DNA of 64,000 nucleotides from an uncultured Thiothrix sp. GTDB taxonomy: Bacteria; Pseudomonadota; Gammaproteobacteria; Poriferisulfidales; GCA-002705445. The DNA is taken from positions 2,170-66,169 of the forward strand of contig CACEJE010000005.1 in assembly GCA_902559815.1 (NCBI GenBank), in the 5' to 3' direction. The translations under genes and the position numbers were made by a program. Under the pieces are notes generated by a model. That model saw only the letters and a list, made by a program, of their open reading frames with translations, searched no databases and was not told the DNA's origin. Within the stretch, counting starts at the first letter, position 1. Every line of letters starts with the position of its first letter. This document shows positions 1-64,000 of this stretch, piece by piece.

Positions 1-735
1 TATATAGAAAATTATAACGAATCAAACATTTTAATTATAAGATTACCATTATTGAAAGCTTCAGATTTTAAAAAGAACTATCTTGGTATAAAGAATAGTA
101 ACGTTGGGCTTATTAGGTTATTTGAGTTAACAAAAAAAAATATGGTTAATGAACTTTCAGAAATAGCAACAAAGTTCAATTATAATATTGATAAAAATTG
201 TATAAATTACATTTCTGATTTATATGAGGGAAATATGGTCGCAGCAAATCAAGCCTTAATAAAAATAAATTTATTGATTAATAAAAATGAAATTATAAAT
301 TTAGACTTTTTAAAAAAAGTTTTCTCAAGTGACGTTGATTTTGAAGCAATAAATTTAGTTGATTACTCTATTGAAGGAAATCTTGATAAAATTCAGTCTT
401 GTGTGAACTTTTTAAAAAAAAATAATTATCCTACGCAATATATTATTTGGTCATTTATAAGAACCTTTAGATCAATAATCTTTAACTTAGAGCTTATAAG
501 TCAAGGAAAGCCCATTGATGAAATTCTAAAAAATATCTGGCCTTATGAAAAAAAGAATTTAATGTCACTTTCTATAAAAAAGCTTTCAGTTAAAAAAATA
601 GAATCATATTTAGGTGTTCTTGTTAGAATTGATATGCAGTCGAAAAACGTACTTGATGAAAATGTATGGGATTCAATATATGATTTATCGGTATCTATTG
701 CAAAAAATAAACTTTCAGTTATTAAATATACTTAA
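1..735 (+). CDS. holA: DNA polymerase III delta subunit, C-terminal part (5' end lies outside the window)
   Basis: Frame is open from nt 1 with no stop before the listed ORF at 52. Sequence resembles the delta-subunit C-terminal domain, and its position upstream of proA fits. Confidence 0.45.
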   Translation, partial: YIENYNESNILIIRLPLLKASDFKKNYLGIKNSNVGLIRLFELTKKNMVNELSEIATKFNYNIDKNCINYISDLYEGNMVAANQALIKINLLINKNEIINLDFLKKVFSSDVDFEAINLVDYSIEGNLDKIQSCVNFLKKNNYPTQYIIWSFIRTFRSIIFNLELISQGKPIDEILKNIWPYEKKNLMSLSIKKLSVKKIESYLGVLVRIDMQSKNVLDENVWDSIYDLSVSIAKNKLSVIKYT

Positions 736-747
736 TATAATAGAGAT

Positions 748-2004
748 ATGAATATAAAAGAATATGTAAATAAAATGTGTGTTGCTTCAAAAGCATCTTC
801 TGAAATTATATCGTGCTTGAGTGAAAGCAAAAAAAATGCGATTTTAAAATCATTAATTGATGAAATAGATAATAATAAGAATAATATTATTGAAGCGAAC
901 AATAAAGACCTTGAAATAATAAAATCTTCAGAGAATTTTGCAAATTCTTTTGTAGATAGATTAATGATAAATGAAGACAGAATCAATTCAATGACTCAAA
1001 GCATACAAGAAATAATTGATTTTAAGGATCCTGTTGGAGAAATAAGAAATCTCCAGACAATGTCAAGCGGCATTAAGGTTGGAAAAATGTCAATGCCATT
1101 AGGTGTTATTGCAATGATATACGAATCAAGACCAAACGTAACAATTGACGCGTCTGCTTTGTCAATAAAATCTGGAAACTCTATAATTTTGAGAGGAGGC
1201 TCGGAATCAATAAATACAAATATTATTCTTTCTAACTGCATTACAAACTCTTTAGTAGCCAATAATGTTGATAAAAATGTAGTGCAATTAGTTGATAAAA
1301 CAGATAGAAAAATTGTTAATGAGCTTCTTGTTCAAAATAACTATATTGATATTGTAATTCCACGCGGTGGAAAAAATTTAATAAAGCTAGTTGACGATTT
1401 ATCAACTATATCAGTGTTAAGACATCTTGATGGAATATGCCATGTTTATGTTGACGAATTTGCAGACATTAATAAAGCAATAAGTATTTGTATCAACTCA
1501 AAAACCCAAAGGACAGGTGTTTGCAATGCAATGGAAACTCTTATTGTTAATTCTAAAGTAGCAAATATTTTTTTACCATTGTTGGAAGCAGAACTAATTT
1601 TAAAAGATGTTGAGATTCGTGGCTGCAAAAAAACTAAAGAAATTTTAGATTCTGCTTCTCTTGCAACTGATGAAGACTGGTCAACTGAATACTTGGATTC
1701 GATACTATCAATTATTATAGTGGATAATTGTAACGATGCGATAAAACATATATCTAAATATGGGTCTGGACATACTGATGTTATAGTAACTGAAGATAAC
1801 GCTATAGCTAATTTATTTTTAAGAAACGTTGATTCAAGTTCAGTTATGCATAATGCATCTTCAAGATTTGCAGATGGCTTTGAATATGGATTAGGAGCTG
1901 AGATTGGTATAAGTACAAACAAACTTCATGCTAGGGGGCCTGTTGGTATTGAGGGGCTGACAAATGAAAAATTTGTTGTTATTGGCGATGGTAATATAAG
2001 GTAA
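748..2004 (+). CDS. proA: Gamma-glutamyl phosphate reductase
   Basis: 418 aa with aldehyde dehydrogenase-like fold. The IYESRPNVTIDA and RGGSE motifs are typical of ProA. Confidence 0.85.
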   Translation: MNIKEYVNKMCVASKASSEIISCLSESKKNAILKSLIDEIDNNKNNIIEANNKDLEIIKSSENFANSFVDRLMINEDRINSMTQSIQEIIDFKDPVGEIRNLQTMSSGIKVGKMSMPLGVIAMIYESRPNVTIDASALSIKSGNSIILRGGSESINTNIILSNCITNSLVANNVDKNVVQLVDKTDRKIVNELLVQNNYIDIVIPRGGKNLIKLVDDLSTISVLRHLDGICHVYVDEFADINKAISICINSKTQRTGVCNAMETLIVNSKVANIFLPLLEAELILKDVEIRGCKKTKEILDSASLATDEDWSTEYLDSILSIIIVDNCNDAIKHISKYGSGHTDVIVTEDNAIANLFLRNVDSSSVMHNASSRFADGFEYGLGAEIGISTNKLHARGPVGIEGLTNEKFVVIGDGNIR

Positions 2005-2008
2005 AAAA

Positions 2009-3122
2009 ATGACAAAGACTATAAACGATTATGAATCTCAATTAATTGATATCAAAAATAATATTGATGAAATTGGGAGGTATCTTTGACATAGATAATA
2101 AAAAAAAAGATAAAGATGATTTAGAAATTAAGCTTCAAGATGAAAAAATATGGTCTGATAGAGAAAAATTACTGTCTTTATCTAAAAAAAAATCTTTACT
2201 AGAAAAAGATATATATGAATTTAACAATATTATTGATCAGTTTCAACAGCTTCAAGAGTTTATGGATTTATATAAAGACGATCCATCTGATGAGTTAGAA
2301 GAATATATTTCAACAGAAATAAAAAAAATAAATATAATTACTGAGAAGCTTTCTTTTGTAAAAATATTTAATGGTAAATCAGATTTATGTAACGCTTTTG
2401 TAGATATTCAATCTGGGTCTGGAGGTACAGAAGCTCAGGATTGGGCTGAAATGCTTGTGAGAATGTATTCTCGCTGGGGTGAAAAGCACGATTTTGATAT
2501 TGAGACTATTGATATTACAAGTGGTGACGTAGCAGGAATTAAAAGTGCTACTTTAAAATTTAATGGGCCATATGCTTTTGGATGGCTTAAAACAGAAACT
2601 GGTGTTCATAGGTTAGTTAGAAAATCTCCATTTGATTCTGGAAACAGAAGACATACATCTTTTGCATCGGTGTTTGTCTCTCCGGAAATTAATGATGATA
2701 TAGAAATTGATATAGACCCAAGCGATTTAAGGGTAGATGTGTTTAGAGCGAGTGGTGCTGGGGGTCAGCACGTTAATAAAACAGAGTCTGCAGTAAGAAT
2801 TACACATTTAAAAACAGGTGTTGTTACTCAATGTCAAAATGGAAGGTCGCAGCACAAAAATAAAGAAACAGCTATGAAGCAGCTAAAAGCCAAATTATAT
2901 GAAATTGAAATACAAAAAAAGAAAAATGAGCAAGACAGTATAGAAAATGAGAAAGCTGATATAGGGTGGGGTAGTCAAATAAGATCATATGTTTTAGACC
3001 AATCAAGAATTAAAGATTTAAGAACAAATATTGAAACAAGCAACACTCAATCTGTTTTAGATGGTAATATTGATTTATTTATAAAAGAAAGCTTAAAAGT
3101 AGGTGACAATAATGAACGATAA
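2009..3122 (+). CDS. prfB: Peptide chain release factor 2, requiring a programmed +1 ribosomal frameshift
   Basis: Frame 0 runs from ATG 2009 (MTKTINDYESQLIDIKNNIDEIGRYL) to an in-frame TGA at 2087-2089. The context GGGAGG-TAT-CTT-TGA-C is the canonical RF2 shift site. The +1 frame continues from 2088 (DIDNKKK...) to 3122 and carries the GGQ and SPF motifs. Confidence 0.85.
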
Positions 3123-4590
3123 AATCGATGATTCGCATAGATTAATTCTCGAAAGACGAAGAAAATTAGATTTACTTAAAGAAAATGGTAACAATTACCT
3201 TAATAGTTTTAAAGATAATATTAGTTGCAAAGATATTAGAGAAGCTTCTGCTAGTGATAATGTTATTGCTAATGAAGAAAAAATATTTATTGTTATGGGT
3301 AGAATGATGTCTAAGAGAATAATGGGCAAGTCAAGCTTTGCTAGCATTAAAGACGAGTCTGGTAATATACAGTTTTTCGTAGACAAAACTAAATTTTCTG
3401 AAGAAAACTTTAAACTTTTTAAAAATTCTGATGTAGGAGATATTGTATATGTTAAAGGGTTTCTATTTAAAACTAAAACAGACGAACTCACTATTAATTG
3501 TTTAGAATTTAATATTGTTACAAAATCATTAAGACCATTACCAGAAAAATTTCATGGTCTGTCTGATCAAGAAATTAAATATAGAAAAAGATATTTAGAC
3601 CTAATATGTAATGAAGACACTTGGACTACTTTTAACGAAAGATTTAAAATAATAAAGTCTATTCGGAGTTTTTTTGATAGCAAAGGATTTATTGAAGTCG
3701 AAACCCCTATGATGCAGAAAATTCCCGGGGGCGCTACAGCTAGACCATTTATTACGCATCATAATACATTAGATATAGATTTGTATATGAGAATCGCACC
3801 GGAATTATATTTAAAAAGACTTATAGTAGGCGGTTTTGAGAAAATATATGAGATTAATAGAAATTTTAGAAACGAGGGTGTCTCATCAAAACATAATCCG
3901 GAATTCACTATGATTGAATTTTACCAAACTTATTCAAATTATTTAGATATGATGAGTCTTACTGAGGAACTTCTAAAAAATATTGTAAAAAAAGTAAAAG
4001 GAACTACAGTTGTAGAATACCAAGGTAAATCAATAAATTTTGGTAAATCGTTTAAACGAATAACACTTAAAAAATCAATTTTAGAATTTACAAATAAATT
4101 GAACACTAAAGATTTAGAAGACAAGGAAAAACTAATAAATTTTTCTAAAGAATTAAACATAGAAGTAAATAATTCTTTTTCGATTGGAGAATTACAATTC
4201 TTAATATTTGAAAAAATTGTAGAGCCAAATTTAATAGACCCAACATTTATTACGGAATATCCAATTGAGGTTTCTCCTCTAGCAAGAGTCAATGAAAAAG
4301 ATCCATCTATTGCTGACCGTTTTGAATTTTTTATTATGGGTAAAGAAATAGCTAATGGTTTTTCAGAATTAAATGATCCTGATGATCAAAGAAAAAGATT
4401 TGAGGATCAGGTAAAGTTAAAAAATTCAGGAGATGATGAGGCAATGTATTTAGATGATGATTATATTGAAGCATTAGAATATGGAATGCCTCCAACTGCT
4501 GGAGAGGGCATCGGTATTGATAGACTAGTAATGATTTTAACGAATTCACCTTCAATCAGAGATGTGTTGTTATTTCCACTGATGAGATAG
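3103..4590 (+). CDS. lysS: Lysyl-tRNA synthetase, class II (true start may be the ATG at 3112)
   Basis: 495 aa with class II aaRS motifs (GGATARPF, FRNEG) and an OB-fold N-terminus. Position immediately after prfB matches E. coli. Confidence 0.9.
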   Translation: MTIMNDKIDDSHRLILERRRKLDLLKENGNNYLNSFKDNISCKDIREASASDNVIANEEKIFIVMGRMMSKRIMGKSSFASIKDESGNIQFFVDKTKFSEENFKLFKNSDVGDIVYVKGFLFKTKTDELTINCLEFNIVTKSLRPLPEKFHGLSDQEIKYRKRYLDLICNEDTWTTFNERFKIIKSIRSFFDSKGFIEVETPMMQKIPGGATARPFITHHNTLDIDLYMRIAPELYLKRLIVGGFEKIYEINRNFRNEGVSSKHNPEFTMIEFYQTYSNYLDMMSLTEELLKNIVKKVKGTTVVEYQGKSINFGKSFKRITLKKSILEFTNKLNTKDLEDKEKLINFSKELNIEVNNSFSIGELQFLIFEKIVEPNLIDPTFITEYPIEVSPLARVNEKDPSIADRFEFFIMGKEIANGFSELNDPDDQRKRFEDQVKLKNSGDDEAMYLDDDYIEALEYGMPPTAGEGIGIDRLVMILTNSPSIRDVLLFPLMR

Positions 4591-4592
4591 TC

Positions 4593-4739
4593 TTAGTAAC
4601 CAAGAAAAGCAAATATAATTATTACTATAAAAATTATTAATAAAATTATTAATGGAATTACAAACTCATTTTTCTTTCTATTTGCAAATAAAATTAGAAG
4701 AAATATAGCTATACACAAGATAATTAAATACTTAACCAT
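4593..4739 (-). CDS. Possible 48-aa two-helix membrane peptide (absent from the ORF track)
   Basis: Its ATG overlaps the ygfZ stop (ATGGTTAA). It translates to MVKYLIILCIAIFLLILFANRKKNEFVIPLIILLIIFIVIIIFAFLGY. It fills an otherwise unexplained 140-nt gap, but a chance ORF in AT-rich DNA cannot be excluded. Confidence 0.2.
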   Translation of the reverse strand: MVKYLIILCIAIFLLILFANRKKNEFVIPLIILLIIFIVIIIFAFLGY

Positions 4740-5727
4740 TATTTAACACCTCCTCTATAATTTCTATTTTATCACCATAGTAAACTAAAAGTGATTTTTT
4801 TATAGATTCTTTTCTTAAAGATCCTAGGCAAATATATTCATTTTTACCAGAACAAACGACGTTGACTATGTGACCGCAGACCTTATTATTATCTACTTCT
4901 TTCAACTCATCTCCAATTAATATTTCTTTTGATGACATAATTTCAAAATAATAAAGAGCTTTTTTTGCTTCTCCGAGATAATGAGTTCTAGCAACTATTT
5001 CCTGCCCAGGATAACATCCTTTCTCAAATGAAACGCCATTTAATATATCAAGAGATAGCATTTGAGGTGTAAATGACTCAATAAATTTTTTGTAAATAAA
5101 TGGAATCTTATTTTTTATGTCACAGAAATCCCAAGCCTTATAACCAAGTAAATTTACCTTTTCAAGATCTATACATTTATCAATGTCTTTTTGATTTATA
5201 GATAAAATAATTGATTTATTATCTATTGAAAAAACTATCGTATCTTGGTTATCACTATATTTTTTGATATTTGGTTTGACCGAATTTAATGAATTATTTT
5301 TAACGTCTTTTACACCTATAAGCTCGTTTTCTATAATTGTAAAATCAACTTTTGACATCATTTTATACATGTTTAATTTATCAATTAGCAATTTTGAAGA
5401 ATCTAAAGTTGTATATAAGTAATAGCTTTTATCTATTTGAAATATATAGAAAATTGATATAATTCTTCCTTTTGGATTACAATATCCTGAGAGAATTATA
5501 TTTTTATCTTTAAGGGTTTTTATGTCATTTGTAAATTGAGAATTCAAAAAACTCTCAGCATCATCACCAGTGCATTTTATTAGTACTTTATTTTTTAGTA
5601 CAGAAATTGAATAATTATTTGTTATTTTGTTGATTTCTTCTTCCGGTTGATAATTATATTGAAGACCATAATCATCATAATATGCTATATTTGTGAGGTA
5701 TTTTTTTAAAAAATCGTATATCATATG
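4732..5727 (-). CDS. ygfZ: Folate-binding YgfZ/GcvT-like protein (Fe-S cluster repair/assembly factor); the track ORF extends to 5763 using a TTG
   Basis: Aminomethyltransferase-like fold and the C-terminal KGCYPGQE signature typical of YgfZ. The ATG at 5725-5727 (MIYDFL...) is the more likely start. Confidence 0.65.
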   Translation of the reverse strand, partial: HMIYDFLKKYLTNIAYYDDYGLQYNYQPEEEINKITNNYSISVLKNKVLIKCTGDDAESFLNSQFTNDIKTLKDKNIILSGYCNPKGRIISIFYIFQIDKSYYLYTTLDSSKLLIDKLNMYKMMSKVDFTIIENELIGVKDVKNNSLNSVKPNIKKYSDNQDTIVFSIDNKSIILSINQKDIDKCIDLEKVNLLGYKAWDFCDIKNKIPFIYKKFIESFTPQMLSLDILNGVSFEKGCYPGQEIVARTHYLGEAKKALYYFEIMSSKEILIGDELKEVDNNKVCGHIVNVVCSGKNEYICLGSLRKESIKKSLLVYYGDKIEIIEEVLNNG

Positions 5728-5762
5728 CAACTTTAAAATTATTTTAATATTTAAGGAAAACA

Positions 5763-6146
5763 ATGTCAGGATCTAAAACACCATTGTCGCCACATTTACA
5801 AGTATACAGATTACCTCTTGTTGCGCTTGTGTCAATATCACATCGTATGTGTGGAGTCATTAATGGTATAGGTTATGCAATATTTATAATTTTCTTATTA
5901 TCCATTGCATCAGGTACCGAATTCTATAGTATAAGCCATATTATAATATCAAGTATATATGCAAAAATATTAATGAGTATGTGGGTGTTTTCTTTTTACT
6001 TGCACTTATCGAATGGAATTAGGCATTTAGCTTGGGACTTTGGCTATGGTTTTAGTGGAAAATCTCCTTTAATATCATCTCTATTAGTACTTAGTTCTGC
6101 AGTTTTATTAACCTTTTTTACTGTTTTGCTGTATTTTGGTATCTAA
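5763..6146 (+). CDS. sdhC: Succinate dehydrogenase cytochrome b556 subunit
   Basis: Carries the PLSPHLQVYRLP...SISHR motif and three TM helices, and is first gene of the sdh operon. Confidence 0.75.
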   Translation: MSGSKTPLSPHLQVYRLPLVALVSISHRMCGVINGIGYAIFIIFLLSIASGTEFYSISHIIISSIYAKILMSMWVFSFYLHLSNGIRHLAWDFGYGFSGKSPLISSLLVLSSAVLLTFFTVLLYFGI

Positions 6147-6164
6147 ATGTAGAAGGAGAAAAGA

Positions 6165-6506
6165 TTGATTCACGGAAAAAAACATTGGCTTTATCATAGA
6201 TTTTCTGCAATATTTTTAGCACCTCTAATGCTCTGGTTAATATATTCTTTAAGTTTTATAAATATATTTTCTTATGAAAATATTACTTTCTGGATAAGTA
6301 ACACAACAAACTTCATTCTTTTATTTATATTGATCATCATTTCAGCAAGCCATTTCCAACTTGGTATTCAGGTTATTCTTGAAGACTATATTTCTCAAGC
6401 AGAAAAAAGAAATTTTTACATAAAACTTTTACACGTTATTTATTTAATTTTTTGTTTGTTGGGTCTTAGCTCTATTTCAATAATTTATTTCGGAGTTCAA
6501 ATATAA
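6165..6506 (+). CDS. sdhD: Succinate dehydrogenase hydrophobic membrane anchor
   Basis: 113-aa polytopic membrane protein between sdhC and sdhA. Confidence 0.6.
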   Translation: MIHGKKHWLYHRFSAIFLAPLMLWLIYSLSFINIFSYENITFWISNTTNFILLFILIIISASHFQLGIQVILEDYISQAEKRNFYIKLLHVIYLIFCLLGLSSISIIYFGVQI

Positions 6507-8294
6507 ATGAATAAAGATTACGAGATGATAACCCATGAATATGACGTTATTGTAGTTGGGGCTGGGGGTGCAGGCTTAAGAGCTACTTTAGGCATGGCAA
6601 CAGAAGGTCTAAAAACTGCTTGTATAACAAAAGTTTTTCCAACAAGAAGTCATACTGTTGCTGCTCAAGGTGGCATGAGTGCAGCTCTTGGAAACATGGG
6701 GGAAGATGATTGGCGCTGGCATATGTACGACACTATTAAAGGTTCTGATTGGTTGGGGGATCAAGATGCAATTGAATATATGTGTAGAGAAGCTATACCT
6801 TCTGTAATAGAACTTGAGCATTATGGAGTACCTTTTTCAAGAACTGAAGCTGGTAAAATATATCAAAGACCATTTGGTGGAATGACAACTCATTATGGTG
6901 AAGGAACGGCACAAAGAACTTGTGCTGCAGCAGACAGAACAGGACATTCAATTCTTCACACTTTGTATCAACAATCATTAAAATATAAAGCAGAATTTTT
7001 TATAGAATATTTTGCAATAGATTTAGTAATGGATAATGGAGAGTGCGTTGGAGTAGTAGCAATCGATTTAGCCTCCGGAAAATTACACTTATTCAAAGGG
7101 CATGTTACTTTATTGGCAACAGGTGGCTATGGCAGGGCTTATTTTTCAGCTACATCAGCACATACTTGTACTGGAGATGGGGGTGGAATGGCTCAAAGAG
7201 CAGGGGTGCCTTTACAAGACATGGAATTTACTCAATTTCACCCAACAGGCATTTATGGCGCTGGCTGCTTAATTACTGAAGGTTCAAGAGGCGAAGGTGG
7301 ATATTTAACAAACTCTGACGGTGAAAGGTTTATGGAAAGATATGCTCCAAATGCTAAAGACTTGGCTTCAAGGGATGTTGTTAGCAGGTCAATGACAATT
7401 GAAATAAATGAAGGTAGAGGTGTTGGAAAAGACAAAGATCATATTGAGCTTCATTTAGAGCATTTAGGAGAAGATGTTATTAACGAAAAACTCCCAGGTA
7501 TTGCTGAATCGGCAAAGATTTTTGCGGGCGTTGATGTAACAAAAGCACCTATACCTGTAATACCTACCGTTCATTATAACATGGGTGGAATACCAACAAA
7601 TTATCTTGGTGAAGTCATAAAACCTAAAAATATAAATGACGAAACAATTGTGCCTGGATTAATGGCTATCGGTGAAGCATCTTGCGTATCTGTTCACGGT
7701 GCTAATAGATTAGGTTCAAATTCACTATTAGATTTAATTGTATTTGGAAGAGCAGCTGCAAAACAAGCCGCAAAACTAGTGAAGCCTGGAGCTGCGCACA
7801 AAGAGACCAATAAAAATGCTATTGATAAAATTGTATCGAGATTCGATAAAGTTAGATTTTCTTCTGGAGATAACTTACCTTCCCATTTGAGATTGAAATT
7901 GCAGAAAGAAATGCAAAGGAGTGTAGCTGTTTTTAGAACAGAAAAAACTCTAGAAGAAGGTAGAAAAATTATACATTCTTTATATAAAGATTTTTCGAAT
8001 ATAAACCTAAGTGATCGATCTATGAAATGGAATACAGAACTTTTAGAGACGCTTGAGCTTGAAAACTTACTTACCCAGTCTATAGTTTCTGTAGAGTCGG
8101 CATATAATAGGAAAGAATCAAGAGGAGCTCATGCTCGTGATGATTTTCCAGATAGAAATGATAACGAGTGGATGAAACATACAATTGCATACATTAACGA
8201 TAATGGTATAGTCGATATAGATTATAGAAAAGTTGTATTAACAACTTTAACTGATGAAGTTGAAGCTGTTCCACCTAAAAAGAGAGTGTACTAA
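6507..8294 (+). CDS. sdhA: Succinate dehydrogenase flavoprotein subunit
   Basis: 595 aa with the FAD-binding GAGGAG motif, the [10 protein letters not shown] covalent-FAD histidine region and HGANRLG. Confidence 0.95.
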
Positions 8295-8296
8295 TC

Positions 8297-9082
8297 GTGG
8301 CTAAATTTAAACTTCCATTAAACTCAATAGTTAAAAACGGAAAATATTTTAAATGTGAATCTGATAATAAAGATAATATAAGAGTATTTAAAATATATAG
8401 ATACGACCCGGACGATCAAAAAAATCCAAGAGTCGATACATATGAAATTGACACAGCAGACTGTGGACCAATGGTTTTAGATGCTTTATTAAAAATTAAA
8501 AATGAAATTGATACAACTATTACATTTCGAAGATCCTGTCGAGAAGGCATTTGTGGTTCATGTTCAATGAATATTGATGGAAGAAATACACTTGCTTGCA
8601 CAAAAAGTATTGATGAAATAAAAGGTGATATAAAAATTTATCCATTACCTCATATGCCTGTCGTAAAAGATTTAGTTACAGATCTTACAAATTTTTATAA
8701 ACAATATGAATCTGTCCAACCTTGGTTGCAAGCGGATGAACCCGAAAATAAAGAAAAAGAAAGACTTCAGTCAAAAGAAGAGCTATCAGAGCTTGATGGT
8801 TCAGACGAATGTATTTTGTGTGCCTGTTGCTCAACTAGTTGTCCTAGCTATTGGTGGAATAGTGATAAATATTTGGGCCCAGCTACTTTAATGCAAGCTT
8901 ATAGATGGATAGCTGATTCTCGTGATAATAAAACAAATGAAAGACTCAAGCATCTTGAAGACACTTTTAAACTTTATAAATGTCATACAATTATGAATTG
9001 CACAAACGCTTGTCCAAAGGGTTTAAATCCAGCAAAACAAATCGCAAAAATAAAATCATTAATAGTATCTAATAAAATTTAG
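8297..9082 (+). CDS. sdhB: Succinate dehydrogenase iron-sulfur subunit
   Basis: Has a 2Fe-2S CRxGxCGSC motif and CxxCxxCxxxCP clusters. Confidence 0.9.
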
Positions 9083-9083
9083 A

Positions 9084-9326
9084 ATGAATGAAAAAGAAAT
9101 TCTTTGGAGATGCAGAAGAGGCACAAAGGAACTTGATATATTAATGACAGGTTTCTATAATTTGTATTACAAAACAGCAACAAAATCACAAAAATCAGGT
9201 TTTATAAAGTTATTATCCTACGAAGACCCAATAATTTATGATCTTATATTAAATAAAATATCGTTAAAAGACATTGAAGTTAATGAAATTGCTGATATGA
9301 TACGTACTATGAGTTTAAAAGATTAA
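9084..9326 (+). CDS. sdhE: FAD assembly factor SdhE (SDHAF2/YgfY family)
   Basis: 80 aa with a WRCRRGTKELD (RGxxE) motif, sitting immediately after sdhB. Confidence 0.65.
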   Translation: MNEKEILWRCRRGTKELDILMTGFYNLYYKTATKSQKSGFIKLLSYEDPIIYDLILNKISLKDIEVNEIADMIRTMSLKD

Positions 9327-9396
9327 AAACTTTTTACTCATAAAATATAAAATTAGTTATCTAATTTTTTTGATTAATACAATATAGAAGAAAAAT

Positions 9397-9612
9397 ATGT
9401 CAGATAGAGAAACAGGTACAGTTAAATGGTTTAATGATTCAAAAGGTTACGGATTTATTCAAAGAGAAAGTGGTAAAGACGTTTTTGTACATTTTGGAGC
9501 AATTAAAATTGAAGGTGACGGTTATAGAACTCTTAAAGAAGGACAAGCAGTAGAGTTTACAGTTACTGAAAGTGAAAAAGGTTTAACTGCTACAGACGTA
9601 GAAGCTAAATAA
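9397..9612 (+). CDS. cspA: Cold-shock protein, CspA family
   Basis: 71 aa carrying the RNP motifs [15 protein letters not shown] and VFVHF. Confidence 0.9.
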
Positions 9613-9803
9613 AAATCACCAGCTTAATTATAAATAAAATTATTGTAAATATATTTTACAATATTTGATTAAATGATTTTTTTTGTGCTTTTATGAAATT
9701 CTAAACATAATTTGGTACTAATTTCATTTTACTTTAATTATTTTTTATAATTACTTTGTTTAAATTATTAGACAGGTTTAGTGATGCTGTGTATTATTAA
9801 TCT

Positions 9804-10271
9804 ATGTTAGAGATTAGTAATTTCAATTCTGTAAGCAAAAATAACTTTCTTTCTTTAATGAGATCTTATGAAAGTAATTTTATATTATTATCGAAGCTTA
9901 TTGATTTAGATATTGTAAAAAATAAGTCTTTAGGTAAAAAATTTGAATCTGGATTGATAGATTCAAATAAGAAGATGCACTTTTACATTGAATCAATTTC
10001 AAAACACACTGCCATTGTAAAATTTTTAAACAATGATTTTGATGATAATTTATATTTAGATATTGTGAAAATAAAAATTTATTTTGATTCAAAGCAAGTT
10101 GAAATTCTTAATCATAAAAATACTAATTATTACGATTTAAATACTAATAAAGATATTCAAATATTTCATAATGTACGTCTTACCAAGTGGTACAAGAGCT
10201 ATTTTTTGTCATTGTGGATTAATGGCTGCTTGAAAAAAGGTTATTCATTTGATTCAAAGTCTGAAGTATAA
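9804..10271 (+). CDS. Hypothetical protein
   Basis: 155-aa ORF with no recognisable motifs. Confidence 0.35.
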   Translation: MLEISNFNSVSKNNFLSLMRSYESNFILLSKLIDLDIVKNKSLGKKFESGLIDSNKKMHFYIESISKHTAIVKFLNNDFDDNLYLDIVKIKIYFDSKQVEILNHKNTNYYDLNTNKDIQIFHNVRLTKWYKSYFLSLWINGCLKKGYSFDSKSEV

Positions 10272-10303
10272 TCTTAAAAAATTTTTAATTTAATTGATGT
10301 ATT

Positions 10304-11425
10304 ATGTCTAATGAATTTTTAGTTGATGGAACAAGTATTGCTAAGCTTCCTAGTGATTATGGAAGCACAGGCTTTAAAATGTTCAAAGGCTCAGTCTTGA
10401 ATAACGTTGAAATTGCTTATGAAACCTGGGGTGAGTTGTCTATAAATAACGATAATGCTGTACTTCTTTTTACGGGTTTATCTCCTTCTTCACATGCAGC
10501 TTCCTCTGATTTAAATAAATCAAAAGGGTGGTGGGAGTATATGATTGGCCCAGGTAAACCAATAGATACAGATAAATATTTTGTTGTGTGCGTTAATTCA
10601 TTAGGTAGCTGTTTTGGCTCAACATCACCAGCTTCCATTAATAAAGAAACTGGATCTGTTTATGGTTTAAGCTTCCCAGAATTATCAATTGAAGATATAG
10701 CAAAAGCTGGTCACTCTGTTTTGCTAACGCTTGGTGTAGATCATGCTCATACTGTAATTGGTCCATCAATGGGTGGAATGACAGCTTTAGCATATTCGTT
10801 AATGTACCCTAATAGCTTGAGTAATTTAATTATAATATCAGCTGCTGCGCGCGCATTGCCGTTTACAATATCCATTAGATCGCTTCAAAGGGAATTAATT
10901 AGAAGTGATCCAATATGGAACAATGGTATTTACGAAAAAAATTCAGCACCTATTAATGGTATGAAGCTTGCCAGAAAATTAGGCTTAATGTCGTATAGGG
11001 CAGCAAATGAATGGCGCGAAAGATTTAATAGAGCAAGATCTCCAAAGCAAAATGACAGAAAAATGTTTGATATAGAATTCGAAGTAGAAAATTATTTGGA
11101 TCATAACGCTGAAAAATTTGTTTCCATGTTTGACCCAAATTGTTATTTATATTTATCAAGAGCCATGGATTTATTTGATGTTGCGGAGCATGGAGGCACA
11201 GTTAATGCCGGCTTAGCAAAGATACATACGAAAAATAATTTAATTATTGGAGTTGATTCAGATATTCTTTTCCCTATTGATCAGCAAAAAGAAATCGCTG
11301 ATGGTATGACAAAAGCAGGTAAAAACGTAAAATTTGAAGTTTTAAACTCTATTCAAGGACATGATTCTTTTTTAGTAGATGTAAAAAATTTTTCTAGAGT
11401 TATAGGTGATTTTTTTAAAAATTAA
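10304..11425 (+). CDS. metX: Homoserine O-acetyltransferase
   Basis: Alpha/beta hydrolase with GPSMGGM and a C-terminal GHDSFL, at MetX-like length. Confidence 0.75.
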   Translation: MSNEFLVDGTSIAKLPSDYGSTGFKMFKGSVLNNVEIAYETWGELSINNDNAVLLFTGLSPSSHAASSDLNKSKGWWEYMIGPGKPIDTDKYFVVCVNSLGSCFGSTSPASINKETGSVYGLSFPELSIEDIAKAGHSVLLTLGVDHAHTVIGPSMGGMTALAYSLMYPNSLSNLIIISAAARALPFTISIRSLQRELIRSDPIWNNGIYEKNSAPINGMKLARKLGLMSYRAANEWRERFNRARSPKQNDRKMFDIEFEVENYLDHNAEKFVSMFDPNCYLYLSRAMDLFDVAEHGGTVNAGLAKIHTKNNLIIGVDSDILFPIDQQKEIADGMTKAGKNVKFEVLNSIQGHDSFLVDVKNFSRVIGDFFKN

Positions 11426-12720
11426 CGATCTTTTATATCTTTATATGAGGTTTTATTTTTTCCTGTGTATAATTGTCTTGGTCTTCCAATCCTAAAATTT
11501 TTATCTTCTATCATTTCATTCCAGTGTGCTACCCATCCTACAGTTCTTGCTAATGCAAATATAACTGTATACATGCTTTGAGGTATTCCTATTGCCTTAA
11601 GAACAATACCTGAATAAAAATCAACATTTGGATATAATTTTCTTGATACAAAATAATCATCCTCAAGAGCATGTTTCTCGAGTTTCATTGCAATATCAAA
11701 TAATGGTTTATTTGGATTATTATCATCTAATTTATTTAAATATTCGTGCGCTATTTTTTGAATTATTTTTGCCCTTGGGTCATAATTTTTATATATCCTA
11801 TGACCAAAGCCCATTAATCTAAATGGATTTTCTTTGTCTTTAGCTTGCTCAACATAGTGCTCAACATCTCTTTCAGAATTTTTTATTTCTTCAAGCATAT
11901 TAATTACGGCTTCATTTGCGCCGCCATGCGTAGGACCCCAAAGCGTTGTAATGCCAGCTGCAATTGCAGCATAAGGACTTGTTTCAGAGCTACCAGATAA
12001 TCTAACAGTTGAAGTAGATGCATTTTGCTCATGGTCTGCATGAAGTAGGAATATTATATCCATTGCTTTTGACGAATGATTTTTTTGCTCTTCATTTAAC
12101 TCCGGGAAAGACATATTAATAAAATTTTCAGCTATGGATAGAGATTTATTCGGTTTTTGAAAATTATTACTTAAAATATGATTTAGTATCCAGGCTGAAA
12201 TTACTGGAACACTAGCTATTAGATTTATGGTTGACTCATATCTATATTTTTCGTTTTGAATGTTAATCTCTTTATGGTGTTTAGCAGCTAAAAAACTTAA
12301 GCAAGCTATCATTATAGCCATTGGATGACTGTCTTTTGAAAAAACATTGATCATGTCTTTTATTGATGAATCTACATCATATGAATTAGAAATGTCGTTA
12401 GAAAATAATTCTAAATCATTGATATTTGGTAATTTATTTTTTAATAACAAATATGCTGTTTCTGTAAAGTTACTTTTTTCTGCAAGCTCTTCAATTGGGT
12501 AGCCTCGATACCAAAGCTTTCCCTCGTTCCCATCAATAAAAGTTATTTTGCTTTCACAGCTTGATGTTGCCAAAAACCCAGGATCATGAGATAAAAGTCC
12601 CAAATTCTTCTCTAAAGATTTAATATCAACAACATTTGGGCCCAAAACTGACTCTAAAATTGGTAAATCAATTTCTTTATTTGATTCAGCGTCTTTTATT
12701 GTGATTTTCTTATTTGTCAT
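11422..12720 (-). CDS. gltA: Citrate synthase
   Basis: 432 aa with the GFGHRIYKNYDPRA active-site region. Confidence 0.95.
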   Translation of the reverse strand: MTNKKITIKDAESNKEIDLPILESVLGPNVVDIKSLEKNLGLLSHDPGFLATSSCESKITFIDGNEGKLWYRGYPIEELAEKSNFTETAYLLLKNKLPNINDLELFSNDISNSYDVDSSIKDMINVFSKDSHPMAIMIACLSFLAAKHHKEINIQNEKYRYESTINLIASVPVISAWILNHILSNNFQKPNKSLSIAENFINMSFPELNEEQKNHSSKAMDIIFLLHADHEQNASTSTVRLSGSSETSPYAAIAAGITTLWGPTHGGANEAVINMLEEIKNSERDVEHYVEQAKDKENPFRLMGFGHRIYKNYDPRAKIIQKIAHEYLNKLDDNNPNKPLFDIAMKLEKHALEDDYFVSRKLYPNVDFYSGIVLKAIGIPQSMYTVIFALARTVGWVAHWNEMIEDKNFRIGRPRQLYTGKNKTSYKDIKDR

Positions 12721-12826
12721 AACTTAATATTGATTATGCTTAAAATAATCGCCTTTTTTATGCTACTGTGTATTTTTTAAGAGGACTTATACTAACATAA
12801 TTATAAAAATTCGTTAAGTAACAACT

Positions 12827-13345
12827 TTATTTCGACAATTTTAGATATTTTATAATGTAATCAACAATTTGTTGTGGATTATTTATATCAAGTTCTTCAA
12901 TATTTCTGGAAATATTAATTTTTTCATCAGAAGCTATAGCAACTATATTCATATCATTCTCATAAAGAAAACCTTTTCCTATGTCTTTTCTATATAGTTC
13001 AATTTTTGGAAAATCTTCTAACTTAAAGCCTTCTACTAAAATAATATCAGTTTTAATATTATTTATTAAATCAACTAAATCTTGCAGCGAAGGCTCCTGG
13101 GTTTTTTTATTTTCATGTATTAACGCCCATCTTTTTTTTGAAGACACTAAAATATTTGTGGAGCCAGCTTTTCTAATTTCATAGCTATCCTTACCAGGAT
13201 GGTCTGTATCAAAGTCGTGATGAGCGTGCTTAATAACAGATACATTATAACCTGTATTATTAAGAATATTTACTAACTCTTTAATTAATGTTGTTTTGCC
13301 TGTACCACTATATGCAGCAAAGCCGATTATATTTTTATTTAACAT
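12827..13345 (-). CDS. mobB: Molybdopterin-guanine dinucleotide biosynthesis adapter protein B
   Basis: P-loop GFAAYSGTGKTT in a 172-aa protein, with mobA upstream. Confidence 0.75.
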   Translation of the reverse strand: MLNKNIIGFAAYSGTGKTTLIKELVNILNNTGYNVSVIKHAHHDFDTDHPGKDSYEIRKAGSTNILVSSKKRWALIHENKKTQEPSLQDLVDLINNIKTDIILVEGFKLEDFPKIELYRKDIGKGFLYENDMNIVAIASDEKINISRNIEELDINNPQQIVDYIIKYLKLSK

Positions 13346-13919
13346 TATTATATTTATTTAATTGTTCAATGGTGTTTATATTATCAAAATATTTATCTTC
13401 TTCATCAAAATATATATATTTATAGTTATTTTCTTTGTACCAAATATCAATTTTTCTTTGCCCTGATGTTAAAAAATCATCTAATGAGCTTATTAATCTT
13501 GTTGATATAAGCATAAATACAGGCTGTGACCTTAAATTATTGTGAGCAACAAAAATATCCTGGGTATTGTTAGAATCTATTAAAAATTTATCTATTAGTT
13601 TCCAAGAAATATTTGGGCTATCACAGGGGATTGTTAAAAGATATTCGGTTGATATATTTTTTAACATACTGAGAATGCCAGACAAGGGGCCTTGGAAATC
13701 TTTATATTCATCGCTTATAACAGGATAATTATAATTTTTATATGTTTGAATGTTTCTATTAGCGTTAATTAATATATTTTTTGTATAGGGTGAAATTTTA
13801 TCAATAATATTCTTAACTAACGTTATACCGTTAATACAGACTAAGCCTTTGTCCTTATTATTCATTCTTGTTGCCTTACCACCAGCTAAAATACCTATTG
13901 TTATGTCATTAATTTCCAA
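13335..13919 (-). CDS. mobA: Molybdenum cofactor guanylyltransferase
   Basis: N-terminal GILAGGKATRMN motif. Its 11-nt overlap with mobB suggests an operon. Confidence 0.8.
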   Translation of the reverse strand: MEINDITIGILAGGKATRMNNKDKGLVCINGITLVKNIIDKISPYTKNILINANRNIQTYKNYNYPVISDEYKDFQGPLSGILSMLKNISTEYLLTIPCDSPNISWKLIDKFLIDSNNTQDIFVAHNNLRSQPVFMLISTRLISSLDDFLTSGQRKIDIWYKENNYKYIYFDEEDKYFDNINTIEQLNKYNNVK

Positions 13920-13981
13920 TATAAAACACCTCTGTAGAATGATAAAATATTGTCTTATAATATAATTTTATTATAAATTTT

Positions 13982-14296
13982 ATGGAGATTTGCTTAATTA
14001 TGAATAATAACAACAATAAACTTACAATGGAAATCCAATCAGAAGTTTTTAAAATGCTTGTTAAGCATCTTCAGAATAAAACCGAGGTGCAAAATATTGA
14101 TTTAATGAATCTAGCTGATTTTTGTAGAAATTGCCTATCAAAATGGTATGTATCTGCTGCTAAAGATAAAGGTGTGGAAATCTCTTATGATGAAGCAAGA
14201 AATATCATTTATGGTATGCCATATGATGAATGGAAGTCAAAATACCAAAAAGAAGCGACAAAAGAACAAATGGAAAAATTTAATTCAAAGAAATAA
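13982..14296 (+). CDS. Small conserved protein, DUF1244-like
   Basis: 104 aa with a FCRNCLSKWY motif. The family is recalled from memory only. Confidence 0.4.
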   Translation: MEICLIMNNNNNKLTMEIQSEVFKMLVKHLQNKTEVQNIDLMNLADFCRNCLSKWYVSAAKDKGVEISYDEARNIIYGMPYDEWKSKYQKEATKEQMEKFNSKK

Positions 14297-14300
14297 TAAT

Positions 14301-15068
14301 ATGGATTTTAATTATTTGAACGACAAAGATCTTTTATATTTCTCAAAACACATTTTGCTTCCTAATATTGGCATAGAGGGCCAACAAAAACTCAGTTCTT
14401 CTGAGGTAACAGTTTTTGGGCTAGGTGGAATTGGTAATTTAATCACAACATATATAGCCTCAGCCGGTGTAAAAAAAATTAATATTGTAGATTTCGATAC
14501 GGTTGAAGATTCAAATCTTCAAAGGCAAATTAATTTTACAAACTCCGATATTGGTTTTCATAAAACAGATGTTATAGATAAATATTTACAATCTAGATTT
14601 CCTAATTTATCTGTAAATAAATTCTCTAACAAAATTTTATCAACCGATGAAGTTGATTCTATTACTGCAGATTCTGATATTGTATTAGATGGGACTGATA
14701 ATTTTGAAGTAAGAAAAATTATTAATAAATCTTGTAACAGTAATAATAAAAAATTAATAATAGGTGCAGTTGAAGGATACTCAGGACAACTCTTAACTGT
14801 CATGTCAAACAAAAGCACATGCTACGAGTGCATATATGAGGACTTAACAGATAATAATTCCTGTTCAGAATCGGGAGTACTAGCACCATTAGTGGGAATG
14901 ATAAGTTCAATGATGGCAATGGAGTGTATTAATATACTAACCGGAAATAATCCTTCATATGAGAATAAACTGGTTCTTGTTGACGGTTTAAATATAAGTA
15001 TTAATATTATTAAAACAAAAAAGAAACAAAATTGCTTAATTTGCTCCCAACCATATGAAAAAATCTAA
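14301..15068 (+). CDS. moeB: Molybdopterin-synthase adenylyltransferase (ThiF/MoeB family)
   Basis: Has GLGGIGN dinucleotide fold and C-terminal CxxC pairs. Start was set at ATG 14301; the track ORF from 14148 overlaps the preceding gene. Confidence 0.75.
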   Translation: MDFNYLNDKDLLYFSKHILLPNIGIEGQQKLSSSEVTVFGLGGIGNLITTYIASAGVKKINIVDFDTVEDSNLQRQINFTNSDIGFHKTDVIDKYLQSRFPNLSVNKFSNKILSTDEVDSITADSDIVLDGTDNFEVRKIINKSCNSNNKKLIIGAVEGYSGQLLTVMSNKSTCYECIYEDLTDNNSCSESGVLAPLVGMISSMMAMECINILTGNNPSYENKLVLVDGLNISINIIKTKKKQNCLICSQPYEKI

Positions 15069-15339
15069 TAGGCCTCAAACTAAAGTAAAAAAACCAGAAC
15101 CAAAAGAATATAATTCTAATGACTGGATTATCTGGGCTGCCTGGGCAGATAGAATCACATTTGAAGAAATTTACGAAAAAACTAATAAAAAAGAATCAGA
15201 TGTAATTAAGATAATGCGAAAAAATTTAAAAACTTCGTCATTTAGGTTGTGGCGAAAAAGAGTTTCTGAAAAAAGTATTAAACATAGGAAGAAATTTTCA
15301 AGTGAAAGAAAAAAGTTAAAATTAAAAAATAATTTTTAG
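15055..15339 (+). CDS. Small basic hypothetical protein
   Basis: 94 aa, Lys/Arg-rich, overlapping the moeB stop by 14 nt. Confidence 0.35.
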   Translation: MKKSNRPQTKVKKPEPKEYNSNDWIIWAAWADRITFEEIYEKTNKKESDVIKIMRKNLKTSSFRLWRKRVSEKSIKHRKKFSSERKKLKLKNNF

Positions 15340-15758
15340 CCAAGTAATTTGTCTCTCGCTTTATTAATCTTTGCAGCCATTTCTGACGTACCTCCTTTGT
15401 CTGGATGGTTTTTTTGTATGGCTTTTTTATGTGCAAAAATAATTTCTTCTCGCGTTGCATCAATATTTATATCAAGAATTTCTGCAGCTTCTTTTTTAGA
15501 CATACTGCTTGACCTTTTATTATATGCTGAAGTAAATTTTTTTATTAAAGGTGCATATCTAAACAAAATAAATAATTTTTTTATTATTGGTATTAATCCT
15601 ACTATTAATGCAGTTATCCAATGAGCTCTTCCTGTTGCGATTAGAAATAAAATTAATAAAAAAATTAATATAAATAAAAATTTTTTTTTATTTGTGGTGC
15701 GCTTATATAGATAAAGCATTGAAAATACTACTAAAATAATTAATACTGCATATATCAT
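15336..15758 (-). CDS. Membrane protein with C-terminal J-domain (DnaJ-like)
   Basis: Two N-terminal TM helices followed by a KKAIQKNHPDKGG J-domain signature. Confidence 0.6.
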   Translation of the reverse strand: MIYAVLIILVVFSMLYLYKRTTNKKKFLFILIFLLILFLIATGRAHWITALIVGLIPIIKKLFILFRYAPLIKKFTSAYNKRSSSMSKKEAAEILDINIDATREEIIFAHKKAIQKNHPDKGGTSEMAAKINKARDKLLG

Positions 15759-15861
15759 ATCTATAATGTCCAGCCAAATTACTTGAATTAATCTAAAAAT
15801 CGGTTATAAACTATAATATAAGTTTTTGAAAAATAATTAAATATAATAATGTGAGGAGATA

Positions 15862-16728
15862 ATGAAAGTAAAAATAAAAGCTTGCTCTCAAGACCTTGAA
15901 ATAAATATTGAGGAGTATGGTAAAAATAATAAAGGTATGCCAATACTATTTGTGCACGGTATACCAACAAATGCAAGATTATGGAGACACGTCCAAAAAA
16001 ATCTAGAAGGTAAATTTCATTCATATGCAATGGATATGGTTGGGTACGGTCAATCATCAATGCCATTAGATAATTTTGAACATACTTTTAATAATCAGGC
16101 AGAAGCCATTAAAGGTGTAATTGAAGAGCTAGGAATTAAAGGAAACGTAATTTTAGTGGGTCATGATCATGGAGGCGGCGTATGCCAAGTATTTGCATCA
16201 AAATATTGTGACTATATAAGTAGATTAGTTTTATTGAATCCTGTTGCATATGATTATTGGCCTGTATTAGAGGTTGAAGCTTTCAATGGGCTCGTCGGAG
16301 CTAGTGACGAAGCTTTAGCTGCTGCAATGCCTGGAGCTGTAGCTCAATTTGCTGGCTTGATGAGAACTGGTAGTCACGATAAAATCGCATTTACCGATAA
16401 AAATGTTAAAGAGAACTACTTATGTCATTGGGGAAGAGATGGGCTTACTGGATTTAAATCATTAGTAAAAATTTGTTCCCAACCGACAAATGCTGAAACT
16501 TTAGCAGTAGACCATAAAAAGATTACTTGTCCTACGGCTGTTTTTTGGGCTTTACACGATGCGTGGATGCCTAAAGAATCTGGTGAAAGATTAAAGCAAG
16601 ATATAGCTGGCCCAGTAAGACTTCAATTTATTGAGAGGGCAGGCCATTGGTCTCAAGAAGATAGGCCTGATGAAGTAGCAGCAATGATAGAGGACTTCAT
16701 AACAGAATGGGAAGGGGTAAAGATTTAA
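15862..16728 (+). CDS. Alpha/beta-fold hydrolase
   Basis: Has VHGIPTN and a VGHDHGG nucleophile-elbow-like region. Confidence 0.65.
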   Translation: MKVKIKACSQDLEINIEEYGKNNKGMPILFVHGIPTNARLWRHVQKNLEGKFHSYAMDMVGYGQSSMPLDNFEHTFNNQAEAIKGVIEELGIKGNVILVGHDHGGGVCQVFASKYCDYISRLVLLNPVAYDYWPVLEVEAFNGLVGASDEALAAAMPGAVAQFAGLMRTGSHDKIAFTDKNVKENYLCHWGRDGLTGFKSLVKICSQPTNAETLAVDHKKITCPTAVFWALHDAWMPKESGERLKQDIAGPVRLQFIERAGHWSQEDRPDEVAAMIEDFITEWEGVKI

Positions 16729-16755
16729 ATATCTTTTTTCAAAGAAAGGATTTTG

Positions 16756-17730
16756 TTAAAGAAGATCCAAAACAGAATCCCTTTCTTTGATTAGCTCATC
16801 TTCAGTTATTTTTATATAATTTAATAGTTTATCTGAAATAACTATATCTTTTATAGTCTCAAAACCTCCATCATTACATACCGAAGGGAAAGAAAACATA
16901 ATATCATTAGATATTCCAAAAGAGTTGCCGTTTGAAATTTGCCCAATACTTAGCCAATCTTTATTTCCTGACACCCAATCTCTCATATGTGATATAGCGG
17001 CATTTGCTGCGGAAGCAGCAGAAGATAAACCTCTAGCCTCAATAATTTCTGCACCACGTTTTTGAATTCTTGGTATAAAATTATCCTCATACCATTTATC
17101 TTCTATAATACTTTTAATATTATTTCCTGAAACTTCGCAATATGATAGATCAGGTACTTGAGTATTTGAATGATTTCCCCATACAATAATTTTTTTAATA
17201 TTGCTAATTTCAGTATTAAATTTATTTGCAACTTGAGCAAGTGATCTATCATGATCAAGTCTCATCATTGATGTAAATTGTTTAGGGTCAATACTAGGTG
17301 CGTTATGCATAGCTATTAAAGCATTTGTATTTGCTGGATTTCCAACAACTAATATTTTTATATTTTTATTTGCTACTCGGTCAATTGCTATTCCTTGTGG
17401 TTTAAAAATTTTTCCGTTATCTTTTAAAAGATCTTTTCTTTCCATGCCTTTTAGTCTTGGTTTAGCGCCAATAAGTAAAGCATATTCACAATTTTCAAAA
17501 CCTTCGTCTAAATCAAATGTTGTAGTGATCTCTTTAATTAATGGAAAAGCGCAATCTTCTAACTCAAATTTTACACCCTTTAAGGAATTCATAGCTGGCT
17601 CAATATCAATTAATTTTAAATTTATTGGCTGATCTGGGCCAAGCATCTCGCCAGCAGCTATTCTAAAAATAGCTGAGTAAGCTATATTTCCTGCTGCACC
17701 TGTAATTGCAACGTTTACTGGATCATTCAT
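16756..17730 (-). CDS. mdh: Malate dehydrogenase (cytosolic/Thermus-type)
   Basis: 324 aa. Carries VAITGAAGNIAY and MRLDHDR. Confidence 0.9.
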   Translation of the reverse strand: MNDPVNVAITGAAGNIAYSAIFRIAAGEMLGPDQPINLKLIDIEPAMNSLKGVKFELEDCAFPLIKEITTTFDLDEGFENCEYALLIGAKPRLKGMERKDLLKDNGKIFKPQGIAIDRVANKNIKILVVGNPANTNALIAMHNAPSIDPKQFTSMMRLDHDRSLAQVANKFNTEISNIKKIIVWGNHSNTQVPDLSYCEVSGNNIKSIIEDKWYEDNFIPRIQKRGAEIIEARGLSSAASAANAAISHMRDWVSGNKDWLSIGQISNGNSFGISNDIMFSFPSVCNDGGFETIKDIVISDKLLNYIKITEDELIKERDSVLDLL

Positions 17731-17742
17731 TTTCTTTACCTA

Positions 17743-18864
17743 TTATTGTTTATGTTCTTTTTTCATATAGTCTGATGATTGCATTTCATTTAATCTACTT
17801 TTTGTTCGTTCAAAATCTTTATTTATCTTTTTTATATTGCAGAGTTTATCAATTGAACTGTCCGCAGAAATAATTACTTTAACATTTCTATCATAAAATT
17901 CATCAATCATATATACAAATCTTCTTGCTTCATCAGTATATTTTTCTTCCAACTTCGGAATATTTGATATAAAAACATTCTCGTATATTTTCGAAATCTC
18001 AATATAATCGTTTTGCGATCGGCCATCGCCACATATTGTTTCAAATTTAAACCAAACTGTATTCGAAGATAGGAATCTAACATCGATATCCCTATTATTG
18101 ACAGGTATTGTTGCACCTTCAAAAACTGGTTTCCTAGTAAACCAATTAAACCAATCTGGTGAAATTGACGAGAAGTATTGTTGCATGCTTATATCAGTTT
18201 GTTCATTACATGGATAATGATATGTATTGACGTTTCCAAATTTTAATAACCTATAATCTTTATCACTTTCTAAGCATACAACTTTTGTATTCTCTTCAAT
18301 TAAATTAATCGCATATAAAAATTTCTCTCTCTGTAACCCTTCCTTATACAAATTTGTTGGTTTTGTATTTGAAGTAAAAACAATTATAACGTTATTTGCA
18401 AATAATCCTTTTAAAAGCTCGCCAAGAATCATTGCATCGGCGATATCATTCACAATAAATTCATCAAAACAAAGAACGCTTACTTCTTGCGATATTTCTT
18501 TTGCTATTAGATCAATTGGGTTTTGAATATTTTTTTTTGAATTTAGTTTACCGTGAATATCATTCATAAATCTATGAAAATGTATTCTCTTTTTTTTACT
18601 TAGTGGAAGTTCTTTATAAAACATATCCATTATAAAAGTTTTTCCCCTGCCTACACCACCGTATAGATATATTCCTTTATTTATATTTGAATTTTTATTG
18701 CTAAAGAGATTTAATCCAATATTACTTAAAATTGAATTACCAACTTTTTTTACCCCGGTAATTCGATCATATAACTCTTGAAAAGAGTCAATTATCTTTA
18801 TTTGCTCAGAATCAATAAAAAAATCATTTCTTGAACTAAGTGCTTTATATTCATCAATTAACAT
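17743..18864 (-). CDS. zapE: Cell division protein ZapE (AFG1-like ATPase)
   Basis: Walker A GGVGRGKTFIM in an AFG1 family-sized protein. Confidence 0.8.
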   Translation of the reverse strand: MLIDEYKALSSRNDFFIDSEQIKIIDSFQELYDRITGVKKVGNSILSNIGLNLFSNKNSNINKGIYLYGGVGRGKTFIMDMFYKELPLSKKKRIHFHRFMNDIHGKLNSKKNIQNPIDLIAKEISQEVSVLCFDEFIVNDIADAMILGELLKGLFANNVIIVFTSNTKPTNLYKEGLQREKFLYAINLIEENTKVVCLESDKDYRLLKFGNVNTYHYPCNEQTDISMQQYFSSISPDWFNWFTRKPVFEGATIPVNNRDIDVRFLSSNTVWFKFETICGDGRSQNDYIEISKIYENVFISNIPKLEEKYTDEARRFVYMIDEFYDRNVKVIISADSSIDKLCNIKKINKDFERTKSRLNEMQSSDYMKKEHKQ

Positions 18865-18935
18865 AATATGATTGCAGTGTATATTTGAAACGAATTAAAA
18901 TACAACTCTTATATTCATTTTTCAAGGTAATAATA

Positions 18936-20318
18936 ATGGTAATAACTAGATTTGCACCAAGTCCAACTGGGAATTTACATATTGGGGGTGCTCGTACAGC
19001 TTTATTTAATTGGCTTTATGCAAAAAACAAAGGAGGGAAGTTTCTTTTAAGGATTGAAGATACGGATAAAACTCGCTCAAAAAACGAATATATTGAAAAT
19101 ATTCTTGAGTCTTTAGAGTGGTTAGGTATAAATCACGATGATAGTTTAGTTTACCAGAGCGAAAGGGCACCTAAGTATGAGCAGACAATAAATCAACTTT
19201 TACAGTCAGGAAATGCGTATTATTGTGATTGCACAAAAGAAGATCTTGATATTTTAAGGTCAGAACAACAAAAAGCGGGTATTAAGCCTAAATATGATGG
19301 GAGAAATAGAGAAAAAGGACTTCCGTACAAAAAAGGATCTGTAGTACGATTTAAAACACCCACAGAAGGAAATATAATTGTAAAAGACACGTTAAAAGGA
19401 GATGTATCCGTATGCAATCAAGAGTTAGATGACCTCATCATACAAAGATCTGATGGAAGTGCTACTTACAATTTAACAGTTGTGGTTGATGATATAGATA
19501 TGGGGGTTACAAATATAATAAGGGGAGACGATCATCTAAATAACACATATAGGCAAATACATATGATGAATGCTCTTGGTTATAATCCACCAATATACAC
19601 CCATTTACCGTTAATAATGGGAGAAGATAAAAAAAGATTATCAAAAAGACACGGTGCAACAAGTACATATGACCTAAAAAAGGAGGGGCTGCTTCCAATC
19701 TCTGTAATAAATTATCTTTCAAGGCTAGGGTGGTCCTCTGGTAATAAGGAAAAGTTCACCATAGAAGAGCTTATTGAGCTATTTGATATAAAAAATTTGA
19801 ATAAATCTGCCGCTATATTCGATTACAAAAAATTATATTCGCTTAATAAATATTTTATAAAAGAGATACAAATTGATGATTTATATAAAGAATTTATATG
19901 TTTAACAAAAAAATTTGATCAGCTTCCAAAAGAAAAAGTCATTGAAATAATCGAAGCTCAACGTGATCGTTGTAAAACCATACAAGAAATTATCGACGAA
20001 AGTGAATTTTTTATAAACGAAAATATCCTTATTGAAGATAAACTTGCTGTGAAATTTTTAACTTTAAAAAATAAAGACATATTTGAAAGTTTGTATCTAG
20101 GTTTAAACAATATAAGCGAATGGGAAATTTCAAATATTGACACTGTGATAGATTCAGTAATGAATAAACTTAACCTTAAAATGCCGGAATTTGCTAAACC
20201 AATTAGATTGGCATTAACTGGTAATTTATCCTCTCCATCTATAAATTTAACGATATTTCTACTTGGAAAAGAGGCTTGTTTGAAAAGAATTTTAGATGCT
20301 AAGCGTTTGATAACTTGA
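18936..20318 (+). CDS. gltX: Glutamyl-tRNA synthetase
   Basis: HIGH motif (PSPTGNLHIGG) and KMSKS-like KRLSKR. Start was set at ATG 18936, preceded by AAGG. Confidence 0.9.
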   Translation: MVITRFAPSPTGNLHIGGARTALFNWLYAKNKGGKFLLRIEDTDKTRSKNEYIENILESLEWLGINHDDSLVYQSERAPKYEQTINQLLQSGNAYYCDCTKEDLDILRSEQQKAGIKPKYDGRNREKGLPYKKGSVVRFKTPTEGNIIVKDTLKGDVSVCNQELDDLIIQRSDGSATYNLTVVVDDIDMGVTNIIRGDDHLNNTYRQIHMMNALGYNPPIYTHLPLIMGEDKKRLSKRHGATSTYDLKKEGLLPISVINYLSRLGWSSGNKEKFTIEELIELFDIKNLNKSAAIFDYKKLYSLNKYFIKEIQIDDLYKEFICLTKKFDQLPKEKVIEIIEAQRDRCKTIQEIIDESEFFINENILIEDKLAVKFLTLKNKDIFESLYLGLNNISEWEISNIDTVIDSVMNKLNLKMPEFAKPIRLALTGNLSSPSINLTIFLLGKEACLKRILDAKRLIT

Positions 20319-20357
20319 CATTATGAGCGAAGCACCTCAAAATCACTGACTTTCTAG

Positions 20358-20433
<76 letters not shown>

Positions 20434-20452
20434 ATTTTAACGAGTAAAAATA

Positions 20453-20794
20453 ATGATTTATTTTCATAATCCAAGATGCAGCAAATCCAGAGAGGGGTTA
20501 AAAATTCTAGAAAGTATCAATAAAGATATTAGAATAAAATTCTACCTTTCCGAGAAAATTTCTTTTATTGAATTAGAAGAAATTATTAAGAAATTAAAAA
20601 TAAAGCCAATAGACTTAGTCAGAAAAAGAGAAAATATTATTAAAGAAAAAAAATTAGATTTTAGTAAGTTTTCTGATAAGGAGATTATAAAAATTTTAAT
20701 AAAATATCCGGTATTAATCGAAAGACCAATCTTAATAACTAAAAATAAAGCGATTATAGGTAGACCGCCTGAAGCAATAAAAACTATCCTGTAA
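20453..20794 (+). CDS. ArsC/Spx/YffB family thioredoxin-fold protein
   Basis: N-terminal YFHNPRCSKSRE motif in a 113-aa protein. Confidence 0.65.
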   Translation: MIYFHNPRCSKSREGLKILESINKDIRIKFYLSEKISFIELEEIIKKLKIKPIDLVRKRENIIKEKKLDFSKFSDKEIIKILIKYPVLIERPILITKNKAIIGRPPEAIKTIL

Positions 20795-21074
20795 GTATAA
20801 TTCTATACAACCCAACGCTGTCAATTAGGGTTAAGGCAATATAGTTTGCAAGCATTCCAAAAGATCCTCTAGTCCAAGCTGCCCAAGTGTAAAGAATACA
20901 TCCAAAGATCCATACAATATAAAGCTCAAAAAGTGGAGGGTTTGGAACTGTAATAGCCATTACTACCGAACAACCAATGGTTATTAGCCAAGCAAAAAAT
21001 TCAATTACAAATCGAAAAGGGTGGGATCTAAAGTCATTTTGAATCCATATTATAGTATTGCTAATATATTTCAT
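20784..21074 (-). CDS. Hypothetical membrane protein
   Basis: 96 aa with 2-3 predicted TM helices. Confidence 0.35.
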   Translation of the reverse strand: MKYISNTIIWIQNDFRSHPFRFVIEFFAWLITIGCSVVMAITVPNPPLFELYIVWIFGCILYTWAAWTRGSFGMLANYIALTLIDSVGLYRIILTG

Positions 21075-21160
21075 AGATTAATAAATGTTGTTAAAAATTA
21101 AGTATAGAAGAAATTTATAAAATTATATATATTAACAAATAATAAACTGAAAATATAAAA

Positions 21161-22042
21161 ATGAAAATTTTAAAAATTTTTACACTATTGGTTTTTTTTG
21201 TTTCATCAAATAGCTTTTCTAATAGTTATTATAATAATTTCTATTCGGATTTTAATAATTCTTCCAAAACTTTTACTGATAAATCCGATATGCATGAGAA
21301 AAATTTTAATGACAAAGATGAAGTAAACTTAACTTGGGTTAATGCGCTTATTAGAATACCTCTAAAAAATGGAAATATTTACAGGGGTACTATTAAAGAG
21401 TTAAACAATAACGAGGATTTTTTAAATAAGAAATACAAAACAATTATTTATCTTCATGGTTGTTCTGGACACTGGGCTGGAACCGCTAAAAGGATAGATT
21501 TCTTTGCTAAAAATGGATATGCAGTAATAGCCCCACCTAGCTTAGCTAGAAAAAAATACGCTCAGTCTTGTGATACCGTAAACAAAAGAGGCGGTATGTA
21601 TCGAAGTGTTTTAAAAATTAGATTAATAGATGCTGAGAATGCTGTATTCAATGCAAAAAAACTAAAATGGGTAGATAATAAAAATATTGTTTTAGCCGGT
21701 CATAGCGAGGGAGGTATAACCACAGCTAAATACAACCCAAAAAGTATAAAATCAAATGTTACAGGAAAAATCATAGAAGGTTGGACTTGTAATGCAGGAT
21801 GGGATGAATACAGAGGTCTTAAAACATCTAATAATGAACCAGTGTTATCATTAGTAGCAAAATACGACCCTTGGTTTCAGCTTGATGTTTTGAAGGGTAG
21901 TTGTGGAGAATTTATGAATAATAATAAGTTTAACAAATCAGTTGTTCTAGAAGACGAGCCTTTATCAAAAAAACACGGTTTAATGCACGATGTAAATATT
22001 CAGCAAATTACTCTAGATTTCCTAAAAAAAATTACAAATTAA
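21161..22042 (+). CDS. Secreted alpha/beta hydrolase (dienelactone hydrolase-like)
   Basis: Has a signal peptide, HGCSGHW and GHSEGG. Confidence 0.5.
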   Translation: MKILKIFTLLVFFVSSNSFSNSYYNNFYSDFNNSSKTFTDKSDMHEKNFNDKDEVNLTWVNALIRIPLKNGNIYRGTIKELNNNEDFLNKKYKTIIYLHGCSGHWAGTAKRIDFFAKNGYAVIAPPSLARKKYAQSCDTVNKRGGMYRSVLKIRLIDAENAVFNAKKLKWVDNKNIVLAGHSEGGITTAKYNPKSIKSNVTGKIIEGWTCNAGWDEYRGLKTSNNEPVLSLVAKYDPWFQLDVLKGSCGEFMNNNKFNKSVVLEDEPLSKKHGLMHDVNIQQITLDFLKKITN

Positions 22043-22064
22043 TAATAAAATATTTATTAAACAT

Positions 22065-22274
22065 TTATTTACATTCAATACTTCTATTAATTTCTAAACT
22101 TAATTTTTCGCAATTTTGATCATCATATTTAGTATCATCTACAAGAATTACTTTTAAATTAAGTTGTGAAATACCAGGATTTTTTGCAATATGCCCAACA
22201 ATTGCTTCATCAGCCATAACCCCAAAAGTCTTCAAAAGTGCGCGTATGTCTTTTTTATATATTTCGTCTGTCAT
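22065..22274 (-). CDS. Hypothetical small protein
   Basis: 69-aa ORF. Confidence 0.3.
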   Translation of the reverse strand: MTDEIYKKDIRALLKTFGVMADEAIVGHIAKNPGISQLNLKVILVDDTKYDDQNCEKLSLEINRSIECK

Positions 22275-22319
22275 AATTTTTCTCCTTATTCACAAAATTT
22301 TAACATGATATCCTAAGAT

Positions 22320-22544
22320 ATGGACAAGGATTTATTAAACTCTATTTTGGAAGCACTATTTTGGCTGGCTACAGCTTGGCTTACAGTATTTTTATTTTTA
22401 ACAATTTTTGCTTTATCAAATATTGCTGGCCAAATGGATGAACATAAGCTTTTTCAAATTGGTAAATTAATGATATTAGGTTTATCCGTGTATATATTTT
22501 TTTGGCTCTTAAGAGGAGTAGTCTCAAAAAAATGGTGGTATTAA
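22320..22544 (+). CDS. Hypothetical small membrane protein
   Basis: 74 aa with two TM helices. Confidence 0.3.
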   Translation: MDKDLLNSILEALFWLATAWLTVFLFLTIFALSNIAGQMDEHKLFQIGKLMILGLSVYIFFWLLRGVVSKKWWY

Positions 22545-22861
22545 ATTTTTAGTCTTTTTACTTCTTTATTTTCTACCAAATGACTTTGAATTATTTCGTC
22601 AATATCTTCTTTATTTTTATAACTATACCAAACATTATCTGGATAAATAACCATCACAGGGCCCTCAGTACATCTGTCTAAGCATCCAGCCTTATTGACT
22701 CTTATCCCTCCTTTTCTTTGTATTTTCATAGAAATACATTTTTTCTTTGCATAATCAAAGATTTCAGAAGAAGATTTATCATTGCAGCATTCTTTTCCGT
22801 CGTCTCTTTGGTGAATACACAAAAAAATATGTTTTTTATAATAACTCATGGTGCTATCCAT
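22541..22861 (-). CDS. Thioredoxin-like [2Fe-2S] ferredoxin family protein
   Basis: Cys pattern with AGCLDRC (C-x3-C) plus upstream cysteines, in a 106-aa protein. Confidence 0.5.
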   Translation of the reverse strand: MDSTMSYYKKHIFLCIHQRDDGKECCNDKSSSEIFDYAKKKCISMKIQRKGGIRVNKAGCLDRCTEGPVMVIYPDNVWYSYKNKEDIDEIIQSHLVENKEVKRLKI

Positions 22862-23412
22862 TCTTTTTTATTATTAATAATGTCAATAAGTAATCTTTCA
22901 TGACCTTTATGGTTTAAATTCAACCAATCAATTATAGAAATATTAATTTTTAAAATACAGAAATTTTTAATTCCCTCATTTAAGTTAATATTATCTCTTT
23001 CTAAAATATACTCTTTTGAATCTTTCATTGGGGTGCCAGGTGAAAATTTGTTCAAATAGCAAACTTTACTCATATCTTTAGACTTACTCCAGGTATCAAA
23101 TATGATTTGTTTATCCTCTACAATACTAATTTTTCCGTATATTTTTAACTGTATTTTATTTGTTTTGTCATAAAATAAACAGCAAACATTGTTATTATCT
23201 TTAATTTGTATAATTTTATTTGATCTTTTATCAGTATGAAAAGTTATATAACTTTTATCTTTATTTATAGATCTTAAAACTACATTTCTTGAGTCAGGAA
23301 AATTATTATTTATAGTTGATAAAGAAAAAATATGAAAAGGGTGGCCGCTAATGATCAAGCTATCTTTTAGCTCACTCCATATTTTTTCTAATATATCCTG
23401 TTTTTTATCCAC
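22846..23412 (-). CDS. Pyridoxamine 5'-phosphate oxidase-like FMN-binding protein
   Basis: Split-barrel-like sequence features. Confidence 0.45.
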   Translation of the reverse strand: MDKKQDILEKIWSELKDSLIISGHPFHIFSLSTINNNFPDSRNVVLRSINKDKSYITFHTDKRSNKIIQIKDNNNVCCLFYDKTNKIQLKIYGKISIVEDKQIIFDTWSKSKDMSKVCYLNKFSPGTPMKDSKEYILERDNINLNEGIKNFCILKINISIIDWLNLNHKGHERLLIDIINNKKEWIAP

Positions 23413-23418
23413 AAGTAC

Positions 23419-24198
23419 TTATGTCCTTAAACCTTTTCCAATATTTAAAAAATATAAGCAAAATGATGCGACTATTATATTAAAACTTATAATTATTAAA
23501 AAAGAAAAAGTTACGCTAACATCAGTGATTCCCAACATTGAGTATCTTAAAGCATTTATTAAATACAATATCGGATTTATAAGAGCAAGATCCTGCCAGA
23601 TACCAGGCAACATTGATATTGAAAAAAATATACCGCCTAAGTATGTCAATGGCGTCATTATAAACGTTGGTATTACATTTATGTCATCCCAATCATTTGC
23701 AAATAAGCCATTCAAAAATCCACACATTGAAAATAAAGTTGAAGATAAAGTGATAACAGTTAGCATTAATAATATATTATAAACTGTAAAATTAACAAAA
23801 AATTGAGCAGCAAGTATAACAACTATACCTACAGATAGTCCTCGAATTACGCCACCAGTAATGAATCCTGCTAATATAGTGTAATTCTGAATAGGTGAAA
23901 CTAATAATTCTTCAATATATCGATGGTATTTTGATATATAAAGAGATGATACCGTGTTGGTATAGGAATGAGTAATGACAGACATTAATAATAACCCTGG
24001 AAATATGAAATCCGTATAACTAAATTTTTCTATTTCTCCAATTCTTTCACCAATTAAATTTCCAAAAATAATAAAATACAAAATATTTGTAATAACTGGC
24101 GGTATTAATGTTTGCTTCCATATTCTAGAAAACCTAAGGACTTCTTTTCTGACAATAGTTTTGTACGCTATTAATTGTAAATTAAGATTATTTTCCAT
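23419..24198 (-). CDS. ABC-2 type transporter permease
   Basis: Six TM helices, paired with the adjacent ATPase. Confidence 0.7.
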   Translation of the reverse strand: MENNLNLQLIAYKTIVRKEVLRFSRIWKQTLIPPVITNILYFIIFGNLIGERIGEIEKFSYTDFIFPGLLLMSVITHSYTNTVSSLYISKYHRYIEELLVSPIQNYTILAGFITGGVIRGLSVGIVVILAAQFFVNFTVYNILLMLTVITLSSTLFSMCGFLNGLFANDWDDINVIPTFIMTPLTYLGGIFFSISMLPGIWQDLALINPILYLINALRYSMLGITDVSVTFSFLIIISFNIIVASFCLYFLNIGKGLRT

Positions 24199-25111
24199 TT
24201 TTATCTAAAAGCCTCATAAATAGTTCTTCTAAACGTCCAGTTTTATTTTTCAATGATTTTACTTTAATATCTTTTTTGGATAATTCTTCAATTAAAGAAT
24301 TAATATTTGAATTTACATCAATTGAAACTTCTAGAGTATTATTATCTATAATATGCAGGGAGTGGCAATTAAGATTTAAATCTTCAGGAATTTCATTTTC
24401 TGTATAAAGTATAAATTTTTCATTTTTTAGTTTATTTAAAAAAATCTTCATACTAGAATTTTCTAAAATTTTACCATCATCAATTATAGCTATATTTTTA
24501 CATAAATTTTCAGCTTCTTCTAAATAATGAGTTGTTAAAATTATAGTAGTACCATCATTATTTAGCTGTTTTAGATACTCCCACATCAATCTTCTGACTT
24601 CTACATCTGCTCCAGCAGTAGGCTCATCAAGTATTAATAACTTAGGTCTATGTACTAATGCTCTTGCTACCATTAATCTTCTTTGCATACCTCCTGATAA
24701 TTTTCTAGAAAACTGATCTTTTTTTTCCCATAACCCAAGTTTTTTTAATAAGCGTTCTGCTTCAATAATTGCAGGTTCTCTTCTTACGCCATAATAACCA
24801 GCCTGATTGATTATAATTTCTTTAATGGGTTCAAATGTATTGAAATTTATCTCTTGCGGTACTAAACCAATAAAAGTTTTAGCTTTAACAAAATTTTTAT
24901 CGATATCAATATCATAAATTTTTATATCGCCACTAGTTTTTTTTATTAACGATGTTATTATCCCGATTGTAGTTGATTTGCCAGCTCCATTTGGTCCTAA
25001 AAGCGCAAAAAAATCCCCGTGCGGAATTTCAAGATTTATTCCATGAAGCGCTTTAAAACCATTTGAATAGGTTTTGGTTAAATTCTTAATGGTTAATGCA
25101 GATGAATTCAT
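24188..25111 (-). CDS. ABC transporter ATP-binding protein
   Basis: Walker A GPNGAGKST, an LSGGMQRR signature and Walker B LILDEPT. Confidence 0.85.
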   Translation of the reverse strand: MNSSALTIKNLTKTYSNGFKALHGINLEIPHGDFFALLGPNGAGKSTTIGIITSLIKKTSGDIKIYDIDIDKNFVKAKTFIGLVPQEINFNTFEPIKEIIINQAGYYGVRREPAIIEAERLLKKLGLWEKKDQFSRKLSGGMQRRLMVARALVHRPKLLILDEPTAGADVEVRRLMWEYLKQLNNDGTTIILTTHYLEEAENLCKNIAIIDDGKILENSSMKIFLNKLKNEKFILYTENEIPEDLNLNCHSLHIIDNNTLEVSIDVNSNINSLIEELSKKDIKVKSLKNKTGRLEELFMRLLDKNGK

Positions 25112-25171
25112 TGTTATATGTTTCTTCTAAAAGGGGTTATATAATAAACTACAATAAACATAAAAACTATT

Positions 25172-26179
25172 ATGAAAAACGATTCGTACAAATTATGTGT
25201 AGCGCCTATGATGGGTCATACAGACCTGCATTTCAGATATTTGCTTAGATTAATTTCAAAGAAAACTATGTTATATACAGAAATGGTCGCATCAAATTCA
25301 ATTTTACATAACAAATCTAAAAAACTAAACAAACTAGAACATATGAATGATAATCCAGTAGGGTTTCAATTAGGTGGTGATAATCCAGAAGATTTGGCTA
25401 AATGCGCAAAAATAATAGAGGATTATAATTATGACGAGGTTAATTTAAATATTGGTTGTCCTAGTAAAAGAGCACAATCTGGTAATTTCGGCGCATGTTT
25501 ATTTTCTCAACCAGAACTTGTTGCAAAATGCGCTGAAGCAATCAAAAATATATCAGATTTACCTGTAACAGTTAAAACTAGGCTTGGTATAGACAATTAT
25601 GATGATATTAATTATTTATCAGACTTTATTAATACTGTTTCTAAAAAGGGTGTCACAACTTTTCATTTGCACGCAAGAAAGGCTATATTAAAAAAAGGTG
25701 TAAATCCTAGAAAAAATAGGAGTGTTCTTCCAATTAATTATAGAAGGGTATATGAAATTAAAAAACAGTTCCCAAATCTAAAAATTATTATAAATGGTGA
25801 AATTCAAAACCCAATTGATGTAATAAATCACTTAAAATATGTTGATGGAGTTATGATAGGTAGGGCTGTTTGCAATAATCCCTTCTTATTAAATGAAATC
25901 GATGTGTTATTAGAAAACGAAAAATTTATAGATAAGGATATAATATTAAAAGAATACTTTGAATATATAATAAAAAACTTTAATAATAATGTAAAAATTA
26001 CTGATTTTACTAAACATTTATCAAGTATTTTTAAAGGCTATATTGGCTCAAAACATACAAGGGCATATATGTGTCACGAATTAAATTATGAAAAAAAACC
26101 AATTAAAAAACTAGAAGAATTACTATTTAAGGAGGACTTATGGAGAAATGGGCAAGATTCGCGATCAGCGGTGATATAA
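25172..26179 (+). CDS. dusA: tRNA-dihydrouridine synthase A
   Basis: Carries CVAPMMGHTDLHFR and TIM-barrel Dus motifs. Confidence 0.85.
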   Translation: MKNDSYKLCVAPMMGHTDLHFRYLLRLISKKTMLYTEMVASNSILHNKSKKLNKLEHMNDNPVGFQLGGDNPEDLAKCAKIIEDYNYDEVNLNIGCPSKRAQSGNFGACLFSQPELVAKCAEAIKNISDLPVTVKTRLGIDNYDDINYLSDFINTVSKKGVTTFHLHARKAILKKGVNPRKNRSVLPINYRRVYEIKKQFPNLKIIINGEIQNPIDVINHLKYVDGVMIGRAVCNNPFLLNEIDVLLENEKFIDKDIILKEYFEYIIKNFNNNVKITDFTKHLSSIFKGYIGSKHTRAYMCHELNYEKKPIKKLEELLFKEDLWRNGQDSRSAVI

Positions 26180-26919
26180 AATTTGGAAAAATTTCTAATA
26201 ATGGCGAAGATATAATAATTTATGAGGGAGACCTATTTAACAATCCTTTAAAAACAAATGATTCGGTGTCAATTGACTCCGTATCATTACTATCTCCTTG
26301 TTCTCCATCAAAAATGATTGCCTTATGGAATAACTATAAAGCATTAGCTGATGAAAAATCTCTCAGCTATCCAGAAACACCACTTTATATCTTTAAATCC
26401 CCAACTTCATTTGCAGGCCCAAATGACCATATTGATCACCCAAAAAATTATGATGGCGACGTATTTTTTGAGGGCGAATTAGGCATTGTTATTGGTAAAA
26501 CTATCAAAGATCTCGATAATATTAATGACTCTAGAAATGCTATATTTGGATTTACTTGTATCAATGATGTTACTGCTTTTGGATTATTAAAAAATGATCC
26601 AAATTTCGATCAATGGACAAGATGCAAGGGGTTCGATAATTTTGGCGTTTTCGGGCCGTATATAGCTACAGGCATAGATGAAAAAAAATTGTTTGTAAAA
26701 ACAATTATTGATGATAATGAAGAGAAACAAAATTATCCTGTAAGCGATATGATGTTTTCAGCTGAAGAAATTGTTATGTACTTGTCCCAGAACATGACTT
26801 TATATGCTGGTGATATTATTTGTGTTGGAACGTCTCAAGGCCTAGGGCCAATGAAGAAGGGATGTAAAGTATCTGTTCATATTGATCCTATAGGCGTTCT
26901 TGATAATACTTATGGTTAA
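26140..26919 (+). CDS. Fumarylacetoacetate hydrolase family protein
   Basis: FAH fold motifs. A strong AAGGAGG SD precedes the ATG at 26140, and the gene overlaps the dusA 3' end. Confidence 0.75.
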   Translation: MEKWARFAISGDIKFGKISNNGEDIIIYEGDLFNNPLKTNDSVSIDSVSLLSPCSPSKMIALWNNYKALADEKSLSYPETPLYIFKSPTSFAGPNDHIDHPKNYDGDVFFEGELGIVIGKTIKDLDNINDSRNAIFGFTCINDVTAFGLLKNDPNFDQWTRCKGFDNFGVFGPYIATGIDEKKLFVKTIIDDNEEKQNYPVSDMMFSAEEIVMYLSQNMTLYAGDIICVGTSQGLGPMKKGCKVSVHIDPIGVLDNTYG

Positions 26920-26969
26920 TATATATAATTTAACATAATAATGATTATGCGAAGTCTTAAGGATAAGCA

Positions 26970-28226
26970 ATGAAAAGGATAGCTATAATAGGATCAGGAA
27001 TATCCGGCTTATATGCCTCCTATCTTCTCTATAAAGACTACAACATAACTATTTATGAAAAAGAACAATATCTAGGTGGTCATACTAGAACATTATCAAT
27101 AGACTACGAGAAAGGTATTAAATTTAACGTTGATACAGGATTTATAGTATTTAACAAACAGAACTACCCTAACTTCTCAAAATTGCTTAATGAGTTAAAT
27201 GTAGACTGTGGAAAAAGCGATATGTCCTTTGCTATAACCAGTAACAGACACGAAGATCCAGAAATCAAATATTCAAATATTAGTAGTTTTTTTGTTAATA
27301 AAAAAAATATTTTGAGCTATAAACACTATAACTTGCTATATAATATAAATAAATTCAACTATTTATCTTATAAATCTATAAATAATATTAATAAAAATAT
27401 AAGAAATATAACTTTAGGCAAATTTTTAAAGGACAATAATTTTAATAATTTCTTTATAGAGAATTATATAGTGCCAATGGGTAGCTCAATCTGGAGTTGC
27501 AAACCTTCTCAAATACTCCAGTTTCCCTTCTTATCATATGCAAGATTTATGAATAATCACGGCCTTTTAAGTATTAACAATCAACCTCAATGGCTTTATA
27601 TTAAAAATGGCAGTAAAACCTATGTAAGAAGACTTGTAGAGCATATCGATGCTAATATTAGGTTGAATTCTGAGGTAAAAGAGGTGGTTAAGACCAATAA
27701 TGGTATAAAAATAATAACAGTAGATAGTGCTGATGAATATGACTACGTATTTTTTTGCAATCATCCTAATGAAGTGACAAATATAGGTAAAAACCTATCA
27801 AACCACCAAGCCGATGTCTTAAAAGACATAAAATACTCAAAAAACGAGGTTGTTTTACATAAAGATAGCTCAATAATGCCAAGAAATTACAAATGTTGGG
27901 CAAGTTGGGTATATAAAAAAACAAAAAATAACCAACCAATTTTATCATATTGGATGAATTCACTCCAAGATATAGATACAAAGTACCCTATTTTTGTCTC
28001 ATTAAATCCAGGAGATCAAATTAAAGAAGAAAAAGTTTTTAATAGGCACGTCTTAGAACACCCTATTTTTGATATAACTGCAAGAAATGCTCAAAATTTA
28101 ATACCACTAATTCAAGGAGAAAATAAATCTTTTTTTTGTGGGGCATATAACAAGTATGGATTCCACGAAGATGGAGTGGTATCTTCAATTAAAGCAGTTG
28201 AAAAATTAAAAAGTATTGATTTATAA
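26970..28226 (+). CDS. FAD-dependent oxidoreductase (amine oxidase family; UfaD-like)
   Basis: N-terminal GSGISGL dinucleotide-binding motif. It is first gene of a four-gene operon. Confidence 0.7.
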   Translation: MKRIAIIGSGISGLYASYLLYKDYNITIYEKEQYLGGHTRTLSIDYEKGIKFNVDTGFIVFNKQNYPNFSKLLNELNVDCGKSDMSFAITSNRHEDPEIKYSNISSFFVNKKNILSYKHYNLLYNINKFNYLSYKSINNINKNIRNITLGKFLKDNNFNNFFIENYIVPMGSSIWSCKPSQILQFPFLSYARFMNNHGLLSINNQPQWLYIKNGSKTYVRRLVEHIDANIRLNSEVKEVVKTNNGIKIITVDSADEYDYVFFCNHPNEVTNIGKNLSNHQADVLKDIKYSKNEVVLHKDSSIMPRNYKCWASWVYKKTKNNQPILSYWMNSLQDIDTKYPIFVSLNPGDQIKEEKVFNRHVLEHPIFDITARNAQNLIPLIQGENKSFFCGAYNKYGFHEDGVVSSIKAVEKLKSIDL

Positions 28227-28229
28227 TAA

Positions 28230-28958
28230 ATGAAATTTGTAAAAGCCATAGTATTTCATAAAAGAAATTGGCCAAAAGCCAACGAATTTTTATATAAATG
28301 TAATTATATCAGCATAAACTTTCCAATTAAAAATAAAAAAACAAATTTTTTTAGCTTAAATAAGTTTAATATTTTGTCTGTATATGAGCAAGATTATGCT
28401 AATGGGAATAACGATTTATTCATGTGGTGCAGCGATCTATTAAAAAATAGATATAATACAAAAATAGACAAATTAGAGTTAATAACCATGCCCAAGATCT
28501 TAGGATATGCTTTTAACCCAGTATCATTTATGTTTTGCTACTCAAAAGAAAAAATTGTTTGCACAATACTAAAGGTGAATAATACGTTTTCGGAAAATCA
28601 TTATTATATAAATCATACTTCAGAATCTGTACAAAACTATAACATTGAAAAACTTTTTCATGTTTCCCCTTTTCTACCTAGAGAAGGAAATTATAAAATA
28701 AAATATAATAATAGTAAGAATAGTATCAATTTTAATATAGATTACTATAATGATGATAATAAAAACATATTAGAAACCTATATAAAGGGAAATAAAACAA
28801 TAATTAAAAATAATTTTACCGTTTTAAAATATGCATTTACTTCGTTATATTTAATAACCAGAGTTATATATTTAATTCACTTACAGGCTGTAAAGTTATT
28901 CTTTAAAAAAATAAAATTTTATAAAAAACCTGAGCAAAATATTAATAAAATAACTTAA
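28230..28958 (+). CDS. DUF1365 family protein (UfaO-like)
   Basis: Size and position match DUF1365 in amine-oxidase/CFA-synthase clusters. The DUF1365 assignment is recalled from memory. Confidence 0.55.
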   Translation: MKFVKAIVFHKRNWPKANEFLYKCNYISINFPIKNKKTNFFSLNKFNILSVYEQDYANGNNDLFMWCSDLLKNRYNTKIDKLELITMPKILGYAFNPVSFMFCYSKEKIVCTILKVNNTFSENHYYINHTSESVQNYNIEKLFHVSPFLPREGNYKIKYNNSKNSINFNIDYYNDDNKNILETYIKGNKTIIKNNFTVLKYAFTSLYLITRVIYLIHLQAVKLFFKKIKFYKKPEQNINKIT

Positions 28959-28959
28959 T

Positions 28960-30129
28960 ATGAAATATTTAGAACAATTAAAAATAAACTTATTTATATC
29001 TACTTTAAGAAAATGTGATAAAGGTTCAATTAAAATAATTGATCCTGATAATAAAGTATTCGAAATAAATAAAACGTCTGAGATAATAGCCGACATAAAA
29101 ATAAATGATTGGTCTATAGTAAGCAATATGATTAAAAACGGAGATGTTGGTTTTGCGTCAGATTACAGAGATGGAAAATGGACTTCTTCAAATCTAAAAA
29201 ATCTTTTTACCTTTGCAATAATAAATGACAAAACATTATCAAAACTTCTATTTGGAAAACTTATTACAAGATTTTTTTCAAATATTAAGTATATTTATAA
29301 TAAAAATACTATTAAAGGTAGCAAAAAAAATATTGAAGCTCATTATGATTTAGGAAATAGCTTTTATAAAATATGGCTTGATGAATCATTAACATATTCT
29401 TCAGCTCTATTTTTGAAAGACAACAATACTCTTTATGATGCGCAGATTAATAAGTACAACCGTATCCGAGACATTTTAAAAACTTCAAATACTAATAATT
29501 TACTTGAGATTGGTACTGGCTGGGGTGGATTTTTAATGCAATCAAGAGATGATTTTAATCAATTGGATAGTATTACAATATCAAAAAGACAATACAAATA
29601 TGCTAGTGATTTACATAAAAATAATTCAAATATTAATGTAATTTACGATGACTATAGAAATATTGTAAAAAAATACAACTCGATTGTATCAATAGAAATG
29701 TTTGAGGCTGTAGGACAAGAATATTGGAATACATATTTTCAAAAAATTTATAATTTATTATCAAAAAACGGAAAAGCTGTTATACAAACTATCACTATTG
29801 ACGATAAGCTTTTTGACACCTATAAAAATAGCACAGACGCAATAAGAACATTTATTTTTCCGGGAGGTATGCTGCCCTCACCTAGTATATTTATGAAATA
29901 TGCAAAAAAAAATAGTTTTAATGTTTTAGATTCTTTTTCCTTCGGAGAATCATACTCGAAGACTTTAGATTTATGGAATGATAGTTTTAGAAAAAATATA
30001 AAAGAAGTAGAAAAATTAAATTTTGATAAAAAATTTATTAAAATTTGGGAATATTATTTAACCTCATGTTCATCAAGTTTTATTAACGAAAGAACAAATG
30101 TTTATCAATTTACACTCCAGAAAAATTAA
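28960..30129 (+). CDS. Cyclopropane-fatty-acyl-phospholipid synthase family SAM-dependent methyltransferase
   Basis: SAM motif LEIGTGWGG, with the C-terminal region typical of the CFA/mycolic acid synthase family. Confidence 0.8.
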   Translation: MKYLEQLKINLFISTLRKCDKGSIKIIDPDNKVFEINKTSEIIADIKINDWSIVSNMIKNGDVGFASDYRDGKWTSSNLKNLFTFAIINDKTLSKLLFGKLITRFFSNIKYIYNKNTIKGSKKNIEAHYDLGNSFYKIWLDESLTYSSALFLKDNNTLYDAQINKYNRIRDILKTSNTNNLLEIGTGWGGFLMQSRDDFNQLDSITISKRQYKYASDLHKNNSNINVIYDDYRNIVKKYNSIVSIEMFEAVGQEYWNTYFQKIYNLLSKNGKAVIQTITIDDKLFDTYKNSTDAIRTFIFPGGMLPSPSIFMKYAKKNSFNVLDSFSFGESYSKTLDLWNDSFRKNIKEVEKLNFDKKFIKIWEYYLTSCSSSFINERTNVYQFTLQKN

Positions 30130-30131
30130 TA

Positions 30132-30872
30132 ATGAAAAAATATTGGATTATTGGATCTAGCTCAGGCATTGGAAGAGAACTAGCTAAAAAACTTGATGCT
30201 AAAGGATATGAATTAATACTATCCTCTAGAAATGAAGAAAAACTTAATGAGCTTAATAATAGTCTTATTAATAATCATGAGATAATTCCGTTAGACTTAT
30301 CGAATAAAAGCCAATGCATTAATGTTTCTAAAAATATTATTAAAAAAGAAATGGACTCATTGCATATAATCTATATGTCGGCCACATATAGTCCAGATAA
30401 TTCCTCAGACTATGAAAATGTAATAAATGTTAATATTTTAGGACTACTGCACATACTTTCTGTCGCTAAAGAATTTTTAAAAAATACAAACTCTACCAGC
30501 CAACTAATTATTTGTTCTAGTCTAGTAGCCTATAAGGGTTTGCCATATAGCCAACCCTACTCTATGACTAAAGCAGCACTTTATAATTTCGCTTCCTCAC
30601 TTCATATTGAGCTAAAAGATATTGTTGATGTTAAAGTTATTACTCCGGGATTTGTAAAAACACCATTAACAGATAAAAATACTTTCCCTATGCCGCTAAT
30701 AATTAGCGCAAGTTCTGCTGCAAGTATTATTTCAAAGGGGTTAAACTCAAATAGATTTGAGATTAGTTTTCCAATTCCGATGTATTTAATTATGAAGGGA
30801 TTACAAACACTGCCAAATTTTATAAGTAATTATATATCCTCGTTAGTAAAGAAAGGAACAGATAAAATTTAA
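30132..30872 (+). CDS. Short-chain dehydrogenase/reductase
   Basis: GSSSGIG cofactor motif and a YSMTK catalytic region. Confidence 0.8.
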   Translation: MKKYWIIGSSSGIGRELAKKLDAKGYELILSSRNEEKLNELNNSLINNHEIIPLDLSNKSQCINVSKNIIKKEMDSLHIIYMSATYSPDNSSDYENVINVNILGLLHILSVAKEFLKNTNSTSQLIICSSLVAYKGLPYSQPYSMTKAALYNFASSLHIELKDIVDVKVITPGFVKTPLTDKNTFPMPLIISASSAASIISKGLNSNRFEISFPIPMYLIMKGLQTLPNFISNYISSLVKKGTDKI

Positions 30873-31276
30873 TTTGGTTGTACAGTTTTATTTTTTGAGC
30901 TTATCCATGATAGTATTCCGCCAGACGCATTAAAAACATTTGTATAATTTGCTTGCTCATTAAGAAATTTAGAGACTATTGCGCTTCTTCTGCCACTTCT
31001 ACATATAATTATAACTGGGTCACCTTCTCTAGCAATTTTCTTCAATTCAGGAAGCCATTTTTCAGTATTAGAATTACCCTTCTTATCGAAAAATGTAAGT
31101 AAAATACTCCCCTTTATTATCCCTGTATCGCGCCATTCGGCAGATCTTCTAATATCAATTATAGGGACATTCTTATTAATTAGATTTATTATTTCTTGAT
31201 TATTCACGTCCTTAACTTCCGCATTAACTTGGAAAGCAAAGAATAATAGACAGGCTATAAGTAGTTTAATTTTCAT
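30869..31276 (-). CDS. Secreted rhodanese-domain protein
   Basis: Signal peptide plus an active-site CRSGRRS loop. Confidence 0.6.
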   Translation of the reverse strand: MKIKLLIACLLFFAFQVNAEVKDVNNQEIINLINKNVPIIDIRRSAEWRDTGIIKGSILLTFFDKKGNSNTEKWLPELKKIAREGDPVIIICRSGRRSAIVSKFLNEQANYTNVFNASGGILSWISSKNKTVQPN

Positions 31277-31283
31277 TTATTTT

Positions 31284-31541
31284 TTAAGCAAAAAAGTAAG
31301 AGGTTACGAAGTATATTGGTGCTGCAAAAAATGAGTAAATTATTGTGACCTTTAATAACAGTTTAATTAAAATATTAGTGTTAAGCATACCATATACCTG
31401 TGGAGCTCTATAAGTAATAGAGCCTATGCCCATTACTAGTGCGGCTATGAAAATAAAATACCAATCTAAATCTTCCAAGCCTGCCATGACAGCAATAACC
31501 ACCCCAAAAACTATTAATACGCTTCCTATTAATCCAAACAT
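31284..31541 (-). CDS. Small membrane protein
   Basis: 85 aa with 2-3 TM helices, overlapping the upstream gene by 1 nt. Confidence 0.3.
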   Translation of the reverse strand: MFGLIGSVLIVFGVVIAVMAGLEDLDWYFIFIAALVMGIGSITYRAPQVYGMLNTNILIKLLLKVTIIYSFFAAPIYFVTSYFFA

Positions 31542-31834
31542 TAATCATCACCCTCTTTTACAAATATACCATCAATCATTCTACCCTTACGATCTTTAAT
31601 ATCATCATAAGCAACTGATAAGCATTCTTTCATGGTTAAATTATTTCTAACCATAATATTAATCAACACTACCATCATATCACCAATATCATCTCTAATA
31701 TCTTTACCTTTGCATAAACTATCTGATAACTCGCCTGCTTCTTGCATTAATTTAAGAAATTGGTCTTTGTCTGAACTTCCTTTAATGAGATTTCTGTCTT
31801 GGTGCCATTGCCCAATCATCTTTTCATAATCCAT
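31541..31834 (-). CDS. MazG-like nucleotide pyrophosphohydrolase domain protein
   Basis: Small all-alpha MazG-type motif (EAGELSD...DIGDMMVVL). Confidence 0.5.
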   Translation of the reverse strand: MDYEKMIGQWHQDRNLIKGSSDKDQFLKLMQEAGELSDSLCKGKDIRDDIGDMMVVLINIMVRNNLTMKECLSVAYDDIKDRKGRMIDGIFVKEGDD

Positions 31835-32036
31835 ATCTTTTCTCCAAATTATAATTATATATTTTTTAGATTAAAACCATAAACTATTGATATATATATT
31901 ATTATTAAATAAGTATTTTAAATATAATATGAATATGTACAGGTTTTATTTGGTTATATATGTACAAATTCGGCATAGCTTAAAATTTTTTAAGTTTAGT
32001 ACTATCATTATCATAATATAATTTTTGGAGTTAATT

Positions 32037-32249
32037 ATGAAATATATATTTATTGTAGCTTATTTCTTTTCTTCTGTAGCATTTGCAGGTCATTGCAGTG
32101 CTGGAGCTTCTCACGATGAAGATCATGATGAAAAGCATTCTGAGATGACTGATATGAAGTCAAATATGAAGGATAAAATGAAGTCTATGAAAGAATCAGA
32201 GGAAGATGATTCTGCTGAGGCAAAAAAAGAGTCAGATAAGGACGTCTAA
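32037..32249 (+). CDS. Small secreted Met/His/Asp/Glu-rich protein (possible periplasmic metal-binding protein)
   Basis: GGAG SD lies 6 nt before ATG 32037. A signal peptide (MKYIFIVAYFFSSVAFA) is followed by an HDEDHDEKH and MxxM-rich tail. Confidence 0.4.
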   Translation: MKYIFIVAYFFSSVAFAGHCSAGASHDEDHDEKHSEMTDMKSNMKDKMKSMKESEEDDSAEAKKESDKDV

Positions 32250-32291
32250 CTTTAATAAAGTGCTCGAGATATTTTCTTGAGCACTTCTTAC

Positions 32292-32777
32292 TCACTCTAT
32301 AAATTTGTTATTACTAAATATTCCTTCGTTAACCAGCCCATTTTTAAAGATATATTTTCCTTTTCCGTTTCTTTTGCCTTTTCTCCATTGGCCTTCATAA
32401 ATATCCCCATTTGGAAAATTATATTTCCCAAATCCGTGTTTTTTCCCATTTTTAAAAGCCCCCTCATAAATTGCTCCGTGAACCCAGCAATAAAACATAC
32501 CTTCGCCAGATTCCTTGCCATTTGCAAATTCTCCTACATAGGTAGCTCCATCTTTATAAGTATATGTACCTTTTCCGTGAGGTAATCCATTCTGAAACTG
32601 CCCAACATAAGCTTCACCATTAGTAGCTATTGAGCCAATGCAATTTGTCCAATATAAACTATCATTACCCTTACATTTCTCTTGATCAGCAGAAAAAACA
32701 CTATTATTCGCTATCAAAATAACAAAAGTTAAAAATGAACTAAATTTTAAGGTTTTTAAACGCATAATAAAATTCAA
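32292..32777 (-). CDS. Secreted MORN-repeat protein
   Basis: Signal peptide plus tandem YxGxxxxGxxxGxG MORN repeats. Confidence 0.7.
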   Translation of the reverse strand: MNFIMRLKTLKFSSFLTFVILIANNSVFSADQEKCKGNDSLYWTNCIGSIATNGEAYVGQFQNGLPHGKGTYTYKDGATYVGEFANGKESGEGMFYCWVHGAIYEGAFKNGKKHGFGKYNFPNGDIYEGQWRKGKRNGKGKYIFKNGLVNEGIFSNNKFIE

Positions 32778-33790
32778 TTAAAAGATTTTTTTCCTATAAT
32801 TACCGGAACTCCTTTTGATTCTTCAAAAACTTTGAATACTTTATCCCAACTTATTGAAAAATTTGGATTTTTATCCAAGAAATTCATTACAGGCATTACA
32901 GGTTTAAATATATTATCTGTGGTTAAAGTATTTTTTTGGTTGTTTGAATAAACCTCTTTGTTGTTAAAAGCATGTACTTCCATATACACAAAATTATTAT
33001 ACAGACCAATTTTTATTGGCATATTAATTATTTTTACTTTTGTCCCTACTGGAGCATTATAAAATATAGTCTCTATATCTTCATTTCTCAATCTAATACA
33101 TCCATGCGAAACCATCATTCCAATACCGTGTTTTTTATTTGTGCCATGCAATAAATAACCACCATCAATATTTAATTTTAAAGCGTAATTACCTAATGGG
33201 TTATCTGGTCCAGCCTCTACAGCTCTAGGCAATGTGTCACCTCTTTCTTCATACTCTTTTATTATAGATTTTGGCGGGTACCAAGTAGGACTTTTAACTT
33301 TGCTCTTTATGTATGTTTCTCCAAGTGGCGTCTTCCAATCAAGTCTACCAATACCTACTGGGTAGGTTAAAACTTTATAATTCTCATATAAATCTGATCC
33401 ACGCATATAATAATACAGTCGAAGCTCGGCCAAATTTAAAATAATACCATTATAGTATTTTTGTGGCAGAACATACATAGATGGGATAATGTATTCTGAA
33501 TTAGTGGCTGGGCTCCAATGGTGTGATTCAGGATTTGCAATTAGCAAATCCTGAAAGCCGGTTTTATAATTAATTGCTAGATCTGCTACAGTTTCGTTTT
33601 CATCAACAATAATAGTTTTAATATCACCAATAACAGTTGATTTTGGATCTAAATCAAAAATTTCAAGCGCATTTGAACAGTTTGTAAAAAACAGAAAAAA
33701 GATTATGGTATTAGTTAGCCTTTGATAACCTTTTAAATAAAATACATATTGAGAACAAAATTGTTTCATTATTTTGAATAATATTAACAT
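32774..33790 (-). CDS. L,D-transpeptidase (YkuD family); start probably internal (about 33769)
   Basis: Catalytic HGTNKKHGIGMMVSHGCIRL motif. The 5' end overlaps the holB 3' end. Confidence 0.75.
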   Translation of the reverse strand: MLILFKIMKQFCSQYVFYLKGYQRLTNTIIFFLFFTNCSNALEIFDLDPKSTVIGDIKTIIVDENETVADLAINYKTGFQDLLIANPESHHWSPATNSEYIIPSMYVLPQKYYNGIILNLAELRLYYYMRGSDLYENYKVLTYPVGIGRLDWKTPLGETYIKSKVKSPTWYPPKSIIKEYEERGDTLPRAVEAGPDNPLGNYALKLNIDGGYLLHGTNKKHGIGMMVSHGCIRLRNEDIETIFYNAPVGTKVKIINMPIKIGLYNNFVYMEVHAFNNKEVYSNNQKNTLTTDNIFKPVMPVMNFLDKNPNFSISWDKVFKVFEESKGVPVIIGKKSFN

Positions 33791-34616
33791 TTTTTTTAAT
33801 ACTGATTAATTTATCATAAATATAATTTAATTTCTTGTAATTATACGCTTTTAAAATATTTTCATTATCATCAAAAAATCTTGAATTTTTATTTGTAATA
33901 ATAGATTTTTGAAAATTAACTACCACAAATAAAATTATATTAATAATATGCTCAATATTATACACAGAGAATTTTTTTGAAAAATTTATAATATTTTCAG
34001 AGGAATGAATAACCTCATCTAAATCATAAAAAAAATCATTAATTATTGAAAATTTTTTTTCATAAAAGTTGTTTTTAACATATTTGCTGTTTAAGTTTGA
34101 TAAAATATAGTAATTGTCTAAATCAACATTTTCTAATTTTGATAAATAACTATTTATATCTGCATCCATTGGATTATTACACTTTATAATCGAAGATCTG
34201 CTTATAATTGTAGGCAGTAGAGATGAAATCTTTGAAGTCGTTAATATAAATTTAGATCCTGCTGGTGGCTCTTCAAGTATTTTAAGAATTGCATTTGAAG
34301 CATTAATGTTTAATTTGTCAGCATCTTTAATATAAATAATTTTTCTATCAGATTTAAAGTAGATTTTATCAATAACTTCTCTGATTTGATCAATCTTTAT
34401 TGCTTTAGAACCCTCTTCTACTGAGATTTTTATATAATCTTGTGTAACTATATTTTCTTCATTACTATAATTTAAATAATATTGGGCAATTTCCTCTGCA
34501 AGTATGTTTTTTCCAATGGATTTGTTACCTGTAATAATAACAGTATTTGGAAAGTTATTTATATCGATTAGATTTTTTAAATAGATATAAGTTTCTTCTA
34601 ACCAAGGTATATTCAT
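33711..34616 (-). CDS. holB: DNA polymerase III delta-prime subunit
   Basis: AAA+-like N-terminus (ITGNKSIGKNILA) at delta-prime length. Confidence 0.65.
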   Translation of the reverse strand: MNIPWLEETYIYLKNLIDINNFPNTVIITGNKSIGKNILAEEIAQYYLNYSNEENIVTQDYIKISVEEGSKAIKIDQIREVIDKIYFKSDRKIIYIKDADKLNINASNAILKILEEPPAGSKFILTTSKISSLLPTIISRSSIIKCNNPMDADINSYLSKLENVDLDNYYILSNLNSKYVKNNFYEKKFSIINDFFYDLDEVIHSSENIINFSKKFSVYNIEHIINIILFVVVNFQKSIITNKNSRFFDDNENILKAYNYKKLNYIYDKLISIKKNVNIIQNNETILFSICILFKRLSKAN

Positions 34617-34624
34617 TGCTATAT

Positions 34625-35767
34625 TTAACCTGTTAAATTTTCTTCATTCTCTAGGTTTCTATTTAAATTTTTAAAATAATTTAGTATCTCGCTTGGTCCA
34701 TTTTTAAGATACACATCTAAACTATTACCTTTGAATTCACAAAAAGATGAACTTGTTTCATAAATTTTGATTCTTTCTAGATTTGGTAAATAGGGAATTA
34801 AAATTTCCCATATAACAATAGATAAAAACTCAGTGCTAGAACGCCAGGATAGTTCAGGGCAAGTTAAGTTTAAGGTTTTGTGATCAAATTTGTCTATGAT
34901 TAAATTTTTTACGACTGCTTTAATTAGTGAATAGTCAACCACAAAACCAGTTAAAGGGTCAATTCTATCTTTAATAGAAATTTCAATATCATAACGACCG
35001 CCATGCATATTTTTACACTTTGCATCATGATCAGTAATATAATGCGCAGAATCAAATACAAGCTTTTTTGTTATCGTAGCTTCTGGCGAACTAATAAAAA
35101 ATTTATCATTAAAACAAGGTATTTTATTTAAAAATTCTTTAGTATTAGCTTTAAGTTTTTCACAATCATTTTTTGAAGCAAATCTTACAACAAATGTATC
35201 ATTAGAAATATTTAATTTAATAATTGAAATATCATAGGCATTTAATTGTTTTTTTAAATTTTGATATAAATTTTCTTCAATATTTTTTAAGTATATATAA
35301 TCTTTTAAAATGTACCCATTGTTAATAAGTAAGATTGCTAAATATAGAAAGAAATCTTTGGTCTTTGTGGTTTTTAGTTCAAGTAAATTAATATTTTCTT
35401 TATTATTTGATATAAAGTTTTCTGTAATAACTTTATGTGATTCGTGACTGTAATTATTAAGATCATCGTATTCGAACCCAAGGCTTGATAATTGATCATT
35501 AAGCCAAAACAAATAATTTAACTTACGAACCTCTTCATAAATATATATACGTCCATCTTTTAAAACTAGCTTATTTAAATCACTATAAGCTTTAAGAATT
35601 GTCTTTTGTTTTTCTGTAGTTTTTGCATTAACTACATTTTTTAATTTTTTTTTAATTTTATTTGATCCTAATGGATCTATGAGCGTTTCAATTGGTATCG
35701 CATGTTTTAGTGAATACTCTTGCAGTGTTAATCCATCTTTATATCTATTTTTATCTTTCAATGACAT
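34625..35767 (-). CDS. Fusion protein: unknown N-terminal domain (about 230 aa) plus C-terminal 6-pyruvoyl-tetrahydropterin synthase/QueD-like domain
   Basis: The C-terminus aligns by eye to the PTPS/QueD fold: FDSAHY, CKNMHGGRY, DPLTGFVVDYSLIK, FDHKTLN and an ETS tail. The expected HGH zinc motif reads HGG. Confidence 0.55.
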   Translation of the reverse strand: MSLKDKNRYKDGLTLQEYSLKHAIPIETLIDPLGSNKIKKKLKNVVNAKTTEKQKTILKAYSDLNKLVLKDGRIYIYEEVRKLNYLFWLNDQLSSLGFEYDDLNNYSHESHKVITENFISNNKENINLLELKTTKTKDFFLYLAILLINNGYILKDYIYLKNIEENLYQNLKKQLNAYDISIIKLNISNDTFVVRFASKNDCEKLKANTKEFLNKIPCFNDKFFISSPEATITKKLVFDSAHYITDHDAKCKNMHGGRYDIEISIKDRIDPLTGFVVDYSLIKAVVKNLIIDKFDHKTLNLTCPELSWRSSTEFLSIVIWEILIPYLPNLERIKIYETSSSFCEFKGNSLDVYLKNGPSEILNYFKNLNRNLENEENLTG

Positions 35768-35812
35768 TTAATTCGATGGCTAACCTCGTGGTAAAAATTT
35801 TATTAGCAAGAG

Positions 35813-35846
35813 TTGCGTCAGTCTTCATAAGGCGAAGCTGACGCAA
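35813..35846 (-). terminator. GC-rich 9-bp stem hairpin after fae (putative terminator or attenuator)
   Basis: TTGCGTCAG, a 16-nt loop, then CTGACGCAA lie 24 nt downstream of the fae stop. An A/U-rich tract follows on the transcript. Confidence 0.35.
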
Positions 35847-35869
35847 ATACTTACAAACATTAAGATGTT

Positions 35870-36394
35870 TTAGAATCCTTGGAAAGGATGGTCTGTAGCA
35901 TCTTTTTTAGCTAACATATCGTCAACAGAAGGTGTGCCTTTAACAGCAGCTTCTATAGCGCCTTTAGTAGCTTTATAGTTATTTTCATAAATAGCTTCGT
36001 CACTATTTGCTTCCCAATGGATAAATACGCCAACACATATGTAAAGATCGTCAGCTTCACCCTTTGGAATAACACCTGACTCAACGCTATCAGCAACAGC
36101 CATAGCTACTGCTTTCTGAGCAGGACCAAACATTTGAACAGCTTGCTTAGCACCTTTAATTGTAACTTTGTTAAACATCATAGTATTTGGTTTACAAACT
36201 AAGTTTGGGCCAACTACTGCTAATAAAGATGTAAAACCATCTTTGTTATTACAAAGACCATTACAAAATGCTGTTTCTACTGCTGAGCCTCTTGGACCGA
36301 TTAATAAATCGATATGAGCAATCTCTGCCATAGTTCCTGTTGGGTCGTTATCATTTACTAGACATTCCCCCACTAAAACTTTATTTATTGCCAT
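35870..36394 (-). CDS. fae: Formaldehyde-activating enzyme
   Basis: 174 aa, collinear with Methylobacterium Fae: [48 protein letters not shown] and VGVFIHWEA. Confidence 0.9.
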
Positions 36395-36471
36395 GATATA
36401 ACTCCTATTATTATAAATTATTGTAAAAAGTAGTATTCAATACTGAATTCCATTGAATAACTAAGTTTCAA

Positions 36472-37317
36472 TTATAAACCCAAGCGGTTGAAAAATACAC
36501 TAGCCACTACAACGTCAGCCGTTGTTCCAGGATTTAACCCTTGTATCTTAAGCTCAGAATCCAGTAATAACAACTTTTTATTTAATATTTTTGGGTTTTT
36601 TAGCTCACAATATTCATTTGCAAGCGATTTTACTTGTTCAGAGACGTTTTTTGCCTTCATAACACCATATTTTCTTGCAATCAGACTATCTGGCCTTTTT
36701 GACAGAAGACTTAAAAATGTTGCAGTTGTAGCAGACTCATCATTATTCATTTTATTAAAGCATATTCTCCAAAATGGAGATAAATTATTGATAATATTGT
36801 CAAAAAAACAATAATACTCGTTAGCAATATCATCGTAAGAACTTGCGTATTTCATAGCTTCGTAAAGTTTAAAATTACAATTGCCAGACTTTTTAATATC
36901 ATATTCGTCTTTTTCTCCCATTCCCCCAGCATTTGCTATATTAATTGCTTCATATATTTTTTTTGTTTGCTTATGATCAATATCTAGAATGGTTTTCTTT
37001 AAATTTTCTCGTGAAAATCTATGTTTCTCATCAAGATACAAACTTTGTACAATAGGGGTGCAGAGTAAAATAATACCTAGATTAGTGTTGCATCCAACCA
37101 CATCCACTGAAGATTTAACGCTTTCATATATCTTAGTGCCAATATCCATACCTTTTTCGCAAATAATGTCAGAGCATGCCATAGAACTTTGAAGGAAGTC
37201 TTTGTGCGTCATATTATAGCCAGGATTATTATATGAAACGTTACCTGGTTTTATTGAGAAAACATCAAGTTTGCAAGAATATTCAAATGCCATTTTAACT
37301 TGGGTCTCAGTTATCAA
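36472..37317 (-). CDS. Triphosphoribosyl-dephospho-CoA synthase (CitG)-like protein (orf7 of methylotroph H4MPT islands)
   Basis: LNPGTTAD motif and about 280 aa, embedded in the fae/mch cluster. Confidence 0.55.
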   Translation of the reverse strand: MITETQVKMAFEYSCKLDVFSIKPGNVSYNNPGYNMTHKDFLQSSMACSDIICEKGMDIGTKIYESVKSSVDVVGCNTNLGIILLCTPIVQSLYLDEKHRFSRENLKKTILDIDHKQTKKIYEAINIANAGGMGEKDEYDIKKSGNCNFKLYEAMKYASSYDDIANEYYCFFDNIINNLSPFWRICFNKMNNDESATTATFLSLLSKRPDSLIARKYGVMKAKNVSEQVKSLANEYCELKNPKILNKKLLLLDSELKIQGLNPGTTADVVVASVFFNRLGL

Positions 37318-38198
37318 TTTTTCTCCTTACAGATACGTAAAAAATTATTAATTATTTCGTCAGCAATAATCCTATCATTGTGAACTGACTGCAAACCTTT
37401 CCAAGCAGGAATACTATTTACTTCCGTTACCATATAGCCATTATCACCTAACATAATATCAACGCCTGAGTAATCCATATTTAGAGCATTAGAGGCCTTC
37501 AAAGCAATTTCTACCATTTCTCTTGAAGGCTTAAATGATTTACAAGAAGCTCCATTAGCGATATTGTTTATCCAAGTTTTTCCTTCGCGAACCATCGAAG
37601 CTATAACTTCGTTTTTTATAACAAATAATCTCCAGTCAATAAATTTACTCTCAGGATGATTTAAGTATTCTTGCAAATAATAAACATTATTTAAATTTTC
37701 ATAATCAGGATGAGAATTATTTTTATCCAAGATCTCCAATCCTTTGCCTTGGGAACCAAAGATAGGTTTAGAAACACATTTATTTTCAAAAAATTCTTTT
37801 TTAAATTTATTTAGATCTTTGATGTTACTTGTAATGTATGTTTTTGGCGTTGGAATATTACTCGCGCTCAATATACTTGATGTTCTTATTTTATCAACAC
37901 TTTTTTCAATGCATACTGTATTGTTATAAACACAGACATTATAAAGCTCTAAATAATGTAAAATATCTAAATGAAAGATAACTTCTTCGAGAGTACCGCC
38001 TGGTATGCCTCTTACAAAAGCACCTTCAATATCCTTTAAAAAATACTCTTTTGAGTCTATTATAATTTTAGGAATATCTTCAAGAACTAGTGATGAATTA
38101 TTGATTTTTGCAGTTATTACTTTTTTTTTATTTTTTTCAAAAGATTTTATTAATTGACTAGTATGCCATCCATCGTCTTCGGTAAAAATTAAATACAT
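37314..38198 (-). CDS. ATP-grasp RimK-like ligase (orf5/MptN-like, H4MPT glutamylation candidate)
   Basis: ATP-grasp motifs (KPIFGSQGKG, MVTEVNSIP) with 4-nt overlaps to its neighbours. Confidence 0.6.
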   Translation of the reverse strand: MYLIFTEDDGWHTSQLIKSFEKNKKKVITAKINNSSLVLEDIPKIIIDSKEYFLKDIEGAFVRGIPGGTLEEVIFHLDILHYLELYNVCVYNNTVCIEKSVDKIRTSSILSASNIPTPKTYITSNIKDLNKFKKEFFENKCVSKPIFGSQGKGLEILDKNNSHPDYENLNNVYYLQEYLNHPESKFIDWRLFVIKNEVIASMVREGKTWINNIANGASCKSFKPSREMVEIALKASNALNMDYSGVDIMLGDNGYMVTEVNSIPAWKGLQSVHNDRIIADEIINNFLRICKEKN

Positions 38199-38199
38199 T

Positions 38200-39162
38200 T
38201 TATATCCCGAAAGACTTTTTCATTAATTCAGAGTCGATATCACCACTTGTAAAAGTATTTCCAGTTTTCATATTTGATATTATAACTTTACTAGGGCTAA
38301 AAAGATTTCCATCTATTTTAAAAAAATCATATTCATAATCTTTAAAAATATCTGCAAAAGGCTTACCGTAATCATTTGATGTAGAGCTCGGCATTTTATT
38401 ACATAGATCTTTTGCCATATCGTCAGATGTATTTACGAATAGTTGGGTAACTCCTGCAAAAATTATTGCGTCATTTGTTCTGCCCATTGCAGTTAAGAAT
38501 TCTGGCGATGTTGGTGGTATTGGGGCGCTTCCAAAGCCCTCTATAATTTCGTTCATCGGAAATTTAAGTTCGTGTGCTTTATGTAGGGCTACTTCTAAAA
38601 CTCTTGAGACAACTTGTAAATTACCGGCGATACTAGATGTTGGGGTTAATATTATAGTTATATTTTCTGCTTTAACACCTGTGTCTTTTTCAATTTTTTC
38701 AACAATATCTTTTGGTGGAAAACAATCTACTTCCATTACGATACAAGTTTTATCGTTTTTATCTGAATAGTTAATATCTTTAAATAAAGCCTCTTTTAAA
38801 GCTAAAGCTCTACCTGGGCCAGAACCTAATGCGTTAAATTTTACACCCTCCTCCTTAGAAGATAAGCTCCATCCGGCATATTGAGATCCTAAGCAAGCAA
38901 TTACGGGGTCATTAGAATTTACGTGAACTGTAAGAGGCCATTCAGGTGCTTGGAAAGTATTTAAAATATGTACTCTACCTAGGCCACCTAGACATATTTC
39001 ACTAATTATTCTACCGGCCTCAATATTGCCAAGTGCATTTATTCCGGCGTCAATAATAGTTACGTTTTTATGTCCTTTAGAAACATCAACCCTATAATAT
39101 GACTTATTAAGAATTAAATCATCAACCAAGGTTTGAGCTTTTTTATTCACACTAATCATCAA
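38200..39162 (-). CDS. mch: Methenyl-tetrahydromethanopterin cyclohydrolase
   Basis: 320 aa with IIDAGINALGNIEAGRIISEICLGGLG, closely matching the Mch N-terminal signature. Confidence 0.85.
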   Translation of the reverse strand: MMISVNKKAQTLVDDLILNKSYYRVDVSKGHKNVTIIDAGINALGNIEAGRIISEICLGGLGRVHILNTFQAPEWPLTVHVNSNDPVIACLGSQYAGWSLSSKEEGVKFNALGSGPGRALALKEALFKDINYSDKNDKTCIVMEVDCFPPKDIVEKIEKDTGVKAENITIILTPTSSIAGNLQVVSRVLEVALHKAHELKFPMNEIIEGFGSAPIPPTSPEFLTAMGRTNDAIIFAGVTQLFVNTSDDMAKDLCNKMPSSTSNDYGKPFADIFKDYEYDFFKIDGNLFSPSKVIISNMKTGNTFTSGDIDSELMKKSFGI

Positions 39163-40313
39163 ATTATCTCTGTATTATTAAGTTCATTTTTTATTAATGA
39201 TATATTATCTGATAACAATTTATCAGCTTTTTTTTCATCATATGATTTGACACGTATTGTACATATAGGATCACCAGCTTCAATAAAGCAATTTGTTTTT
39301 GGCACATTAGATACAAAATCATATTTTAATAAGTCAAAAGTATATTTAAAATCTTCTTTAGCAAATATTGTTTCAAATGCATAGGATGAATTCTCTTCAT
39401 TGACAATATCTGGCATTTTGCCATTAATAATACTATCAATATGAGCGTTAACATAGCCGAGCTTGAAATAATCATCATACATAAAACAGGTTTGCGTTAA
39501 TCTTGGGTTTATTTCAAGAAAATAAATACTACTACCTTTAATAACGAAATCAATACCATTAATTCCAACTAAATCAAAATTATTAACAAAAAAATTAATT
39601 ATATTTTTTAATAATTCAATATAAGGAGGTTCTAGTTTTATATTTGATATGGCTCCAGAAAAACAATAATTTGTATTTTTTGTTTTTTTATTAAATATTT
39701 TATTAATACCAATTAATTTATAATCTTTTTTTTTATTAACAATAAAAAGTATTGAGTGAACATTTCCAGTAATAAACTCTTGAATATATTCATTGTCAGC
39801 TAAGATATAGTCTTTTGTATAATCTTTAATTCCAAATCCACCAGATAGATCTTTATTTTTAATTAGCTTTTTTTCTTTATTTAGAATTTCTAAATTATAA
39901 TCTTTTGGAACTTTAATTCCACTTTTATATAATTGATTAAATAATATTTTACTATATTTTGTTTCAGCAAATATATCTTGTTTGTTATTTGCTAAATAAC
40001 CATATTTGTTTAGATTTTCATCATAATCCCTTTTAGTATCAAAACCTGATGCGACGATTATTATAGTATCTTCTTTTTTTAAATTTAGTTTTTTTATTAT
40101 TTCAATAACATCGTCATTTACAAATCCAAAAGAGTTCTTATTTAAATAGCACTCTCCTTTTAAGTCGTCATCATTAAATGAGTCAATATTGATTACTCTT
40201 TTATTTAATTTAATAAGTGATTTACTGTGCTCAACTACTGAATTACCAATTATTATTATATTATTTTGATGATACATACTCTCTTGCAAGCTCAAGTGCA
40301 TCATGAAAATCAA
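39159..40313 (-). CDS. ATP-grasp family protein (orf17-like, H4MPT-associated)
   Basis: ATP-grasp-like C-terminal half, conserved in position between mtd and mch. The start may be an internal Met. Confidence 0.45.
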   Translation of the reverse strand: MIFMMHLSLQESMYHQNNIIIIGNSVVEHSKSLIKLNKRVINIDSFNDDDLKGECYLNKNSFGFVNDDVIEIIKKLNLKKEDTIIIVASGFDTKRDYDENLNKYGYLANNKQDIFAETKYSKILFNQLYKSGIKVPKDYNLEILNKEKKLIKNKDLSGGFGIKDYTKDYILADNEYIQEFITGNVHSILFIVNKKKDYKLIGINKIFNKKTKNTNYCFSGAISNIKLEPPYIELLKNIINFFVNNFDLVGINGIDFVIKGSSIYFLEINPRLTQTCFMYDDYFKLGYVNAHIDSIINGKMPDIVNEENSSYAFETIFAKEDFKYTFDLLKYDFVSNVPKTNCFIEAGDPICTIRVKSYDEKKADKLLSDNISLIKNELNNTEII

Positions 40314-41163
40314 GAAATACAGGTTTTTCTGAGCTAGCCATTTTTTTTAATAACTTGCTTTGTGCTTGATATTTAACTTGACCTATAGCAAGAGCACCAA
40401 TTCCTAGTGCGCCAGAAACGGAACCAGATAATTCCTTGCAGTCTTGCATAGCATCAAGGCCAGCCACACCTGAAGGAGGAACTGCATTTACATCAGCTGC
40501 AACTTTCAAATTCATTGCAAGCTTTAATTGCTCCTCAGATACTAGCTGAATACCAGCAGCACCGCTTGCAAGTACTATATCAACTTGGTCAATCATTTGA
40601 TTAAATTCATCGTTTGATGCGCCTGATATTTTTGCGTCTGAACCCAAATAGTTATCTATACAATATTTTGATAACTCTTCACATTTGTCCTTTTTCCTTC
40701 CCATTATTACAACATCTGCCCCTGCTGATGCCGCTAATATTCCGGCTATACAGCCAACTGGCCCAGTACCACCAAAGACAACAACTTTTTGATTTTCCAA
40801 AGACTTCTCAAACTTGTTTTTTAAAGAATCTTCTACTTTTGCAATCATGCCGGCTGCGGTTGTATATGCCCCACTTGGATCCGCAAAAGCAGAAACGGTA
40901 AATGGAGGAACTAATGAATTTTTACATATTTTTAACATTTCAATTGCTATATGTGGGTCTCTTCCACCAATAAAAATTCCTGTTTTATTTAAGCCTGGCG
41001 GCCTGGAAAAAATAGCATCTTGAACAATCCCCTCGACTTCACTAGCCTCGATATTAGTGTAAGGGACGCATTTATCCCATCCAGCATCATAGGCCATATT
41101 CACATCAAAAGGACTAAGATTTTTTGCTGTTGTTAACATATGCATTATTAATGGTTTACTCAT
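40261..41163 (-). CDS. NAD(P)-dependent methylene-tetrahydromethanopterin dehydrogenase (MtdA/MtdB family)
   Basis: Collinear with MtdA: FDV..AYDAG, IFIGG, DPSGAYTTAAG, a VFGGTGPVG Rossmann motif and GALGIGAL. Confidence 0.75.
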   Translation of the reverse strand: MSKPLIMHMLTTAKNLSPFDVNMAYDAGWDKCVPYTNIEASEVEGIVQDAIFSRPPGLNKTGIFIGGRDPHIAIEMLKICKNSLVPPFTVSAFADPSGAYTTAAGMIAKVEDSLKNKFEKSLENQKVVVFGGTGPVGCIAGILAASAGADVVIMGRKKDKCEELSKYCIDNYLGSDAKISGASNDEFNQMIDQVDIVLASGAAGIQLVSEEQLKLAMNLKVAADVNAVPPSGVAGLDAMQDCKELSGSVSGALGIGALAIGQVKYQAQSKLLKKMASSEKPVFLDFHDALELAREYVSSK

Positions 41164-41173
41164 AATTTATTCC

Positions 41174-42178
41174 TTATTTTATATTTAAATTTTTATCTTG
41201 ATTTATATTTTTGTTCTCATCGAATTCAATCAATGAGCCTTTATTACGACCTTTGATAATTTCTATACGTAAGTTTTTACAAAAAAAATTATTCCTAATA
41301 TCTTTTGTGAGTTTATGTGCTGAGGTATCACTATCTGCTAGAATAAATCCTGTCGGCCCCCATGAACTTTGACCAACACCCATAAAGCCTTTTTTTTCCA
41401 CATAATTCATGATATTTGCAATATCTTGATTTGAATAAACTCCTCCTTGTATCGGAGAAAAATGTGTTCCAACAACTTTTTGTAATTGACCTATACCTTC
41501 AGAAAAATCAGAAAAATTATTTTCTTTTAGGCTTGGTAATATTGCCATATTTACTAAACGACAAAGTTTTTCTGATAAAGTCCCAGGAAATGGTTTAAGA
41601 GTTTTAAAAGCATTATACTCTTTTTGGCCGTGTATACCTTTTTCTCTACTATTTATTAAAAGAATTATTCTCCAGTTATCTGGAAAATTTTGTCTCACTG
41701 TAATTGGTGGTAGTTCTGGCGACTTGCCTTTTCCACCATCAATTAAAAATCCACCACTTTCAAATGCACCTATGCCTATACCTGACCTATTACCTCTGTC
41801 TAGTACTTTTCCTATATCCATTAAACTTAAATTAAGATCAAATAATTTTGATACTGCAACTCCAACACTAAGAGCAAGCTGAGTTCCAGAACCTAATCCA
41901 GCATGCTCTGGAATTTTTTTATGAACGTCAATTAATACAGTTTCATCAACTTCGTAAGCTTTTAAAATTAAATCAGCATATTCATAAGCTCTTTTGTTAA
42001 TCTCATTTAATACTTTATTTTGATTTAATGAATTTTTTGAAACAGTTATTGACGTTTCAATGCTATTTATAGCTAATCCAACACTCCCAAATTTACGTCC
42101 AAGAGAGCCACTTAAATCCATAAAACCTAAATGTAGTCTAGCTGGAGAAGTTATTTTTATTTTTGTTTTAGTTTTCAT
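41174..42178 (-). CDS. mptG: GHMP-kinase-fold beta-ribofuranosylaminobenzene 5'-phosphate synthase-like protein
   Basis: GHMP motif HAGLGSGTQLALS at about 334 aa, first gene of the H4MPT module. Confidence 0.55.
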   Translation of the reverse strand: MKTKTKIKITSPARLHLGFMDLSGSLGRKFGSVGLAINSIETSITVSKNSLNQNKVLNEINKRAYEYADLILKAYEVDETVLIDVHKKIPEHAGLGSGTQLALSVGVAVSKLFDLNLSLMDIGKVLDRGNRSGIGIGAFESGGFLIDGGKGKSPELPPITVRQNFPDNWRIILLINSREKGIHGQKEYNAFKTLKPFPGTLSEKLCRLVNMAILPSLKENNFSDFSEGIGQLQKVVGTHFSPIQGGVYSNQDIANIMNYVEKKGFMGVGQSSWGPTGFILADSDTSAHKLTKDIRNNFFCKNLRIEIIKGRNKGSLIEFDENKNINQDKNLNIK

Positions 42179-42200
42179 AGTTATGAATATTATATTATTT

Positions 42201-45200
42201 TTATTTTAGATGCATTCTAGCATTATAGAAAAATTTCGACCAAGGAGATATTATTTCCTCATCATTTGTCGGAAATTGTTTTATATTCATCAACCTTTCA
42301 GGATGAGGCATCATAAGAGTAACGTTACCAGATAGTGAAGATACCCCAGCAATACCTTTATATGACCCATTTGGATTATATGGATATAACTCGGTACGAT
42401 TGTCACGATCACTTAAATAACTTATACAAATCTGCTGGTTACTTTCTAGTTTTTTATAATCTTCATCATTAAGGAAAGCTCTACCCTCACCATGGGATAT
42501 AACTATAGGTATTTTAGAGTCTTCCATTCCTGAAAGGAAGATGGAGTTTGATTTCTCAATATTAACCATAACTATTCTTGACTCAAACCTCTCACTTGTA
42601 TTTTGTAAAAAAAGTGGCCAGTGATCAGATCCTGGAATTATAGTTTTTAAGTTCGAAAGAGTTTGACATCCGTTACATATGCCAAGAGAAAACTTATCCA
42701 TATTATCAAAATAGTTAGAAAAATTATTTTGTAAAATTTCATTATGTAAAATTTTATTTGCCCATCCTCGTCCAGCGCCTAAAACATCACCATAAGAAAA
42801 GCCTCCACAGAAAACTATACCTTGAAATTTTTCTAGATAATTCTCTTTTGCAATTAACGAGTTCATTGTTACGTCTATTGCATCAAATCCGTACATACTA
42901 AAAGCATTTGCCATTTCATAATGCCCATTAATACCTTGTTCTCTTAGAATTCCAACTTTTGGTTTTGTTTTGTTTATGAAAAAATTTTTCTGTATATCAG
43001 AATCTGAGAATTTCTTATCAATATAAAGGCCTTTATTTTCATATTTTCCTATAAAGTCATATTCACACTTAGCGGTTTTTGAATTATCTCTAATATTTTG
43101 TATCTCATAACTAGTTCTATGCCAAGTTTTATGAAGAGTTTCTAGTGAGTTGTTATAAATTAGATTTTTTTTGTTAAAAATATTTATTTCATATGAAGAA
43201 TTAATATTTGCGATGACATAATTTTCGACATTAATTCCGTAATAAGCATCCTGAACTAAAGATAAAAATTTATTAGGAATTTGCATTACTACTCCAAGTT
43301 CCTCATTAAACATAAATTCATTCAGCTTTGAAATATTTTTGTCATAAAGAATATCTAAGCCAACATGTCCTGCAAATGCTGATTCCAACAATGTTACAAT
43401 TAGCCCTCCGTCAGATTTATCATGGTATGATAATATTTTATTATTTTTCATTAATTCTTGAGTAACATTAAAAAAATTTTTAAATTTTTGGATATCCTCA
43501 ACTTTCGGGCATTTTGAATCATTTGTTTGTAAAACCTGTGATAATGCAGACCCCCCTGTTCTAATATTGCCGTTAGAAAGATCAATAAAAATAATTGAAG
43601 TATCTTTTTTATTTACAAACATTGGCTTAACAATATTCTGTAAGTTATCAATATTTGAAAATGCACTTATTATTAAAGTATTTGGTGATTTTACACTTAT
43701 ATCTTTTTGTTTTTCAGACCAAGACATTTTCATTGACAAAGAGTCTTTTCCAACTGGTATAGATATTCCTAATTTATTACATATATTTGATGTAACTGAT
43801 TCAGCAGTTTTGAAAAGCTGATATTTGTCAAAGTCACTGTCAAAACTTGACATCCAATTTGCTGATAGAGCAATTTTAGCAATATTTTCTATTGGCGCTG
43901 AACATATATTTAGTAGAGCTTCGCAAACTGCCAGCTCCCCTGAGGCAACTGGATTATAAACTGCGATAGAAGATTTTTCCCCTAATGACATAACTTCACC
44001 TGAATTAAAAGAAAAGTCATTTGAAGTTACTGCGCAGTCAGCAATTGGCACTTGCCAAGGGCCAATAAATTGATCTTGAACAGTTAAACCACCAACGGTT
44101 CTGTCACCAATTGTTATTAAAAACTGTTTAGATGCTACAGCTGGCAAAGACAATACTTTTGTTAAACAATCGTCAAATTTATAATTACTGTAATTATAGC
44201 CAATCTCTTCAATAATGCTGGAAGTAGTTTCAATTTGCTGCTTTCCCTTTTCCCCAAAAAGTATATTCATAGGAAGATCAATAAATGATTTCTTTTTATC
44301 TTTTAATACAAATCTTTTTTCATTAGTTGCGGTTCCAATTACTGAAAATGGACAATTTTCTTTAAGGCAAGTTTTTTCAAATATATTTAAATCAGATTTC
44401 TTAATAGCTAAAACATAACGTTCTTGAGATTCATTACACCATATTTCCAATGGATTTAAGCTTTTGTCAGCGCAAGGAATTTTATCAATATCAATAATTG
44501 CACCTTTATTACTATCATTCACAAGTTCTGGAACTGCATTAGATAAGCCACCAGCCCCAACATCATGAATTGAAATTATTATATTTTTCAATAGGTTAGA
44601 GATCTTATCTATAACTTCTTGACACCTTCTTTGCATTTCAGCATTTTCTCTTTGAACAGAAGCGAAATCTAGATCTTCATTTTCTCTAGAAGAATGCTTA
44701 GATGAAGCAGCTCCACCACCAAGTCCAACAAGCATTGACGGTCCTCCAAGAACAACAATCAAATCAGAATCTTCAATATCCATTTTTTTATAATTTGAAT
44801 GATCTATTGATCCAAAGCCACCAGCAATCATTATAGGTTTGTGGTATCCATAATATGAGTTTTCATCAATTTTTTGCTCAAACGTTCTAAAATATCCACT
44901 TAAACAAGGCCTACCAAACTCGTTATTGTATGAAGATGATCCTAGGGGGCCTTCAATCATAATATCTAACGCTGAAGCAATTCTATCAGGGTATGATAAG
45001 CTAATATTTTCTTCCCAAGACTGAATAAAGTTTGGAATATTCAAATTTGACACATTAAAACCACATAGACCTGCTTTAGTTTTAGACCCTCTGCCAGTTG
45101 CGGCCTCATCTCTTATTTCTCCGCCTGAACCTGTTGCAGCACCTGAATAAGGCGAGATTGCTGTTGGGTGATTATGGGTTTCGACCTTAATTACACTATG

Positions 45201-46043
45201 GGTATCTATATCCTTATAAACATAATAACCATCTTTATCTACAATTAATTTTTTTGTTTTAAATGAACTAATTACAGCAGAATTATCAGAATATGCTTTA
45301 ATTATATGTTTAGATTTTTCAGGCTCAGTGGACCTAATAAATTGAAACAAAGTTTTTTCTTGATCTGCACTATCAATAATCCACGAAGAATTAAATATTT
45401 TATGTCTGCAATGCTCAGAATTTACTTGCGCAAACATCATTAGCTCTACATCAGTAGGCTTTCTATTTAAAGTAATATAATTACGATTTAGATAATTTAT
45501 TTCATCATTTGACAAAGCTAAACCAAGAGCTTTATTTGATTGTTCTATATAAGATAGTATATCACCTTCAATTCTTATTTTTTCCCTTGGCTCTATAGAT
45601 GTAAAATTATAATCTTTGATATCAAAAAAAATTGTTTCTGTCATTTTATCGAAAAATTCTACATAAAAATCTTCGTTGTTAATGATATTTTTATCAATAT
45701 TATCATTAAAAATATATAATTTGGCTTGCTCGATAGTTTTAAGCTTTTTTAAACCACTTGCATAAAAAATATCTCTAGCTTTTGACCCCCAAGAAGATTC
45801 AACACCCACTCTTGGTGTTACAAGAAAGTAATTAGAAGTACTTATATATTTGGGCAGATCATTTGACAGAAGTAATTTTTTAGCAAGATTTTGTTCTTCG
45901 GTGTTAAAACTTGATTCTAAATCTAAAAAATATACATAATACATTGAAAATAATGAAGAAATATTGAATTTTTTTGAGATTTTATTGTAAATCTTTTGAT
46001 TTAGCTGAGTATTTGAAATCTCATTTTCACACAATATATGCAT
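42201..46043 (-). CDS. purL: Phosphoribosylformylglycinamidine synthase, single-chain large form
   Basis: 1280 aa with FGAM synthase AIRS domains (GAATGSGGEIRDE) and a C-terminal glutaminase domain (GICNGCQ). Confidence 0.95.
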   Translation of the reverse strand: MHILCENEISNTQLNQKIYNKISKKFNISSLFSMYYVYFLDLESSFNTEEQNLAKKLLLSNDLPKYISTSNYFLVTPRVGVESSWGSKARDIFYASGLKKLKTIEQAKLYIFNDNIDKNIINNEDFYVEFFDKMTETIFFDIKDYNFTSIEPREKIRIEGDILSYIEQSNKALGLALSNDEINYLNRNYITLNRKPTDVELMMFAQVNSEHCRHKIFNSSWIIDSADQEKTLFQFIRSTEPEKSKHIIKAYSDNSAVISSFKTKKLIVDKDGYYVYKDIDTHSVIKVETHNHPTAISPYSGAATGSGGEIRDEAATGRGSKTKAGLCGFNVSNLNIPNFIQSWEENISLSYPDRIASALDIMIEGPLGSSSYNNEFGRPCLSGYFRTFEQKIDENSYYGYHKPIMIAGGFGSIDHSNYKKMDIEDSDLIVVLGGPSMLVGLGGGAASSKHSSRENEDLDFASVQRENAEMQRRCQEVIDKISNLLKNIIISIHDVGAGGLSNAVPELVNDSNKGAIIDIDKIPCADKSLNPLEIWCNESQERYVLAIKKSDLNIFEKTCLKENCPFSVIGTATNEKRFVLKDKKKSFIDLPMNILFGEKGKQQIETTSSIIEEIGYNYSNYKFDDCLTKVLSLPAVASKQFLITIGDRTVGGLTVQDQFIGPWQVPIADCAVTSNDFSFNSGEVMSLGEKSSIAVYNPVASGELAVCEALLNICSAPIENIAKIALSANWMSSFDSDFDKYQLFKTAESVTSNICNKLGISIPVGKDSLSMKMSWSEKQKDISVKSPNTLIISAFSNIDNLQNIVKPMFVNKKDTSIIFIDLSNGNIRTGGSALSQVLQTNDSKCPKVEDIQKFKNFFNVTQELMKNNKILSYHDKSDGGLIVTLLESAFAGHVGLDILYDKNISKLNEFMFNEELGVVMQIPNKFLSLVQDAYYGINVENYVIANINSSYEINIFNKKNLIYNNSLETLHKTWHRTSYEIQNIRDNSKTAKCEYDFIGKYENKGLYIDKKFSDSDIQKNFFINKTKPKVGILREQGINGHYEMANAFSMYGFDAIDVTMNSLIAKENYLEKFQGIVFCGGFSYGDVLGAGRGWANKILHNEILQNNFSNYFDNMDKFSLGICNGCQTLSNLKTIIPGSDHWPLFLQNTSERFESRIVMVNIEKSNSIFLSGMEDSKIPIVISHGEGRAFLNDEDYKKLESNQQICISYLSDRDNRTELYPYNPNGSYKGIAGVSSLSGNVTLMMPHPERLMNIKQFPTNDEEIISPWSKFFYNARMHLK

Positions 46044-46212
46044 ACTAGGTAAATGTTTGTATAGAATTAATGTGCATAACTATAGCATTTAATCAAAATA
46101 ATTTATATTTTTAGAGTATTAATTATAGTTTTAATTTCAAATGCGCATGAATTCCTTCTTCATTATAAGTAAAATTAAGCATATGATGATATTTAAATAA
46201 TTGAGGTAAATA

Positions 46213-47076
46213 ATGATTGAAATAATAATACTTGTTATTGGGTTAATTATAGCATTTACGTTGGGTTACTATATTGGAAAATCTAATAAATTTAGTTCTA
46301 ACGATCTGTCACAACAAACGGGACTTGTTTCGCAAATTTCAGAAATGAAAGGTATGTTTGCTGAAATTGAAAAATCAAGGCATAGAGCTGAAGATATGCG
46401 AGACGCTCAAATACAAGATATGCGAAATATGATGACAACATTCACACAAACAATCTCTGGAACAAAAACGAGAGGAATGGTTGGTGAATCAATACTTTCA
46501 GAAGTTCTTTCAAATTCAATCAAAGCTGGGGTTATAAAAAAAGAATTAAAAATTGGATCTCAAAACGTTGAGTTTGCTTGGGATTTAGGCGACGGTAAGT
46601 ATATACCTATAGATTCAAAACTTCCTGATGTTTTTTCATTAGTAGATCAATTTGAAAAGTCTACAGAAACTGCTGAAAAAAAGATATTATCAAAAAAAAT
46701 AAAAGATAAAATAATTAGAGAAATTTTAAATATACAAAAGTATCAAAATCAACAAAATACTATTGATTACTGTATTCTTGTTGTTCCACCTTCTGTCTTA
46801 GACATATCTCCTGAGCTAATAAGTATTGGAAAAAACAGTAATGTAGCAATATGCTCATATAAAGAGGTATTTTTAATTGCGCATATTCTAGATGACCAAT
46901 ATCACCGCCTGAAAGATGAGGGAGACATTGGCGAATATAAAAAAATTACCAAAAAACTTTTTGCTATATTTGACAAAATTAATTTAAAATCTGAGACAAT
47001 AGATAGAGCAGTTAAACAATTATCTAACGCAAATGATGAAATAAAAGATGAAATCGCTAAAAGTAAGAGACTATAA
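46213..47076 (+). CDS. rmuC: DNA recombination protein RmuC family (short form)
   Basis: N-terminal TM helix, then a coiled coil and a RmuC-like core (GESILSEVL, VEFAWDLGDGKYIPIDSK). Confidence 0.55.
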   Translation: MIEIIILVIGLIIAFTLGYYIGKSNKFSSNDLSQQTGLVSQISEMKGMFAEIEKSRHRAEDMRDAQIQDMRNMMTTFTQTISGTKTRGMVGESILSEVLSNSIKAGVIKKELKIGSQNVEFAWDLGDGKYIPIDSKLPDVFSLVDQFEKSTETAEKKILSKKIKDKIIREILNIQKYQNQQNTIDYCILVVPPSVLDISPELISIGKNSNVAICSYKEVFLIAHILDDQYHRLKDEGDIGEYKKITKKLFAIFDKINLKSETIDRAVKQLSNANDEIKDEIAKSKRL

Positions 47077-47203
47077 TGTTGTTATATTGAGTTATTTTTT
47101 CAACTATATTAATAAACTATATATAGTTTGCTCTTAAGACTAGCATAATCTATAATCGCCATCCTATTTTAACTATAAAAACTATATAGTACAATTAAGT
47201 CTT

Positions 47204-47557
47204 GGGGGCGATCTGGATTCGACGTGGATTGCAAAGCCCTAGGTGCATGTCGAGTATATAGCTATTCTCGTTAAAAATGCTATAAACTTATAGTTGCAAA
47301 CGAAGACAACTACGCACTAGCAGCTTAATCCTGCTGGTCATCATTCAGAAACGTGCTTGTGCATTTCAGTTTGGTGTCGCTTAACACAAGATAGTAATTA
47401 TTTTCGCCATTAGAATAATTATGAAACCCAATTGGATAGTGTAACAAAGTGTCTGCTCGTTAACATTAGTTGCATGAAATTTAATAACGAAGCTAAACAT
47501 GTAGTACCGAAGGTAGAGGATTTGCGGACGCGGGTTCAATCCCCGCCGCCTCCACCA
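47204..47557 (+). ncRNA. ssrA: tmRNA (ssrA), standard one-piece form
   Basis: 5' GGGGGCGATCTGGATTCGACG pairs with 3' CGCCTCCACCA, including the G3:U wobble. It has a tRNA-like T-arm GGTTCAATCCCC. The tag reading frame GCA AAC GAA GAC AAC TAC GCA CTA GCA GCT TAA (47296-47328) encodes ANEDNYALAA. Confidence 0.85.
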
Positions 47558-47623
47558 TACACCCTTCTATCGTATTGAGTAGTTTGGTTTTCATTATGTA
47601 TTTTATATTTTCAAACAAATCTA

Positions 47624-48103
47624 TTAATTATCGTTATCAAAGTTTTTAAGATATTTTTTTAAACTGCTTTCTCGTAACTCGTCTGCTGTTCCGTCAAAAA
47701 GTTTACACGTGCTTTTTATCTGAGAGTTTTTATCAGGCGAAAAAGTAATATTCAAATCTTCTGTATCTAAATAGTAATCAAGCTTTGGGACTTCTACGAC
47801 TTTCTTTTTCCAGTTTTTCTCGTTATCATTTTTATTTAACTTATTATATATTTCTAGTTTTTTATCAGCTTTTAAATAAAGGTATCTAGGATTATTTAAA
47901 AAACCATATGTTCCCTCTCGGATTCCGATATCAAAATAAACAAGAAAATAATTAGTAGTTTGGTATCTTTTATTATCTAGAAAATTGTATGTTACAAGTA
48001 AATTATGTTCTTCACAAAATAAATTTATTCCACTCATATTCTTTGAAGCAAACACCTGTGAAGAAAATAAGAACAAACAGATTGTAAGTAACTTGGCTTT
48101 CAT
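47624..48103 (-). CDS. Hypothetical secreted protein
   Basis: Has a signal peptide and low-complexity, Asn/Lys-rich sequence. Confidence 0.35.
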   Translation of the reverse strand: MKAKLLTICLFLFSSQVFASKNMSGINLFCEEHNLLVTYNFLDNKRYQTTNYFLVYFDIGIREGTYGFLNNPRYLYLKADKKLEIYNKLNKNDNEKNWKKKVVEVPKLDYYLDTEDLNITFSPDKNSQIKSTCKLFDGTADELRESSLKKYLKNFDNDN

Positions 48104-48126
48104 TATTTAAATTTATTTAAAAAATT

Positions 48127-48525
48127 TTATTCACATAAATATTTAATTTTGGAAATGAAATATTTCATTGCCATATTGGAAGAAGAAAAAAATCTTGAGT
48201 CTAAGTATTCATCTTTTTCAATATTTTGAATATAAAATTCCCACGTAGCATATTGGGAATCATATTCATCCGGGGAGAAATCTTGCAGTATCAAAACAAA
48301 AACTGTTTTATTGTTTTTTGATAAAAATTTAATAGCACAGCCTTCAATTGAAAAATCACAGTGCTCGATATATGTATTATTTAAAAAAGGTTTTACAGAT
48401 TGATTGAAGTACTCAATTTTTTGAACAAGGTTTTTTTTATACATATTCTGACCTTTTTTTGGTTCAGATGTATATTTTGGCTGTTTTTGTTTATTTTTGT
48501 ATTCTTTAAGGTCCGTTACACTCAC
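48127..48525 (-). CDS. Hypothetical protein
   Basis: 132-aa ORF. Confidence 0.3.
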   Translation of the reverse strand: MSVTDLKEYKNKQKQPKYTSEPKKGQNMYKKNLVQKIEYFNQSVKPFLNNTYIEHCDFSIEGCAIKFLSKNNKTVFVLILQDFSPDEYDSQYATWEFYIQNIEKDEYLDSRFFSSSNMAMKYFISKIKYLCE

Positions 48526-48607
48526 AATAATTCCGAAAGATAAATAAATATTTTAAAATTAAATATATTATAATTAAATAAGCATTTTAATTACAGCTTT
48601 AAAAAAT

Positions 48608-51058
48608 ATGAACAATAATGCTATCCTAAACAATGTCATTGACGAGATAAATAGTCATAGGACATATAAAAACATAGTTTTAATACCAAAAAATTATTCT
48701 AAAAAATTTATATCATCTATTCTTTCTAGAAATGTTGAAAATGCTTATATAATTTATTATATAGACGAATATATTTTTCATTTAAATAATAATAATAGCT
48801 TCAAGTTATATAACAGTGACATAAAATATCTGAGCAAAGCTATATTTGAGATCAATCCTTACTTAGATAAAAATAATCAACTTCATAATGTTGAGAATAT
48901 TATGTCAATATTGCTATCTTTTTTTTTAGAAAAAAATCTTTTTGTAAAATCAGAATTAACCGCTAATCAAAAGTTGCAAGAAATTGAAAGAGACATGAAA
49001 CTACTTTCGTATGAATCCAAAATATTTTACGAAATTTGTAAATTATGGATTCAAAAATCTATAAATGACGATACATATATAAATTTATATCTTAATTTTT
49101 TGAACCAAGACATAAATCAGGAGAATAATAATTTTTATCATTTTATAAATAATAATAGCTTATCAGAAACTGAATTATCCTGGGTTAATAAAAATTTAAA
49201 AAAACTTATAAAGTATGATAGTTTTTTTAATGATGATATCTATAATCATAACTATAAACCATTATTTCTCAAAAAATACAAATCTTATGATTTTGATTCG
49301 CAAGAAGAAGAATTAGATTTTATATCTAATGATATAGAAAGTGTAATAAATAATAATAAGAATTCTAAGATAGCACTTATAAATAATAATAGATATTTTG
49401 GAAGGCGTCTTAGGGCTATTCTTGAAGAAAAAAATATTATAGTTAATGACAGTTATGGCTGGCTGCTTTCGACTAGCGCTTGTTGTTCTTATATAAATAG
49501 TTTATTAAAGTTCATGCTTTCAGAAGATAATTTTCTGAATATTCACGATATTATTATGTCGCCATTTTTTATGCCTAAAGATAAAATAGAAACAAAAAAA
49601 AAATATCTTGATAATATAGTTTTAAATAATAACCAAGATATTAATAGATCGCTGGAAGATATAATGAAAAATAATAAAGAAAAATATTCTTTATTATTAA
49701 AGCGAAATTTCAGAAAAAATATATTATATAAAAGTAGTGAATTTAGACATTTTATTATCAGTAAGCTTGAGATATTAGAATCGCTTGAATTAATAAAAAG
49801 TGATGAAGCAGGTAAAAAGTTTTTAGTATCATTAGAGAATTTTACAGAAACAACATCTGAAAAATACAGTATGAAAGAATGGCACAAAAAATTAATTAAT
49901 TATCTTAATGATTTAACCTTTGTAATAGAAAATTCTAGTAACATATTTTATATAGACATAAAACACGCAAATTTATGCAGTTTTGACAAAATATATGTAA
50001 GCTCTATGTCAAATACGCATTATCCTAGAAAAATTTTAAATAATTACTCAAAAAATAATGTTATATATAATGAGCTTTCAATTTCCTCTAATATAGAATC
50101 TGATGAATCTATAAGGGATTTTTTAAATTTATCAAAAATTACAGACTCAATATTACTAACATTTCATTCATCAGATTATGATGAAATTTTTTCTAAGAGT
50201 AAATTTAAAAATTATATAGATTTTTTTATAGAATCTTCAAATAAAACATTAAAAAAAGAAAATAATCATAATATCTCAACAAAAAATAAAAATAGAGAAG
50301 TTAAAATTTTTTTAGATAATGACTTTAAAAATTTAACTTATATAGATATTGAAAACTTTAATAATTGCTTTTACTGTTTCTATTCTGGAAAGAAATCTCC
50401 AAAAAGAAAATTATCGATTATTGAAAATAACTATTTTACTTTTGGCTTATTTGTTCATCATATTTTAGCTGAAGTAATAAATAAATACATCAAAGAAAAA
50501 AATATTACTTTTTTTGACGAACTAAATAAATACTCGCATTCTGCCAAACAATTATTTTATCCAAATAATAATGCATCATTAGATTTCGAACTTTGGATTA
50601 AAATTTTACCGCATATTTCTAATTATCTTACTGCGGATATTGATAAAAAATATAATTTCTCAACTGAAAAACGTATTTATTCCTCATATAAAAATTTCAT
50701 CAATCTTCAAGGCAGATCTGACCTTCAATATAAACTTGGAGATAAAAATTATGTTGTAGATTATAAAACTGGAGCTATTCCCAGTAAGAAGTCTGTTCTC
50801 AACGGAATTTCTCTTCAATTACCATTTTATTCGTATATAAACCAAAATTTTACAAATGCTGAGTATATAGGCATAAATATATCAAATAATACAATTAAAA
50901 AGTTAAGTTTTGATGTATCTGATTTTGATTATTCAAAAAATATAATTACTGAAAGCCTAGATAAAATATTCTTAAATATACAAAACAATATACCGTTAAT
51001 CGTAAAAAAAAGTTCACAAGGATGTTTAAATTGTGGGTATAAAAATATTTCTTTATAA
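48608..51058 (+). CDS. AddB-like PD-(D/E)XK nuclease family protein with Fe-S cysteines, lacking Walker A
   Basis: C-terminal RecB-family nuclease motif GRSDLQY...VVDYKTG. Flanking cysteines CFYC...CLNC fit an AddB/Cas4-type [4Fe-4S] site. The N-terminus IVLIPKNYSKKF resembles the AddB post-P-loop segment, but no GKT/GKS motif is present. The sequence is highly Asn-rich. Confidence 0.45.
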   Translation: MNNNAILNNVIDEINSHRTYKNIVLIPKNYSKKFISSILSRNVENAYIIYYIDEYIFHLNNNNSFKLYNSDIKYLSKAIFEINPYLDKNNQLHNVENIMSILLSFFLEKNLFVKSELTANQKLQEIERDMKLLSYESKIFYEICKLWIQKSINDDTYINLYLNFLNQDINQENNNFYHFINNNSLSETELSWVNKNLKKLIKYDSFFNDDIYNHNYKPLFLKKYKSYDFDSQEEELDFISNDIESVINNNKNSKIALINNNRYFGRRLRAILEEKNIIVNDSYGWLLSTSACCSYINSLLKFMLSEDNFLNIHDIIMSPFFMPKDKIETKKKYLDNIVLNNNQDINRSLEDIMKNNKEKYSLLLKRNFRKNILYKSSEFRHFIISKLEILESLELIKSDEAGKKFLVSLENFTETTSEKYSMKEWHKKLINYLNDLTFVIENSSNIFYIDIKHANLCSFDKIYVSSMSNTHYPRKILNNYSKNNVIYNELSISSNIESDESIRDFLNLSKITDSILLTFHSSDYDEIFSKSKFKNYIDFFIESSNKTLKKENNHNISTKNKNREVKIFLDNDFKNLTYIDIENFNNCFYCFYSGKKSPKRKLSIIENNYFTFGLFVHHILAEVINKYIKEKNITFFDELNKYSHSAKQLFYPNNNASLDFELWIKILPHISNYLTADIDKKYNFSTEKRIYSSYKNFINLQGRSDLQYKLGDKNYVVDYKTGAIPSKKSVLNGISLQLPFYSYINQNFTNAEYIGINISNNTIKKLSFDVSDFDYSKNIITESLDKIFLNIQNNIPLIVKKSSQGCLNCGYKNISL

Positions 51059-51059
51059 T

Positions 51060-51263
51060 CTAAAGTAAGTATAAAATTATTTTAACTAAAGAGTATAATG
51101 ATATTATGAATAAAATTGTTACAATTATTCCAACAATAATAAAATGGTAAGGCTTTCCGTTAGCAAAATCTCTTTTCCTATTTTTGTCCGATTGAATTCC
51201 TATAAAACTTGAAAGAATACTTAAAACTATTGTGAAAAAATTTAATTTATTTTTGTTGCACAT
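51060..51263 (-). CDS. Small membrane protein
   Basis: 67 aa with two TM helices, overlapping the rimI start. Confidence 0.3.
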   Translation of the reverse strand: MCNKNKLNFFTIVLSILSSFIGIQSDKNRKRDFANGKPYHFIIVGIIVTILFIISLYSLVKIILYLL

Positions 51264-51720
51264 ATTTTGCTAGCATTATTGCGTCTTCATATCCATTTAC
51301 AGCTGGATAATAATTTTTTCTTATACCAATTTCATTGTAACCTTCGGAAAGATATAATTTTAATGCTGATTTATTTGACGGCCTACATTCTAAAAAAATT
51401 AATTTGCAATTAATATTTTTTACTTCTTGTTGCAAATAATTTAATAATTGCCTTCCATAACCTAAACTCCTATATTCTTTTTGTATACATAAATTCATTA
51501 TATGGCATTCATCTTGCACTATAGAACTTATAACATAACCAATAAGATTATCATTTATTAACATTACTCTACACAAGTAATTATTACTTACACAATCATA
51601 AAATATATTTTTTGACCAAGGATAACCGTATGATTCCTTTTCGATATTAAATACATCTTCTAAATGCGAAGTATTCATATCCTCGTAATATGGTAAAAAT
51701 GAACTCTGGAGGCTACTCAT
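51247..51720 (-). CDS. rimI: Ribosomal-protein-alanine N-acetyltransferase (GNAT)
   Basis: GNAT motifs (RSLGYGRQLL) at RimI-like size. Confidence 0.75.
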   Translation of the reverse strand: MSSLQSSFLPYYEDMNTSHLEDVFNIEKESYGYPWSKNIFYDCVSNNYLCRVMLINDNLIGYVISSIVQDECHIMNLCIQKEYRSLGYGRQLLNYLQQEVKNINCKLIFLECRPSNKSALKLYLSEGYNEIGIRKNYYPAVNGYEDAIMLAKYVQQK

Positions 51721-52132
51721 AATTTTTAAATTTTAGAAATTCCTCCCATATAGTTTTCTTTGCCTGATTTGTAATTTCATCTAAAGAAAGTAAACTACAA
51801 AATGTAATTTGTTTGCTCGGTGTATTTGCAAAATACTCGATAAGTTCATCATTACAAAATATTAAAAAAAATTCTGAGTTTTTTCTATCATTATTCTCAT
51901 GTACTAATTTTTTTAATTCAGATTCAGTTTTTATTAGAACTTTTATTTTATTATCGTTCTTTTTTACTGCTTTTATGAAATTATCTAAAACAATAAAGTT
52001 TTTCTTTTTTATTGAATCTGATACTGCAATTATTTTGTTTGAAGTTACTTTATCTTTTTTTTTCTTAATCCATATTCCAACATCCAAGTAACCTAACAAT
52101 TTTATTTTCTGCAAATAATTATCTCTATACAT
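51713..52132 (-). CDS. Hypothetical protein; possibly DNA polymerase III psi subunit-like
   Basis: 139 aa immediately upstream of rimI, overlapping it by 8 nt, as holD does in gamma-proteobacteria. There is only a weak N-terminal resemblance (LQKIKLLGYLDVGIW versus the psi LQQLGITQW). Confidence 0.25.
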   Translation of the reverse strand: MYRDNYLQKIKLLGYLDVGIWIKKKKDKVTSNKIIAVSDSIKKKNFIVLDNFIKAVKKNDNKIKVLIKTESELKKLVHENNDRKNSEFFLIFCNDELIEYFANTPSKQITFCSLLSLDEITNQAKKTIWEEFLKFKNYE

Positions 52133-53687
52133 GGTCTAACTGCGGATGAAGTATATCAGGTTTATTATTTAATTTATTTACCGCATCTAAGTATGCTTTT
52201 GCAGACGCTATCACAATATCTTTGTCAGAACCAACACCGTTTACTATGATTCCTAGTTTTTCCAATCTAACGGTAACTTCTCCTAAAGAATCTGTTCCAT
52301 CAGTAATGTTATTGACTGAATATAATTGTAATTTCGAATTACTTGACACTATTTTCTCAATTGCCTTAAATGTTGCATCGACAGGCCCTCCGCCGTTTGA
52401 TTCATCTGTTAACTTTTTGCCCCCTTTTTCAAGAGTGATTTTAGAAAATGGTTCAGAATTTGAATCACTAACAGAATATATGTCTATTAGATTATAATTT
52501 AATTCATTTGATTCGTTTGTCTCATTAATGCTATTTGATATTAATGAGTGAAGATCATCATCATATATTTCATGTTTTACATCCGCAAGATCCTTGAATC
52601 TTAAAAAAAGATCATTTAATTCATTATCATCTTTTATATCATAACCAATTTCTAAAAATCTTGATTTTAAAGCATTTCTTCCTGAATGCTTTCCTAACAC
52701 TAATTTGTTTTCTAACCATCCAACATCTTGAGCTTTCATAATCTCATAAGTTTCTCTATGCTTTAAAACCCCATCCTGATGAATACCAGATTCGTGAGCA
52801 AAAGCATTTGCACCGACAATAGCTTTATTTGGTTGAACAGGAAAACCTGTAATGCTTGAGACGAGTTTAGAGGCAGGAACAATATGATTTGTTGCTATTT
52901 GAGTATCACAAGTAAATATATCTTGTCTTGTTTTTACCGTCATAACTACTTCTTCTAATGAAGCATTGCCAGCTCTTTCCCCAAGACCATTTATAGTGCA
53001 CTCAACTTGCCTAGCACCATTCATCACGGCAGACAGAGAATTGGCAACAGCTAAACCTAAATCATTATGGCAATGTACCGAAAATATTGCCTTATCCGAA
53101 TTTGGAATATTGTTTATTAGCCTTTTTATTAGACTTCCAAACTGATCAGGAATATTGTATCCCACAGTATCAGGAATATTAATAGTGTTTGCTCCAGCAT
53201 TAATGGCTTTCTCAATAATTAAACATAAGAAATCAAACTCTGACCTTCCTGCGTCTTCTGGTGAAAATTCTATATTATTAGTATATTTTTTTATAAGCTT
53301 AATTGATTTTATTGCTTGATCTACTACCTCATTTCTCGTCATATTTAATTTTTTTTGCATATGAATTTCTGAGGTAGCGATGAATGTGTGAATTCTACCA
53401 CTATTAGCAGGCTTAATAGCATCACCCGCAGCTACAATGTCTTTCTCCATAGCTCTAGCTAATGCACAAATTGTACTATCTTTTATATTATTTGAAATAT
53501 TTTGTACTGCATCAAAGTCACCTTTACTTGCAATAGGAAAGCCTGCTTCAATAACATCAACTTTAAGTTTTTCTAAAACTTTAGCTATTCTTAATTTTTC
53601 AGAAACATTCATAGACGCGCCAGGACTTTGCTCGCCGTCTCTTAAGGTAGTATCAAATATTACAAGTTTTTCTTTATTTTTGGACAT
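52125..53687 (-). CDS. leuA: 2-isopropylmalate synthase
   Basis: 520 aa with the N-terminal [13 protein letters not shown] motif and a C-terminal regulatory domain. Confidence 0.9.
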
Positions 53688-54468
53688 ACTTATCTTTAGT
53701 ATTTTCTTTATAAGTTATATTTCTTTTTTTAAACTGTCTATATATATTTATTAATAAACCTGACAATGAATATATTATTGCTAACAATAAAAGCACCATT
53801 GGCGGATTAATTAAGGTTGTAACAAGAACTATAATAATAAAAAATAACCAGTAAAATTTTATTTTTTCCTGATCATTTATATTTTTAAAGCTAAAGTAAG
53901 AAATTTTACTTATCATTAGAAATGAAACTAATAAAGATAAGAAGACAGATATTTCTTTATATTGTGAAATATCGATATTTGTTTTGTTCAAAACAATATA
54001 AGCAAGGCATACAAGGATTGCACCAGTTGGACATGGAAGACCAATAAAAAAATCTTTACTATTTGTTGTATTAAATCTTGCTAATCTTAAAAGCACAGAA
54101 ACTAAATATAGTGATGCTATAATCACACCAAGCTCTAACCAAGAATTTATAAAAAAATTAATATCTTTTAAAAACCATTGGTATAAAAAAATTGCAGGCG
54201 CGACACCAAATGATACAACATCCGCAAGACTATCGTATTGAGCGCCAAAATCACTCGTAGTTTTTGTTATCCTTGCAATTCTTCCATCAAGACCATCTAA
54301 AATAAAAGATGCAAATAGTAGGTTAGCAGCTATTAACAGATTTCCATCAAATGAATATATTATAGAAATAAAACCGCATAAGATAGAGCCTGTGGTTAAT
54401 AAATTAGGGATTAAATAAATTTTATTTCTTATCATATTATTATAAAAAACGCCAAGACATGTAAGCAT
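53674..54468 (-). CDS. pssA: CDP-diacylglycerol--serine O-phosphatidyltransferase (CDP-alcohol phosphatidyltransferase family)
   Basis: DGxxAR...G...D...D motif (LDGLDGRIAR...AQYDSLADVV) in a polytopic membrane protein. Confidence 0.8.
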   Translation of the reverse strand: MLTCLGVFYNNMIRNKIYLIPNLLTTGSILCGFISIIYSFDGNLLIAANLLFASFILDGLDGRIARITKTTSDFGAQYDSLADVVSFGVAPAIFLYQWFLKDINFFINSWLELGVIIASLYLVSVLLRLARFNTTNSKDFFIGLPCPTGAILVCLAYIVLNKTNIDISQYKEISVFLSLLVSFLMISKISYFSFKNINDQEKIKFYWLFFIIIVLVTTLINPPMVLLLLAIIYSLSGLLINIYRQFKKRNITYKENTKDKYVQK

Positions 54469-54634
54469 GCTTAGCGCTAATTCAAAAATTAAATTACTTT
54501 ACAAGATTAACAACCAAATATGCTAGGAAAGCATAGAATCCCCAAAAAAGTATAAAATGTAAAATTCCACTCATGTCTATATCCTTTTATTTATTAAAAA
54601 TCTATAATCTTTATTATATCTTGTAAATAATAGC

Positions 54635-55675
<1,041 letters not shown>

Positions 55676-56146
55676 TTAATTACTATTAATACCCACAGAT
55701 CCGGATCTCACAATTTTCACTGCTATTTTCTTTACTGAATCTAAAAAATTATTTATTTTTTCTGGGCTATCTACACATTCTATTATTATTTCATCACTAT
55801 TTGTTGTATGTATTTTCAAAAACTCATTTTTAGAAAATTTATCCATCATTTCTTTACTAATACTTTTATCTTTAATTTTTACAAATGCAATTTCTCTTTC
55901 AATATGCTCGTCTGAAGTAATTTCAGAAACTTCTATAACATCAACTAACTTATCTAATTGTTTAACAATTTGCTCAATAACATCATCGTTACCGGAAGTA
56001 ACAATAGTCATTCTTGATGCACTTTCATCTTCTGATGGAGCAACAGATAAAGATTCAATATTAAAACTCCTCGCAGAAAATAAGCCTGCTACTCTTGATA
56101 GTGCGCCAGATTCATTCTCTAACAAAACAGAAATTATATGCCTCAT
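55676..56146 (-). CDS. ilvH: Acetolactate synthase small (regulatory) subunit
   Basis: ACT domain (ISVLLENESGALSRV), located between ilvI and ilvC. Confidence 0.85.
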   Translation of the reverse strand: MRHIISVLLENESGALSRVAGLFSARSFNIESLSVAPSEDESASRMTIVTSGNDDVIEQIVKQLDKLVDVIEVSEITSDEHIEREIAFVKIKDKSISKEMMDKFSKNEFLKIHTTNSDEIIIECVDSPEKINNFLDSVKKIAVKIVRSGSVGINSN

Positions 56147-56173
56147 ATTTATACCTTAATCTTGACGATAATT

Positions 56174-57886
56174 TTAGGAAAGTATCATTTTATTATGCGC
56201 AGCGCCAGTAGCAATCATAGGAAAAACATTTTCTTCTTGATCTGTAATAAAATCTATAAAGACTAGCCTGTCTTTTTGTTTGATTGCCTCTAAAATTGCC
56301 GCATCAACATCACTTGGTTTCTCAACCTTATATCCTATATGCCCAAAGCTCTCTGCAAGTTTCACAAAGTTTGGTAAAGCATCCATATAAGACATAGCAT
56401 ATCTTTTTTCATAAAAAAATTCTTGCCACTGTCTGACCATACCCATATACCTATTATTTAAATTTATAATTTTGATAGGCAAACCATACTGTAAGCAAGT
56501 CGATAATTCTTGTATACACATTTGAATACTCGCCTCTCCAGTAACACAACATACTAAAGAGTTTGGGTTAGCAAATTGAGTGCCCATTGCAGATGGCAAA
56601 CCAAAGCCCATGGTTCCTAGCCCGCCAGAGTTAATCCACCTTTTTGGTTTTTTAAACTTATATAGTTGCGCTGCCCACATTTGATGCTGACCGACATCAG
56701 ACGTTATAAAGGCATCACCTTTAGTAATTTCATAAAGCCTATCAATTACATATTGAGGTTTTATAATTTCTGAACCCTGCTTATATCTAAAGGAATCTTT
56801 TTTTCTCCATTCATTAATATTATTCCACCATTCATCAATATTGTTAGGTTTTAATTTTTTTTCTACAATTTTTTTTGTTAAACCATTTATTGCTGCTTTA
56901 ACATCCCCAATAATTGGTATATGAGCTTTAATATTTTTTGAGATTGAAGATGGATCAACATCAATATGAATTATTTTTGCATCAGGACTAAACTTATCTA
57001 ATCTCCCTGTTATTCTGTCATCAAATCTTGCTCCCACAGCGATCAATAAGTCACAATCGTGCATTGCCATATTTGCTTCATATGAGCCATGCATACCTAG
57101 CATTTGAATAAACTGAGGATCGTTTCCAGGAAAGCACCCCAAACCCATTAAGGTATTCGTAACAGGAAAATTTAAATATTTAGCAAATTCAGTAAGTTCT
57201 TTTGAAGCGTTACTATTAATTACCCCACCTCCAGCATAAATAACTGGTTTTTTGCAGGACAAAATATTTTTTGCAGCTAATTCTAAAGATTCGTCACTAA
57301 TATCTGTGTAAGGATTGTACGATCTCATGCTAACTTTAGAAGGATAATTAAATTCATATTTATCTTCAGTAATATCTTTTGGAATATCTACAACTACAGG
57401 TCCAGGCCTGCCTGTTGTCGCTACATAAAACGCTTTTTTAATAGTTTCTGCCATTTTAGATACATCAGTAATCATGAAATTATGTTTAACACAAGGTCTG
57501 GTTATTCCGACAGTATCAACTTCTTGAAAAGCGTCATTTCCAATCAATGCTGTTCTCACTTGGCCCGTAAATACAACAATAGGAACAGAGTCCATATAAG
57601 CATCTGCAATTCCTGTTATTGCGTTTGTAGCTCCAGGTCCAGATGTTACTAAAACTACTCCAGGCTTATCTGAAGATTTTGCATAACCTTCTGCGGCATG
57701 TACGGCACCTTGTTCGTGTCTGACGAGAATATGAGAAACATCATTTTGCTTGTGAAGCTCATCATATATATGCAATACTGCGCCGCCTGGGTATCCGAAG
57801 ACTAAATCAATGCCTTCTGCCTCAAGGCATTTTACAAAAATTTCAGCGCCAGTATATTTTTGTTTATTATCAATAGTTTGTTTCAT
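56174..57886 (-). CDS. ilvI: Acetolactate synthase large subunit
   Basis: 570 aa with ThDP-binding motifs. Confidence 0.95.
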   Translation of the reverse strand: MKQTIDNKQKYTGAEIFVKCLEAEGIDLVFGYPGGAVLHIYDELHKQNDVSHILVRHEQGAVHAAEGYAKSSDKPGVVLVTSGPGATNAITGIADAYMDSVPIVVFTGQVRTALIGNDAFQEVDTVGITRPCVKHNFMITDVSKMAETIKKAFYVATTGRPGPVVVDIPKDITEDKYEFNYPSKVSMRSYNPYTDISDESLELAAKNILSCKKPVIYAGGGVINSNASKELTEFAKYLNFPVTNTLMGLGCFPGNDPQFIQMLGMHGSYEANMAMHDCDLLIAVGARFDDRITGRLDKFSPDAKIIHIDVDPSSISKNIKAHIPIIGDVKAAINGLTKKIVEKKLKPNNIDEWWNNINEWRKKDSFRYKQGSEIIKPQYVIDRLYEITKGDAFITSDVGQHQMWAAQLYKFKKPKRWINSGGLGTMGFGLPSAMGTQFANPNSLVCCVTGEASIQMCIQELSTCLQYGLPIKIINLNNRYMGMVRQWQEFFYEKRYAMSYMDALPNFVKLAESFGHIGYKVEKPSDVDAAILEAIKQKDRLVFIDFITDQEENVFPMIATGAAHNKMILS

Positions 57887-57906
57887 TAAATTAATGTGTT
57901 TTATAC

Positions 57907-58137
57907 TTATGCTTTTTGTATTAGAAAATAGAATTTACCGCTATCTTCTCTAGAATCCATAAGTTTATTACCAGTTTGGTTTGAAAAAGCTTCAAAATCC
58001 TTTATTGCTCCAGGATCAGTTGCCACAACGTGCAATATTTGCCCTGTTTCCATAGATGAAAGTGATTTTTTTGCCCTAAGTATTGGTAGCGGGCAATTTA
58101 ACCCACAAGCGTCAAGTTCTTGGTCATATTCGGCCAT
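57907..58137 (-). CDS. tusA: Sulfurtransferase TusA family protein
   Basis: 76 aa carrying the CGLNCPLP (CPxP) motif. Confidence 0.75.
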   Translation of the reverse strand: MAEYDQELDACGLNCPLPILRAKKSLSSMETGQILHVVATDPGAIKDFEAFSNQTGNKLMDSREDSGKFYFLIQKA

Positions 58138-58275
58138 AATATATTATCTCCATTTAACATTTTACTTAAATTTAACGTATCACTATATCGTATGTGTACA
58201 TTAGCGAAATAGGATATACTCATTATTGTATCAAGTAAACACAAACATAATCATTATAAAAAATACTAAGTACAT

Positions 58276-59739
58276 ATGAAAGTTATTATATTTACTGGAA
58301 TTTTAGCAATATCAATATCTTGTATAAATATTGTAAGTTTGTCTTATTCCCATGATGTTCTAATTCCAGATATTGGTGATACATCCTCGCGATATATGAG
58401 TATATCCCAAGAAAATAAACTTGGTGGACTTATATATTCACAAATACTTGGCTCTTTCAATCTTGTGACAGATCCGCTTGTGAACAATTACATACAAATA
58501 CTTGGTAATAGACTATTAATGTCAGATTATAACAGTCAGATAAAATATAAATTCTTGGTTACCAATGATCCTACAATAAATGCTTTTGTAACTCCTGGAG
58601 GAATAATTGTAATAAATTCCGGAGTAATTCTTAAAACAAAAACCGAAGCAGAATTAGCAAGTGTAATTGCTCATGAGATTGCTCATGTTAAAGCAAGACA
58701 TCTTTCTCGAATGTATGAGCAATCATCACAAGTAAATATAACAACCGCCCTTTCAGTTTTAGCTGCAATATTTGCGGGAATGTATGATTCAGAAAATATT
58801 GGTAAGGCAGTAATTGGAACTCAAAATGTTCAGGCTCAAGAACAAGTAACCTTTATGAGAGAAAATGAAAAAGAAGCAGATAGATTATCTATAAATATAT
58901 TAGTAGCAGCAAATATTAATCCAAATGCAATGGTAGATTTTTTTGAAACTTTGTTAAGAGAAAATAATGATAGTGGAGCACTTGAATTTATGCGAACTCA
59001 TCCAATTACAAAAAATAGAATTATAGAAACTAAAAATCTTGCATCAAAATACAAAGGGAACTTTACAAATGATAGTTTTGCATATCAATTTGTATCTGCA
59101 AGAATTGCAGTAAATAATATGGACACTAGAAAATTTGTTAAAGATTATATATATAGTGAAGATAATTTAGACAACTCAAGTCATAATGTCATAAATAATT
59201 ACGCTTATAGCTTGGCATTAATAAAACAAAAAAAATTCAAAAAAGCAATTAATATTCTTATTAGTCTATCAAAATTTTTAGAAAATAAAGACAAACTTTA
59301 CACAGTTAAAAAATTTGTACTAATCGCATTAGCAGATGCATATATAAAAAATAATGAACGAATTGAAGGTTTGTCTATACTTGAGGATTTAAATAATATA
59401 TATCCTACAGATAATTCAATTTTATATTATTTATCAAACGCTTATATAGTAAATAAAGATTACAAAAAAACCCTTAATTTATTATTACCATATATTGTAG
59501 AGCATAAAGATCATAGATTGATTTTAAAAGTTAGTGAGGCTGCTTATAAATTAAATGAAAAATCACTTGGTCATGAATATAGGGGTGATTATTTAAAAAT
59601 AATAGGAAGTTTTAATTCAGCAATAAAATTTTATAAGCTTGCAGCGAAATATAATAATAAAGGCACAACTGTTAACAAAAGAATTAAATCGAAAATAAAA
59701 GAGATAGAAAAACTACAAGACACAAAAGAAATCTTATAG
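58276..59739 (+). CDS. M48 family metalloprotease with TPR repeats (BepA/YfgC-like)
   Basis: Signal peptide, an HEIAHVKARH zinc motif and a C-terminal TPR-like region. Confidence 0.75.
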   Translation: MKVIIFTGILAISISCINIVSLSYSHDVLIPDIGDTSSRYMSISQENKLGGLIYSQILGSFNLVTDPLVNNYIQILGNRLLMSDYNSQIKYKFLVTNDPTINAFVTPGGIIVINSGVILKTKTEAELASVIAHEIAHVKARHLSRMYEQSSQVNITTALSVLAAIFAGMYDSENIGKAVIGTQNVQAQEQVTFMRENEKEADRLSINILVAANINPNAMVDFFETLLRENNDSGALEFMRTHPITKNRIIETKNLASKYKGNFTNDSFAYQFVSARIAVNNMDTRKFVKDYIYSEDNLDNSSHNVINNYAYSLALIKQKKFKKAINILISLSKFLENKDKLYTVKKFVLIALADAYIKNNERIEGLSILEDLNNIYPTDNSILYYLSNAYIVNKDYKKTLNLLLPYIVEHKDHRLILKVSEAAYKLNEKSLGHEYRGDYLKIIGSFNSAIKFYKLAAKYNNKGTTVNKRIKSKIKEIEKLQDTKEIL

Positions 59740-59757
59740 TTTTTCTATGGTCTCATT

Positions 59758-60963
59758 TTATAAATGATAACTGCTTTCTCCATGGCTACCAAAATCAAGT
59801 CCATCTGTATTTTCTTCTTGATCTGATACTCTTAAGCCAACAATATTTCTTGTAAATATCACTATAATTTGAGTAATTATAAATGTATATATGCTTATTG
59901 AAATAATTCCTATAATTTGAGTCTTAGTCTGATCCCATACTGAACTTTCTAAACCCAAACCTCCGAAGTAGCTTGTTGCAAGTGTTGCGCATAATAATGT
60001 GCCTAAAATACCGCCAACTCCATGAACAGCAAAAACATCTAGAGAGTCATCAATATTAATTATATTTTTTACGACTCCTACAAACCAATAACAAACTATA
60101 CCTGATGATATTCCAAGAATTAATCCACCCAATGGGCCAATGTATCCAGAAGCTGGTGTTACTGTTGCAAGTCCAGCAACCATTCCGGTAATCATACCAA
60201 CAAGACCTGGTTTGCCATTTTTCAGCCAATCAATTGTCATCCAAGTTATTGTTGCTGCTGCTGCAGAGATATGTGTAACTAGCATAGCCATTGCGGCATT
60301 CTGATTTGCGGCTAAAGCTGAACCGGCATTAAATCCGAACCAACCAACCCATAACATAGCTGCTCCTATCATAGCTATAACAGGACTATGTGGAGGTTTA
60401 ACAGATTTTGGGAAACCATTTCTAGGGCCCAAACTTTTTGCTATTACTAATGCAGATATTCCAGCAGTAGTATGTACGACTAAACCGCCAGCAAAATCCA
60501 TTACTCCCATTTGCGCTAACCATCCGCCACCCCAAACCCAATGAGTTACTGGACTATATACTAGTATTAACCATAATGATGTAATTAAAATTACAGCAGA
60601 AAATTTAATTCTTTCAACATACGCGCCAACAATTAAAGCTGGCGTAATTATCGCAAATGTCATTTGAAACATTACAAATAATGTTTCTGGAATATCTCCA
60701 GACAATGTGTCCAAACTAATGCCAGACAAAAACATTTTTTCAAGATCCCCAAAGTACATTCCGTCACCACTAAATGCTAATGAATAACCTGCTACAAACC
60801 AAATAATTGATGCAACGCAAGCTATAACAAAACATTGTGATAAAGTTGATAATGCATTTTTTGATCCTACCAAGCCAGCATAAAAAAGCGCTAGTCCAGG
60901 CAATGTCATAAAAAGTACGAGTGCAGTAGATACAAGTATCCAAGCAGTATTTGCTTCATTCAT
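59758..60963 (-). CDS. amtB: Ammonium transporter
   Basis: 401 aa with eleven TM helices and Amt family signature residues. Confidence 0.9.
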   Translation of the reverse strand: MNEANTAWILVSTALVLFMTLPGLALFYAGLVGSKNALSTLSQCFVIACVASIIWFVAGYSLAFSGDGMYFGDLEKMFLSGISLDTLSGDIPETLFVMFQMTFAIITPALIVGAYVERIKFSAVILITSLWLILVYSPVTHWVWGGGWLAQMGVMDFAGGLVVHTTAGISALVIAKSLGPRNGFPKSVKPPHSPVIAMIGAAMLWVGWFGFNAGSALAANQNAAMAMLVTHISAAAATITWMTIDWLKNGKPGLVGMITGMVAGLATVTPASGYIGPLGGLILGISSGIVCYWFVGVVKNIINIDDSLDVFAVHGVGGILGTLLCATLATSYFGGLGLESSVWDQTKTQIIGIISISIYTFIITQIIVIFTRNIVGLRVSDQEENTDGLDFGSHGESSYHL

Positions 60964-61047
60964 AGTTCGCTCCTATTTTTATTTATTTTTTATTCTTTTT
61001 TTATCTAATAATTTTTTTATTTATAGAATCAGATTATTATATTTTTT

Positions 61048-62190
61048 TTAGCTCTCAATAATATTTCCAAGTGTTTTTGGTTCTAACTCGTACTGAGGAG
61101 ATATTGCTTTTGCCGGGCAAGCGTGAACACACGCATAACATCTAATACATTCATCTTCATTTATATACAATGTATTGTAATACAAACCAGACGTATATGC
61201 TGGATCTATTCTTTCAATCTCAGAATACTTTCCGTTATCTTTTAATTTTCCTAATTTAGCTGTCTCTACAATACAACCTGCAGTTGGTTTTACTAAAAGA
61301 CACTCATCACATAAAACACACTTCGAATTATCTATTATTGGTGCAGGTGATCTAGCGTCTTCAAATTTATCAAAAAACATCGAATTCTCAGATACGCCTG
61401 CTTGTTTAAGAACTTTAGCTCCTGCATCGATCATTGGTGGAGGACCACAGAAAAAAGCTTTGCAAGAGTCAGCCGAGACTATTCCTTTATCTAAGTACTC
61501 TTCTTTAAAATAATCTGTGACAAAGCCTCGTGCTCCATTCCAATCAGAATCATCTGGTTCTTCACTTAGAACAGGTACAAACTCAAACTTGAAATCTTTG
61601 TCCCACTTTGTGGAAATATTTTTAAGTTCATCAATTAAATATAAATCTTTTTGAGTTCTAGCGCCATAAAAGAAATAACAGTTTCTTTTTACTTTTTGGT
61701 GAATAGCTTCTTCAACAATCGCGTTAACTGCGCTCATACCACTTCCACCAGCTATACATATCATATCATCATTTGAATCATCTAATTTAAAGTAACCCAA
61801 AGGCGCAGAAATAATTATTTTTTCTCCAGTCCTATTTTTATCTAGCCATTGAGAAAATTCTCCACCTGGAACTTGCCTTATAAAGAAAGTATATTCATTT
61901 TTGTTTTCGCTTTTAGGAGATTTTGCAAATGAATACGCTCTTGGTTTTTCTAAACCATCTACTTTTAGCGTGGCATATTGACCTGCATGCGAATTAAATG
62001 GCAATGCATTATCATTACACTTAATTACAAGCTTAAATGTATCGCTTGTAAGATTATCCATGGACTTTACAACAGCTTCATTAATTTTAACTCTACTGTT
62101 TTGAACATCTGGATTAGGCGCAGAATTAATTTTACTTTTTGTGCTTGGAACACCGTTTTTTGGATAAATAAAATTTGATGCAGATGACAT
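61048..62190 (-). CDS. Electron-transfer subunit: FNR-like FAD/NAD(P)-binding domain plus C-terminal 2x[4Fe-4S] ferredoxin domain
   Basis: Has RAYS, a GGxFS-like flavin site, a GGSGM NAD site and two CxxCxxCxxxCP motifs. It abuts the molybdoenzyme gene with zero gap. Confidence 0.65.
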   Translation of the reverse strand: MSSASNFIYPKNGVPSTKSKINSAPNPDVQNSRVKINEAVVKSMDNLTSDTFKLVIKCNDNALPFNSHAGQYATLKVDGLEKPRAYSFAKSPKSENKNEYTFFIRQVPGGEFSQWLDKNRTGEKIIISAPLGYFKLDDSNDDMICIAGGSGMSAVNAIVEEAIHQKVKRNCYFFYGARTQKDLYLIDELKNISTKWDKDFKFEFVPVLSEEPDDSDWNGARGFVTDYFKEEYLDKGIVSADSCKAFFCGPPPMIDAGAKVLKQAGVSENSMFFDKFEDARSPAPIIDNSKCVLCDECLLVKPTAGCIVETAKLGKLKDNGKYSEIERIDPAYTSGLYYNTLYINEDECIRCYACVHACPAKAISPQYELEPKTLGNIIES

Positions 62191-64000
62191 TTATACTCCT
62201 TGCTTTACAGCGTTTTTAACCATTTCTTCACTCGCTTTTTCAATTTCTACTAAAACAGAATAAAAAGTAGGACTCATTCCAAAATCAGTTAACATTTCGC
62301 TATTTAAAACGTTAACATTTAATCCACCAGGTGTATTACTTCCTTTAAACTGCTTTTGAGTAGCGCAAACTCCATCTAACAAGCCATCAATAATAACTGC
62401 GTAGCAATAGGTTTCACCATTGTCATTATACAATCTTACCAAGTCTCCATCTGAAATATTCCTATCTTTTGCATCTTTCAAGCTTAGTTCCACAGTTGGT
62501 CTTGATTGCATTGCCTGCAATCTTGGAACTGATTGAAAAGAATCACCAATAAAATAATGTGAAGCACTACTTAAAACTTGTATTGGATATTTTGATCTTA
62601 ATGGATCTTCTTGGCCATGAACTTCCGGAACATATTCTGGAAAAGGACTTACGTCTGGGTATGCTTCTGATATAGCTTCGCATTTTATTTCAATTTTTTT
62701 GCTTGGTGTTTCCCAACCGTTATTTAAAAAATCTCTTCTTTTAGAACCCGTAGAAGCGCGCGCCCAACCATTTTTAACTAGATCATCATAATTTATCCCT
62801 TCGGTTAAACAGTTAAATCTTTCGCCGTCATCATTATTTGCTTCTATCAAAATATCCTTAATAATTTCTTCATCACTTTGAGTAAAGGCGTTGTCATTTG
62901 TATCAACATAATCCATTTTTTTTGCAAGCATTCTAAATAACTCGGTGTTATTTATGCTTTCTCCAAGCGGCTCTATAACAGGCTTTGCTACTCCCATAAA
63001 CCAAGAGCCATATGCCCAATGACAATCCATTCTTTCTAAAGCAGTATCTGCAGGCAGCACTATGTCTGCATACATACAAGAATCTGTCCAAAATGTTTCA
63101 TGAACTGCAACAAAAAGGTCCTCTCTCGACATACCTTTTCTTACGTTCCCGCTGTTTGGTGTGCAATTTGCTATATCACTATTATATACAAACAATGACT
63201 TAATTGGTGGATCCAGTTGCTCACCATCAACACCAATATTGTCAGCAAGTGCTCTACCAATCTGTACCATATTAACAACTCTTTTTTCTGCTCTGTTGCC
63301 CAAATCAGGTCTTTGAAGTTTTCCTAAGTCAAAACGTAACCACATTTCTTCAAGTTGCCCAAAAGCAGCACCACCACAATCTTCTCTCCAAGAACCATTA
63401 AAACAAGGCAATATTAAAACTGCTCTACACATTTGCCCAGAATTCTGATGTCTGTTTAAGCCATAATTAGCCCTAATGTAAGATTTCTTTGTATTTGCAT
63501 ACTCGATTGCTAATTTTTCTATCTCGCTTGCTTTAACCCCAGTGATTTTTTCAGCTTCCTCTAATGTATATTTTGGTAGGATTTTTTCTACAAATTCTTC
63601 CCAGCCGTGAGTTTGTTCATTAAGAAAATCTACATCGTGAAGATTATTATCAACTATAACCTTTATCATAGCATTTGCTAAAAAAGCATCTGTTCCAGGT
63701 TTAGGTTGAATATGCCAATCACACATCATAGTAGTTCTAGTTTTTCTTGGATCAACTACAACTAACTTCATTCCTCTATCTTGAGCTTCCCTAATAAACG
63801 GTATTGAATGCACGCCCGTACTGACTAAATTAGCTCCCCACAATATCATTAATTCGCATCCGTCTCTTGCCGCTTCACCAACGTGTGGCCCGTTAGCTAA
63901 ACCGTAAGTATATAAACCGGCCCACATAGCAGCATAAATACATATAGATTGCTCAAGTCTTGCAGCTTCCATTTTATTCCAAAATCTATTATCCATTGTC
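62191..64000 (-). CDS. Molybdopterin (bis-MGD) oxidoreductase catalytic subunit, MopB superfamily (3' portion; 5' end lies outside the window)
   Basis: MopB core motifs and the C-terminal MGD-binding barrel. The N-terminal Fe-S region lies beyond nt 64000, so the subfamily cannot be assigned. Confidence 0.7.
   Translation of the reverse strand, partial: TMDNRFWNKMEAARLEQSICIYAAMWAGLYTYGLANGPHVGEAARDGCELMILWGANLVSTGVHSIPFIREAQDRGMKLVVVDPRKTRTTMMCDWHIQPKPGTDAFLANAMIKVIVDNNLHDVDFLNEQTHGWEEFVEKILPKYTLEEAEKITGVKASEIEKLAIEYANTKKSYIRANYGLNRHQNSGQMCRAVLILPCFNGSWREDCGGAAFGQLEEMWLRFDLGKLQRPDLGNRAEKRVVNMVQIGRALADNIGVDGEQLDPPIKSLFVYNSDIANCTPNSGNVRKGMSREDLFVAVHETFWTDSCMYADIVLPADTALERMDCHWAYGSWFMGVAKPVIEPLGESINNTELFRMLAKKMDYVDTNDNAFTQSDEEIIKDILIEANNDDGERFNCLTEGINYDDLVKNGWARASTGSKRRDFLNNGWETPSKKIEIKCEAISEAYPDVSPFPEYVPEVHGQEDPLRSKYPIQVLSSASHYFIGDSFQSVPRLQAMQSRPTVELSLKDAKDRNISDGDLVRLYNDNGETYCYAVIIDGLLDGVCATQKQFKGSNTPGGLNVNVLNSEMLTDFGMSPTFYSVLVEIEKASEEMVKNAVKQGV

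Follow-up and report, generated by a model that had tools for sequence, protein, structure and literature searches.

A probable furan fatty acid operon of trimmed architecture in a surface-ocean gammaproteobacterium

Four genes lie end to end on the forward strand at positions 26970-30872 of the window, as we call the whole 64-kb stretch of DNA analysed here. The first encodes an FAD oxidoreductase, the second a DUF1365 protein, the third a methyltransferase of the CMAS family and the last an SDR; their ORFs are separated by 3, 1 and 2 nt. These coordinates and the Pfam assignments agree with the original prediction, which had described four genes of the same families separated by 1-3 nt. No ORF of at least 80 aa was found on the opposite strand within the four genes, which are as follows:

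26970-28226, + strand: ufaD-like gene for a predicted FAD-dependent fatty-acyl desaturase, 418 aa
28230-28958, + strand: ufaO-like gene for a DUF1365 protein, predicted to carry out the O2-incorporating, furan-forming step, 242 aa
28960-30129, + strand: ufaM-like gene for a predicted SAM-dependent fatty-acyl methylase, automatically annotated as cfa, 389 aa
30132-30872, + strand: gene for a cluster-associated SDR, 246 aa

The same proteins are encoded side by side in Paracoccus, R. tropici, Mesorhizobium, Ralstonia, Azospirillum, Vibrio, Pseudoalteromonas and Halomonas. Among the 35 best plasmid or chromid matches to the methyltransferase, 21 lie in records for which a DUF1365 match is listed too, nearly all of these pairs being no more than about 1 kb apart. 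With any DUF1365 match present in 63 of 72,556 records, the chance expectation for co-occurrence is about 0.03; thus, the linkage is far beyond chance. Relatives keep the synteny of the four genes down to 53% protein identity; a relative at that level carries an MFS gene between the methylase and the SDR. All four genes are under purifying selection, with dN/dS values of 0.15-0.23 (FAD protein), 0.13-0.21 (DUF1365 protein), 0.07-0.21 (methylase) and 0.05-0.13 (SDR) that resemble those of housekeeping neighbours.

Furan fatty acids act as potent antioxidants in membranes; how bacteria make them was established only between 2014 and 2020, in two phototrophic Alphaproteobacteria. The validated arrangements that best match the window are those of R. 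palustris and Halomonas sp. YLGW01. In R. palustris CGA009, RPA2571-RPA2570-RPA2569 (ufaD-ufaO-ufaM) place the three enzyme types next to one another in the window's order, a match of gene type and position only. No SDR is reported for the R. palustris set, whereas the window has one; conversely, R. palustris uses the additional enzyme FufM (RPA0924) to make dimethyl FuFA, and no such gene occurs in the window. Halomonas sp. YLGW01, a marine gammaproteobacterium, carries consecutive ufaM, ufaD and ufaO genes, comparable to those of the window, and also a separate true cfa. When expressed in E. coli, its UfaM makes 11-methyloctadec-12-enoate (PMC12089945).

The gene order had originally been matched to RSP1091-1087 of R. 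sphaeroides, a locus that we verified for this comparison with primer-derived tags. The match stands for the UfaD and UfaO homologues in first and second place and for the SDR in last place, but not for the third position, where RSP1089 is an MFS/GPH symporter (PMC7074977 Table 1) rather than a methylase. The R. sphaeroides operon comprises five genes (UfaD, UfaO, the symporter, RSP1088 and the SDR), an architecture that the window does not share: neither an MFS gene nor a counterpart of RSP1088 occurs there, and the R. sphaeroides operon lacks a methylase, UfaM (RSP2144) being encoded elsewhere beside the photolyase gene phrA. The divergently adjacent rpoE-chrR pair, which drives expression of that operon, is likewise absent from the window. 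In Vibrio and Pseudoalteromonas, contiguous SDR-FADox-DUF1365-CFA clusters (the VC1122 region in V. cholerae) combine the window's four protein types. However, the SDR comes first in these clusters and last in the window, and their neighbours ChrR, photolyase, DUF2878, a chalcone-isomerase-like protein and DUF3833 are all absent from it. The V. cholerae 'CFA synthase' VC1122 is induced by blue light via ChrR/sigmaE (PMC5241685).

Each of the first two proteins can be compared directly with a validated enzyme. The FAD protein aligns over its full length with R. sphaeroides UfaD/RSP1091 (34% identity over 419 aa, 291 bits, E 1e-99; the proteins have 418 and 431 residues). Among characterised relatives, LkcE comes next and is also the closest with a solved structure, but it scores only 104 bits, so the protein is far closer to validated UfaD than to any solved amine oxidase. 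It contains the Pfam domains NAD_binding_8 and Amino_oxidase, and residues 8-13 form the GxGxxG FAD-binding motif (GSGISG). By homology and motif, the protein is a putative UfaD. The DUF1365 protein aligns end to end with validated UfaO/RSP1090 (28% identity over 247 aa, E 3e-44), and its Pfam domain (PF07103, E 1e-52) covers positions 3-235 of 235. In an alignment of 121 diverse homologues, it retains all 25 invariant columns. The AlphaFold model (pLDDT 85.9) consists of a beta-barrel plus a C-terminal helix. Domain, homology and invariant residues thus mark it as a putative UfaO, the enzyme for which incorporation of O2-derived oxygen has been assayed by 18O2 labelling (PMC7380195).

What was observed directly at this locus is the order of the genes, their homology, clade membership and residue signatures, and the selective constraint on them; we infer each catalytic step, substrate and physiological role from homology to the R. 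sphaeroides and R. palustris pathways. On this basis, we consider it likely, with a probability of roughly 70%, that the operon converts membrane phospholipid acyl chains post-synthetically into methylated furan fatty acids. In the first step, the UfaM-like methylase would move a methyl group from SAM onto a cis-monounsaturated chain, which in the model organisms is cis-vaccenate, yielding an allylic methyl-branched trans-olefin, 11Me-12t-18:1, with no closure of a cyclopropane ring. The UfaD-like flavoenzyme would then desaturate this chain with O2, adding a double bond conjugated with the first (11Me-10t,12t-18:2). Finally, the UfaO-like protein would add one O2-derived oxygen to form the furan ring, giving 9M5-FuFA or a homologue of different chain length. 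Such furan lipids would be expected to scavenge singlet oxygen and radicals in the membrane of a bacterium living at the ocean surface. The host is of a low-GC gammaproteobacterial type with a one-piece tmRNA and does not belong to SAR11, and no lipid data for this organism were found in the literature.

An unlikely, though not negligible, alternative is that the cluster modifies membrane lipids toward an end product other than canonical 9M5-FuFA. For example, the reactions might stop at methyl-branched or conjugated-diene chains, C16:1 might be turned into a shorter furan acid, or the SDR might modify the product. The window enzymes are only 28-34% identical to validated enzymes. The SDR itself also speaks for this alternative, as it is no less constrained than the core enzymes and accompanies the cluster from class to class. 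It belongs to the Pfam family adh_short (E 3e-28), contains a GSSSGIG motif, a catalytic Ser and Y143-x3-K147, and shares the block PGFVKTPLTDKNTFPMP with the same-cluster SDRs of Paracoccus, Vibrio, Pseudoalteromonas and Azospirillum (30-39% identity). Its R. sphaeroides counterpart RSP1087, an orthology assigned through a Paracoccus proxy at 36% identity, is dispensable for FuFA synthesis, which places the SDR outside the demonstrated pathway; that it is nevertheless constrained hints at chemistry beyond the model pathway. Conversely, the three enzymes that suffice for FuFA in two model organisms are all present, their family-invariant residues are intact, and the operon encodes no additional enzyme type. 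In relation to the furan fatty acid pathway proposed here, the SDR is a conserved, strongly constrained companion of the three core enzymes. Its retention while almost everything else was discarded argues for a role that the R. sphaeroides deletion assay missed. Speculatively, it could provide UfaO with reductant or act on furan lipids that have been oxidised.

The identity of the methylase bears on a second alternative: the CMAS protein might be a synthase of cyclopropane or cyclopropene fatty acids, with the FAD and DUF1365 proteins either helping it or doing something unrelated. Automated annotation assigns the gene to cfa/K00574, and older annotation named RSP1091 and RSP1090 'cyclopropane/cyclopropene fatty acid synthesis proteins' (PMC7074977). 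The protein indeed belongs to the CMAS family (PF02353, E 1e-68, residues 121-384) and matches the 383-position Cfa profile from position 34 to 372, including the N-terminal extension of the phospholipid enzymes. Like E. coli Cfa, it would be expected from this fold family to direct a SAM-dependent attack at a cis double bond of a phospholipid; however, the two are only 26-28% identical and fall into different clades. Against the NCBIfam Cfa equivalog NF008686, it scored 218.8 bits, about 180 bits short of the curated cut-off of 400 bits, whereas the E. coli Cfa control scored 701.9. In a neighbour-joining tree of 21 sequences that included one validated UfaM, the window methylase grouped with that Halomonas UfaM and all DUF1365-linked enzymes (93% bootstrap), while the validated Cfas, those of E. 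coli and of the same Halomonas strain, formed a separate clade (96% bootstrap). The check set in advance, against bona fide Cfas, therefore placed the protein with validated UfaM instead. The Halomonas UfaM sequence was reconstructed from OCR-damaged DNA with nine frameshift repairs, its key motifs being intact.

Active-site residues point in the same direction. A signature that we derived here from the one validated UfaM, and that is our own rather than a published definition, comprises S139/E236/A240/Q266/T269/I270 in E. coli Cfa numbering. At these positions, the window methylase agrees with UfaM and differs from all solved Cfas, the changes relative to E. coli Cfa being C139S, G236E, H240A, H266Q, G269T and S270I; the solved structures 7qos, 6bqc and 5z9o all have Gly/His/His at 236/240/266. 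Overall, the methylase and Halomonas UfaM are identical at 9/9 inspected active-site positions, against 31% identity across the proteins. We take the bicarbonate pocket of Cfa to consist of C139, E239, H266, I268 and Y317. The window methylase keeps E239, I268 and Y317, as the cyclopropane alternative would have it, but carries Gln for H266 and Ser for C139, both shared with validated UfaM. Gln266, together with Glu236, also occurs in mycobacterial MmaA4/Hma (PDB 2fk7), a member of the CMAS family whose reaction ends in a methyl branch and closes no cyclopropane ring. This relationship is distant (E 7e-29): MmaA4 keeps His240, acts on mycolic acids, adds water to leave a hydroxyl, and lacks the N-terminal domain.

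The methylase gene begins 1 nt 3' of the DUF1365 gene, resembling the placement of ufaM in R. palustris and Halomonas, although this linkage is not universal, as the methylase genes of R. sphaeroides and Tardiphaga lie elsewhere. The window contains no second CMAS gene. A true Cfa identity was rejected on the equivalog score and on pocket residues C139 and H266. Judged by sequence, the enzyme is of the UfaM type and no cyclopropane synthase, and its linked UfaD and UfaO homologues belong to families with demonstrated desaturase and oxygenase roles, which leaves the cyclopropane alternative very improbable. The original reading of the genes as a UfaD/UfaO/UfaM-type cluster is thus supported by homology, clade and residue pattern.

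The region 5' of the operon contains three candidate features:

26900-26929, + strand: candidate sigma70-type promoter TTGATA-N18-TATAAT, an 11/12 match, weak evidence
26929-26956, + strand: conserved non-coding block TTTAACATAATAATGATTATGCGAAGTC, a candidate operator, promoter core or leader
26959-26963, + strand: Shine-Dalgarno-like AAGGA, 6 nt 5' of the ATG

The candidate promoter overlaps the 3' end of an upstream FAA-hydrolase gene, and its -35 hexamer is not conserved among relatives. Sigma70-type matches are no more frequent in the sequence (36) than expected from shuffles (46.8). The conserved block agrees with its counterparts in relatives at 27/28, 26/27 and 19/23 positions. Across the full intergenic region, identity is 94, 85 and 66%, compared with 57-75% for most control intergenic regions and 41-47% for four-fold degenerate sites. 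Within the block, an inverted repeat, CATAAT-N4-ATTATG (26934-26949), has conserved arms and a variable spacer, and the window holds a single perfect copy of it. No Rfam family matched the block, and its predicted RNA fold was not significant (z = -0.34). No homologue of the ChrR/sigma proteins of R. sphaeroides, Paracoccus or R. tropici was found in the 64 kb or in the loci of four relatives, and neither MerR nor photolyase was found within the 64 kb. No match to the sigmaE-type motif TGATC-N18-CGTAT (V. cholerae consensus) occurred in the window when spacers of 16-20 nt were allowed, and TGATCC occurred at chance frequency (22 observed, 21.8 expected). The absence of a neighbouring sigmaE/ChrR pair, as first proposed, consequently extends across the whole window, and expression of the operon is independent of such an adjacent pair. 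The conserved palindrome just 5' of the genes suggests control by some DNA-binding protein.

In some relatives, the clusters contain split gene calls. These are confined to long-read MAGs, where unrelated genes such as YkuD are split as well, and therefore probably reflect errors of assembly. Such splits, and the survival of only 4 of the island's typical roughly 8-12 genes, might suggest a decaying, non-functional remnant of a photooxidative-stress island that lost its regulators, MFS, photolyase and TspO, but this is scarcely credible given dN/dS values of 0.05-0.23 across all four genes, intact ORFs in the window and in a short-read scaffold (L020), and a conserved upstream element.

The locus represents a known pathway, trimmed in its architecture and found in a new host. 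Beyond this, it is conceivable, though doubtful, that a streamlined and abundant pelagic gammaproteobacterial lineage cut the widespread photooxidative-stress island down to ufaD-ufaO-ufaM plus the SDR and uncoupled it from ChrR/sigmaE, with another regulator binding CATAAT-N4-ATTATG and the SDR performing a real, previously unrecognised furan-lipid step, for instance the supply of reductant to UfaO or the recycling of oxidised furan lipids.

For the wider family, the substitutions His266->Gln, Cys139->Ser, Gly236->Glu and His240->Ala appear to separate UfaM-type methylases from true Cfas. Many 'cfa' annotations, including K00574 entries in ocean catalogues, may therefore be wrong. Likewise, 19:1-methyl chains in lipidomes may be misread as isobaric cy19:0. 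For the host, the fact that a minimal-genome bacterium of the surface ocean keeps all the enzymes of the pathway under strong purifying selection suggests that the pathway repays its cost in sunlit, oxic, nutrient-poor water. Picoplankton are thus a possible source of marine furan lipids, and if the island was indeed reduced to this core, such picoplankton would be a significant bacterial source of the furan fatty acids in marine food webs.

[quoted passage not shown] In Rhodobacter sphaeroides, the methylase UfaM (RSP2144) acts on cis-vaccenate, UfaD (RSP1091) accounts for the desaturation step and UfaO (RSP1090) inserts oxygen derived from O2; RSP1089, RSP1088 and RSP1087 are all dispensable (PMC7380195). 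In Rhodopseudomonas palustris, the adjacent genes RPA2571-2570-2569 are necessary and sufficient (PMC7380195). The original prediction described the packed genes of the window accurately. Their positions, with gaps of 3, 1 and 2 nt, and their Pfam domains are as follows:

26970-28226, + strand: FAD oxidoreductase, UfaD-like (NAD_binding_8 and Amino_oxidase)
28230-28958, + strand: DUF1365 protein, UfaO-like (DUF1365, E 1e-52)
28960-30129, + strand: methylase, UfaM-like (CMAS, E 1e-68)
30132-30872, + strand: short-chain dehydrogenase/reductase, SDR (adh_short, E 3e-28)

Within these ORFs, the opposite strand holds no ORF of at least 80 aa. At the 3' border, the stop codons of the SDR gene and of a convergent rhodanese gene overlap by 4 nt (30869-30872), and a terminator-like hairpin was not found 3' of the operon; on the 5' side, dusA and an FAA-hydrolase gene overlap by 40 nt (26140-26179).

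The proposed match in gene order to the R. sphaeroides operon holds only in part. Reference loci were sought with the gene-specific primer sequences of PMC7380195 (Table S1), and a 22-mer at a gene junction, confirmed by four primers, led to 7.3 kb of sequence on a 3.0 Mb contig. The ORFs retrieved contain every primer-derived tag (MPFETSEFAR...ASAAA for RSP1091, ...QDVTR for RSP1090 and (V)SARLL for the 401-aa RSP1089), with ChrR and RpoE divergent and upstream of the operon. RSP1089 is not a CFA-like paralogue but, in this locus, an MFS_2 transporter (E 1.5e-47), and it is annotated elsewhere as a GPH symporter (PMC7074977, Table 1). The R. sphaeroides operon is therefore without a methylase, which leaves no room for a dispensable CFA paralogue of the operon type. 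Other routes to reference sequences gave less. Scanning genome contigs with the RPA2571 5' primer returned six chance loci and no ufa homologues (the ATG of the primer is possibly engineered, or the species may be represented by a strain other than CGA009), and the RPA2570 3' primer had no match in the metagenomes scanned. A first homologue search with the window methylase recovered close relatives only and no reference organisms, and Tardiphaga, of the R. palustris family, proved unsuitable as a stand-in for RPA2569, as no methylase follows its ufaO.

Among context-labelled homologues taken from annotated replicons, methylases encoded directly 3' of DUF1365 (Paracoccus, R. tropici, Mesorhizobium, Ralstonia, Azospirillum, Vibrio and Pseudoalteromonas) share 32-39% identity with the window enzyme (E 1e-67 to 1e-105), compared with 28% for Escherichia coli Cfa (E 1e-37). 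The NCBIfam Cfa equivalog, with its cut-off at 400 bits, gives 702 bits for E. coli Cfa, 232-285 for the DUF1365-linked enzymes and 219 for the window methylase. Validated enzymes of both kinds are available from the marine Halomonas sp. YLGW01, which carries three consecutive ufa genes: its UfaM yields 11-methyloctadec-12-enoate in E. coli, whereas a separate cfa increases cy17:0 and cy19:0 (PMC12089945). Both sequences were rebuilt with a frameshift-aware aligner from OCR-damaged DNA (PMC12089945, Table S1), with 9 repairs for UfaM and 5 for Cfa and with key motifs intact. In a neighbour-joining tree of 21 sequences (389 columns, 300 bootstraps), the window methylase falls into a 93% clade with five close relatives, eight DUF1365-linked enzymes including the validated UfaM, and two stand-alone homologues, while the pair formed by the two validated Cfas has 96% support.

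The same division runs through the active-site pocket, given here in E. coli Cfa numbering.

Pocket residues at positions 139/236/239/240/266/268/269/270/317
Validated Cfas: C G E H H I G S Y
Validated UfaM and window methylase: S E E A Q I T I Y

Gly236, His240 and His266 are kept in all of the solved Cfas 7qos, 6bqc and 5z9o. Glu236 and Gln266 of the window methylase recur in MmaA4/Hma, the product of which bears a methyl branch with no ring closure. Because His266 and Cys139 of Cfa are ligands of the bicarbonate thought to accept the ring-closing proton, the altered pocket is a plausible basis for a non-cyclopropane outcome.

The FAD protein matches the validated UfaD over its full length (34% identity over 419 positions, 291 bits, E 1e-99) and contains the GxGxxG motif. 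Its best solved relative, LkcE, reaches 104 bits only, matches to protoporphyrinogen oxidases and carotene desaturases are limited to the N-terminal dinucleotide fold, and NCBIfam models match weakly. The DUF1365 protein can be aligned with the validated UfaO along its entire length (28% identity, E 3e-44) and keeps every one of the 25 residues invariant across 121 diverse homologues, among them H10, R12, Y22, F95-N96-P97, C103, N118-T119-F120, H124, Y126, K141, S146-P147 and Y155. An AlphaFold model built from the 121-sequence alignment (pLDDT 85.9, pTM 0.85) confidently predicts a beta-barrel and, after it, a long C-terminal helix that might rest on the membrane. A structure search with this model gave no solved structure at E <= 0.001; the best weak matches were ligand-binding calycin-type barrels (nitrobindin, Rv2717c, CpeS and lipocalins), which bind haem or lipid. 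In a 2025 preprint, DUF1365 is one of the families predicted computationally to bind haem. Given these matches, the preprint and the invariance of His and Cys residues, a barrel oxygenase assisted by haem or a metal would be a reasonable lead for UfaO, nothing more.

SDRs of the same sub-family as the product of the fourth gene accompany the cluster in other bacteria: 3' of it, after an MFS gene, in Paracoccus; immediately 5' of the FAD gene in Vibrio and Pseudoalteromonas; and near it in Azospirillum. These proteins and that of the window share 30-39% identity and catalytic motifs, and the block PGF(V/I)xTPLTxKNxFxMP is common to the cluster-associated SDRs. In a 53%-identity relative (L019), the order is FAD oxidoreductase, DUF1365, CMAS, MFS_2, SDR, and the MFS_2 gene between methylase and SDR (10171-11411) is homologous to RSP1089. 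This gene has been cleanly lost in the window lineage, with no remnant in the 2-nt gap at 30130-30131. Many genomes also carry, alongside the island, a recurrent pair of DUF1295 and a short CMAS enzyme (about 342-366 aa; pocket F268, H270) that falls outside the 93% clade, as in the following retrieved loci:

L010, 1735-3567: DUF1295 and short CMAS pair
L011, 603-2458: DUF1295 and short CMAS pair
L013, 8149-10057: DUF1295 and short CMAS pair
L022, 1214-3066: DUF1295 and short CMAS pair

By position and a 4-nt overlap, the R. palustris counterpart of this pair is RPA0923-RPA0924, which includes the dimethyl-FuFA methylase FufM. The window lacks the pair, and its 64 kb hold neither a further CMAS gene nor any homologue of TspO, DUF1295 or lipocalin.

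Regulation would differ from that in R. sphaeroides. No ChrR, ECF sigma, MerR or photolyase homologue is encoded in the 64 kb, a Vibrio cholerae-type sigmaE promoter was not found in the window, and TGATCC occurs near the operon at chance frequency only. A sigma70-like TTGATA-N18-TATAAT ends 41 nt before the ATG, with a -35 element that is not conserved in relatives. Just 3' of it, a 28-nt block (26929-26956) contains the inverted repeat CATAAT-N4-ATTATG and is conserved in relatives at 27/28, 26/27 and 19/23 positions, far more than is seen in control intergenic regions or at four-fold degenerate sites. Neither an RNA hairpin or riboswitch (no Rfam family match; fold z = -0.34, not significant) nor a Fur box, which has similar half-sites but for which the 6-4-6 spacing is by inspection unsuitable, accounts for it; judged from sequence, the block may be interpreted as a candidate promoter-proximal operator or leader.

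Relatives yield dN/dS values of 0.15-0.23 for the FAD gene, 0.13-0.21 for DUF1365, 0.07-0.21 for the methylase and 0.05-0.13 for the SDR, beside 0.04-0.17 for the neighbouring dusA, FAA-hydrolase and Fae genes. All relatives keep the order gltX ... ABC-2 exporter, dusA, FAA hydrolase, cluster, ... YkuD, holB, PTPS, Fae/Mch, and the cluster is thus vertically inherited. Gene calls are in pieces in long-read MAG relatives:

L007, 8222-9264: split gene call
L021, 6992-8996 and 12248-13076: split gene calls
L019, 8261-8997 and 10171-11411: split gene calls

Since unrelated genes such as YkuD are hit too, and one short-read scaffold (L020) has intact calls, the splits probably reflect assembly errors or homopolymer frameshifts rather than pseudogenes.

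A SAR11 host, suggested by the window GC of 29%, is ruled out by 'Gammaproteobacteria bacterium', the sole organism label found among the relatives, and by three features of the window:

42201-46043, - strand: single-chain PurL
47204-47557, + strand: one-piece tmRNA, tag ANEDNYALAA
58276-59739, + strand: BepA homologue

Such markers point to a gamma/beta-type proteobacterium, not an alphaproteobacterium. A relative with a Tara label comes from the 0.22-1.6 um fraction of a deep chlorophyll maximum. On the strength of this label, the gamma-type markers, the low GC and the 1.06-1.1 Mb contigs of relatives, the host is a free-living marine organism of gammaproteobacterial type with a streamlined genome. 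A search of the available literature found no fatty-acid data tying this cluster to pelagic bacteria.

Elsewhere in the window, a C1 module of the tetrahydromethanopterin type, set in a marine genome that is very small and low in GC, occupies 35870-40313 (- strand) and is conserved in three relatives (L019-L021). It encodes Fae (formaldehyde-activating enzyme), a CitG-like protein, Mch (methenyl-H4MPT cyclohydrolase) and two ATP-grasp proteins, one of them RimK-like. The lowest-GC stretch (48001-52000, 22.6-23%) includes an 816-aa ORF (48608-51058, + strand) with a C-terminal PD-(D/E)XK nuclease as its sole recognisable domain. At the window edge (59758-63996, - strand), consecutive genes encode an ammonium transporter, an FAD/NAD/4Fe-4S reductase and a molybdopterin oxidoreductase, the last with weak similarity to NasC, an assimilatory nitrate reductase; together they may form a nitrate-assimilation module. 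A small protein (32292-32777, - strand) is built of MORN repeats (E 1.5e-29), which are known mostly from eukaryotic membrane-associated proteins.

The window methylase is currently mis-annotated as cfa. Across the enzymes compared (window, L008-L018 and Halomonas), the signature C139S, G236E, H240A, H266Q, G269T and S270I appears to separate UfaM-type methylases from true Cfas, and it could serve the re-annotation of 'cfa' (K00574) calls.

Follow-up and report, generated by a model that had tools for sequence, protein, structure and literature searches.

The region at 34625–42178 of the window (the whole 64 kb stretch of DNA that was analysed) very probably constitutes a native, vertically inherited proteobacterial island of the 'archaeal-like' type for tetrahydromethanopterin (H4MPT)-dependent formaldehyde oxidation. 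It comprises eight contiguous genes on the minus strand, i.e. mptG, an mtdB-like gene, an ATP-grasp gene, mch, a RimK-type ATP-grasp gene, a CitG-like gene, fae and a PTPS-domain gene, and it appears to be part of a longer same-strand run extending from purL to holB, which are its outer neighbours. An earlier note on this DNA had described these eight ORFs as an H4MPT-linked C1 module with cofactor-type genes; all eight were present at the positions it gave, profile searches assigned them to the families it had claimed, with no reassignment to unrelated families, and the module is upheld by these searches, by homologs of solved structure and by conserved gene order. The tight spacing reported in that note (junctions of 0–4 nt or small overlaps) did not hold at several points, since gaps of 77 nt (36395–36471) and 102 nt (35768–35869) border fae, mptG and mtd are separated by 10 nt, and the longest versions of the mtd and ATP-grasp ORFs overlap by 44–53 nt. 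The order MptG-Mtd-ATPgrasp-Mch-RimK-CitG-Fae(-PTPS) is common to approximately 30 Gamma- and Betaproteobacterial loci.

The three hallmark enzymes that had been proposed, namely Fae, an MtdA/B-type dehydrogenase and Mch, were all recovered, with Fae and Mch exceeding curated cut-offs. The formaldehyde-activating enzyme Fae (35870..36394) scored 232.8 bits against TIGR03126 (cut-off 118) and 217.6 bits against PF08714, and shares 65% identity with the solved Methylorubrum extorquens Fae (1Y5Y, E 4e-64); its conservation within the lineage is 92–99%, with a dN/dS of 0.018. The methenyl-H4MPT cyclohydrolase Mch (38200..39159) reached 392.5 bits against TIGR03120 (cut-off 228.8) and matched the solved Mch structures 4FIO (E 1.4e-71) and 1QLM (E 1.6e-69); its start is the ATG at 39159, as chosen by gene callers in near-identical loci. 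The NAD(P)-dependent methylene-H4MPT dehydrogenase (40261..41163) was recognised by its Mpt_N domain (109.9 bits, gathering cut-off 27), its Rossmann domain and its similarity to solved MtdA (6TLK/1LU9, 32% identity, E 5e-33), while its position in the gene order, the sole guide to subtype, suggests MtdB rather than MtdA. The enzyme activities discussed here for all proteins of the cluster are those predicted from their sequences.

Among the cofactor genes, mptG (41174..42178) encodes a beta-ribofuranosylaminobenzene 5'-phosphate synthase of the GHMP fold, and the reaction of this enzyme is the first committed step of H4MPT biosynthesis. The protein scored 181.2 bits against TIGR00144 (cut-off 113.5) and 213.5 bits against NF040726, under the equivalog cut-off of 328, and the position of the gene is unchanged in approximately 23 related loci. 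The CitG-like Orf7 (36472..37317) belongs to the triphosphoribosyl-dephospho-CoA synthase family (PF01874, 172.4 bits; PDB 3H9P, E 1.4e-7); its score against the true CitG equivalog, 29 bits, falls far short of 272. The first ATP-grasp gene (39159..40313, with the start placed at 40304 by gene callers) encodes an OrfY/MyfA-like protein (ATP-grasp_3, 76.7 bits), a putative methylofuran glutamate ligase, which shows weak and partial similarity to MfnD (MfnD_Meth, E 8e-10) and has 3DF7, an ATP-grasp protein, as its best PDB match by profile. It is the fastest-evolving gene of the set, with 47–54% identity within the lineage, and relatives carry another ATP-grasp gene that is closer to MfnD, in agreement with the description of MyfA in PMC8141765. 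The second, RimK-type gene (37314..38198) encodes an Orf5/MyfB-like homolog of MptN, a putative methylofuran polyglutamate ligase, as assigned by TIGR00768 (146.5 bits, cut-off 143.4) and position; its MptN_Meth score of 206.8 bits is under the cut-off of 350. Published genetics identified orf5 and orfY as the methylofuran ligases MyfB and MyfA, respectively (Hemmann et al. 2021, PMC8141765). The two genes of the window share the ATP-grasp fold with these, the RimK/MptN-like one adjoins mch and the other is only partially MfnD-like, and they were likened to MyfA and MyfB by family, position and the description in PMC8141765 rather than by direct sequence comparison; they differ in that the MyfA-like gene is fast-evolving in this lineage. 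Thus, the earlier assignment of cofactor-type genes stood for the GHMP, CitG-like and two ATP-grasp families, and was refined in that the ATP-grasp pair is best read, from sequence and the published description, as putative methylofuran polyglutamate ligases MyfA/MyfB and not as H4MPT-synthesis genes.

Conserved elements were identified on both sides of fae. Between orf7 and fae lies a stem-loop (36432..36462, minus strand) of nine predicted pairs, eight of which display compensatory double changes among 10 lineage members; it is followed by an invariant TTATAATAATAGGAG, a ribosome-binding site ahead of the fae ATG, and a consensus scan detected no promoter between orf7 and fae. Directly 3' of the fae stop codon is a hairpin (35813..35846, minus strand) with a minimum free energy of -28.5 kcal/mol (z-score -4.5 versus shuffles) and 12 pairs, three with compensatory double changes, in seven lineage members, which is predicted to be a terminator, an attenuator or an mRNA-stabilising element. 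Flanked by hairpins and preceded by a strong ribosome-binding site, fae may produce a message that is separately stabilised and highly expressed.

The eighth gene (34625..35767) encodes a fusion protein of 380 aa, in which a degenerate LAGLIDADG fold (approximately residues 50–225) precedes a PTPS/QueD-like T-fold domain (residues 231–347; PF01242, 95.4 bits). No Pfam family matched the N-terminal 230 residues, and the protein shows the double alpha-beta-beta-alpha-beta-beta-alpha fold of LAGLIDADG homing endonucleases. The protein was rejected as an active endonuclease because the two LAGLIDADG motifs with their catalytic acidic residues are not intact: motif 1 is deleted, and motif 2 reads LLINNG and is variable among the orthologs in H4MPT clusters. 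Phage-like relatives retain LLGDG and WYMDDG. In the PTPS domain the catalytic residues C251, D295-H296 and E337 do not vary among orthologs, and C-x3-H-G-G replaces C-x3-H-G-H in every ortholog, such that the three-histidine zinc site of QueD is not matched; an extra invariant His nearby (TDH) might substitute for the lost zinc ligand. The fusion family is a very small one, with 37 clusters (50% identity) out of 1.84 billion representatives, and no mention of a LAGLIDADG and PTPS combination was found in the literature searched. The fusion differs from WhiA and other domesticated LAGLIDADG proteins in that its partner is a pterin-enzyme domain and not a helix-turn-helix, and, unlike WhiA and phage QueD genes with homing-endonuclease domains, it sits in an H4MPT operon.

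For this gene alone there is some chance, albeit a minor one, that it represents the genome's QueD (6-carboxytetrahydropterin synthase, of queuosine synthesis) joined to a dead homing endonuclease and unrelated to H4MPT, as queE and queC are found immediately right of the window with no queD, family members with intact motifs occur on phage-like contigs with GTP cyclohydrolase I, a Vut_1-family protein (PF02592) or QueE as neighbour, and the best NCBIfam match is QueD itself (TIGR03367). That match, however, reaches 74 bits and falls under the equivalog cut-off of 89.25, the change described above replaces the third zinc-ligand His of QueD (HGH) by Gly in all orthologs, and the gene directly follows fae in 17 Gammaproteobacterial H4MPT loci ranging from 29 to 61% GC. 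As components of the H4MPT island, the fusion protein and Orf7 would probably have their putative roles on the ribosyl and pterin branches.

The earlier observation that fhcABCD is missing from the window was confirmed by tblastn with FhcA-D from related loci. The genes were likewise not found in approximately 9 kb beyond each end of the window, nor in 10 kb of flanking sequence in any lineage member (nine relatives), and in a targeted metagenome scan fhc appeared, among the matches listed, in other lineages only. This absence would fit a truncated or relic pathway from which Fhc was lost, ending at formyl-H4MPT and either decaying or acting only as a one-carbon buffer or formaldehyde sink, the more so as many other bacteria, three further low-GC marine lineages among them, carry fhc divergently beside mptG. 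Furthermore, mptG is split in two related assemblies (L002 and L008) and the MyfA-like gene in two others (L001 and L013), which could point to gene decay in certain strains or to faulty assembly. Such a loss is nevertheless considered improbable, since purifying selection acts on all eight genes as strongly as on housekeeping neighbours (dN/dS versus the closest species of 0.018–0.118, with flanking holB in the same range), and since the gene that is split varies between assemblies, some of which are long-read. In mid-GC relatives sharing this gene order, fhc is likewise missing within 10 kb, and a distant fhc location is therefore normal for the clade. The genome has also kept the methylofuran-specific MyfA/MyfB genes and an MfnF-like gene, and there would be no point in this without Fhc: methylofuran is the formyl-carrying coenzyme that interfaces with Fhc (PMC8141765), from which Fhc appears to be its sole known user. 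The MfnF/orf9-like gene (partial protein of 231 residues; TIGR03123, 123 bits; MfnF, 86.6 bits) lies with pabB (TIGR00553, 375 bits, cut-off 328) 7–9 kb beyond the left end of the window, on a contig that matches it at 99.96% identity, and this pair just outside the window shows that the genome contains further genes of the pathway. A lack of any H4MPT biosynthesis genes, which the earlier note had named as an argument against a functional pathway, does not apply, with mptG above its family cut-off and pabB above its own 7 kb left of the window; none of orf17, MfnB, MfnE, DmrA, a DHPS-like gene and orf19/20 was encountered in the window and adjoining sequence.

The suggestion that the module is an accessory was not sustained, as composition, selection and conserved synteny indicate that the cluster is native rather than imported. 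A comparison with the rest of the window gave equal GC3 (0.197 inside the cluster and 0.202 outside, p 0.92), and the cluster cannot be told apart from the other 51 window genes by GC, GC3 or synonymous codon usage. The purL-cluster-holB synteny is held in every related locus examined (nine genome records, and members down to 45% identity), purL-mptG adjacency extends to the distant, high-GC Porisulfidus genomes, and no tRNA, integrase or repeat boundaries occur at the cluster edges. Against this evidence, recent horizontal acquisition of a methylotrophy module by a heterotroph, as might be suspected from the patchy distribution of H4MPT islands among bacteria and the phage-like relatives of the eighth gene, is very hard to credit. 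The host of this native island is an uncultured, genome-streamlined marine gammaproteobacterium. Consistent with the AT-rich, streamlined host proposed previously, the exact Fae was found on a 1.08 Mb scaffold (29% GC) and also occurs in numerous Tara/JGI marine contigs; the lineage, whose genome records include ERZ23498582 (the 1.08 Mb scaffold), JAYQIN01 and JBJKYB01, displays 29–31% GC and scaffolds of approximately 1.1 Mb. The tmRNA is one-piece. The sdhCDAB, gltA and mdh genes are present in the window as claimed, although the comparison with Methylophilaceae drawn from them loses its point, the closest genomes being deposited as Gammaproteobacteria.

A functional analogue is offered by SAR11-type streamlined marine bacteria, in which tetrahydrofolate-linked C1 oxidation presumably serves energy or detoxification; in both cases C1 units are oxidised by a tiny-genome ocean bacterium, but H4F is used there rather than H4MPT and methylofuran, and the enzymes are unrelated. 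'Archaeal-like' H4MPT islands for formaldehyde oxidation are known from Methylorubrum extorquens AM1 and Methylosinus trichosporium (PMC3615186, PMC8141765), and the present cluster shares with them Fae, an MtdB-type enzyme, Mch and the cofactor genes mptG, orf5, orf7 and an orfY-like ATP-grasp gene. The likeness claimed to orf5/orf7/orf17 islands holds for the local order mch-orf5-orf7-fae, as in the M. trichosporium island mch-orf5-orf7-fae-orf17 (PMC3615186), but not for the HisA/F-like orf17, in whose place after fae the LAGLIDADG-PTPS fusion gene is found. The methylotroph islands additionally include an fhcCDAB and orf19-22 island, neither of which is adjacent here, and they occur in cultured methylotrophs rather than in a marine gammaproteobacterium with scaffolds of approximately 1.1 Mb and 29% GC.

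In the proposed pathway, Fae would condense formaldehyde with (dephospho)H4MPT to methylene-H4MPT, the MtdB-type dehydrogenase would oxidise this to methenyl-H4MPT with reduction of NAD(P)+, and Mch would hydrolyse the latter to N5-formyl-H4MPT, from which FhcABCD, encoded elsewhere and with methylofuran as prosthetic group, would presumably generate formate. MptG would initiate H4MPT synthesis, and the MyfA-like and MyfB-like ligases would assemble the polyglutamate tail that methylofuran carries. Among the window genes checked by Pfam/NCBIfam, none was identified as a formaldehyde-producing enzyme, such as a methanol, methylamine or similar dehydrogenase; a physiological formaldehyde source for the module is presumed, and the window is compatible with detoxification, energy generation or true methylotrophy. 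The gene set is thus an intact copy of the known H4MPT formaldehyde-oxidation pathway with nothing unusual except the eighth gene, and its fusion protein is the lead worth following in the region.

Eight consecutive open reading frames on the minus strand occupy positions 34625-42178 of this AT-rich window (GC 22-36% in 2 kb windows), as the earlier note had claimed, and its assignment of these genes to tetrahydromethanopterin (H4MPT) families was upheld by Pfam and NCBIfam profiles, with solved-structure comparison concurring. They encode MptG of the beta-RFAP synthase family (41174-42178; TIGR00144, 181.2 bits, cut-off 113.5), a methylene-H4MPT dehydrogenase (40261-41163; Mpt_N, 109.9 bits, and a Rossmann domain), an ATP-grasp_3 protein (39159-40313; 76.7 bits), Mch (38200-39159/62; TIGR03120, 392.5 bits, cut-off 228.8), a RimK-family ligase (37314-38198; TIGR00768, 146.5 bits, cut-off 143.4; MptN_Meth, 206.8 bits, below 350), a CitG-like protein (orf7; 36472-37317; PF01874, 172.4 bits) and Fae (35870-36394; TIGR03126, 232.8 bits, cut-off 118). 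The eighth gene (34625-35767), which had been counted in the run and left without a name, encodes a 380-aa protein in which a PTPS domain was detected solely at the C-terminal end (PF01242, 95.4 bits). Fae is 65% identical to the M. extorquens Fae structure 1Y5Y, Mch matches the solved structures 4FIO and 1QLM (E 1e-70), and the dehydrogenase matches MtdA structures (E 5e-33, 32% identity). The junctions of 0-4 nt described throughout the run do not hold at fae, which is separated from its neighbours by 77 nt on one side and 102 nt on the other. The order agrees with that of the published methylotroph island mch-orf5-orf7-fae (PMC3615186). These genes form a canonical island of H4MPT/methylofuran formaldehyde oxidation, and it is native to its host, a streamlined and uncultured gammaproteobacterium of marine origin; the pathway is a textbook one, from which no new mechanism emerges, and the sole uncharacterised component of the island is the eighth gene, a LAGLIDADG-PTPS fusion. 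The sdhCDAB, gltA and mdh genes reported earlier are also present within the window.

Horizontal transfer of the cluster was rejected in view of composition and synteny. Relative to the other 51 window genes, the cluster has a GC content of 0.311 versus 0.290 and a GC3 of 0.197 versus 0.202 (p 0.92), and synonymous codon usage revealed no difference between the two sets. The order purL, mptG, mtd, ATP-grasp, mch, RimK-like, CitG-like, fae, PTPS-fusion, holB, ykuD was observed in every member of the lineage (the window organism and its close low-GC relatives), and was retained from purL to ykuD even where the fusion protein is only 45-55% identical. Additionally, the eight-gene order occurs in approximately 30 other Gamma- and Betaproteobacterial loci, and purL adjoins mptG also in Porisulfidus genomes with a GC content of 53-61%. 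In comparison with the closest species (contig L013), fae had a dN/dS of 0.018 and the remaining compared cluster genes had values of 0.046-0.118, leaving out the ATP-grasp gene, which is split in L013; the flanking holB falls in the same range as the cluster genes. In this clade the cluster is old and has been inherited vertically. In several related assemblies, short-read contigs among them, a single gene of the cluster is split, namely the ATP-grasp gene (L001:6091-7236, L013:5598-6753), mptG (L002:4217-5221, L008:6980-7991) or the PTPS fusion (L005:10628-11759); the splits may reflect either pseudogenes at the strain level or errors of assembly.

An ENA scaffold of 1,077,127 bp encodes the exact Fae protein, which also occurs in 124 blocks of a public collection; all checked window proteins recur on an NCBI contig of 67,720 bp as well as in marine assemblies from Tara and JGI. 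A scan with one genome per species identified nine close relatives (L007-L014, L037), with Mch proteins 77-94% identical and a GC content of 29-31%, deposited as 'Gammaproteobacteria bacterium' or 'Thiothrix sp.' MAGs together with one tropical-ocean single-cell genome; two of the nine are represented by contigs of 1.06-1.11 Mb. The window furthermore carries a one-piece tmRNA next to rmuC (47204-47557; Rfam, 216 bits; tag ANEDNYALAA), which we take to fit the Beta/Gammaproteobacteria and not the Alphaproteobacteria, whose tmRNAs are generally two-piece.

Genetic work has established that orf5 (MyfB) and orfY (MyfA) encode ATP-grasp glutamate ligases responsible for the polyglutamate chain on methylofuran, which carries formyl groups for the Fhc complex; these ligases are not enzymes of H4MPT synthesis. 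MyfA is similar to MfnD in part only, and some strains possess a second, more MfnD-like paralog (PMC8141765). The window ATP-grasp_3 protein displays partial, weak similarity to MfnD, the best solved match to its profile being an ATP-grasp protein, while the ATP-grasp gene in a second island of relatives is similar to MfnD along its entire length. This pattern, as described in PMC8141765, together with family membership and position, argues for reading 39159-40313 as a putative MyfA-like and 37314-38198 as a putative MyfB-like ligase. The second island follows the cluster in mid-GC 'Thiotrichales' MAGs and, according to NCBIfam, comprises a HisA/F-related gene (orf17), the ATP-grasp gene nearer to MfnD, pabB, an MfnE-like gene (orf21) and, from family TIGR03123, an MfnF-like gene (orf9).

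In agreement with the earlier note, fhcABCD was not found in the window; in high-GC loci, fhcCDAB is positioned divergently upstream of mptG. An FhcD profile search placed no lineage member among the best 120 of 8000 matches, and a second such search listed, from other low-GC lineages, X, Y and MarineAlpha6 alone. Similarly, among the matches listed from a metagenome DNA scan (AT-biased codon pattern, IEDTFAEAF motif), fhc derived from these three and not from the window lineage. Rightward of the window, the next 9 kb contain tol-pal, bamD, queE and queC, and fhc was not found there. To the left, a Tara contig (L274) that is 99.96% identical to window positions 1-12004 extends the sequence by 9.25 kb, and its far end (L274:1-2044, window-equivalent -9253 to -7210) carries an MfnF/orf9-like gene (TIGR03123, 123 bits, a 231-residue fragment) followed by pabB (TIGR00553, 375 bits, cut-off 328). 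This pair is part of the second H4MPT/methylofuran island, indicating that the genome carries more of the system than the window shows; the 12.9 kb further upstream on the contig of L274, TARA_SAMEA2623774 scaffold_191, may hold the rest of this island, or fhc. Since three methylofuran genes are retained, and Fhc is the sole known use of methylofuran, Fhc is probably encoded elsewhere in the genome.

Three further low-GC (27-32%) marine groups have their own mptG-mtd genes adjoining fhc, namely lineage X (L069, L104), lineage Y (L170/L185, on a contig of 774 kb, as well as L076 and L126) and MarineAlpha6 (L156). Their H4MPT clusters are complete, with fhc beside mptG. Lineage Y has a short FhcB-like gene with fhcD and fhcC directly after it and no fhcA in between, and a pterin-4a-carbinolamine dehydratase gene and hopanoid genes flank the cluster.

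Within the cluster, fae is distinguished by the signals that surround it and by its codon usage, the most deviant among the eight genes. The orf7-fae gap contains a stem-loop (approximately 36432-36462) in which eight of the nine predicted pairs display compensatory double changes across ten lineage members, and which is followed by an invariant TTATAATAATAGGAG. A second hairpin lies straight after the fae stop codon (35813-35846; -28.5 kcal/mol, z -4.5), with double changes in three of its 12 pairs. A consensus scan for a sigma-70 promoter before fae found none. In M. trichosporium, fae transcripts are at least 40-fold above those of its neighbours (table in PMC3615186). We infer that the fae message is separately stabilised and abundant.

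The fusion gene follows fae in 17 loci from a subset of Gammaproteobacteria. An AlphaFold model built with 20 lineage homologs had a mean pLDDT of 77, and within residues 50-230 most 10-residue blocks averaged approximately 86-96 (73-83 at 101-140). When modelled alone, the N-terminal domain retrieved LAGLIDADG-type structures in all 50 listed Foldseek rows, with a probability of 1.00 in 49 of these. Following this modelling, the fold was confirmed by sequence evidence: the profile of the domain recovers just 37 clusters among 1.84 billion representatives, and four distant members match Pfam LAGLIDADG_2 (E 1e-22 to 1e-30) with canonical motifs LLGDG and AIWYMDDG. These four consist of a sub-threshold Ros/MucR-like CCHC zinc finger, LAGLIDADG_2 and the PTPS domain. 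A firm Ros/MucR identity for the zinc motif was rejected (Pfam scores of 18-24 bits, below the gathering cut-off of 25.4; Ros not recovered by a PDB profile search), and the resemblance is at most a hint of such a motif in these relatives. The window protein has lost motif 1 to a deletion and has LLINNG at motif 2; it also lacks the zinc-finger cysteines that mid-GC orthologs possess. The PTPS catalytic Cys, Asp-His and Glu are retained in all orthologs, and the HGH zinc motif is HGG in all of them.

Members with intact motifs reside on phage-like contigs, next to T4-endoV-like, dUTPase, Vut_1-family (PF02592) or GTP cyclohydrolase I genes, and no full-length match to the fusion was found in deposited phage genomes. 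One 131 kb IMG/VR contig (L196:3319-6372) carries queE near a comparable HTH-LAGLIDADG-QueD fusion, constituting an independent example of a homing endonuclease in-frame with a 7-deazaguanine pathway enzyme. The L196 fusion (440 aa) lies approximately 1 kb downstream of the QueE gene on the same strand, and combines a QueD domain with an intact LAGLIDADG pair and two helix-turn-helix-like repeats. Our reading is that a homing-endonuclease-QueD fusion of mobile origin came to be fixed downstream of fae in some Gammaproteobacteria and that its nuclease decayed later. The protein may serve as an enzyme of the H4MPT pterin branch, as the QueD of the cell or as a DNA-binding protein that senses pterins. 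A queE-queC pair that lacks a neighbouring queD lies immediately beyond the right end of the window (L064:515-1848, L275:4818-6151), and the fae-adjacent fusion is the only PTPS/QueD-family gene seen in approximately 85 kb. A literature search returned no paper joining both domain names (LAGLIDADG and PTPS/QueD). Rather tentatively, the gene could represent an undescribed protein type, a phage-derived zinc finger-LAGLIDADG-QueD-like fusion captured by gammaproteobacterial H4MPT islands, which lost its nuclease and came under purifying selection, and which would then act as a new enzyme on the pterin branch that supplies H4MPT synthesis, or would regulate fae by binding DNA in response to pterins.

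Elsewhere, a 749-aa cytoplasmic molybdopterin oxidoreductase spans the right end of the window (61048-64000, onward in L064:3447-5696 and L275:7751-10000), neighboured by a 380-aa FAD/NAD(P)/2x[4Fe-4S] reductase, an ammonium transporter and a GPH/MFS symporter. Its identification as a formate dehydrogenase was rejected, as it falls under every curated cut-off and is about equally near to DMSO/TMAO, nitrate and formate enzymes; mobA and mobB are located at 12827-13919. The stretch of lowest GC (48000-51500, 22-23%) encodes an 816-aa PD-(D/E)XK-domain protein (48608-51058), and two small ORFs therein had no family match. Four plus-strand genes at 26970-30872 (amine oxidase, DUF1365, cyclopropane-fatty-acid-synthase-like methyltransferase and short-chain dehydrogenase) form a block conserved across the lineage, L189 included.

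The fusion gene offers a modest example, amenable to testing, of how a cofactor operon can domesticate a selfish homing endonuclease. The island as a whole represents a costly, two-cofactor route of formaldehyde oxidation kept under strong selection in an extremely streamlined, widespread ocean gammaproteobacterium, the scaffolds of which measure approximately 1.1 Mb with a GC content of 29%. Since this lineage and at least three other low-GC marine lineages keep the system, such retention points to the oxidation of formaldehyde or methylated compounds as a core trait in several groups of oligotrophic plankton.

Follow-up and report, generated by a model that had tools for sequence, protein, structure and literature searches.

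What is the biological function of a QueD-like protein whose gene lies directly behind the gene for formaldehyde-activating enzyme (fae) in a bacterial H4MPT gene cluster? The window, a 64,000-nucleotide stretch of DNA that was analysed as a whole, encodes on its reverse strand a protein of 380 residues in which a LAGLIDADG-like domain precedes a T-fold of the PTPS/QueD type. We propose, as a tentative reading to which we assign a probability of about 0.4, that this protein is an accessory pterin-processing enzyme of the bacterial H4MPT/methylofuran C1 island that carries an exapted LAGLIDADG domain. The gene comprises the following features.

34625..35767, (-) strand: whole target gene, ATG start, 380 aa plus stop; LAGLIDADG-like domain fused to QueD-like T-fold
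35678..35734, (-) strand: helix motif GLTLQEYSLKHAIPIETLI, aa 12-30; zinc-finger remnant, left from a Ros/MucR-type finger
35093..35620, (-) strand: predicted monomeric double-LAGLIDADG (homing-endonuclease-like) fold, aa ~50-225; pLDDT about 80-96
35474..35530, (-) strand: first LAGLIDADG-like helix, aa 80-98, ending in L-S-S-L-G-F
35312..35353, (-) strand: second LAGLIDADG-like helix, aa 139-152, ending in I-N-N-G-Y
34727..35083, (-) strand: PTPS/QueD T-fold domain, aa 229-347; recognised by Pfam, PDB relatives and structure match
34997..35044, (-) strand: metal/catalytic segment H-YIT-DH-DAK-C-KNM-H-G-G, aa 242-257
34880..34885, (-) strand: D295-H296 within FDHKTLN, equivalent to the Asp-His pair of the catalytic triad in QueD/PTPS
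34754..34759, (-) strand: E337-T338 in YETSSS, with the pterin-anchoring Glu of PTPS/QueD
34628..34726, (-) strand: C-terminal tail, aa 348-380, beyond the canonical QueD end; two short predicted helices

A conserved fusion of two domains

The gene encodes a real, conserved single protein and is neither a frameshift nor a two-ORF artefact. The preliminary description called the reading frame exactly, in its coordinates, strand, length and ATG start, and the fusion that it reported is genuine: over 200 clusters of proteins 380-385 aa long match the ORF at 99-100% query coverage, and a homologue at 45% identity agrees in length and synteny. The fusion is found in at least 164 of 185,579 species representatives, mostly sulfur-oxidising Gamma- and Betaproteobacteria, and the closest relatives of the window protein come from MAGs labelled Thiothrix sp. 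or Gammaproteobacteria. An origin of the window in OM43 Methylophilaceae was accordingly rejected; OM43 is not known to carry the H4MPT genes. Cultured carriers include Thioalbus denitrificans (GCA_003337735.1), Sedimenticola thiotaurini and Thiorhodococcus, and complete or nearly complete carrier sequences include OZ245760.1, OZ241323.1, OZ244779.1, JBJKYB010000002.1 (1.06 Mb) and JAYQIN010000002.1 (1.1 Mb). Purifying selection acts on both halves of the protein: compared with an 87%-identical relative, the window protein has a dN/dS of 0.05 in the T-fold and of 0.18 in the N-terminal domain. The low-GC window clade, whose genomes are streamlined and whose relatives include contigs of 1.06-1.1 Mb, retains the gene. 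A viral or plasmid origin was considered and rejected, as IMG/VR and PLSDB give just ordinary QueD-type T-fold matches and no N-terminal domain. The family libraries searched hold no curated family for the entire protein or for its N-terminal domain, and the literature search for a LAGLIDADG/QueD-type fusion, or for QueD together with fae/H4MPT, found no description, in keeping with the earlier impression that the fusion is undescribed. Several public sources annotate the protein as '6-carboxytetrahydropterin synthase' or 'QueD family'.

The C-terminal half adopts the PTPS/QueD T-fold. Pfam PTPS (PF01242) matches aa 231-347 with an E-value of 3e-27 and a score of 95.4 bits, where the cutoff is 22.4, and the alignment runs over positions 1-120 of the 121-position profile. 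The nearest solved relatives are P. aeruginosa QueD, E. coli QueD and rat PTPS (E 1e-16 to 5e-12). In the AF2 model of the protein (mean pLDDT 81.8), the C-terminal part superimposes on QueD with a target-normalised TM of 0.84-0.88 and an rmsd of 2.4-2.5 Å by Foldseek, and across PDB QueD/PTPS chains the values range over 0.72-0.88 and 2.3-3.5 Å, in agreement with the beta-beta-alpha-alpha-beta-beta structure of a T-fold. The preliminary description, which had assigned about 150 C-terminal residues to this fold, was correct as to the fold and too generous as to its extent: the PTPS fold takes up 119 aa, and the rest is a conserved tail of ~33 aa, in whose region G347, L350, G357 and F365 are conserved.

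The N-terminal half was thought to be unrecognisable over its 230 residues, and Pfam and NCBIfam indeed give no match to these residues at E <= 0.01. A structure search, however, overturns this view. With the N-terminal model (pLDDT 82) as the query, the top 50 PDB matches of Foldseek are all LAGLIDADG proteins (TM about 0.5-0.6), including I-Tsp061I (E 2.4e-5), WhiA, I-SceI and I-DmoI, and the WhiA N-terminal domain (3HYJ/3HYI) is among the top three. The model contains the double alpha-beta-beta-alpha-beta-beta-alpha fold with two packed LAGLIDADG helices. The catalytic-acid position of the first helix is L96 (Y/L/F in the family) and that of the second is N150 (A/V/I/K/N in the family). In the second helix, the residue following Gly is Glu in 52/80 relatives and Tyr in the window protein. 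The model thus indicates a nuclease-dead double-LAGLIDADG fold from which both catalytic acids are absent. Pfam LAGLIDADG_1/2/3 do not match the window protein, and sub-threshold matches appear in two relatives only (LAGLIDADG_2 at 20.4 bits and LAGLIDADG_3 at E 0.006). An active homing endonuclease is ruled out by the missing catalytic acids and the fixed position of the domain. Instead of a mobile, sporadic distribution, the domain is always N-terminal to one host protein, with synteny in 73/81 loci, and an exhaustive search for stand-alone copies found no intact one; the short matches inspected were truncated or frameshifted.

Domesticated LAGLIDADG domains are rare aside from WhiA and maturases, and no other LAGLIDADG domain is known to be fused to a metabolic enzyme fold. 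The target protein shares with WhiA and the LAGLIDADG maturases a monomeric double-LAGLIDADG scaffold, the loss of the catalytic acids and a host function. WhiA, however, has a C-terminal helix-turn-helix and binds DNA, whereas the target protein has a T-fold and a mostly acidic LAGLIDADG domain, and sequence-level similarity between the two is at noise level.

In front of the LAGLIDADG fold lies what remains of a Ros/MucR-type zinc finger. The relatives' segment CLECx9-10HLxxC(C)GLTxQEYxxRHxLPLD aligns with Ros/MucR (Ros87, 2JSP), the four ligand positions included, but no match reaches its threshold, Cys takes the place of His as the fourth ligand, and the segment is net acidic. The best Pfam ROS_MUCR score in relatives, 24.3 bits, stays under the cutoff of 25.4, and in the PDB their finger region is matched best by Ros87, at a sub-threshold E-value of 0.074. 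The Cys/His ligands are present in 61/81 relatives; all four are missing from the window protein, which keeps just the GLTLQEY helix. Both the window clade and Chromatiaceae have lost the finger, which makes at least two losses. Over 80 species, the N-terminal domain has a median net charge of -8 and a pI of 5.6, and negative charge also prevails in the finger region. The acidic N-terminal domain and the repeated loss of the finger count against a DNA-binding role.

The altered metal site

The family departs from QueD most clearly in its metal site. Within aa 242-257, H242 is the first metal His and is followed by the catalytic Cys251 and then His255, and Gly257 replaces the third His. Residues 251-257 read C-K-N-M-H-G-G, so that Gly stands where the QueD motif Cx3HGH has its second His, as the preliminary description had noted. 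The three-His zinc site is therefore incomplete: H242 and H255 are kept, and the third ligand position is G257 across all members. Cx3HGG occurs in every relative inspected, including 9/9 full-length relatives retrieved via the N-terminal domain alone, and HGG occurs in 81/81 loci, although this count is biased because the loci were partly collected with an HGGRY pattern.

The remaining catalytic residues, whose fate the preliminary description had left to an alignment, are all retained. C251, D295-H296 and E337 align with E. coli C27, D70-H71 and E110, and Cys251, Asp295-His296 and Glu337-Thr338 are invariant in 80/80 species-level sequences that share merely 30-35% overall identity. A family-specific loop pair lies between the first His and the Cys (D246 in 80/80 and H247 in 78/80), and R258, Y259 and W308-R309 are fixed to a like degree. 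The fixation of catalytic, anchoring and new residues at 30-35% identity fits a working active site rather than a decaying one. The loop pair Asp246-His247 probably compensates for the lost metal His.

How does this site compare with those of known T-fold enzymes? QueD/PTPS-I (E. coli 4NTM and P. aeruginosa 2OBA), the 6-carboxy-5,6,7,8-tetrahydropterin synthase that acts on H2NTP, shares 27-33% identity with the target T-fold, together with the C-x3-H spacing, the first His, the catalytic Cys, the Asp-His of xDHxxLN and the pterin-anchoring Glu. Unlike QueD, every member of the target family has Gly in place of the third metal His, and the target loop from the first His to the Cys is two residues shorter and bears Asp-His. 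In addition, WRSSTE stands in place of the QueD NPTSE motif, the extra N-terminal domain contributes 230 aa and the extra tail another 33 aa, and no que genes are found as neighbours. The NCBIfam QueD equivalog TIGR03367 scores 74.0 bits, below its cutoff of 89.25.

QueD2, a low-zinc paralogue (A. baumannii 7V0F), is likewise a QueD-family protein with a rearranged metal site. QueD2 has the signature Cx4HGH and is active with Fe(II); the loop that leads from its first His to the catalytic Cys holds a conserved Cys or His that helps to bind the metal. Some QueD2 proteins carry an additional domain at the N-terminus and are extended at the C-terminus, and those of 'cluster 10' have an N-terminal domain of ~180 aa (PMC9894224). 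In sequence, target residues D246-H247 lie in an analogous loop position and may be equivalent to it, and the plasticity of the QueD2 metal site (PMC9894224) is a precedent within the family for the altered coordination proposed for the target. However, target and QueD2 match weakly in sequence (E 2.8e-4 for aa 232-298), and QueD2 keeps both His residues and is linked to Zur, folE and queE, whereas the target is linked to fae/H4MPT. With a Cys-His spacing of three residues and Gly as the last residue, the target has neither the Cx4HGH of QueD2 nor the Cx5HGH of PTPS-II.

PTPS-III and PTPS-VI yield 6-hydroxymethyl-dihydropterin for folate and, in certain archaea, for H4MPT. They are, like the target, COG0720 T-folds with a gene context tied to a pterin cofactor pathway (PMC5041015). 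COG0720 enzymes make the pterin of H4MPT in some archaea, and the PTPS-III signature is ExxHGH, whose Glu stands three residues ahead of the first His (PMC5041015). This signature is absent from the target, in which K252 stands at the Glu position and all members have HGG; across 81 relatives, the K252 position is occupied mostly by S (30), K (15), A (12), E (12) or V (8). The target family also differs from PTPS-III and PTPS-VI in being bacterial and fused to a LAGLIDADG domain. The target protein thus has no QueD, QueD2, PTPS-II or PTPS-III signature.

The gene in H4MPT islands

The target gene is the last of an mptG–mtdB–orf5–mch–orf7–orf9–fae operon and begins 102 nt downstream of fae. The neighbouring features are listed in the direction of transcription.

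41174-42178, (-) strand: beta-RFAP synthase MptG, operon member; the operon upstream of fae spans 36472..42178
40261-41163, (-) strand: mtdB, operon member
39159-40313, (-) strand: ATP-grasp orf5/MyfB-like gene, operon member
38200-39162, (-) strand: mch, operon member
37314-38198, (-) strand: RimK/MptN-like orf7, operon member
36472-37317, (-) strand: CitG-like orf9, operon member upstream of fae
35870..36394, (-) strand: fae, immediate upstream neighbour; Pfam Fae E 1e-64
35815..35844, (-) strand: GC-rich stem-loop after the fae stop, within the 102-nt spacer between fae and the target gene
33711..34616, (-) strand: holB (DNA polymerase III delta'), starting 8 nt past the target stop

The linkage to fae and the H4MPT genes, proposed from this single locus, extends across the family. 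Neighbourhoods were compared over +/-10 kb around the relatives' genes and over 64 kb for the window genome. A same-strand fae lies upstream of the target gene in 73/81 loci, within 400 bp in 69 of them, and the recurrent ORF clusters of the 81 loci are H4MPT/methylofuran island genes only. Outside the window clade, the gene sits in the middle of the island and is followed by orf17, MfnD-like, TIGR03123, pabB and MfnE-like genes and, in a subset of loci farther downstream, by MfnB, DUF447, a DHPS-like gene and a flavoprotein. The adjacency of holB is limited to the window clade, with orf17 or pabB following elsewhere, and was not taken as meaningful. Nor is the target gene the 'orf17' of the methylotroph literature, which is HisA/HisF-like (PMC8141765) and here lies downstream on the opposite strand. 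Neither queC, queE nor folE was found near the target gene in the family-annotated neighbourhoods, and no other regulator genes were seen in the islands examined.

Where the gene has left the H4MPT island, it still has pterin genes beside it. It adjoins the gene for PCD (pterin-4a-carbinolamine dehydratase) and pabB (L076), adjoins pabB (L064) or overlaps moaE by 4 bp with moeA also nearby (L024). These pterin-related neighbours (PCD, pabB, moaE and moeA), together with the fae/H4MPT synteny, support a pterin-processing function. This function cannot be a core step of the pathway, given that in the described alphaproteobacterial H4MPT islands fae is directly followed by orf17 without the target gene (PMC3615186). 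Its presence in about 164 of 185,579 representatives leads to the same conclusion.

The spacer between fae and the target gene folds with an MFE of -28.5 kcal/mol (z = -4.5), and a terminator scan did not call its stem-loop. The T-run TTTTTTTG occurs in 19/55 corresponding spacers of relatives, and the T-runs found by the k-mer search of these spacers are probably fae terminators. The T-runs in many relatives and the strong hairpin in the window suggest that expression of the target gene may be uncoupled from fae. The same k-mer search, a weak test that covered 55 spacers and 39 regions upstream of mptG, found no long shared motif.

Candidate functions

In our view, the target protein is most likely still an enzyme. 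For its substrate, catalysis and metal use, and for the role of its N-terminal domain, we infer the following scheme. Glu337 and the WRSSTE loop of the T-fold would hold a reduced pterin derived from GTP, and Cys251, Asp295 and His296 would provide acid-base chemistry at the C6 side chain of the pterin. The metal site would be a remodelled one, built on His242 and His255. The product may feed or recycle the pterin moiety of H4MPT in a side route of the island, comparable to archaeal PTPS-III/VI. The N-terminal half is an exapted homing-endonuclease scaffold that would serve assembly, partner binding or regulation and not DNA cleavage. The PTPS-III-type cleavage of dihydroneopterin for the pterin branch of methanopterin, which the preliminary description suggested, is a reasonable hypothesis. 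The archaeal COG0720 precedent (PMC5041015) and the pabB, PCD and moaE neighbours favour it, and the lack of ExxHGH counts against it. Against the pterin-processing enzyme, one of three canonical metal ligands is gone in all members, and a zinc finger with a LAGLIDADG module is what would be expected of a nucleic-acid-binding protein. It is also possible, although we hold it to be on the doubtful side, that the family represents a new functional T-fold class of bacterial H4MPT metabolism. This class would be either an enzyme whose metal site consists of 2 His plus Asp/His and may use iron, and which makes or repairs a pterin intermediate that no known PTPS class produces, or a regulator with the T-fold as pterin sensor and the domesticated LAGLIDADG domain as the nucleic-acid-binding module for transcription or RNA. 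In either version, such a class would be the first case of a LAGLIDADG scaffold recruited into a small-molecule metabolic protein; in the latter, it would also be the first transcription or RNA regulator to sense a pterin by a T-fold and bind nucleic acid by a domesticated LAGLIDADG domain.

The main rival to the pterin-processing enzyme is a pterin-responsive regulator or 'trigger enzyme', in which the finger and LAGLIDADG domain would bind DNA or RNA and the T-fold would sense H2NTP, H4MPT, a precursor of the latter or some other pterin and thereby tune the C1 island. BirA, NadR, ThiR and RbkR likewise have a pathway-enzyme domain fused to a DNA-binding domain within the operon of the cognate cofactor. 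All structural neighbours of the N-terminal domain are nucleic-acid-binding LAGLIDADG proteins, the transcription factor WhiA included, and the relatives' C2HC finger is Ros/MucR-like. The loss of a metal ligand recalls enzyme-derived sensor domains, and the accessory distribution and the place at the operon end behind a hairpin or terminator would suit a low-abundance regulator in islands that show no other one. We nonetheless consider a regulator somewhat unlikely, because the N-terminal domain is acidic in most species, the finger has been lost in the window clade and Chromatiaceae, and the invariant Cys/Asp-His triad is needless for a pure sensor. The k-mer search, weak as a test, yielded no long conserved DNA motif, and the overlap with moaE and the retention of the gene in streamlined genomes also speak against this role.

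A non-catalytic pterin- or H4MPT-binding protein is rather improbable. Such a protein could carry the oxygen-sensitive cofactor, protect it or help to assemble Fae or the formyltransferase/hydrolase complex, with the T-fold pocket binding the ligand and the N-terminal domain docking to partners. The retained pterin-anchoring residues beside a broken metal triad, the tight adjacency to fae, whose enzyme loads formaldehyde onto H4MPT, and an acidic domain fit for protein-protein contacts all agree with this role, but a protein that performs no chemistry would hardly need the invariant Cys251 and Asp295-His296 or the new Asp246-His247, and no T-fold that carries a cofactor was found as a precedent. 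An ordinary queuosine QueD that merely bears an extra domain is what the public annotation implies, and the closest solved and curated relatives are QueD; yet the score falls short of the equivalog cutoff, Cx3HGH is broken in every member and the gene is embedded in the H4MPT island and in the 81 loci never stands beside queC, queE or folE, which makes this explanation very unlikely. Homing endonucleases insert beside and inside host genes, and a decaying selfish element, with a LAGLIDADG gene fused by accident upstream of a queD-like gene, would account for the missing nuclease residues. We give this reading, and that of an assembly or frameshift artefact, almost no credence: conservation across the family already contradicts both, since at least 164 species representatives at 30-35% identity have a common architecture, length and position, and the N-terminal domain shows purifying selection, carries family-wide invariant residues and has no intact stand-alone counterpart.

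The association with fae in 73/81 loci makes the target a concrete new candidate gene for H4MPT/methylofuran islands. The His-to-Gly change with a compensating Asp-His pair, if the latter functions as proposed, is a natural experiment in the plasticity of T-fold metal sites and extends the findings on QueD2. Given the broken defining motif and the H4MPT context, QueD labels probably misreport queuosine capacity in many genomes of sulfur oxidisers and marine bacteria.

A QueD-like fold with an altered metal site

The target is a two-domain protein that consists of an N-terminal LAGLIDADG-like domain and a C-terminal QueD-like T-fold domain, encoded by a single reading frame.

34625-35767, (-), target ORF, 380 aa
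aa 80-98, first LAGLIDADG-type helix
aa 139-152, second LAGLIDADG-type helix

The PTPS/QueD identity proposed in the preliminary description for the C-terminal part holds, as Pfam PTPS covers aa 231-347 in a profile search (E 3e-27) and QueD comes first among the structure matches of the full model. The nearest solved structures by sequence are P. aeruginosa QueD (2OBA, E 1.4e-16), rat PTPS and E. coli QueD, and the AlphaFold2 model from a 26-sequence alignment has a mean pLDDT of 81.8 and a pTM of 0.78. The NCBIfam QueD (TIGR03367) and PTPS/QueD family (TIGR00039) models both score 74 bits, under their curated cutoffs. By profile, fold and catalytic residues, the target belongs to the PTPS/COG0720 T-fold superfamily.

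Residues 242-257 read H-YITDHDAK-C-KNM-H-G-G. Set against E. coli QueD (H16...C27-GRL-H31-G-H33), the target retains the first His, the Cys and the middle His and has Gly in place of the last His, so that the zinc ligand described earlier as lost from CKNMHGG is indeed missing. Across 80 species-level sequences, F238, D239, A241, H242, I244, T245, D246, H247, C251, N253, H255, G256, G257, Y259, D295, H296, N300, W308, R309, S310-S311-T312-E313, E337, T338 and C343 are invariant or nearly so. Are the catalytic residues of QueD and PTPS retained, a point that the preliminary description had left to alignment? The catalytic Cys, the Asp-His pair, which QueD and PTPS contribute across subunits, and the pterin-anchoring Glu are kept across these 80 sequences. 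The HGG count in the fetched loci carries a bias, as HGGRY was part of one of the two patterns used for fishing; HGG is present in 9/9 full-length relatives recovered via the N-domain alone.

The residue following the catalytic Cys is S, K, A, E or V across the family, and the PTPS-III signature ExxHGH and the hybrid PTPS-I/III signature CExxHGH, which are defined by the Glu position (PMC5041015), are therefore absent from the window protein and partly present in only 12/81 relatives, where Glu directly follows the Cys and HGG is still found (CENLHGG). The target lacks the defining motifs of QueD, QueD2, PTPS-II and PTPS-III and falls below the QueD equivalog score. Because the cited literature describes PTPS-V as 'function still unclear', the target, although set apart by motif from those four classes, may be identical with an already noticed, uncharacterised PTPS subgroup. 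What replaces the lost ligand? The invariant D246-H247 sits in the loop that links the first His to the Cys, and in QueD2 a conserved Cys/His at a comparable loop position contributes to a plastic metal site that permits Fe(II) use (PMC9894224). Judged from sequence, D246 or H247 would take the place of the missing metal ligand.

The N-terminal domain and the fusion

The N-terminal 230 residues had been described as lacking any recognised motif, a view that no longer stands, since Foldseek places their model among LAGLIDADG proteins. Modelled alone with AlphaFold2 (pLDDT 82.4), the N-domain retrieves exclusively LAGLIDADG proteins in its top 50 PDB matches (TM about 0.5-0.6), including I-Tsp061I (E 2.4e-5), the WhiA N-terminal domain, I-SceI, PI-SceI, I-DmoI and bI3 maturase. 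LAGLIDADG matches return behind the QueD ones in the full-model search, and in two relatives Pfam LAGLIDADG_2 or LAGLIDADG_3 is matched weakly. The catalytic Asp/Glu positions of homing endonucleases are occupied by Leu96 in helix 1 (Y/L/F across the family) and by Asn150 in helix 2 (A/V/I/K/N), which makes the domain nuclease-dead. The N-domain thus shares the fold of homing endonucleases but departs from them in catalytic residues, sequence profile and mobility, and, unlike WhiA, the target has no helix-turn-helix.

Most relatives begin with a Ros/MucR-like finger, M-x-C-L-E-C-x9-10-H-L-x2-C-C-G-L-T-L-Q-E-Y-A-x-R-H-x-L-P-L-D. This segment repeatedly matches Pfam ROS_MUCR below threshold (best 24.3 bits, cutoff 25.4), and its top PDB match is Ros87 (E 0.074), in which all four zinc-ligand positions line up. 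The ligands are gone in the window clade, the low-GC marine relatives nearest the window gene, where GLTLQEYSLKH alone remains, and were lost independently in Thiorhodococcus/Chromatiaceae (L049, L060 and L063), where GLTLQEY is retained.

Is the fusion real? A search of 5.8 billion proteins with the target returned 203 clusters, and nearly all clusters listed have 380-385 aa and 99-100% query coverage. The listed clusters extend down to 45% identity, with a 393-aa homologue on a Tara contig that shows the mtdB...fae-target order of the window. With the N-terminal 229 aa as sole query, an exhaustive phmmer search of 1.84 billion cluster representatives recovered no more than 22 proteins. In every full-length match (363-415 aa) the same PTPS domain follows at the C-terminus, and the shorter ones inspected (P0126, P0130, P0117) are truncated or frameshifted copies, so that no intact stand-alone N-domain protein was seen among the matches inspected. 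With one frame, and with length and domain order kept in relatives, the fusion is genuine and not two ORFs or a frameshift. Between the window gene and an 87%-identical relative, the N-domain has a dN/dS of 0.18 and the T-fold one of 0.05. Pfam, NCBIfam, the full-text literature, a plasmid collection and IMG/VR yielded no description of the fusion or second occurrence outside these chromosomal islands, and the earlier impression of an undescribed architecture agrees with the first three. P0126 (281 aa) and P0117 (239 aa, on a 295-kb contig) look frameshifted or N-terminally truncated, which may reflect occasional pseudogenisation or start miscalls in the family.

Distribution and gene neighbourhood

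Scanning a single genome for each GTDB species turned up at least 164 relatives, and 80 of their loci were fetched. The window clade comprises marine, low-GC MAGs and SAGs recorded as Thiothrix sp. or Gammaproteobacteria (55-87% identity). The second group consists largely of sulfur oxidisers: Ca. Thiodiazotropha, Sedimenticola, Ca. Porisulfidus, Oxydemutatoraceae, Thiorhodococcus, Thiohalocapsa, Thiogranum, Thiobacillus, Gallionellaceae and Arenicellales.

8 nt downstream of the target, holB
35768-35869, fae-target spacer
35815-35844, (-), GC-rich 11-bp interrupted stem-loop (GCGUCAGCUUC...GAAGACUGACGC), directly 3' of the fae stop, where the surrounding GC content is 26%
102 nt upstream of the target, (-), same strand, fae
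42201-46043, purL, beyond MptG

As first described, the target adjoins fae and tetrahydromethanopterin (H4MPT) genes: above fae lie a CitG-like gene, a RimK/MptN-like ligase, mch, an ATP-grasp gene (orf5/MyfB-like), mtdB and beta-RFAP synthase (MptG). In tblastn searches with island proteins, fae is upstream on the same strand in 73/81 loci, within 400 bp in 69. The window clade (33711-42178 in the window, holB included) has only the first island half (mptG to fae plus the target), wedged between purL and holB, and the second half of other lineages is not within the window. Outside this clade, the next gene after the target is usually orf17, which is HisA/HisF-like, convergent and essential for methylofuran synthesis (PMC8141765). 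An MfnD-like ATP-grasp, TIGR03123, pabB and an MfnE-like kinase lie beyond it, and a subset of loci continues with MfnB, DUF447, a DHPS-like protein and a flavoprotein. In the published alphaproteobacterial islands, orf17 directly follows fae (PMC3615186). The target is an accessory, not a core, pathway member. Four Ca. Porisulfidus/Oxydemutatoraceae loci (L026, L033, L037, L061) have 0.7-3.8 kb of extra sequence between fae and the target. The Hydantoinase_A-type island gene (locus L002, 10950-11996, and relatives) passes TIGR03123 ('probable H4MPT-linked C1 transfer pathway protein') and also matches the NCBIfam MfnF model (104 bits); the literature's MfnF homologue is the CitG-like orf9 (PMC8141765), and the naming is inconsistent.

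Target copies off the island tend to adjoin pterin genes. A 4a-hydroxytetrahydrobiopterin dehydratase (PCD) homologue lies directly upstream of the target in L076 (9373-12576), with pabB downstream, and upstream of mptG in L073 and L077 (~2800-3200), placements that echo the pcbD-mptG pairing reportedly found in Methylosinus. The neighbour is pabB in L064. In a gammaproteobacterial MAG (L024, 979-3907), the target overlaps moaE by 4 bp, with moeA beside it, a link to molybdopterin and not methanopterin genes. Among off-island copies, only L032 and L042 (between a MerR-like gene and recJ) lack a pterin-gene link.

The fae-target spacer has a folding energy of -28.5 kcal/mol (z = -4.5); its stem-loop has no T-run immediately after it and was not called by the terminator scan. 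TTTTTTTG is present in 19/55 fae-target spacers of relatives. The spacer element probably sets fae expression apart from the downstream target.

Enzyme or regulator, and other window features

The sequences describe a conserved, misnamed QueD/PTPS-fold subfamily with an apparently invariant metal-ligand change. A domesticated homing-endonuclease scaffold is fused in, and in a defined group of proteobacteria, most of them sulfur oxidisers, the family is tightly linked to fae and the H4MPT cofactor genes. What does the protein do? We tentatively favour an accessory pterin enzyme with an exapted LAGLIDADG domain (probability about 0.40). A pterin-responsive regulator or trigger enzyme, ranked second, is rather unlikely. 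DNA or RNA binding is common to all structural neighbours of the N-domain, the ancestral finger looks like those that bind DNA, and cofactor operons often hold regulators that join a pathway-enzyme domain to a DNA-binding domain, such as BirA, NadR, ThiR and RbkR. However, the N-domain is acidic (median net charge -8, pI 5.6 in 80 species; only the AT-rich window clade has a positive charge), the finger region carries a net negative charge and the finger was lost on at least two occasions. The catalytic triad does not vary, the target persists in the low-GC window clade, which has 1.06-1.1 Mb contigs among its relatives, and no long common DNA motif emerged from the spacers or the regions upstream of the islands, a weak test. 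Because these points speak against nucleic-acid binding, the pterin enzyme is ranked above the regulator. A non-catalytic pterin binder is less probable still, a plain QueD is improbable, and a selfish relic or artefact, ranked last, is highly improbable.

Other features of the window are as follows.

20359-20434, (+), tRNA-Glu(UUC)
28960-30129, (+), cyclopropane-fatty-acid-synthase-like methyltransferase
32292-32777, (-), small secreted-looking MORN-repeat protein
47204-47557, (+), tmRNA (tag ANEDNYALAA)
48608-51058, 816-aa protein with a C-terminal PD-(D/E)XK nuclease domain

No other Rfam family reached gathering score within the window. The methyltransferase and MORN-repeat genes are near the target and unrelated to the target finding. 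The lowest-GC stretch (48000-52000, 0.23) adjoins the tmRNA gene, contains the nuclease-domain protein and a GNAT acetyltransferase, and may be an integrated element.
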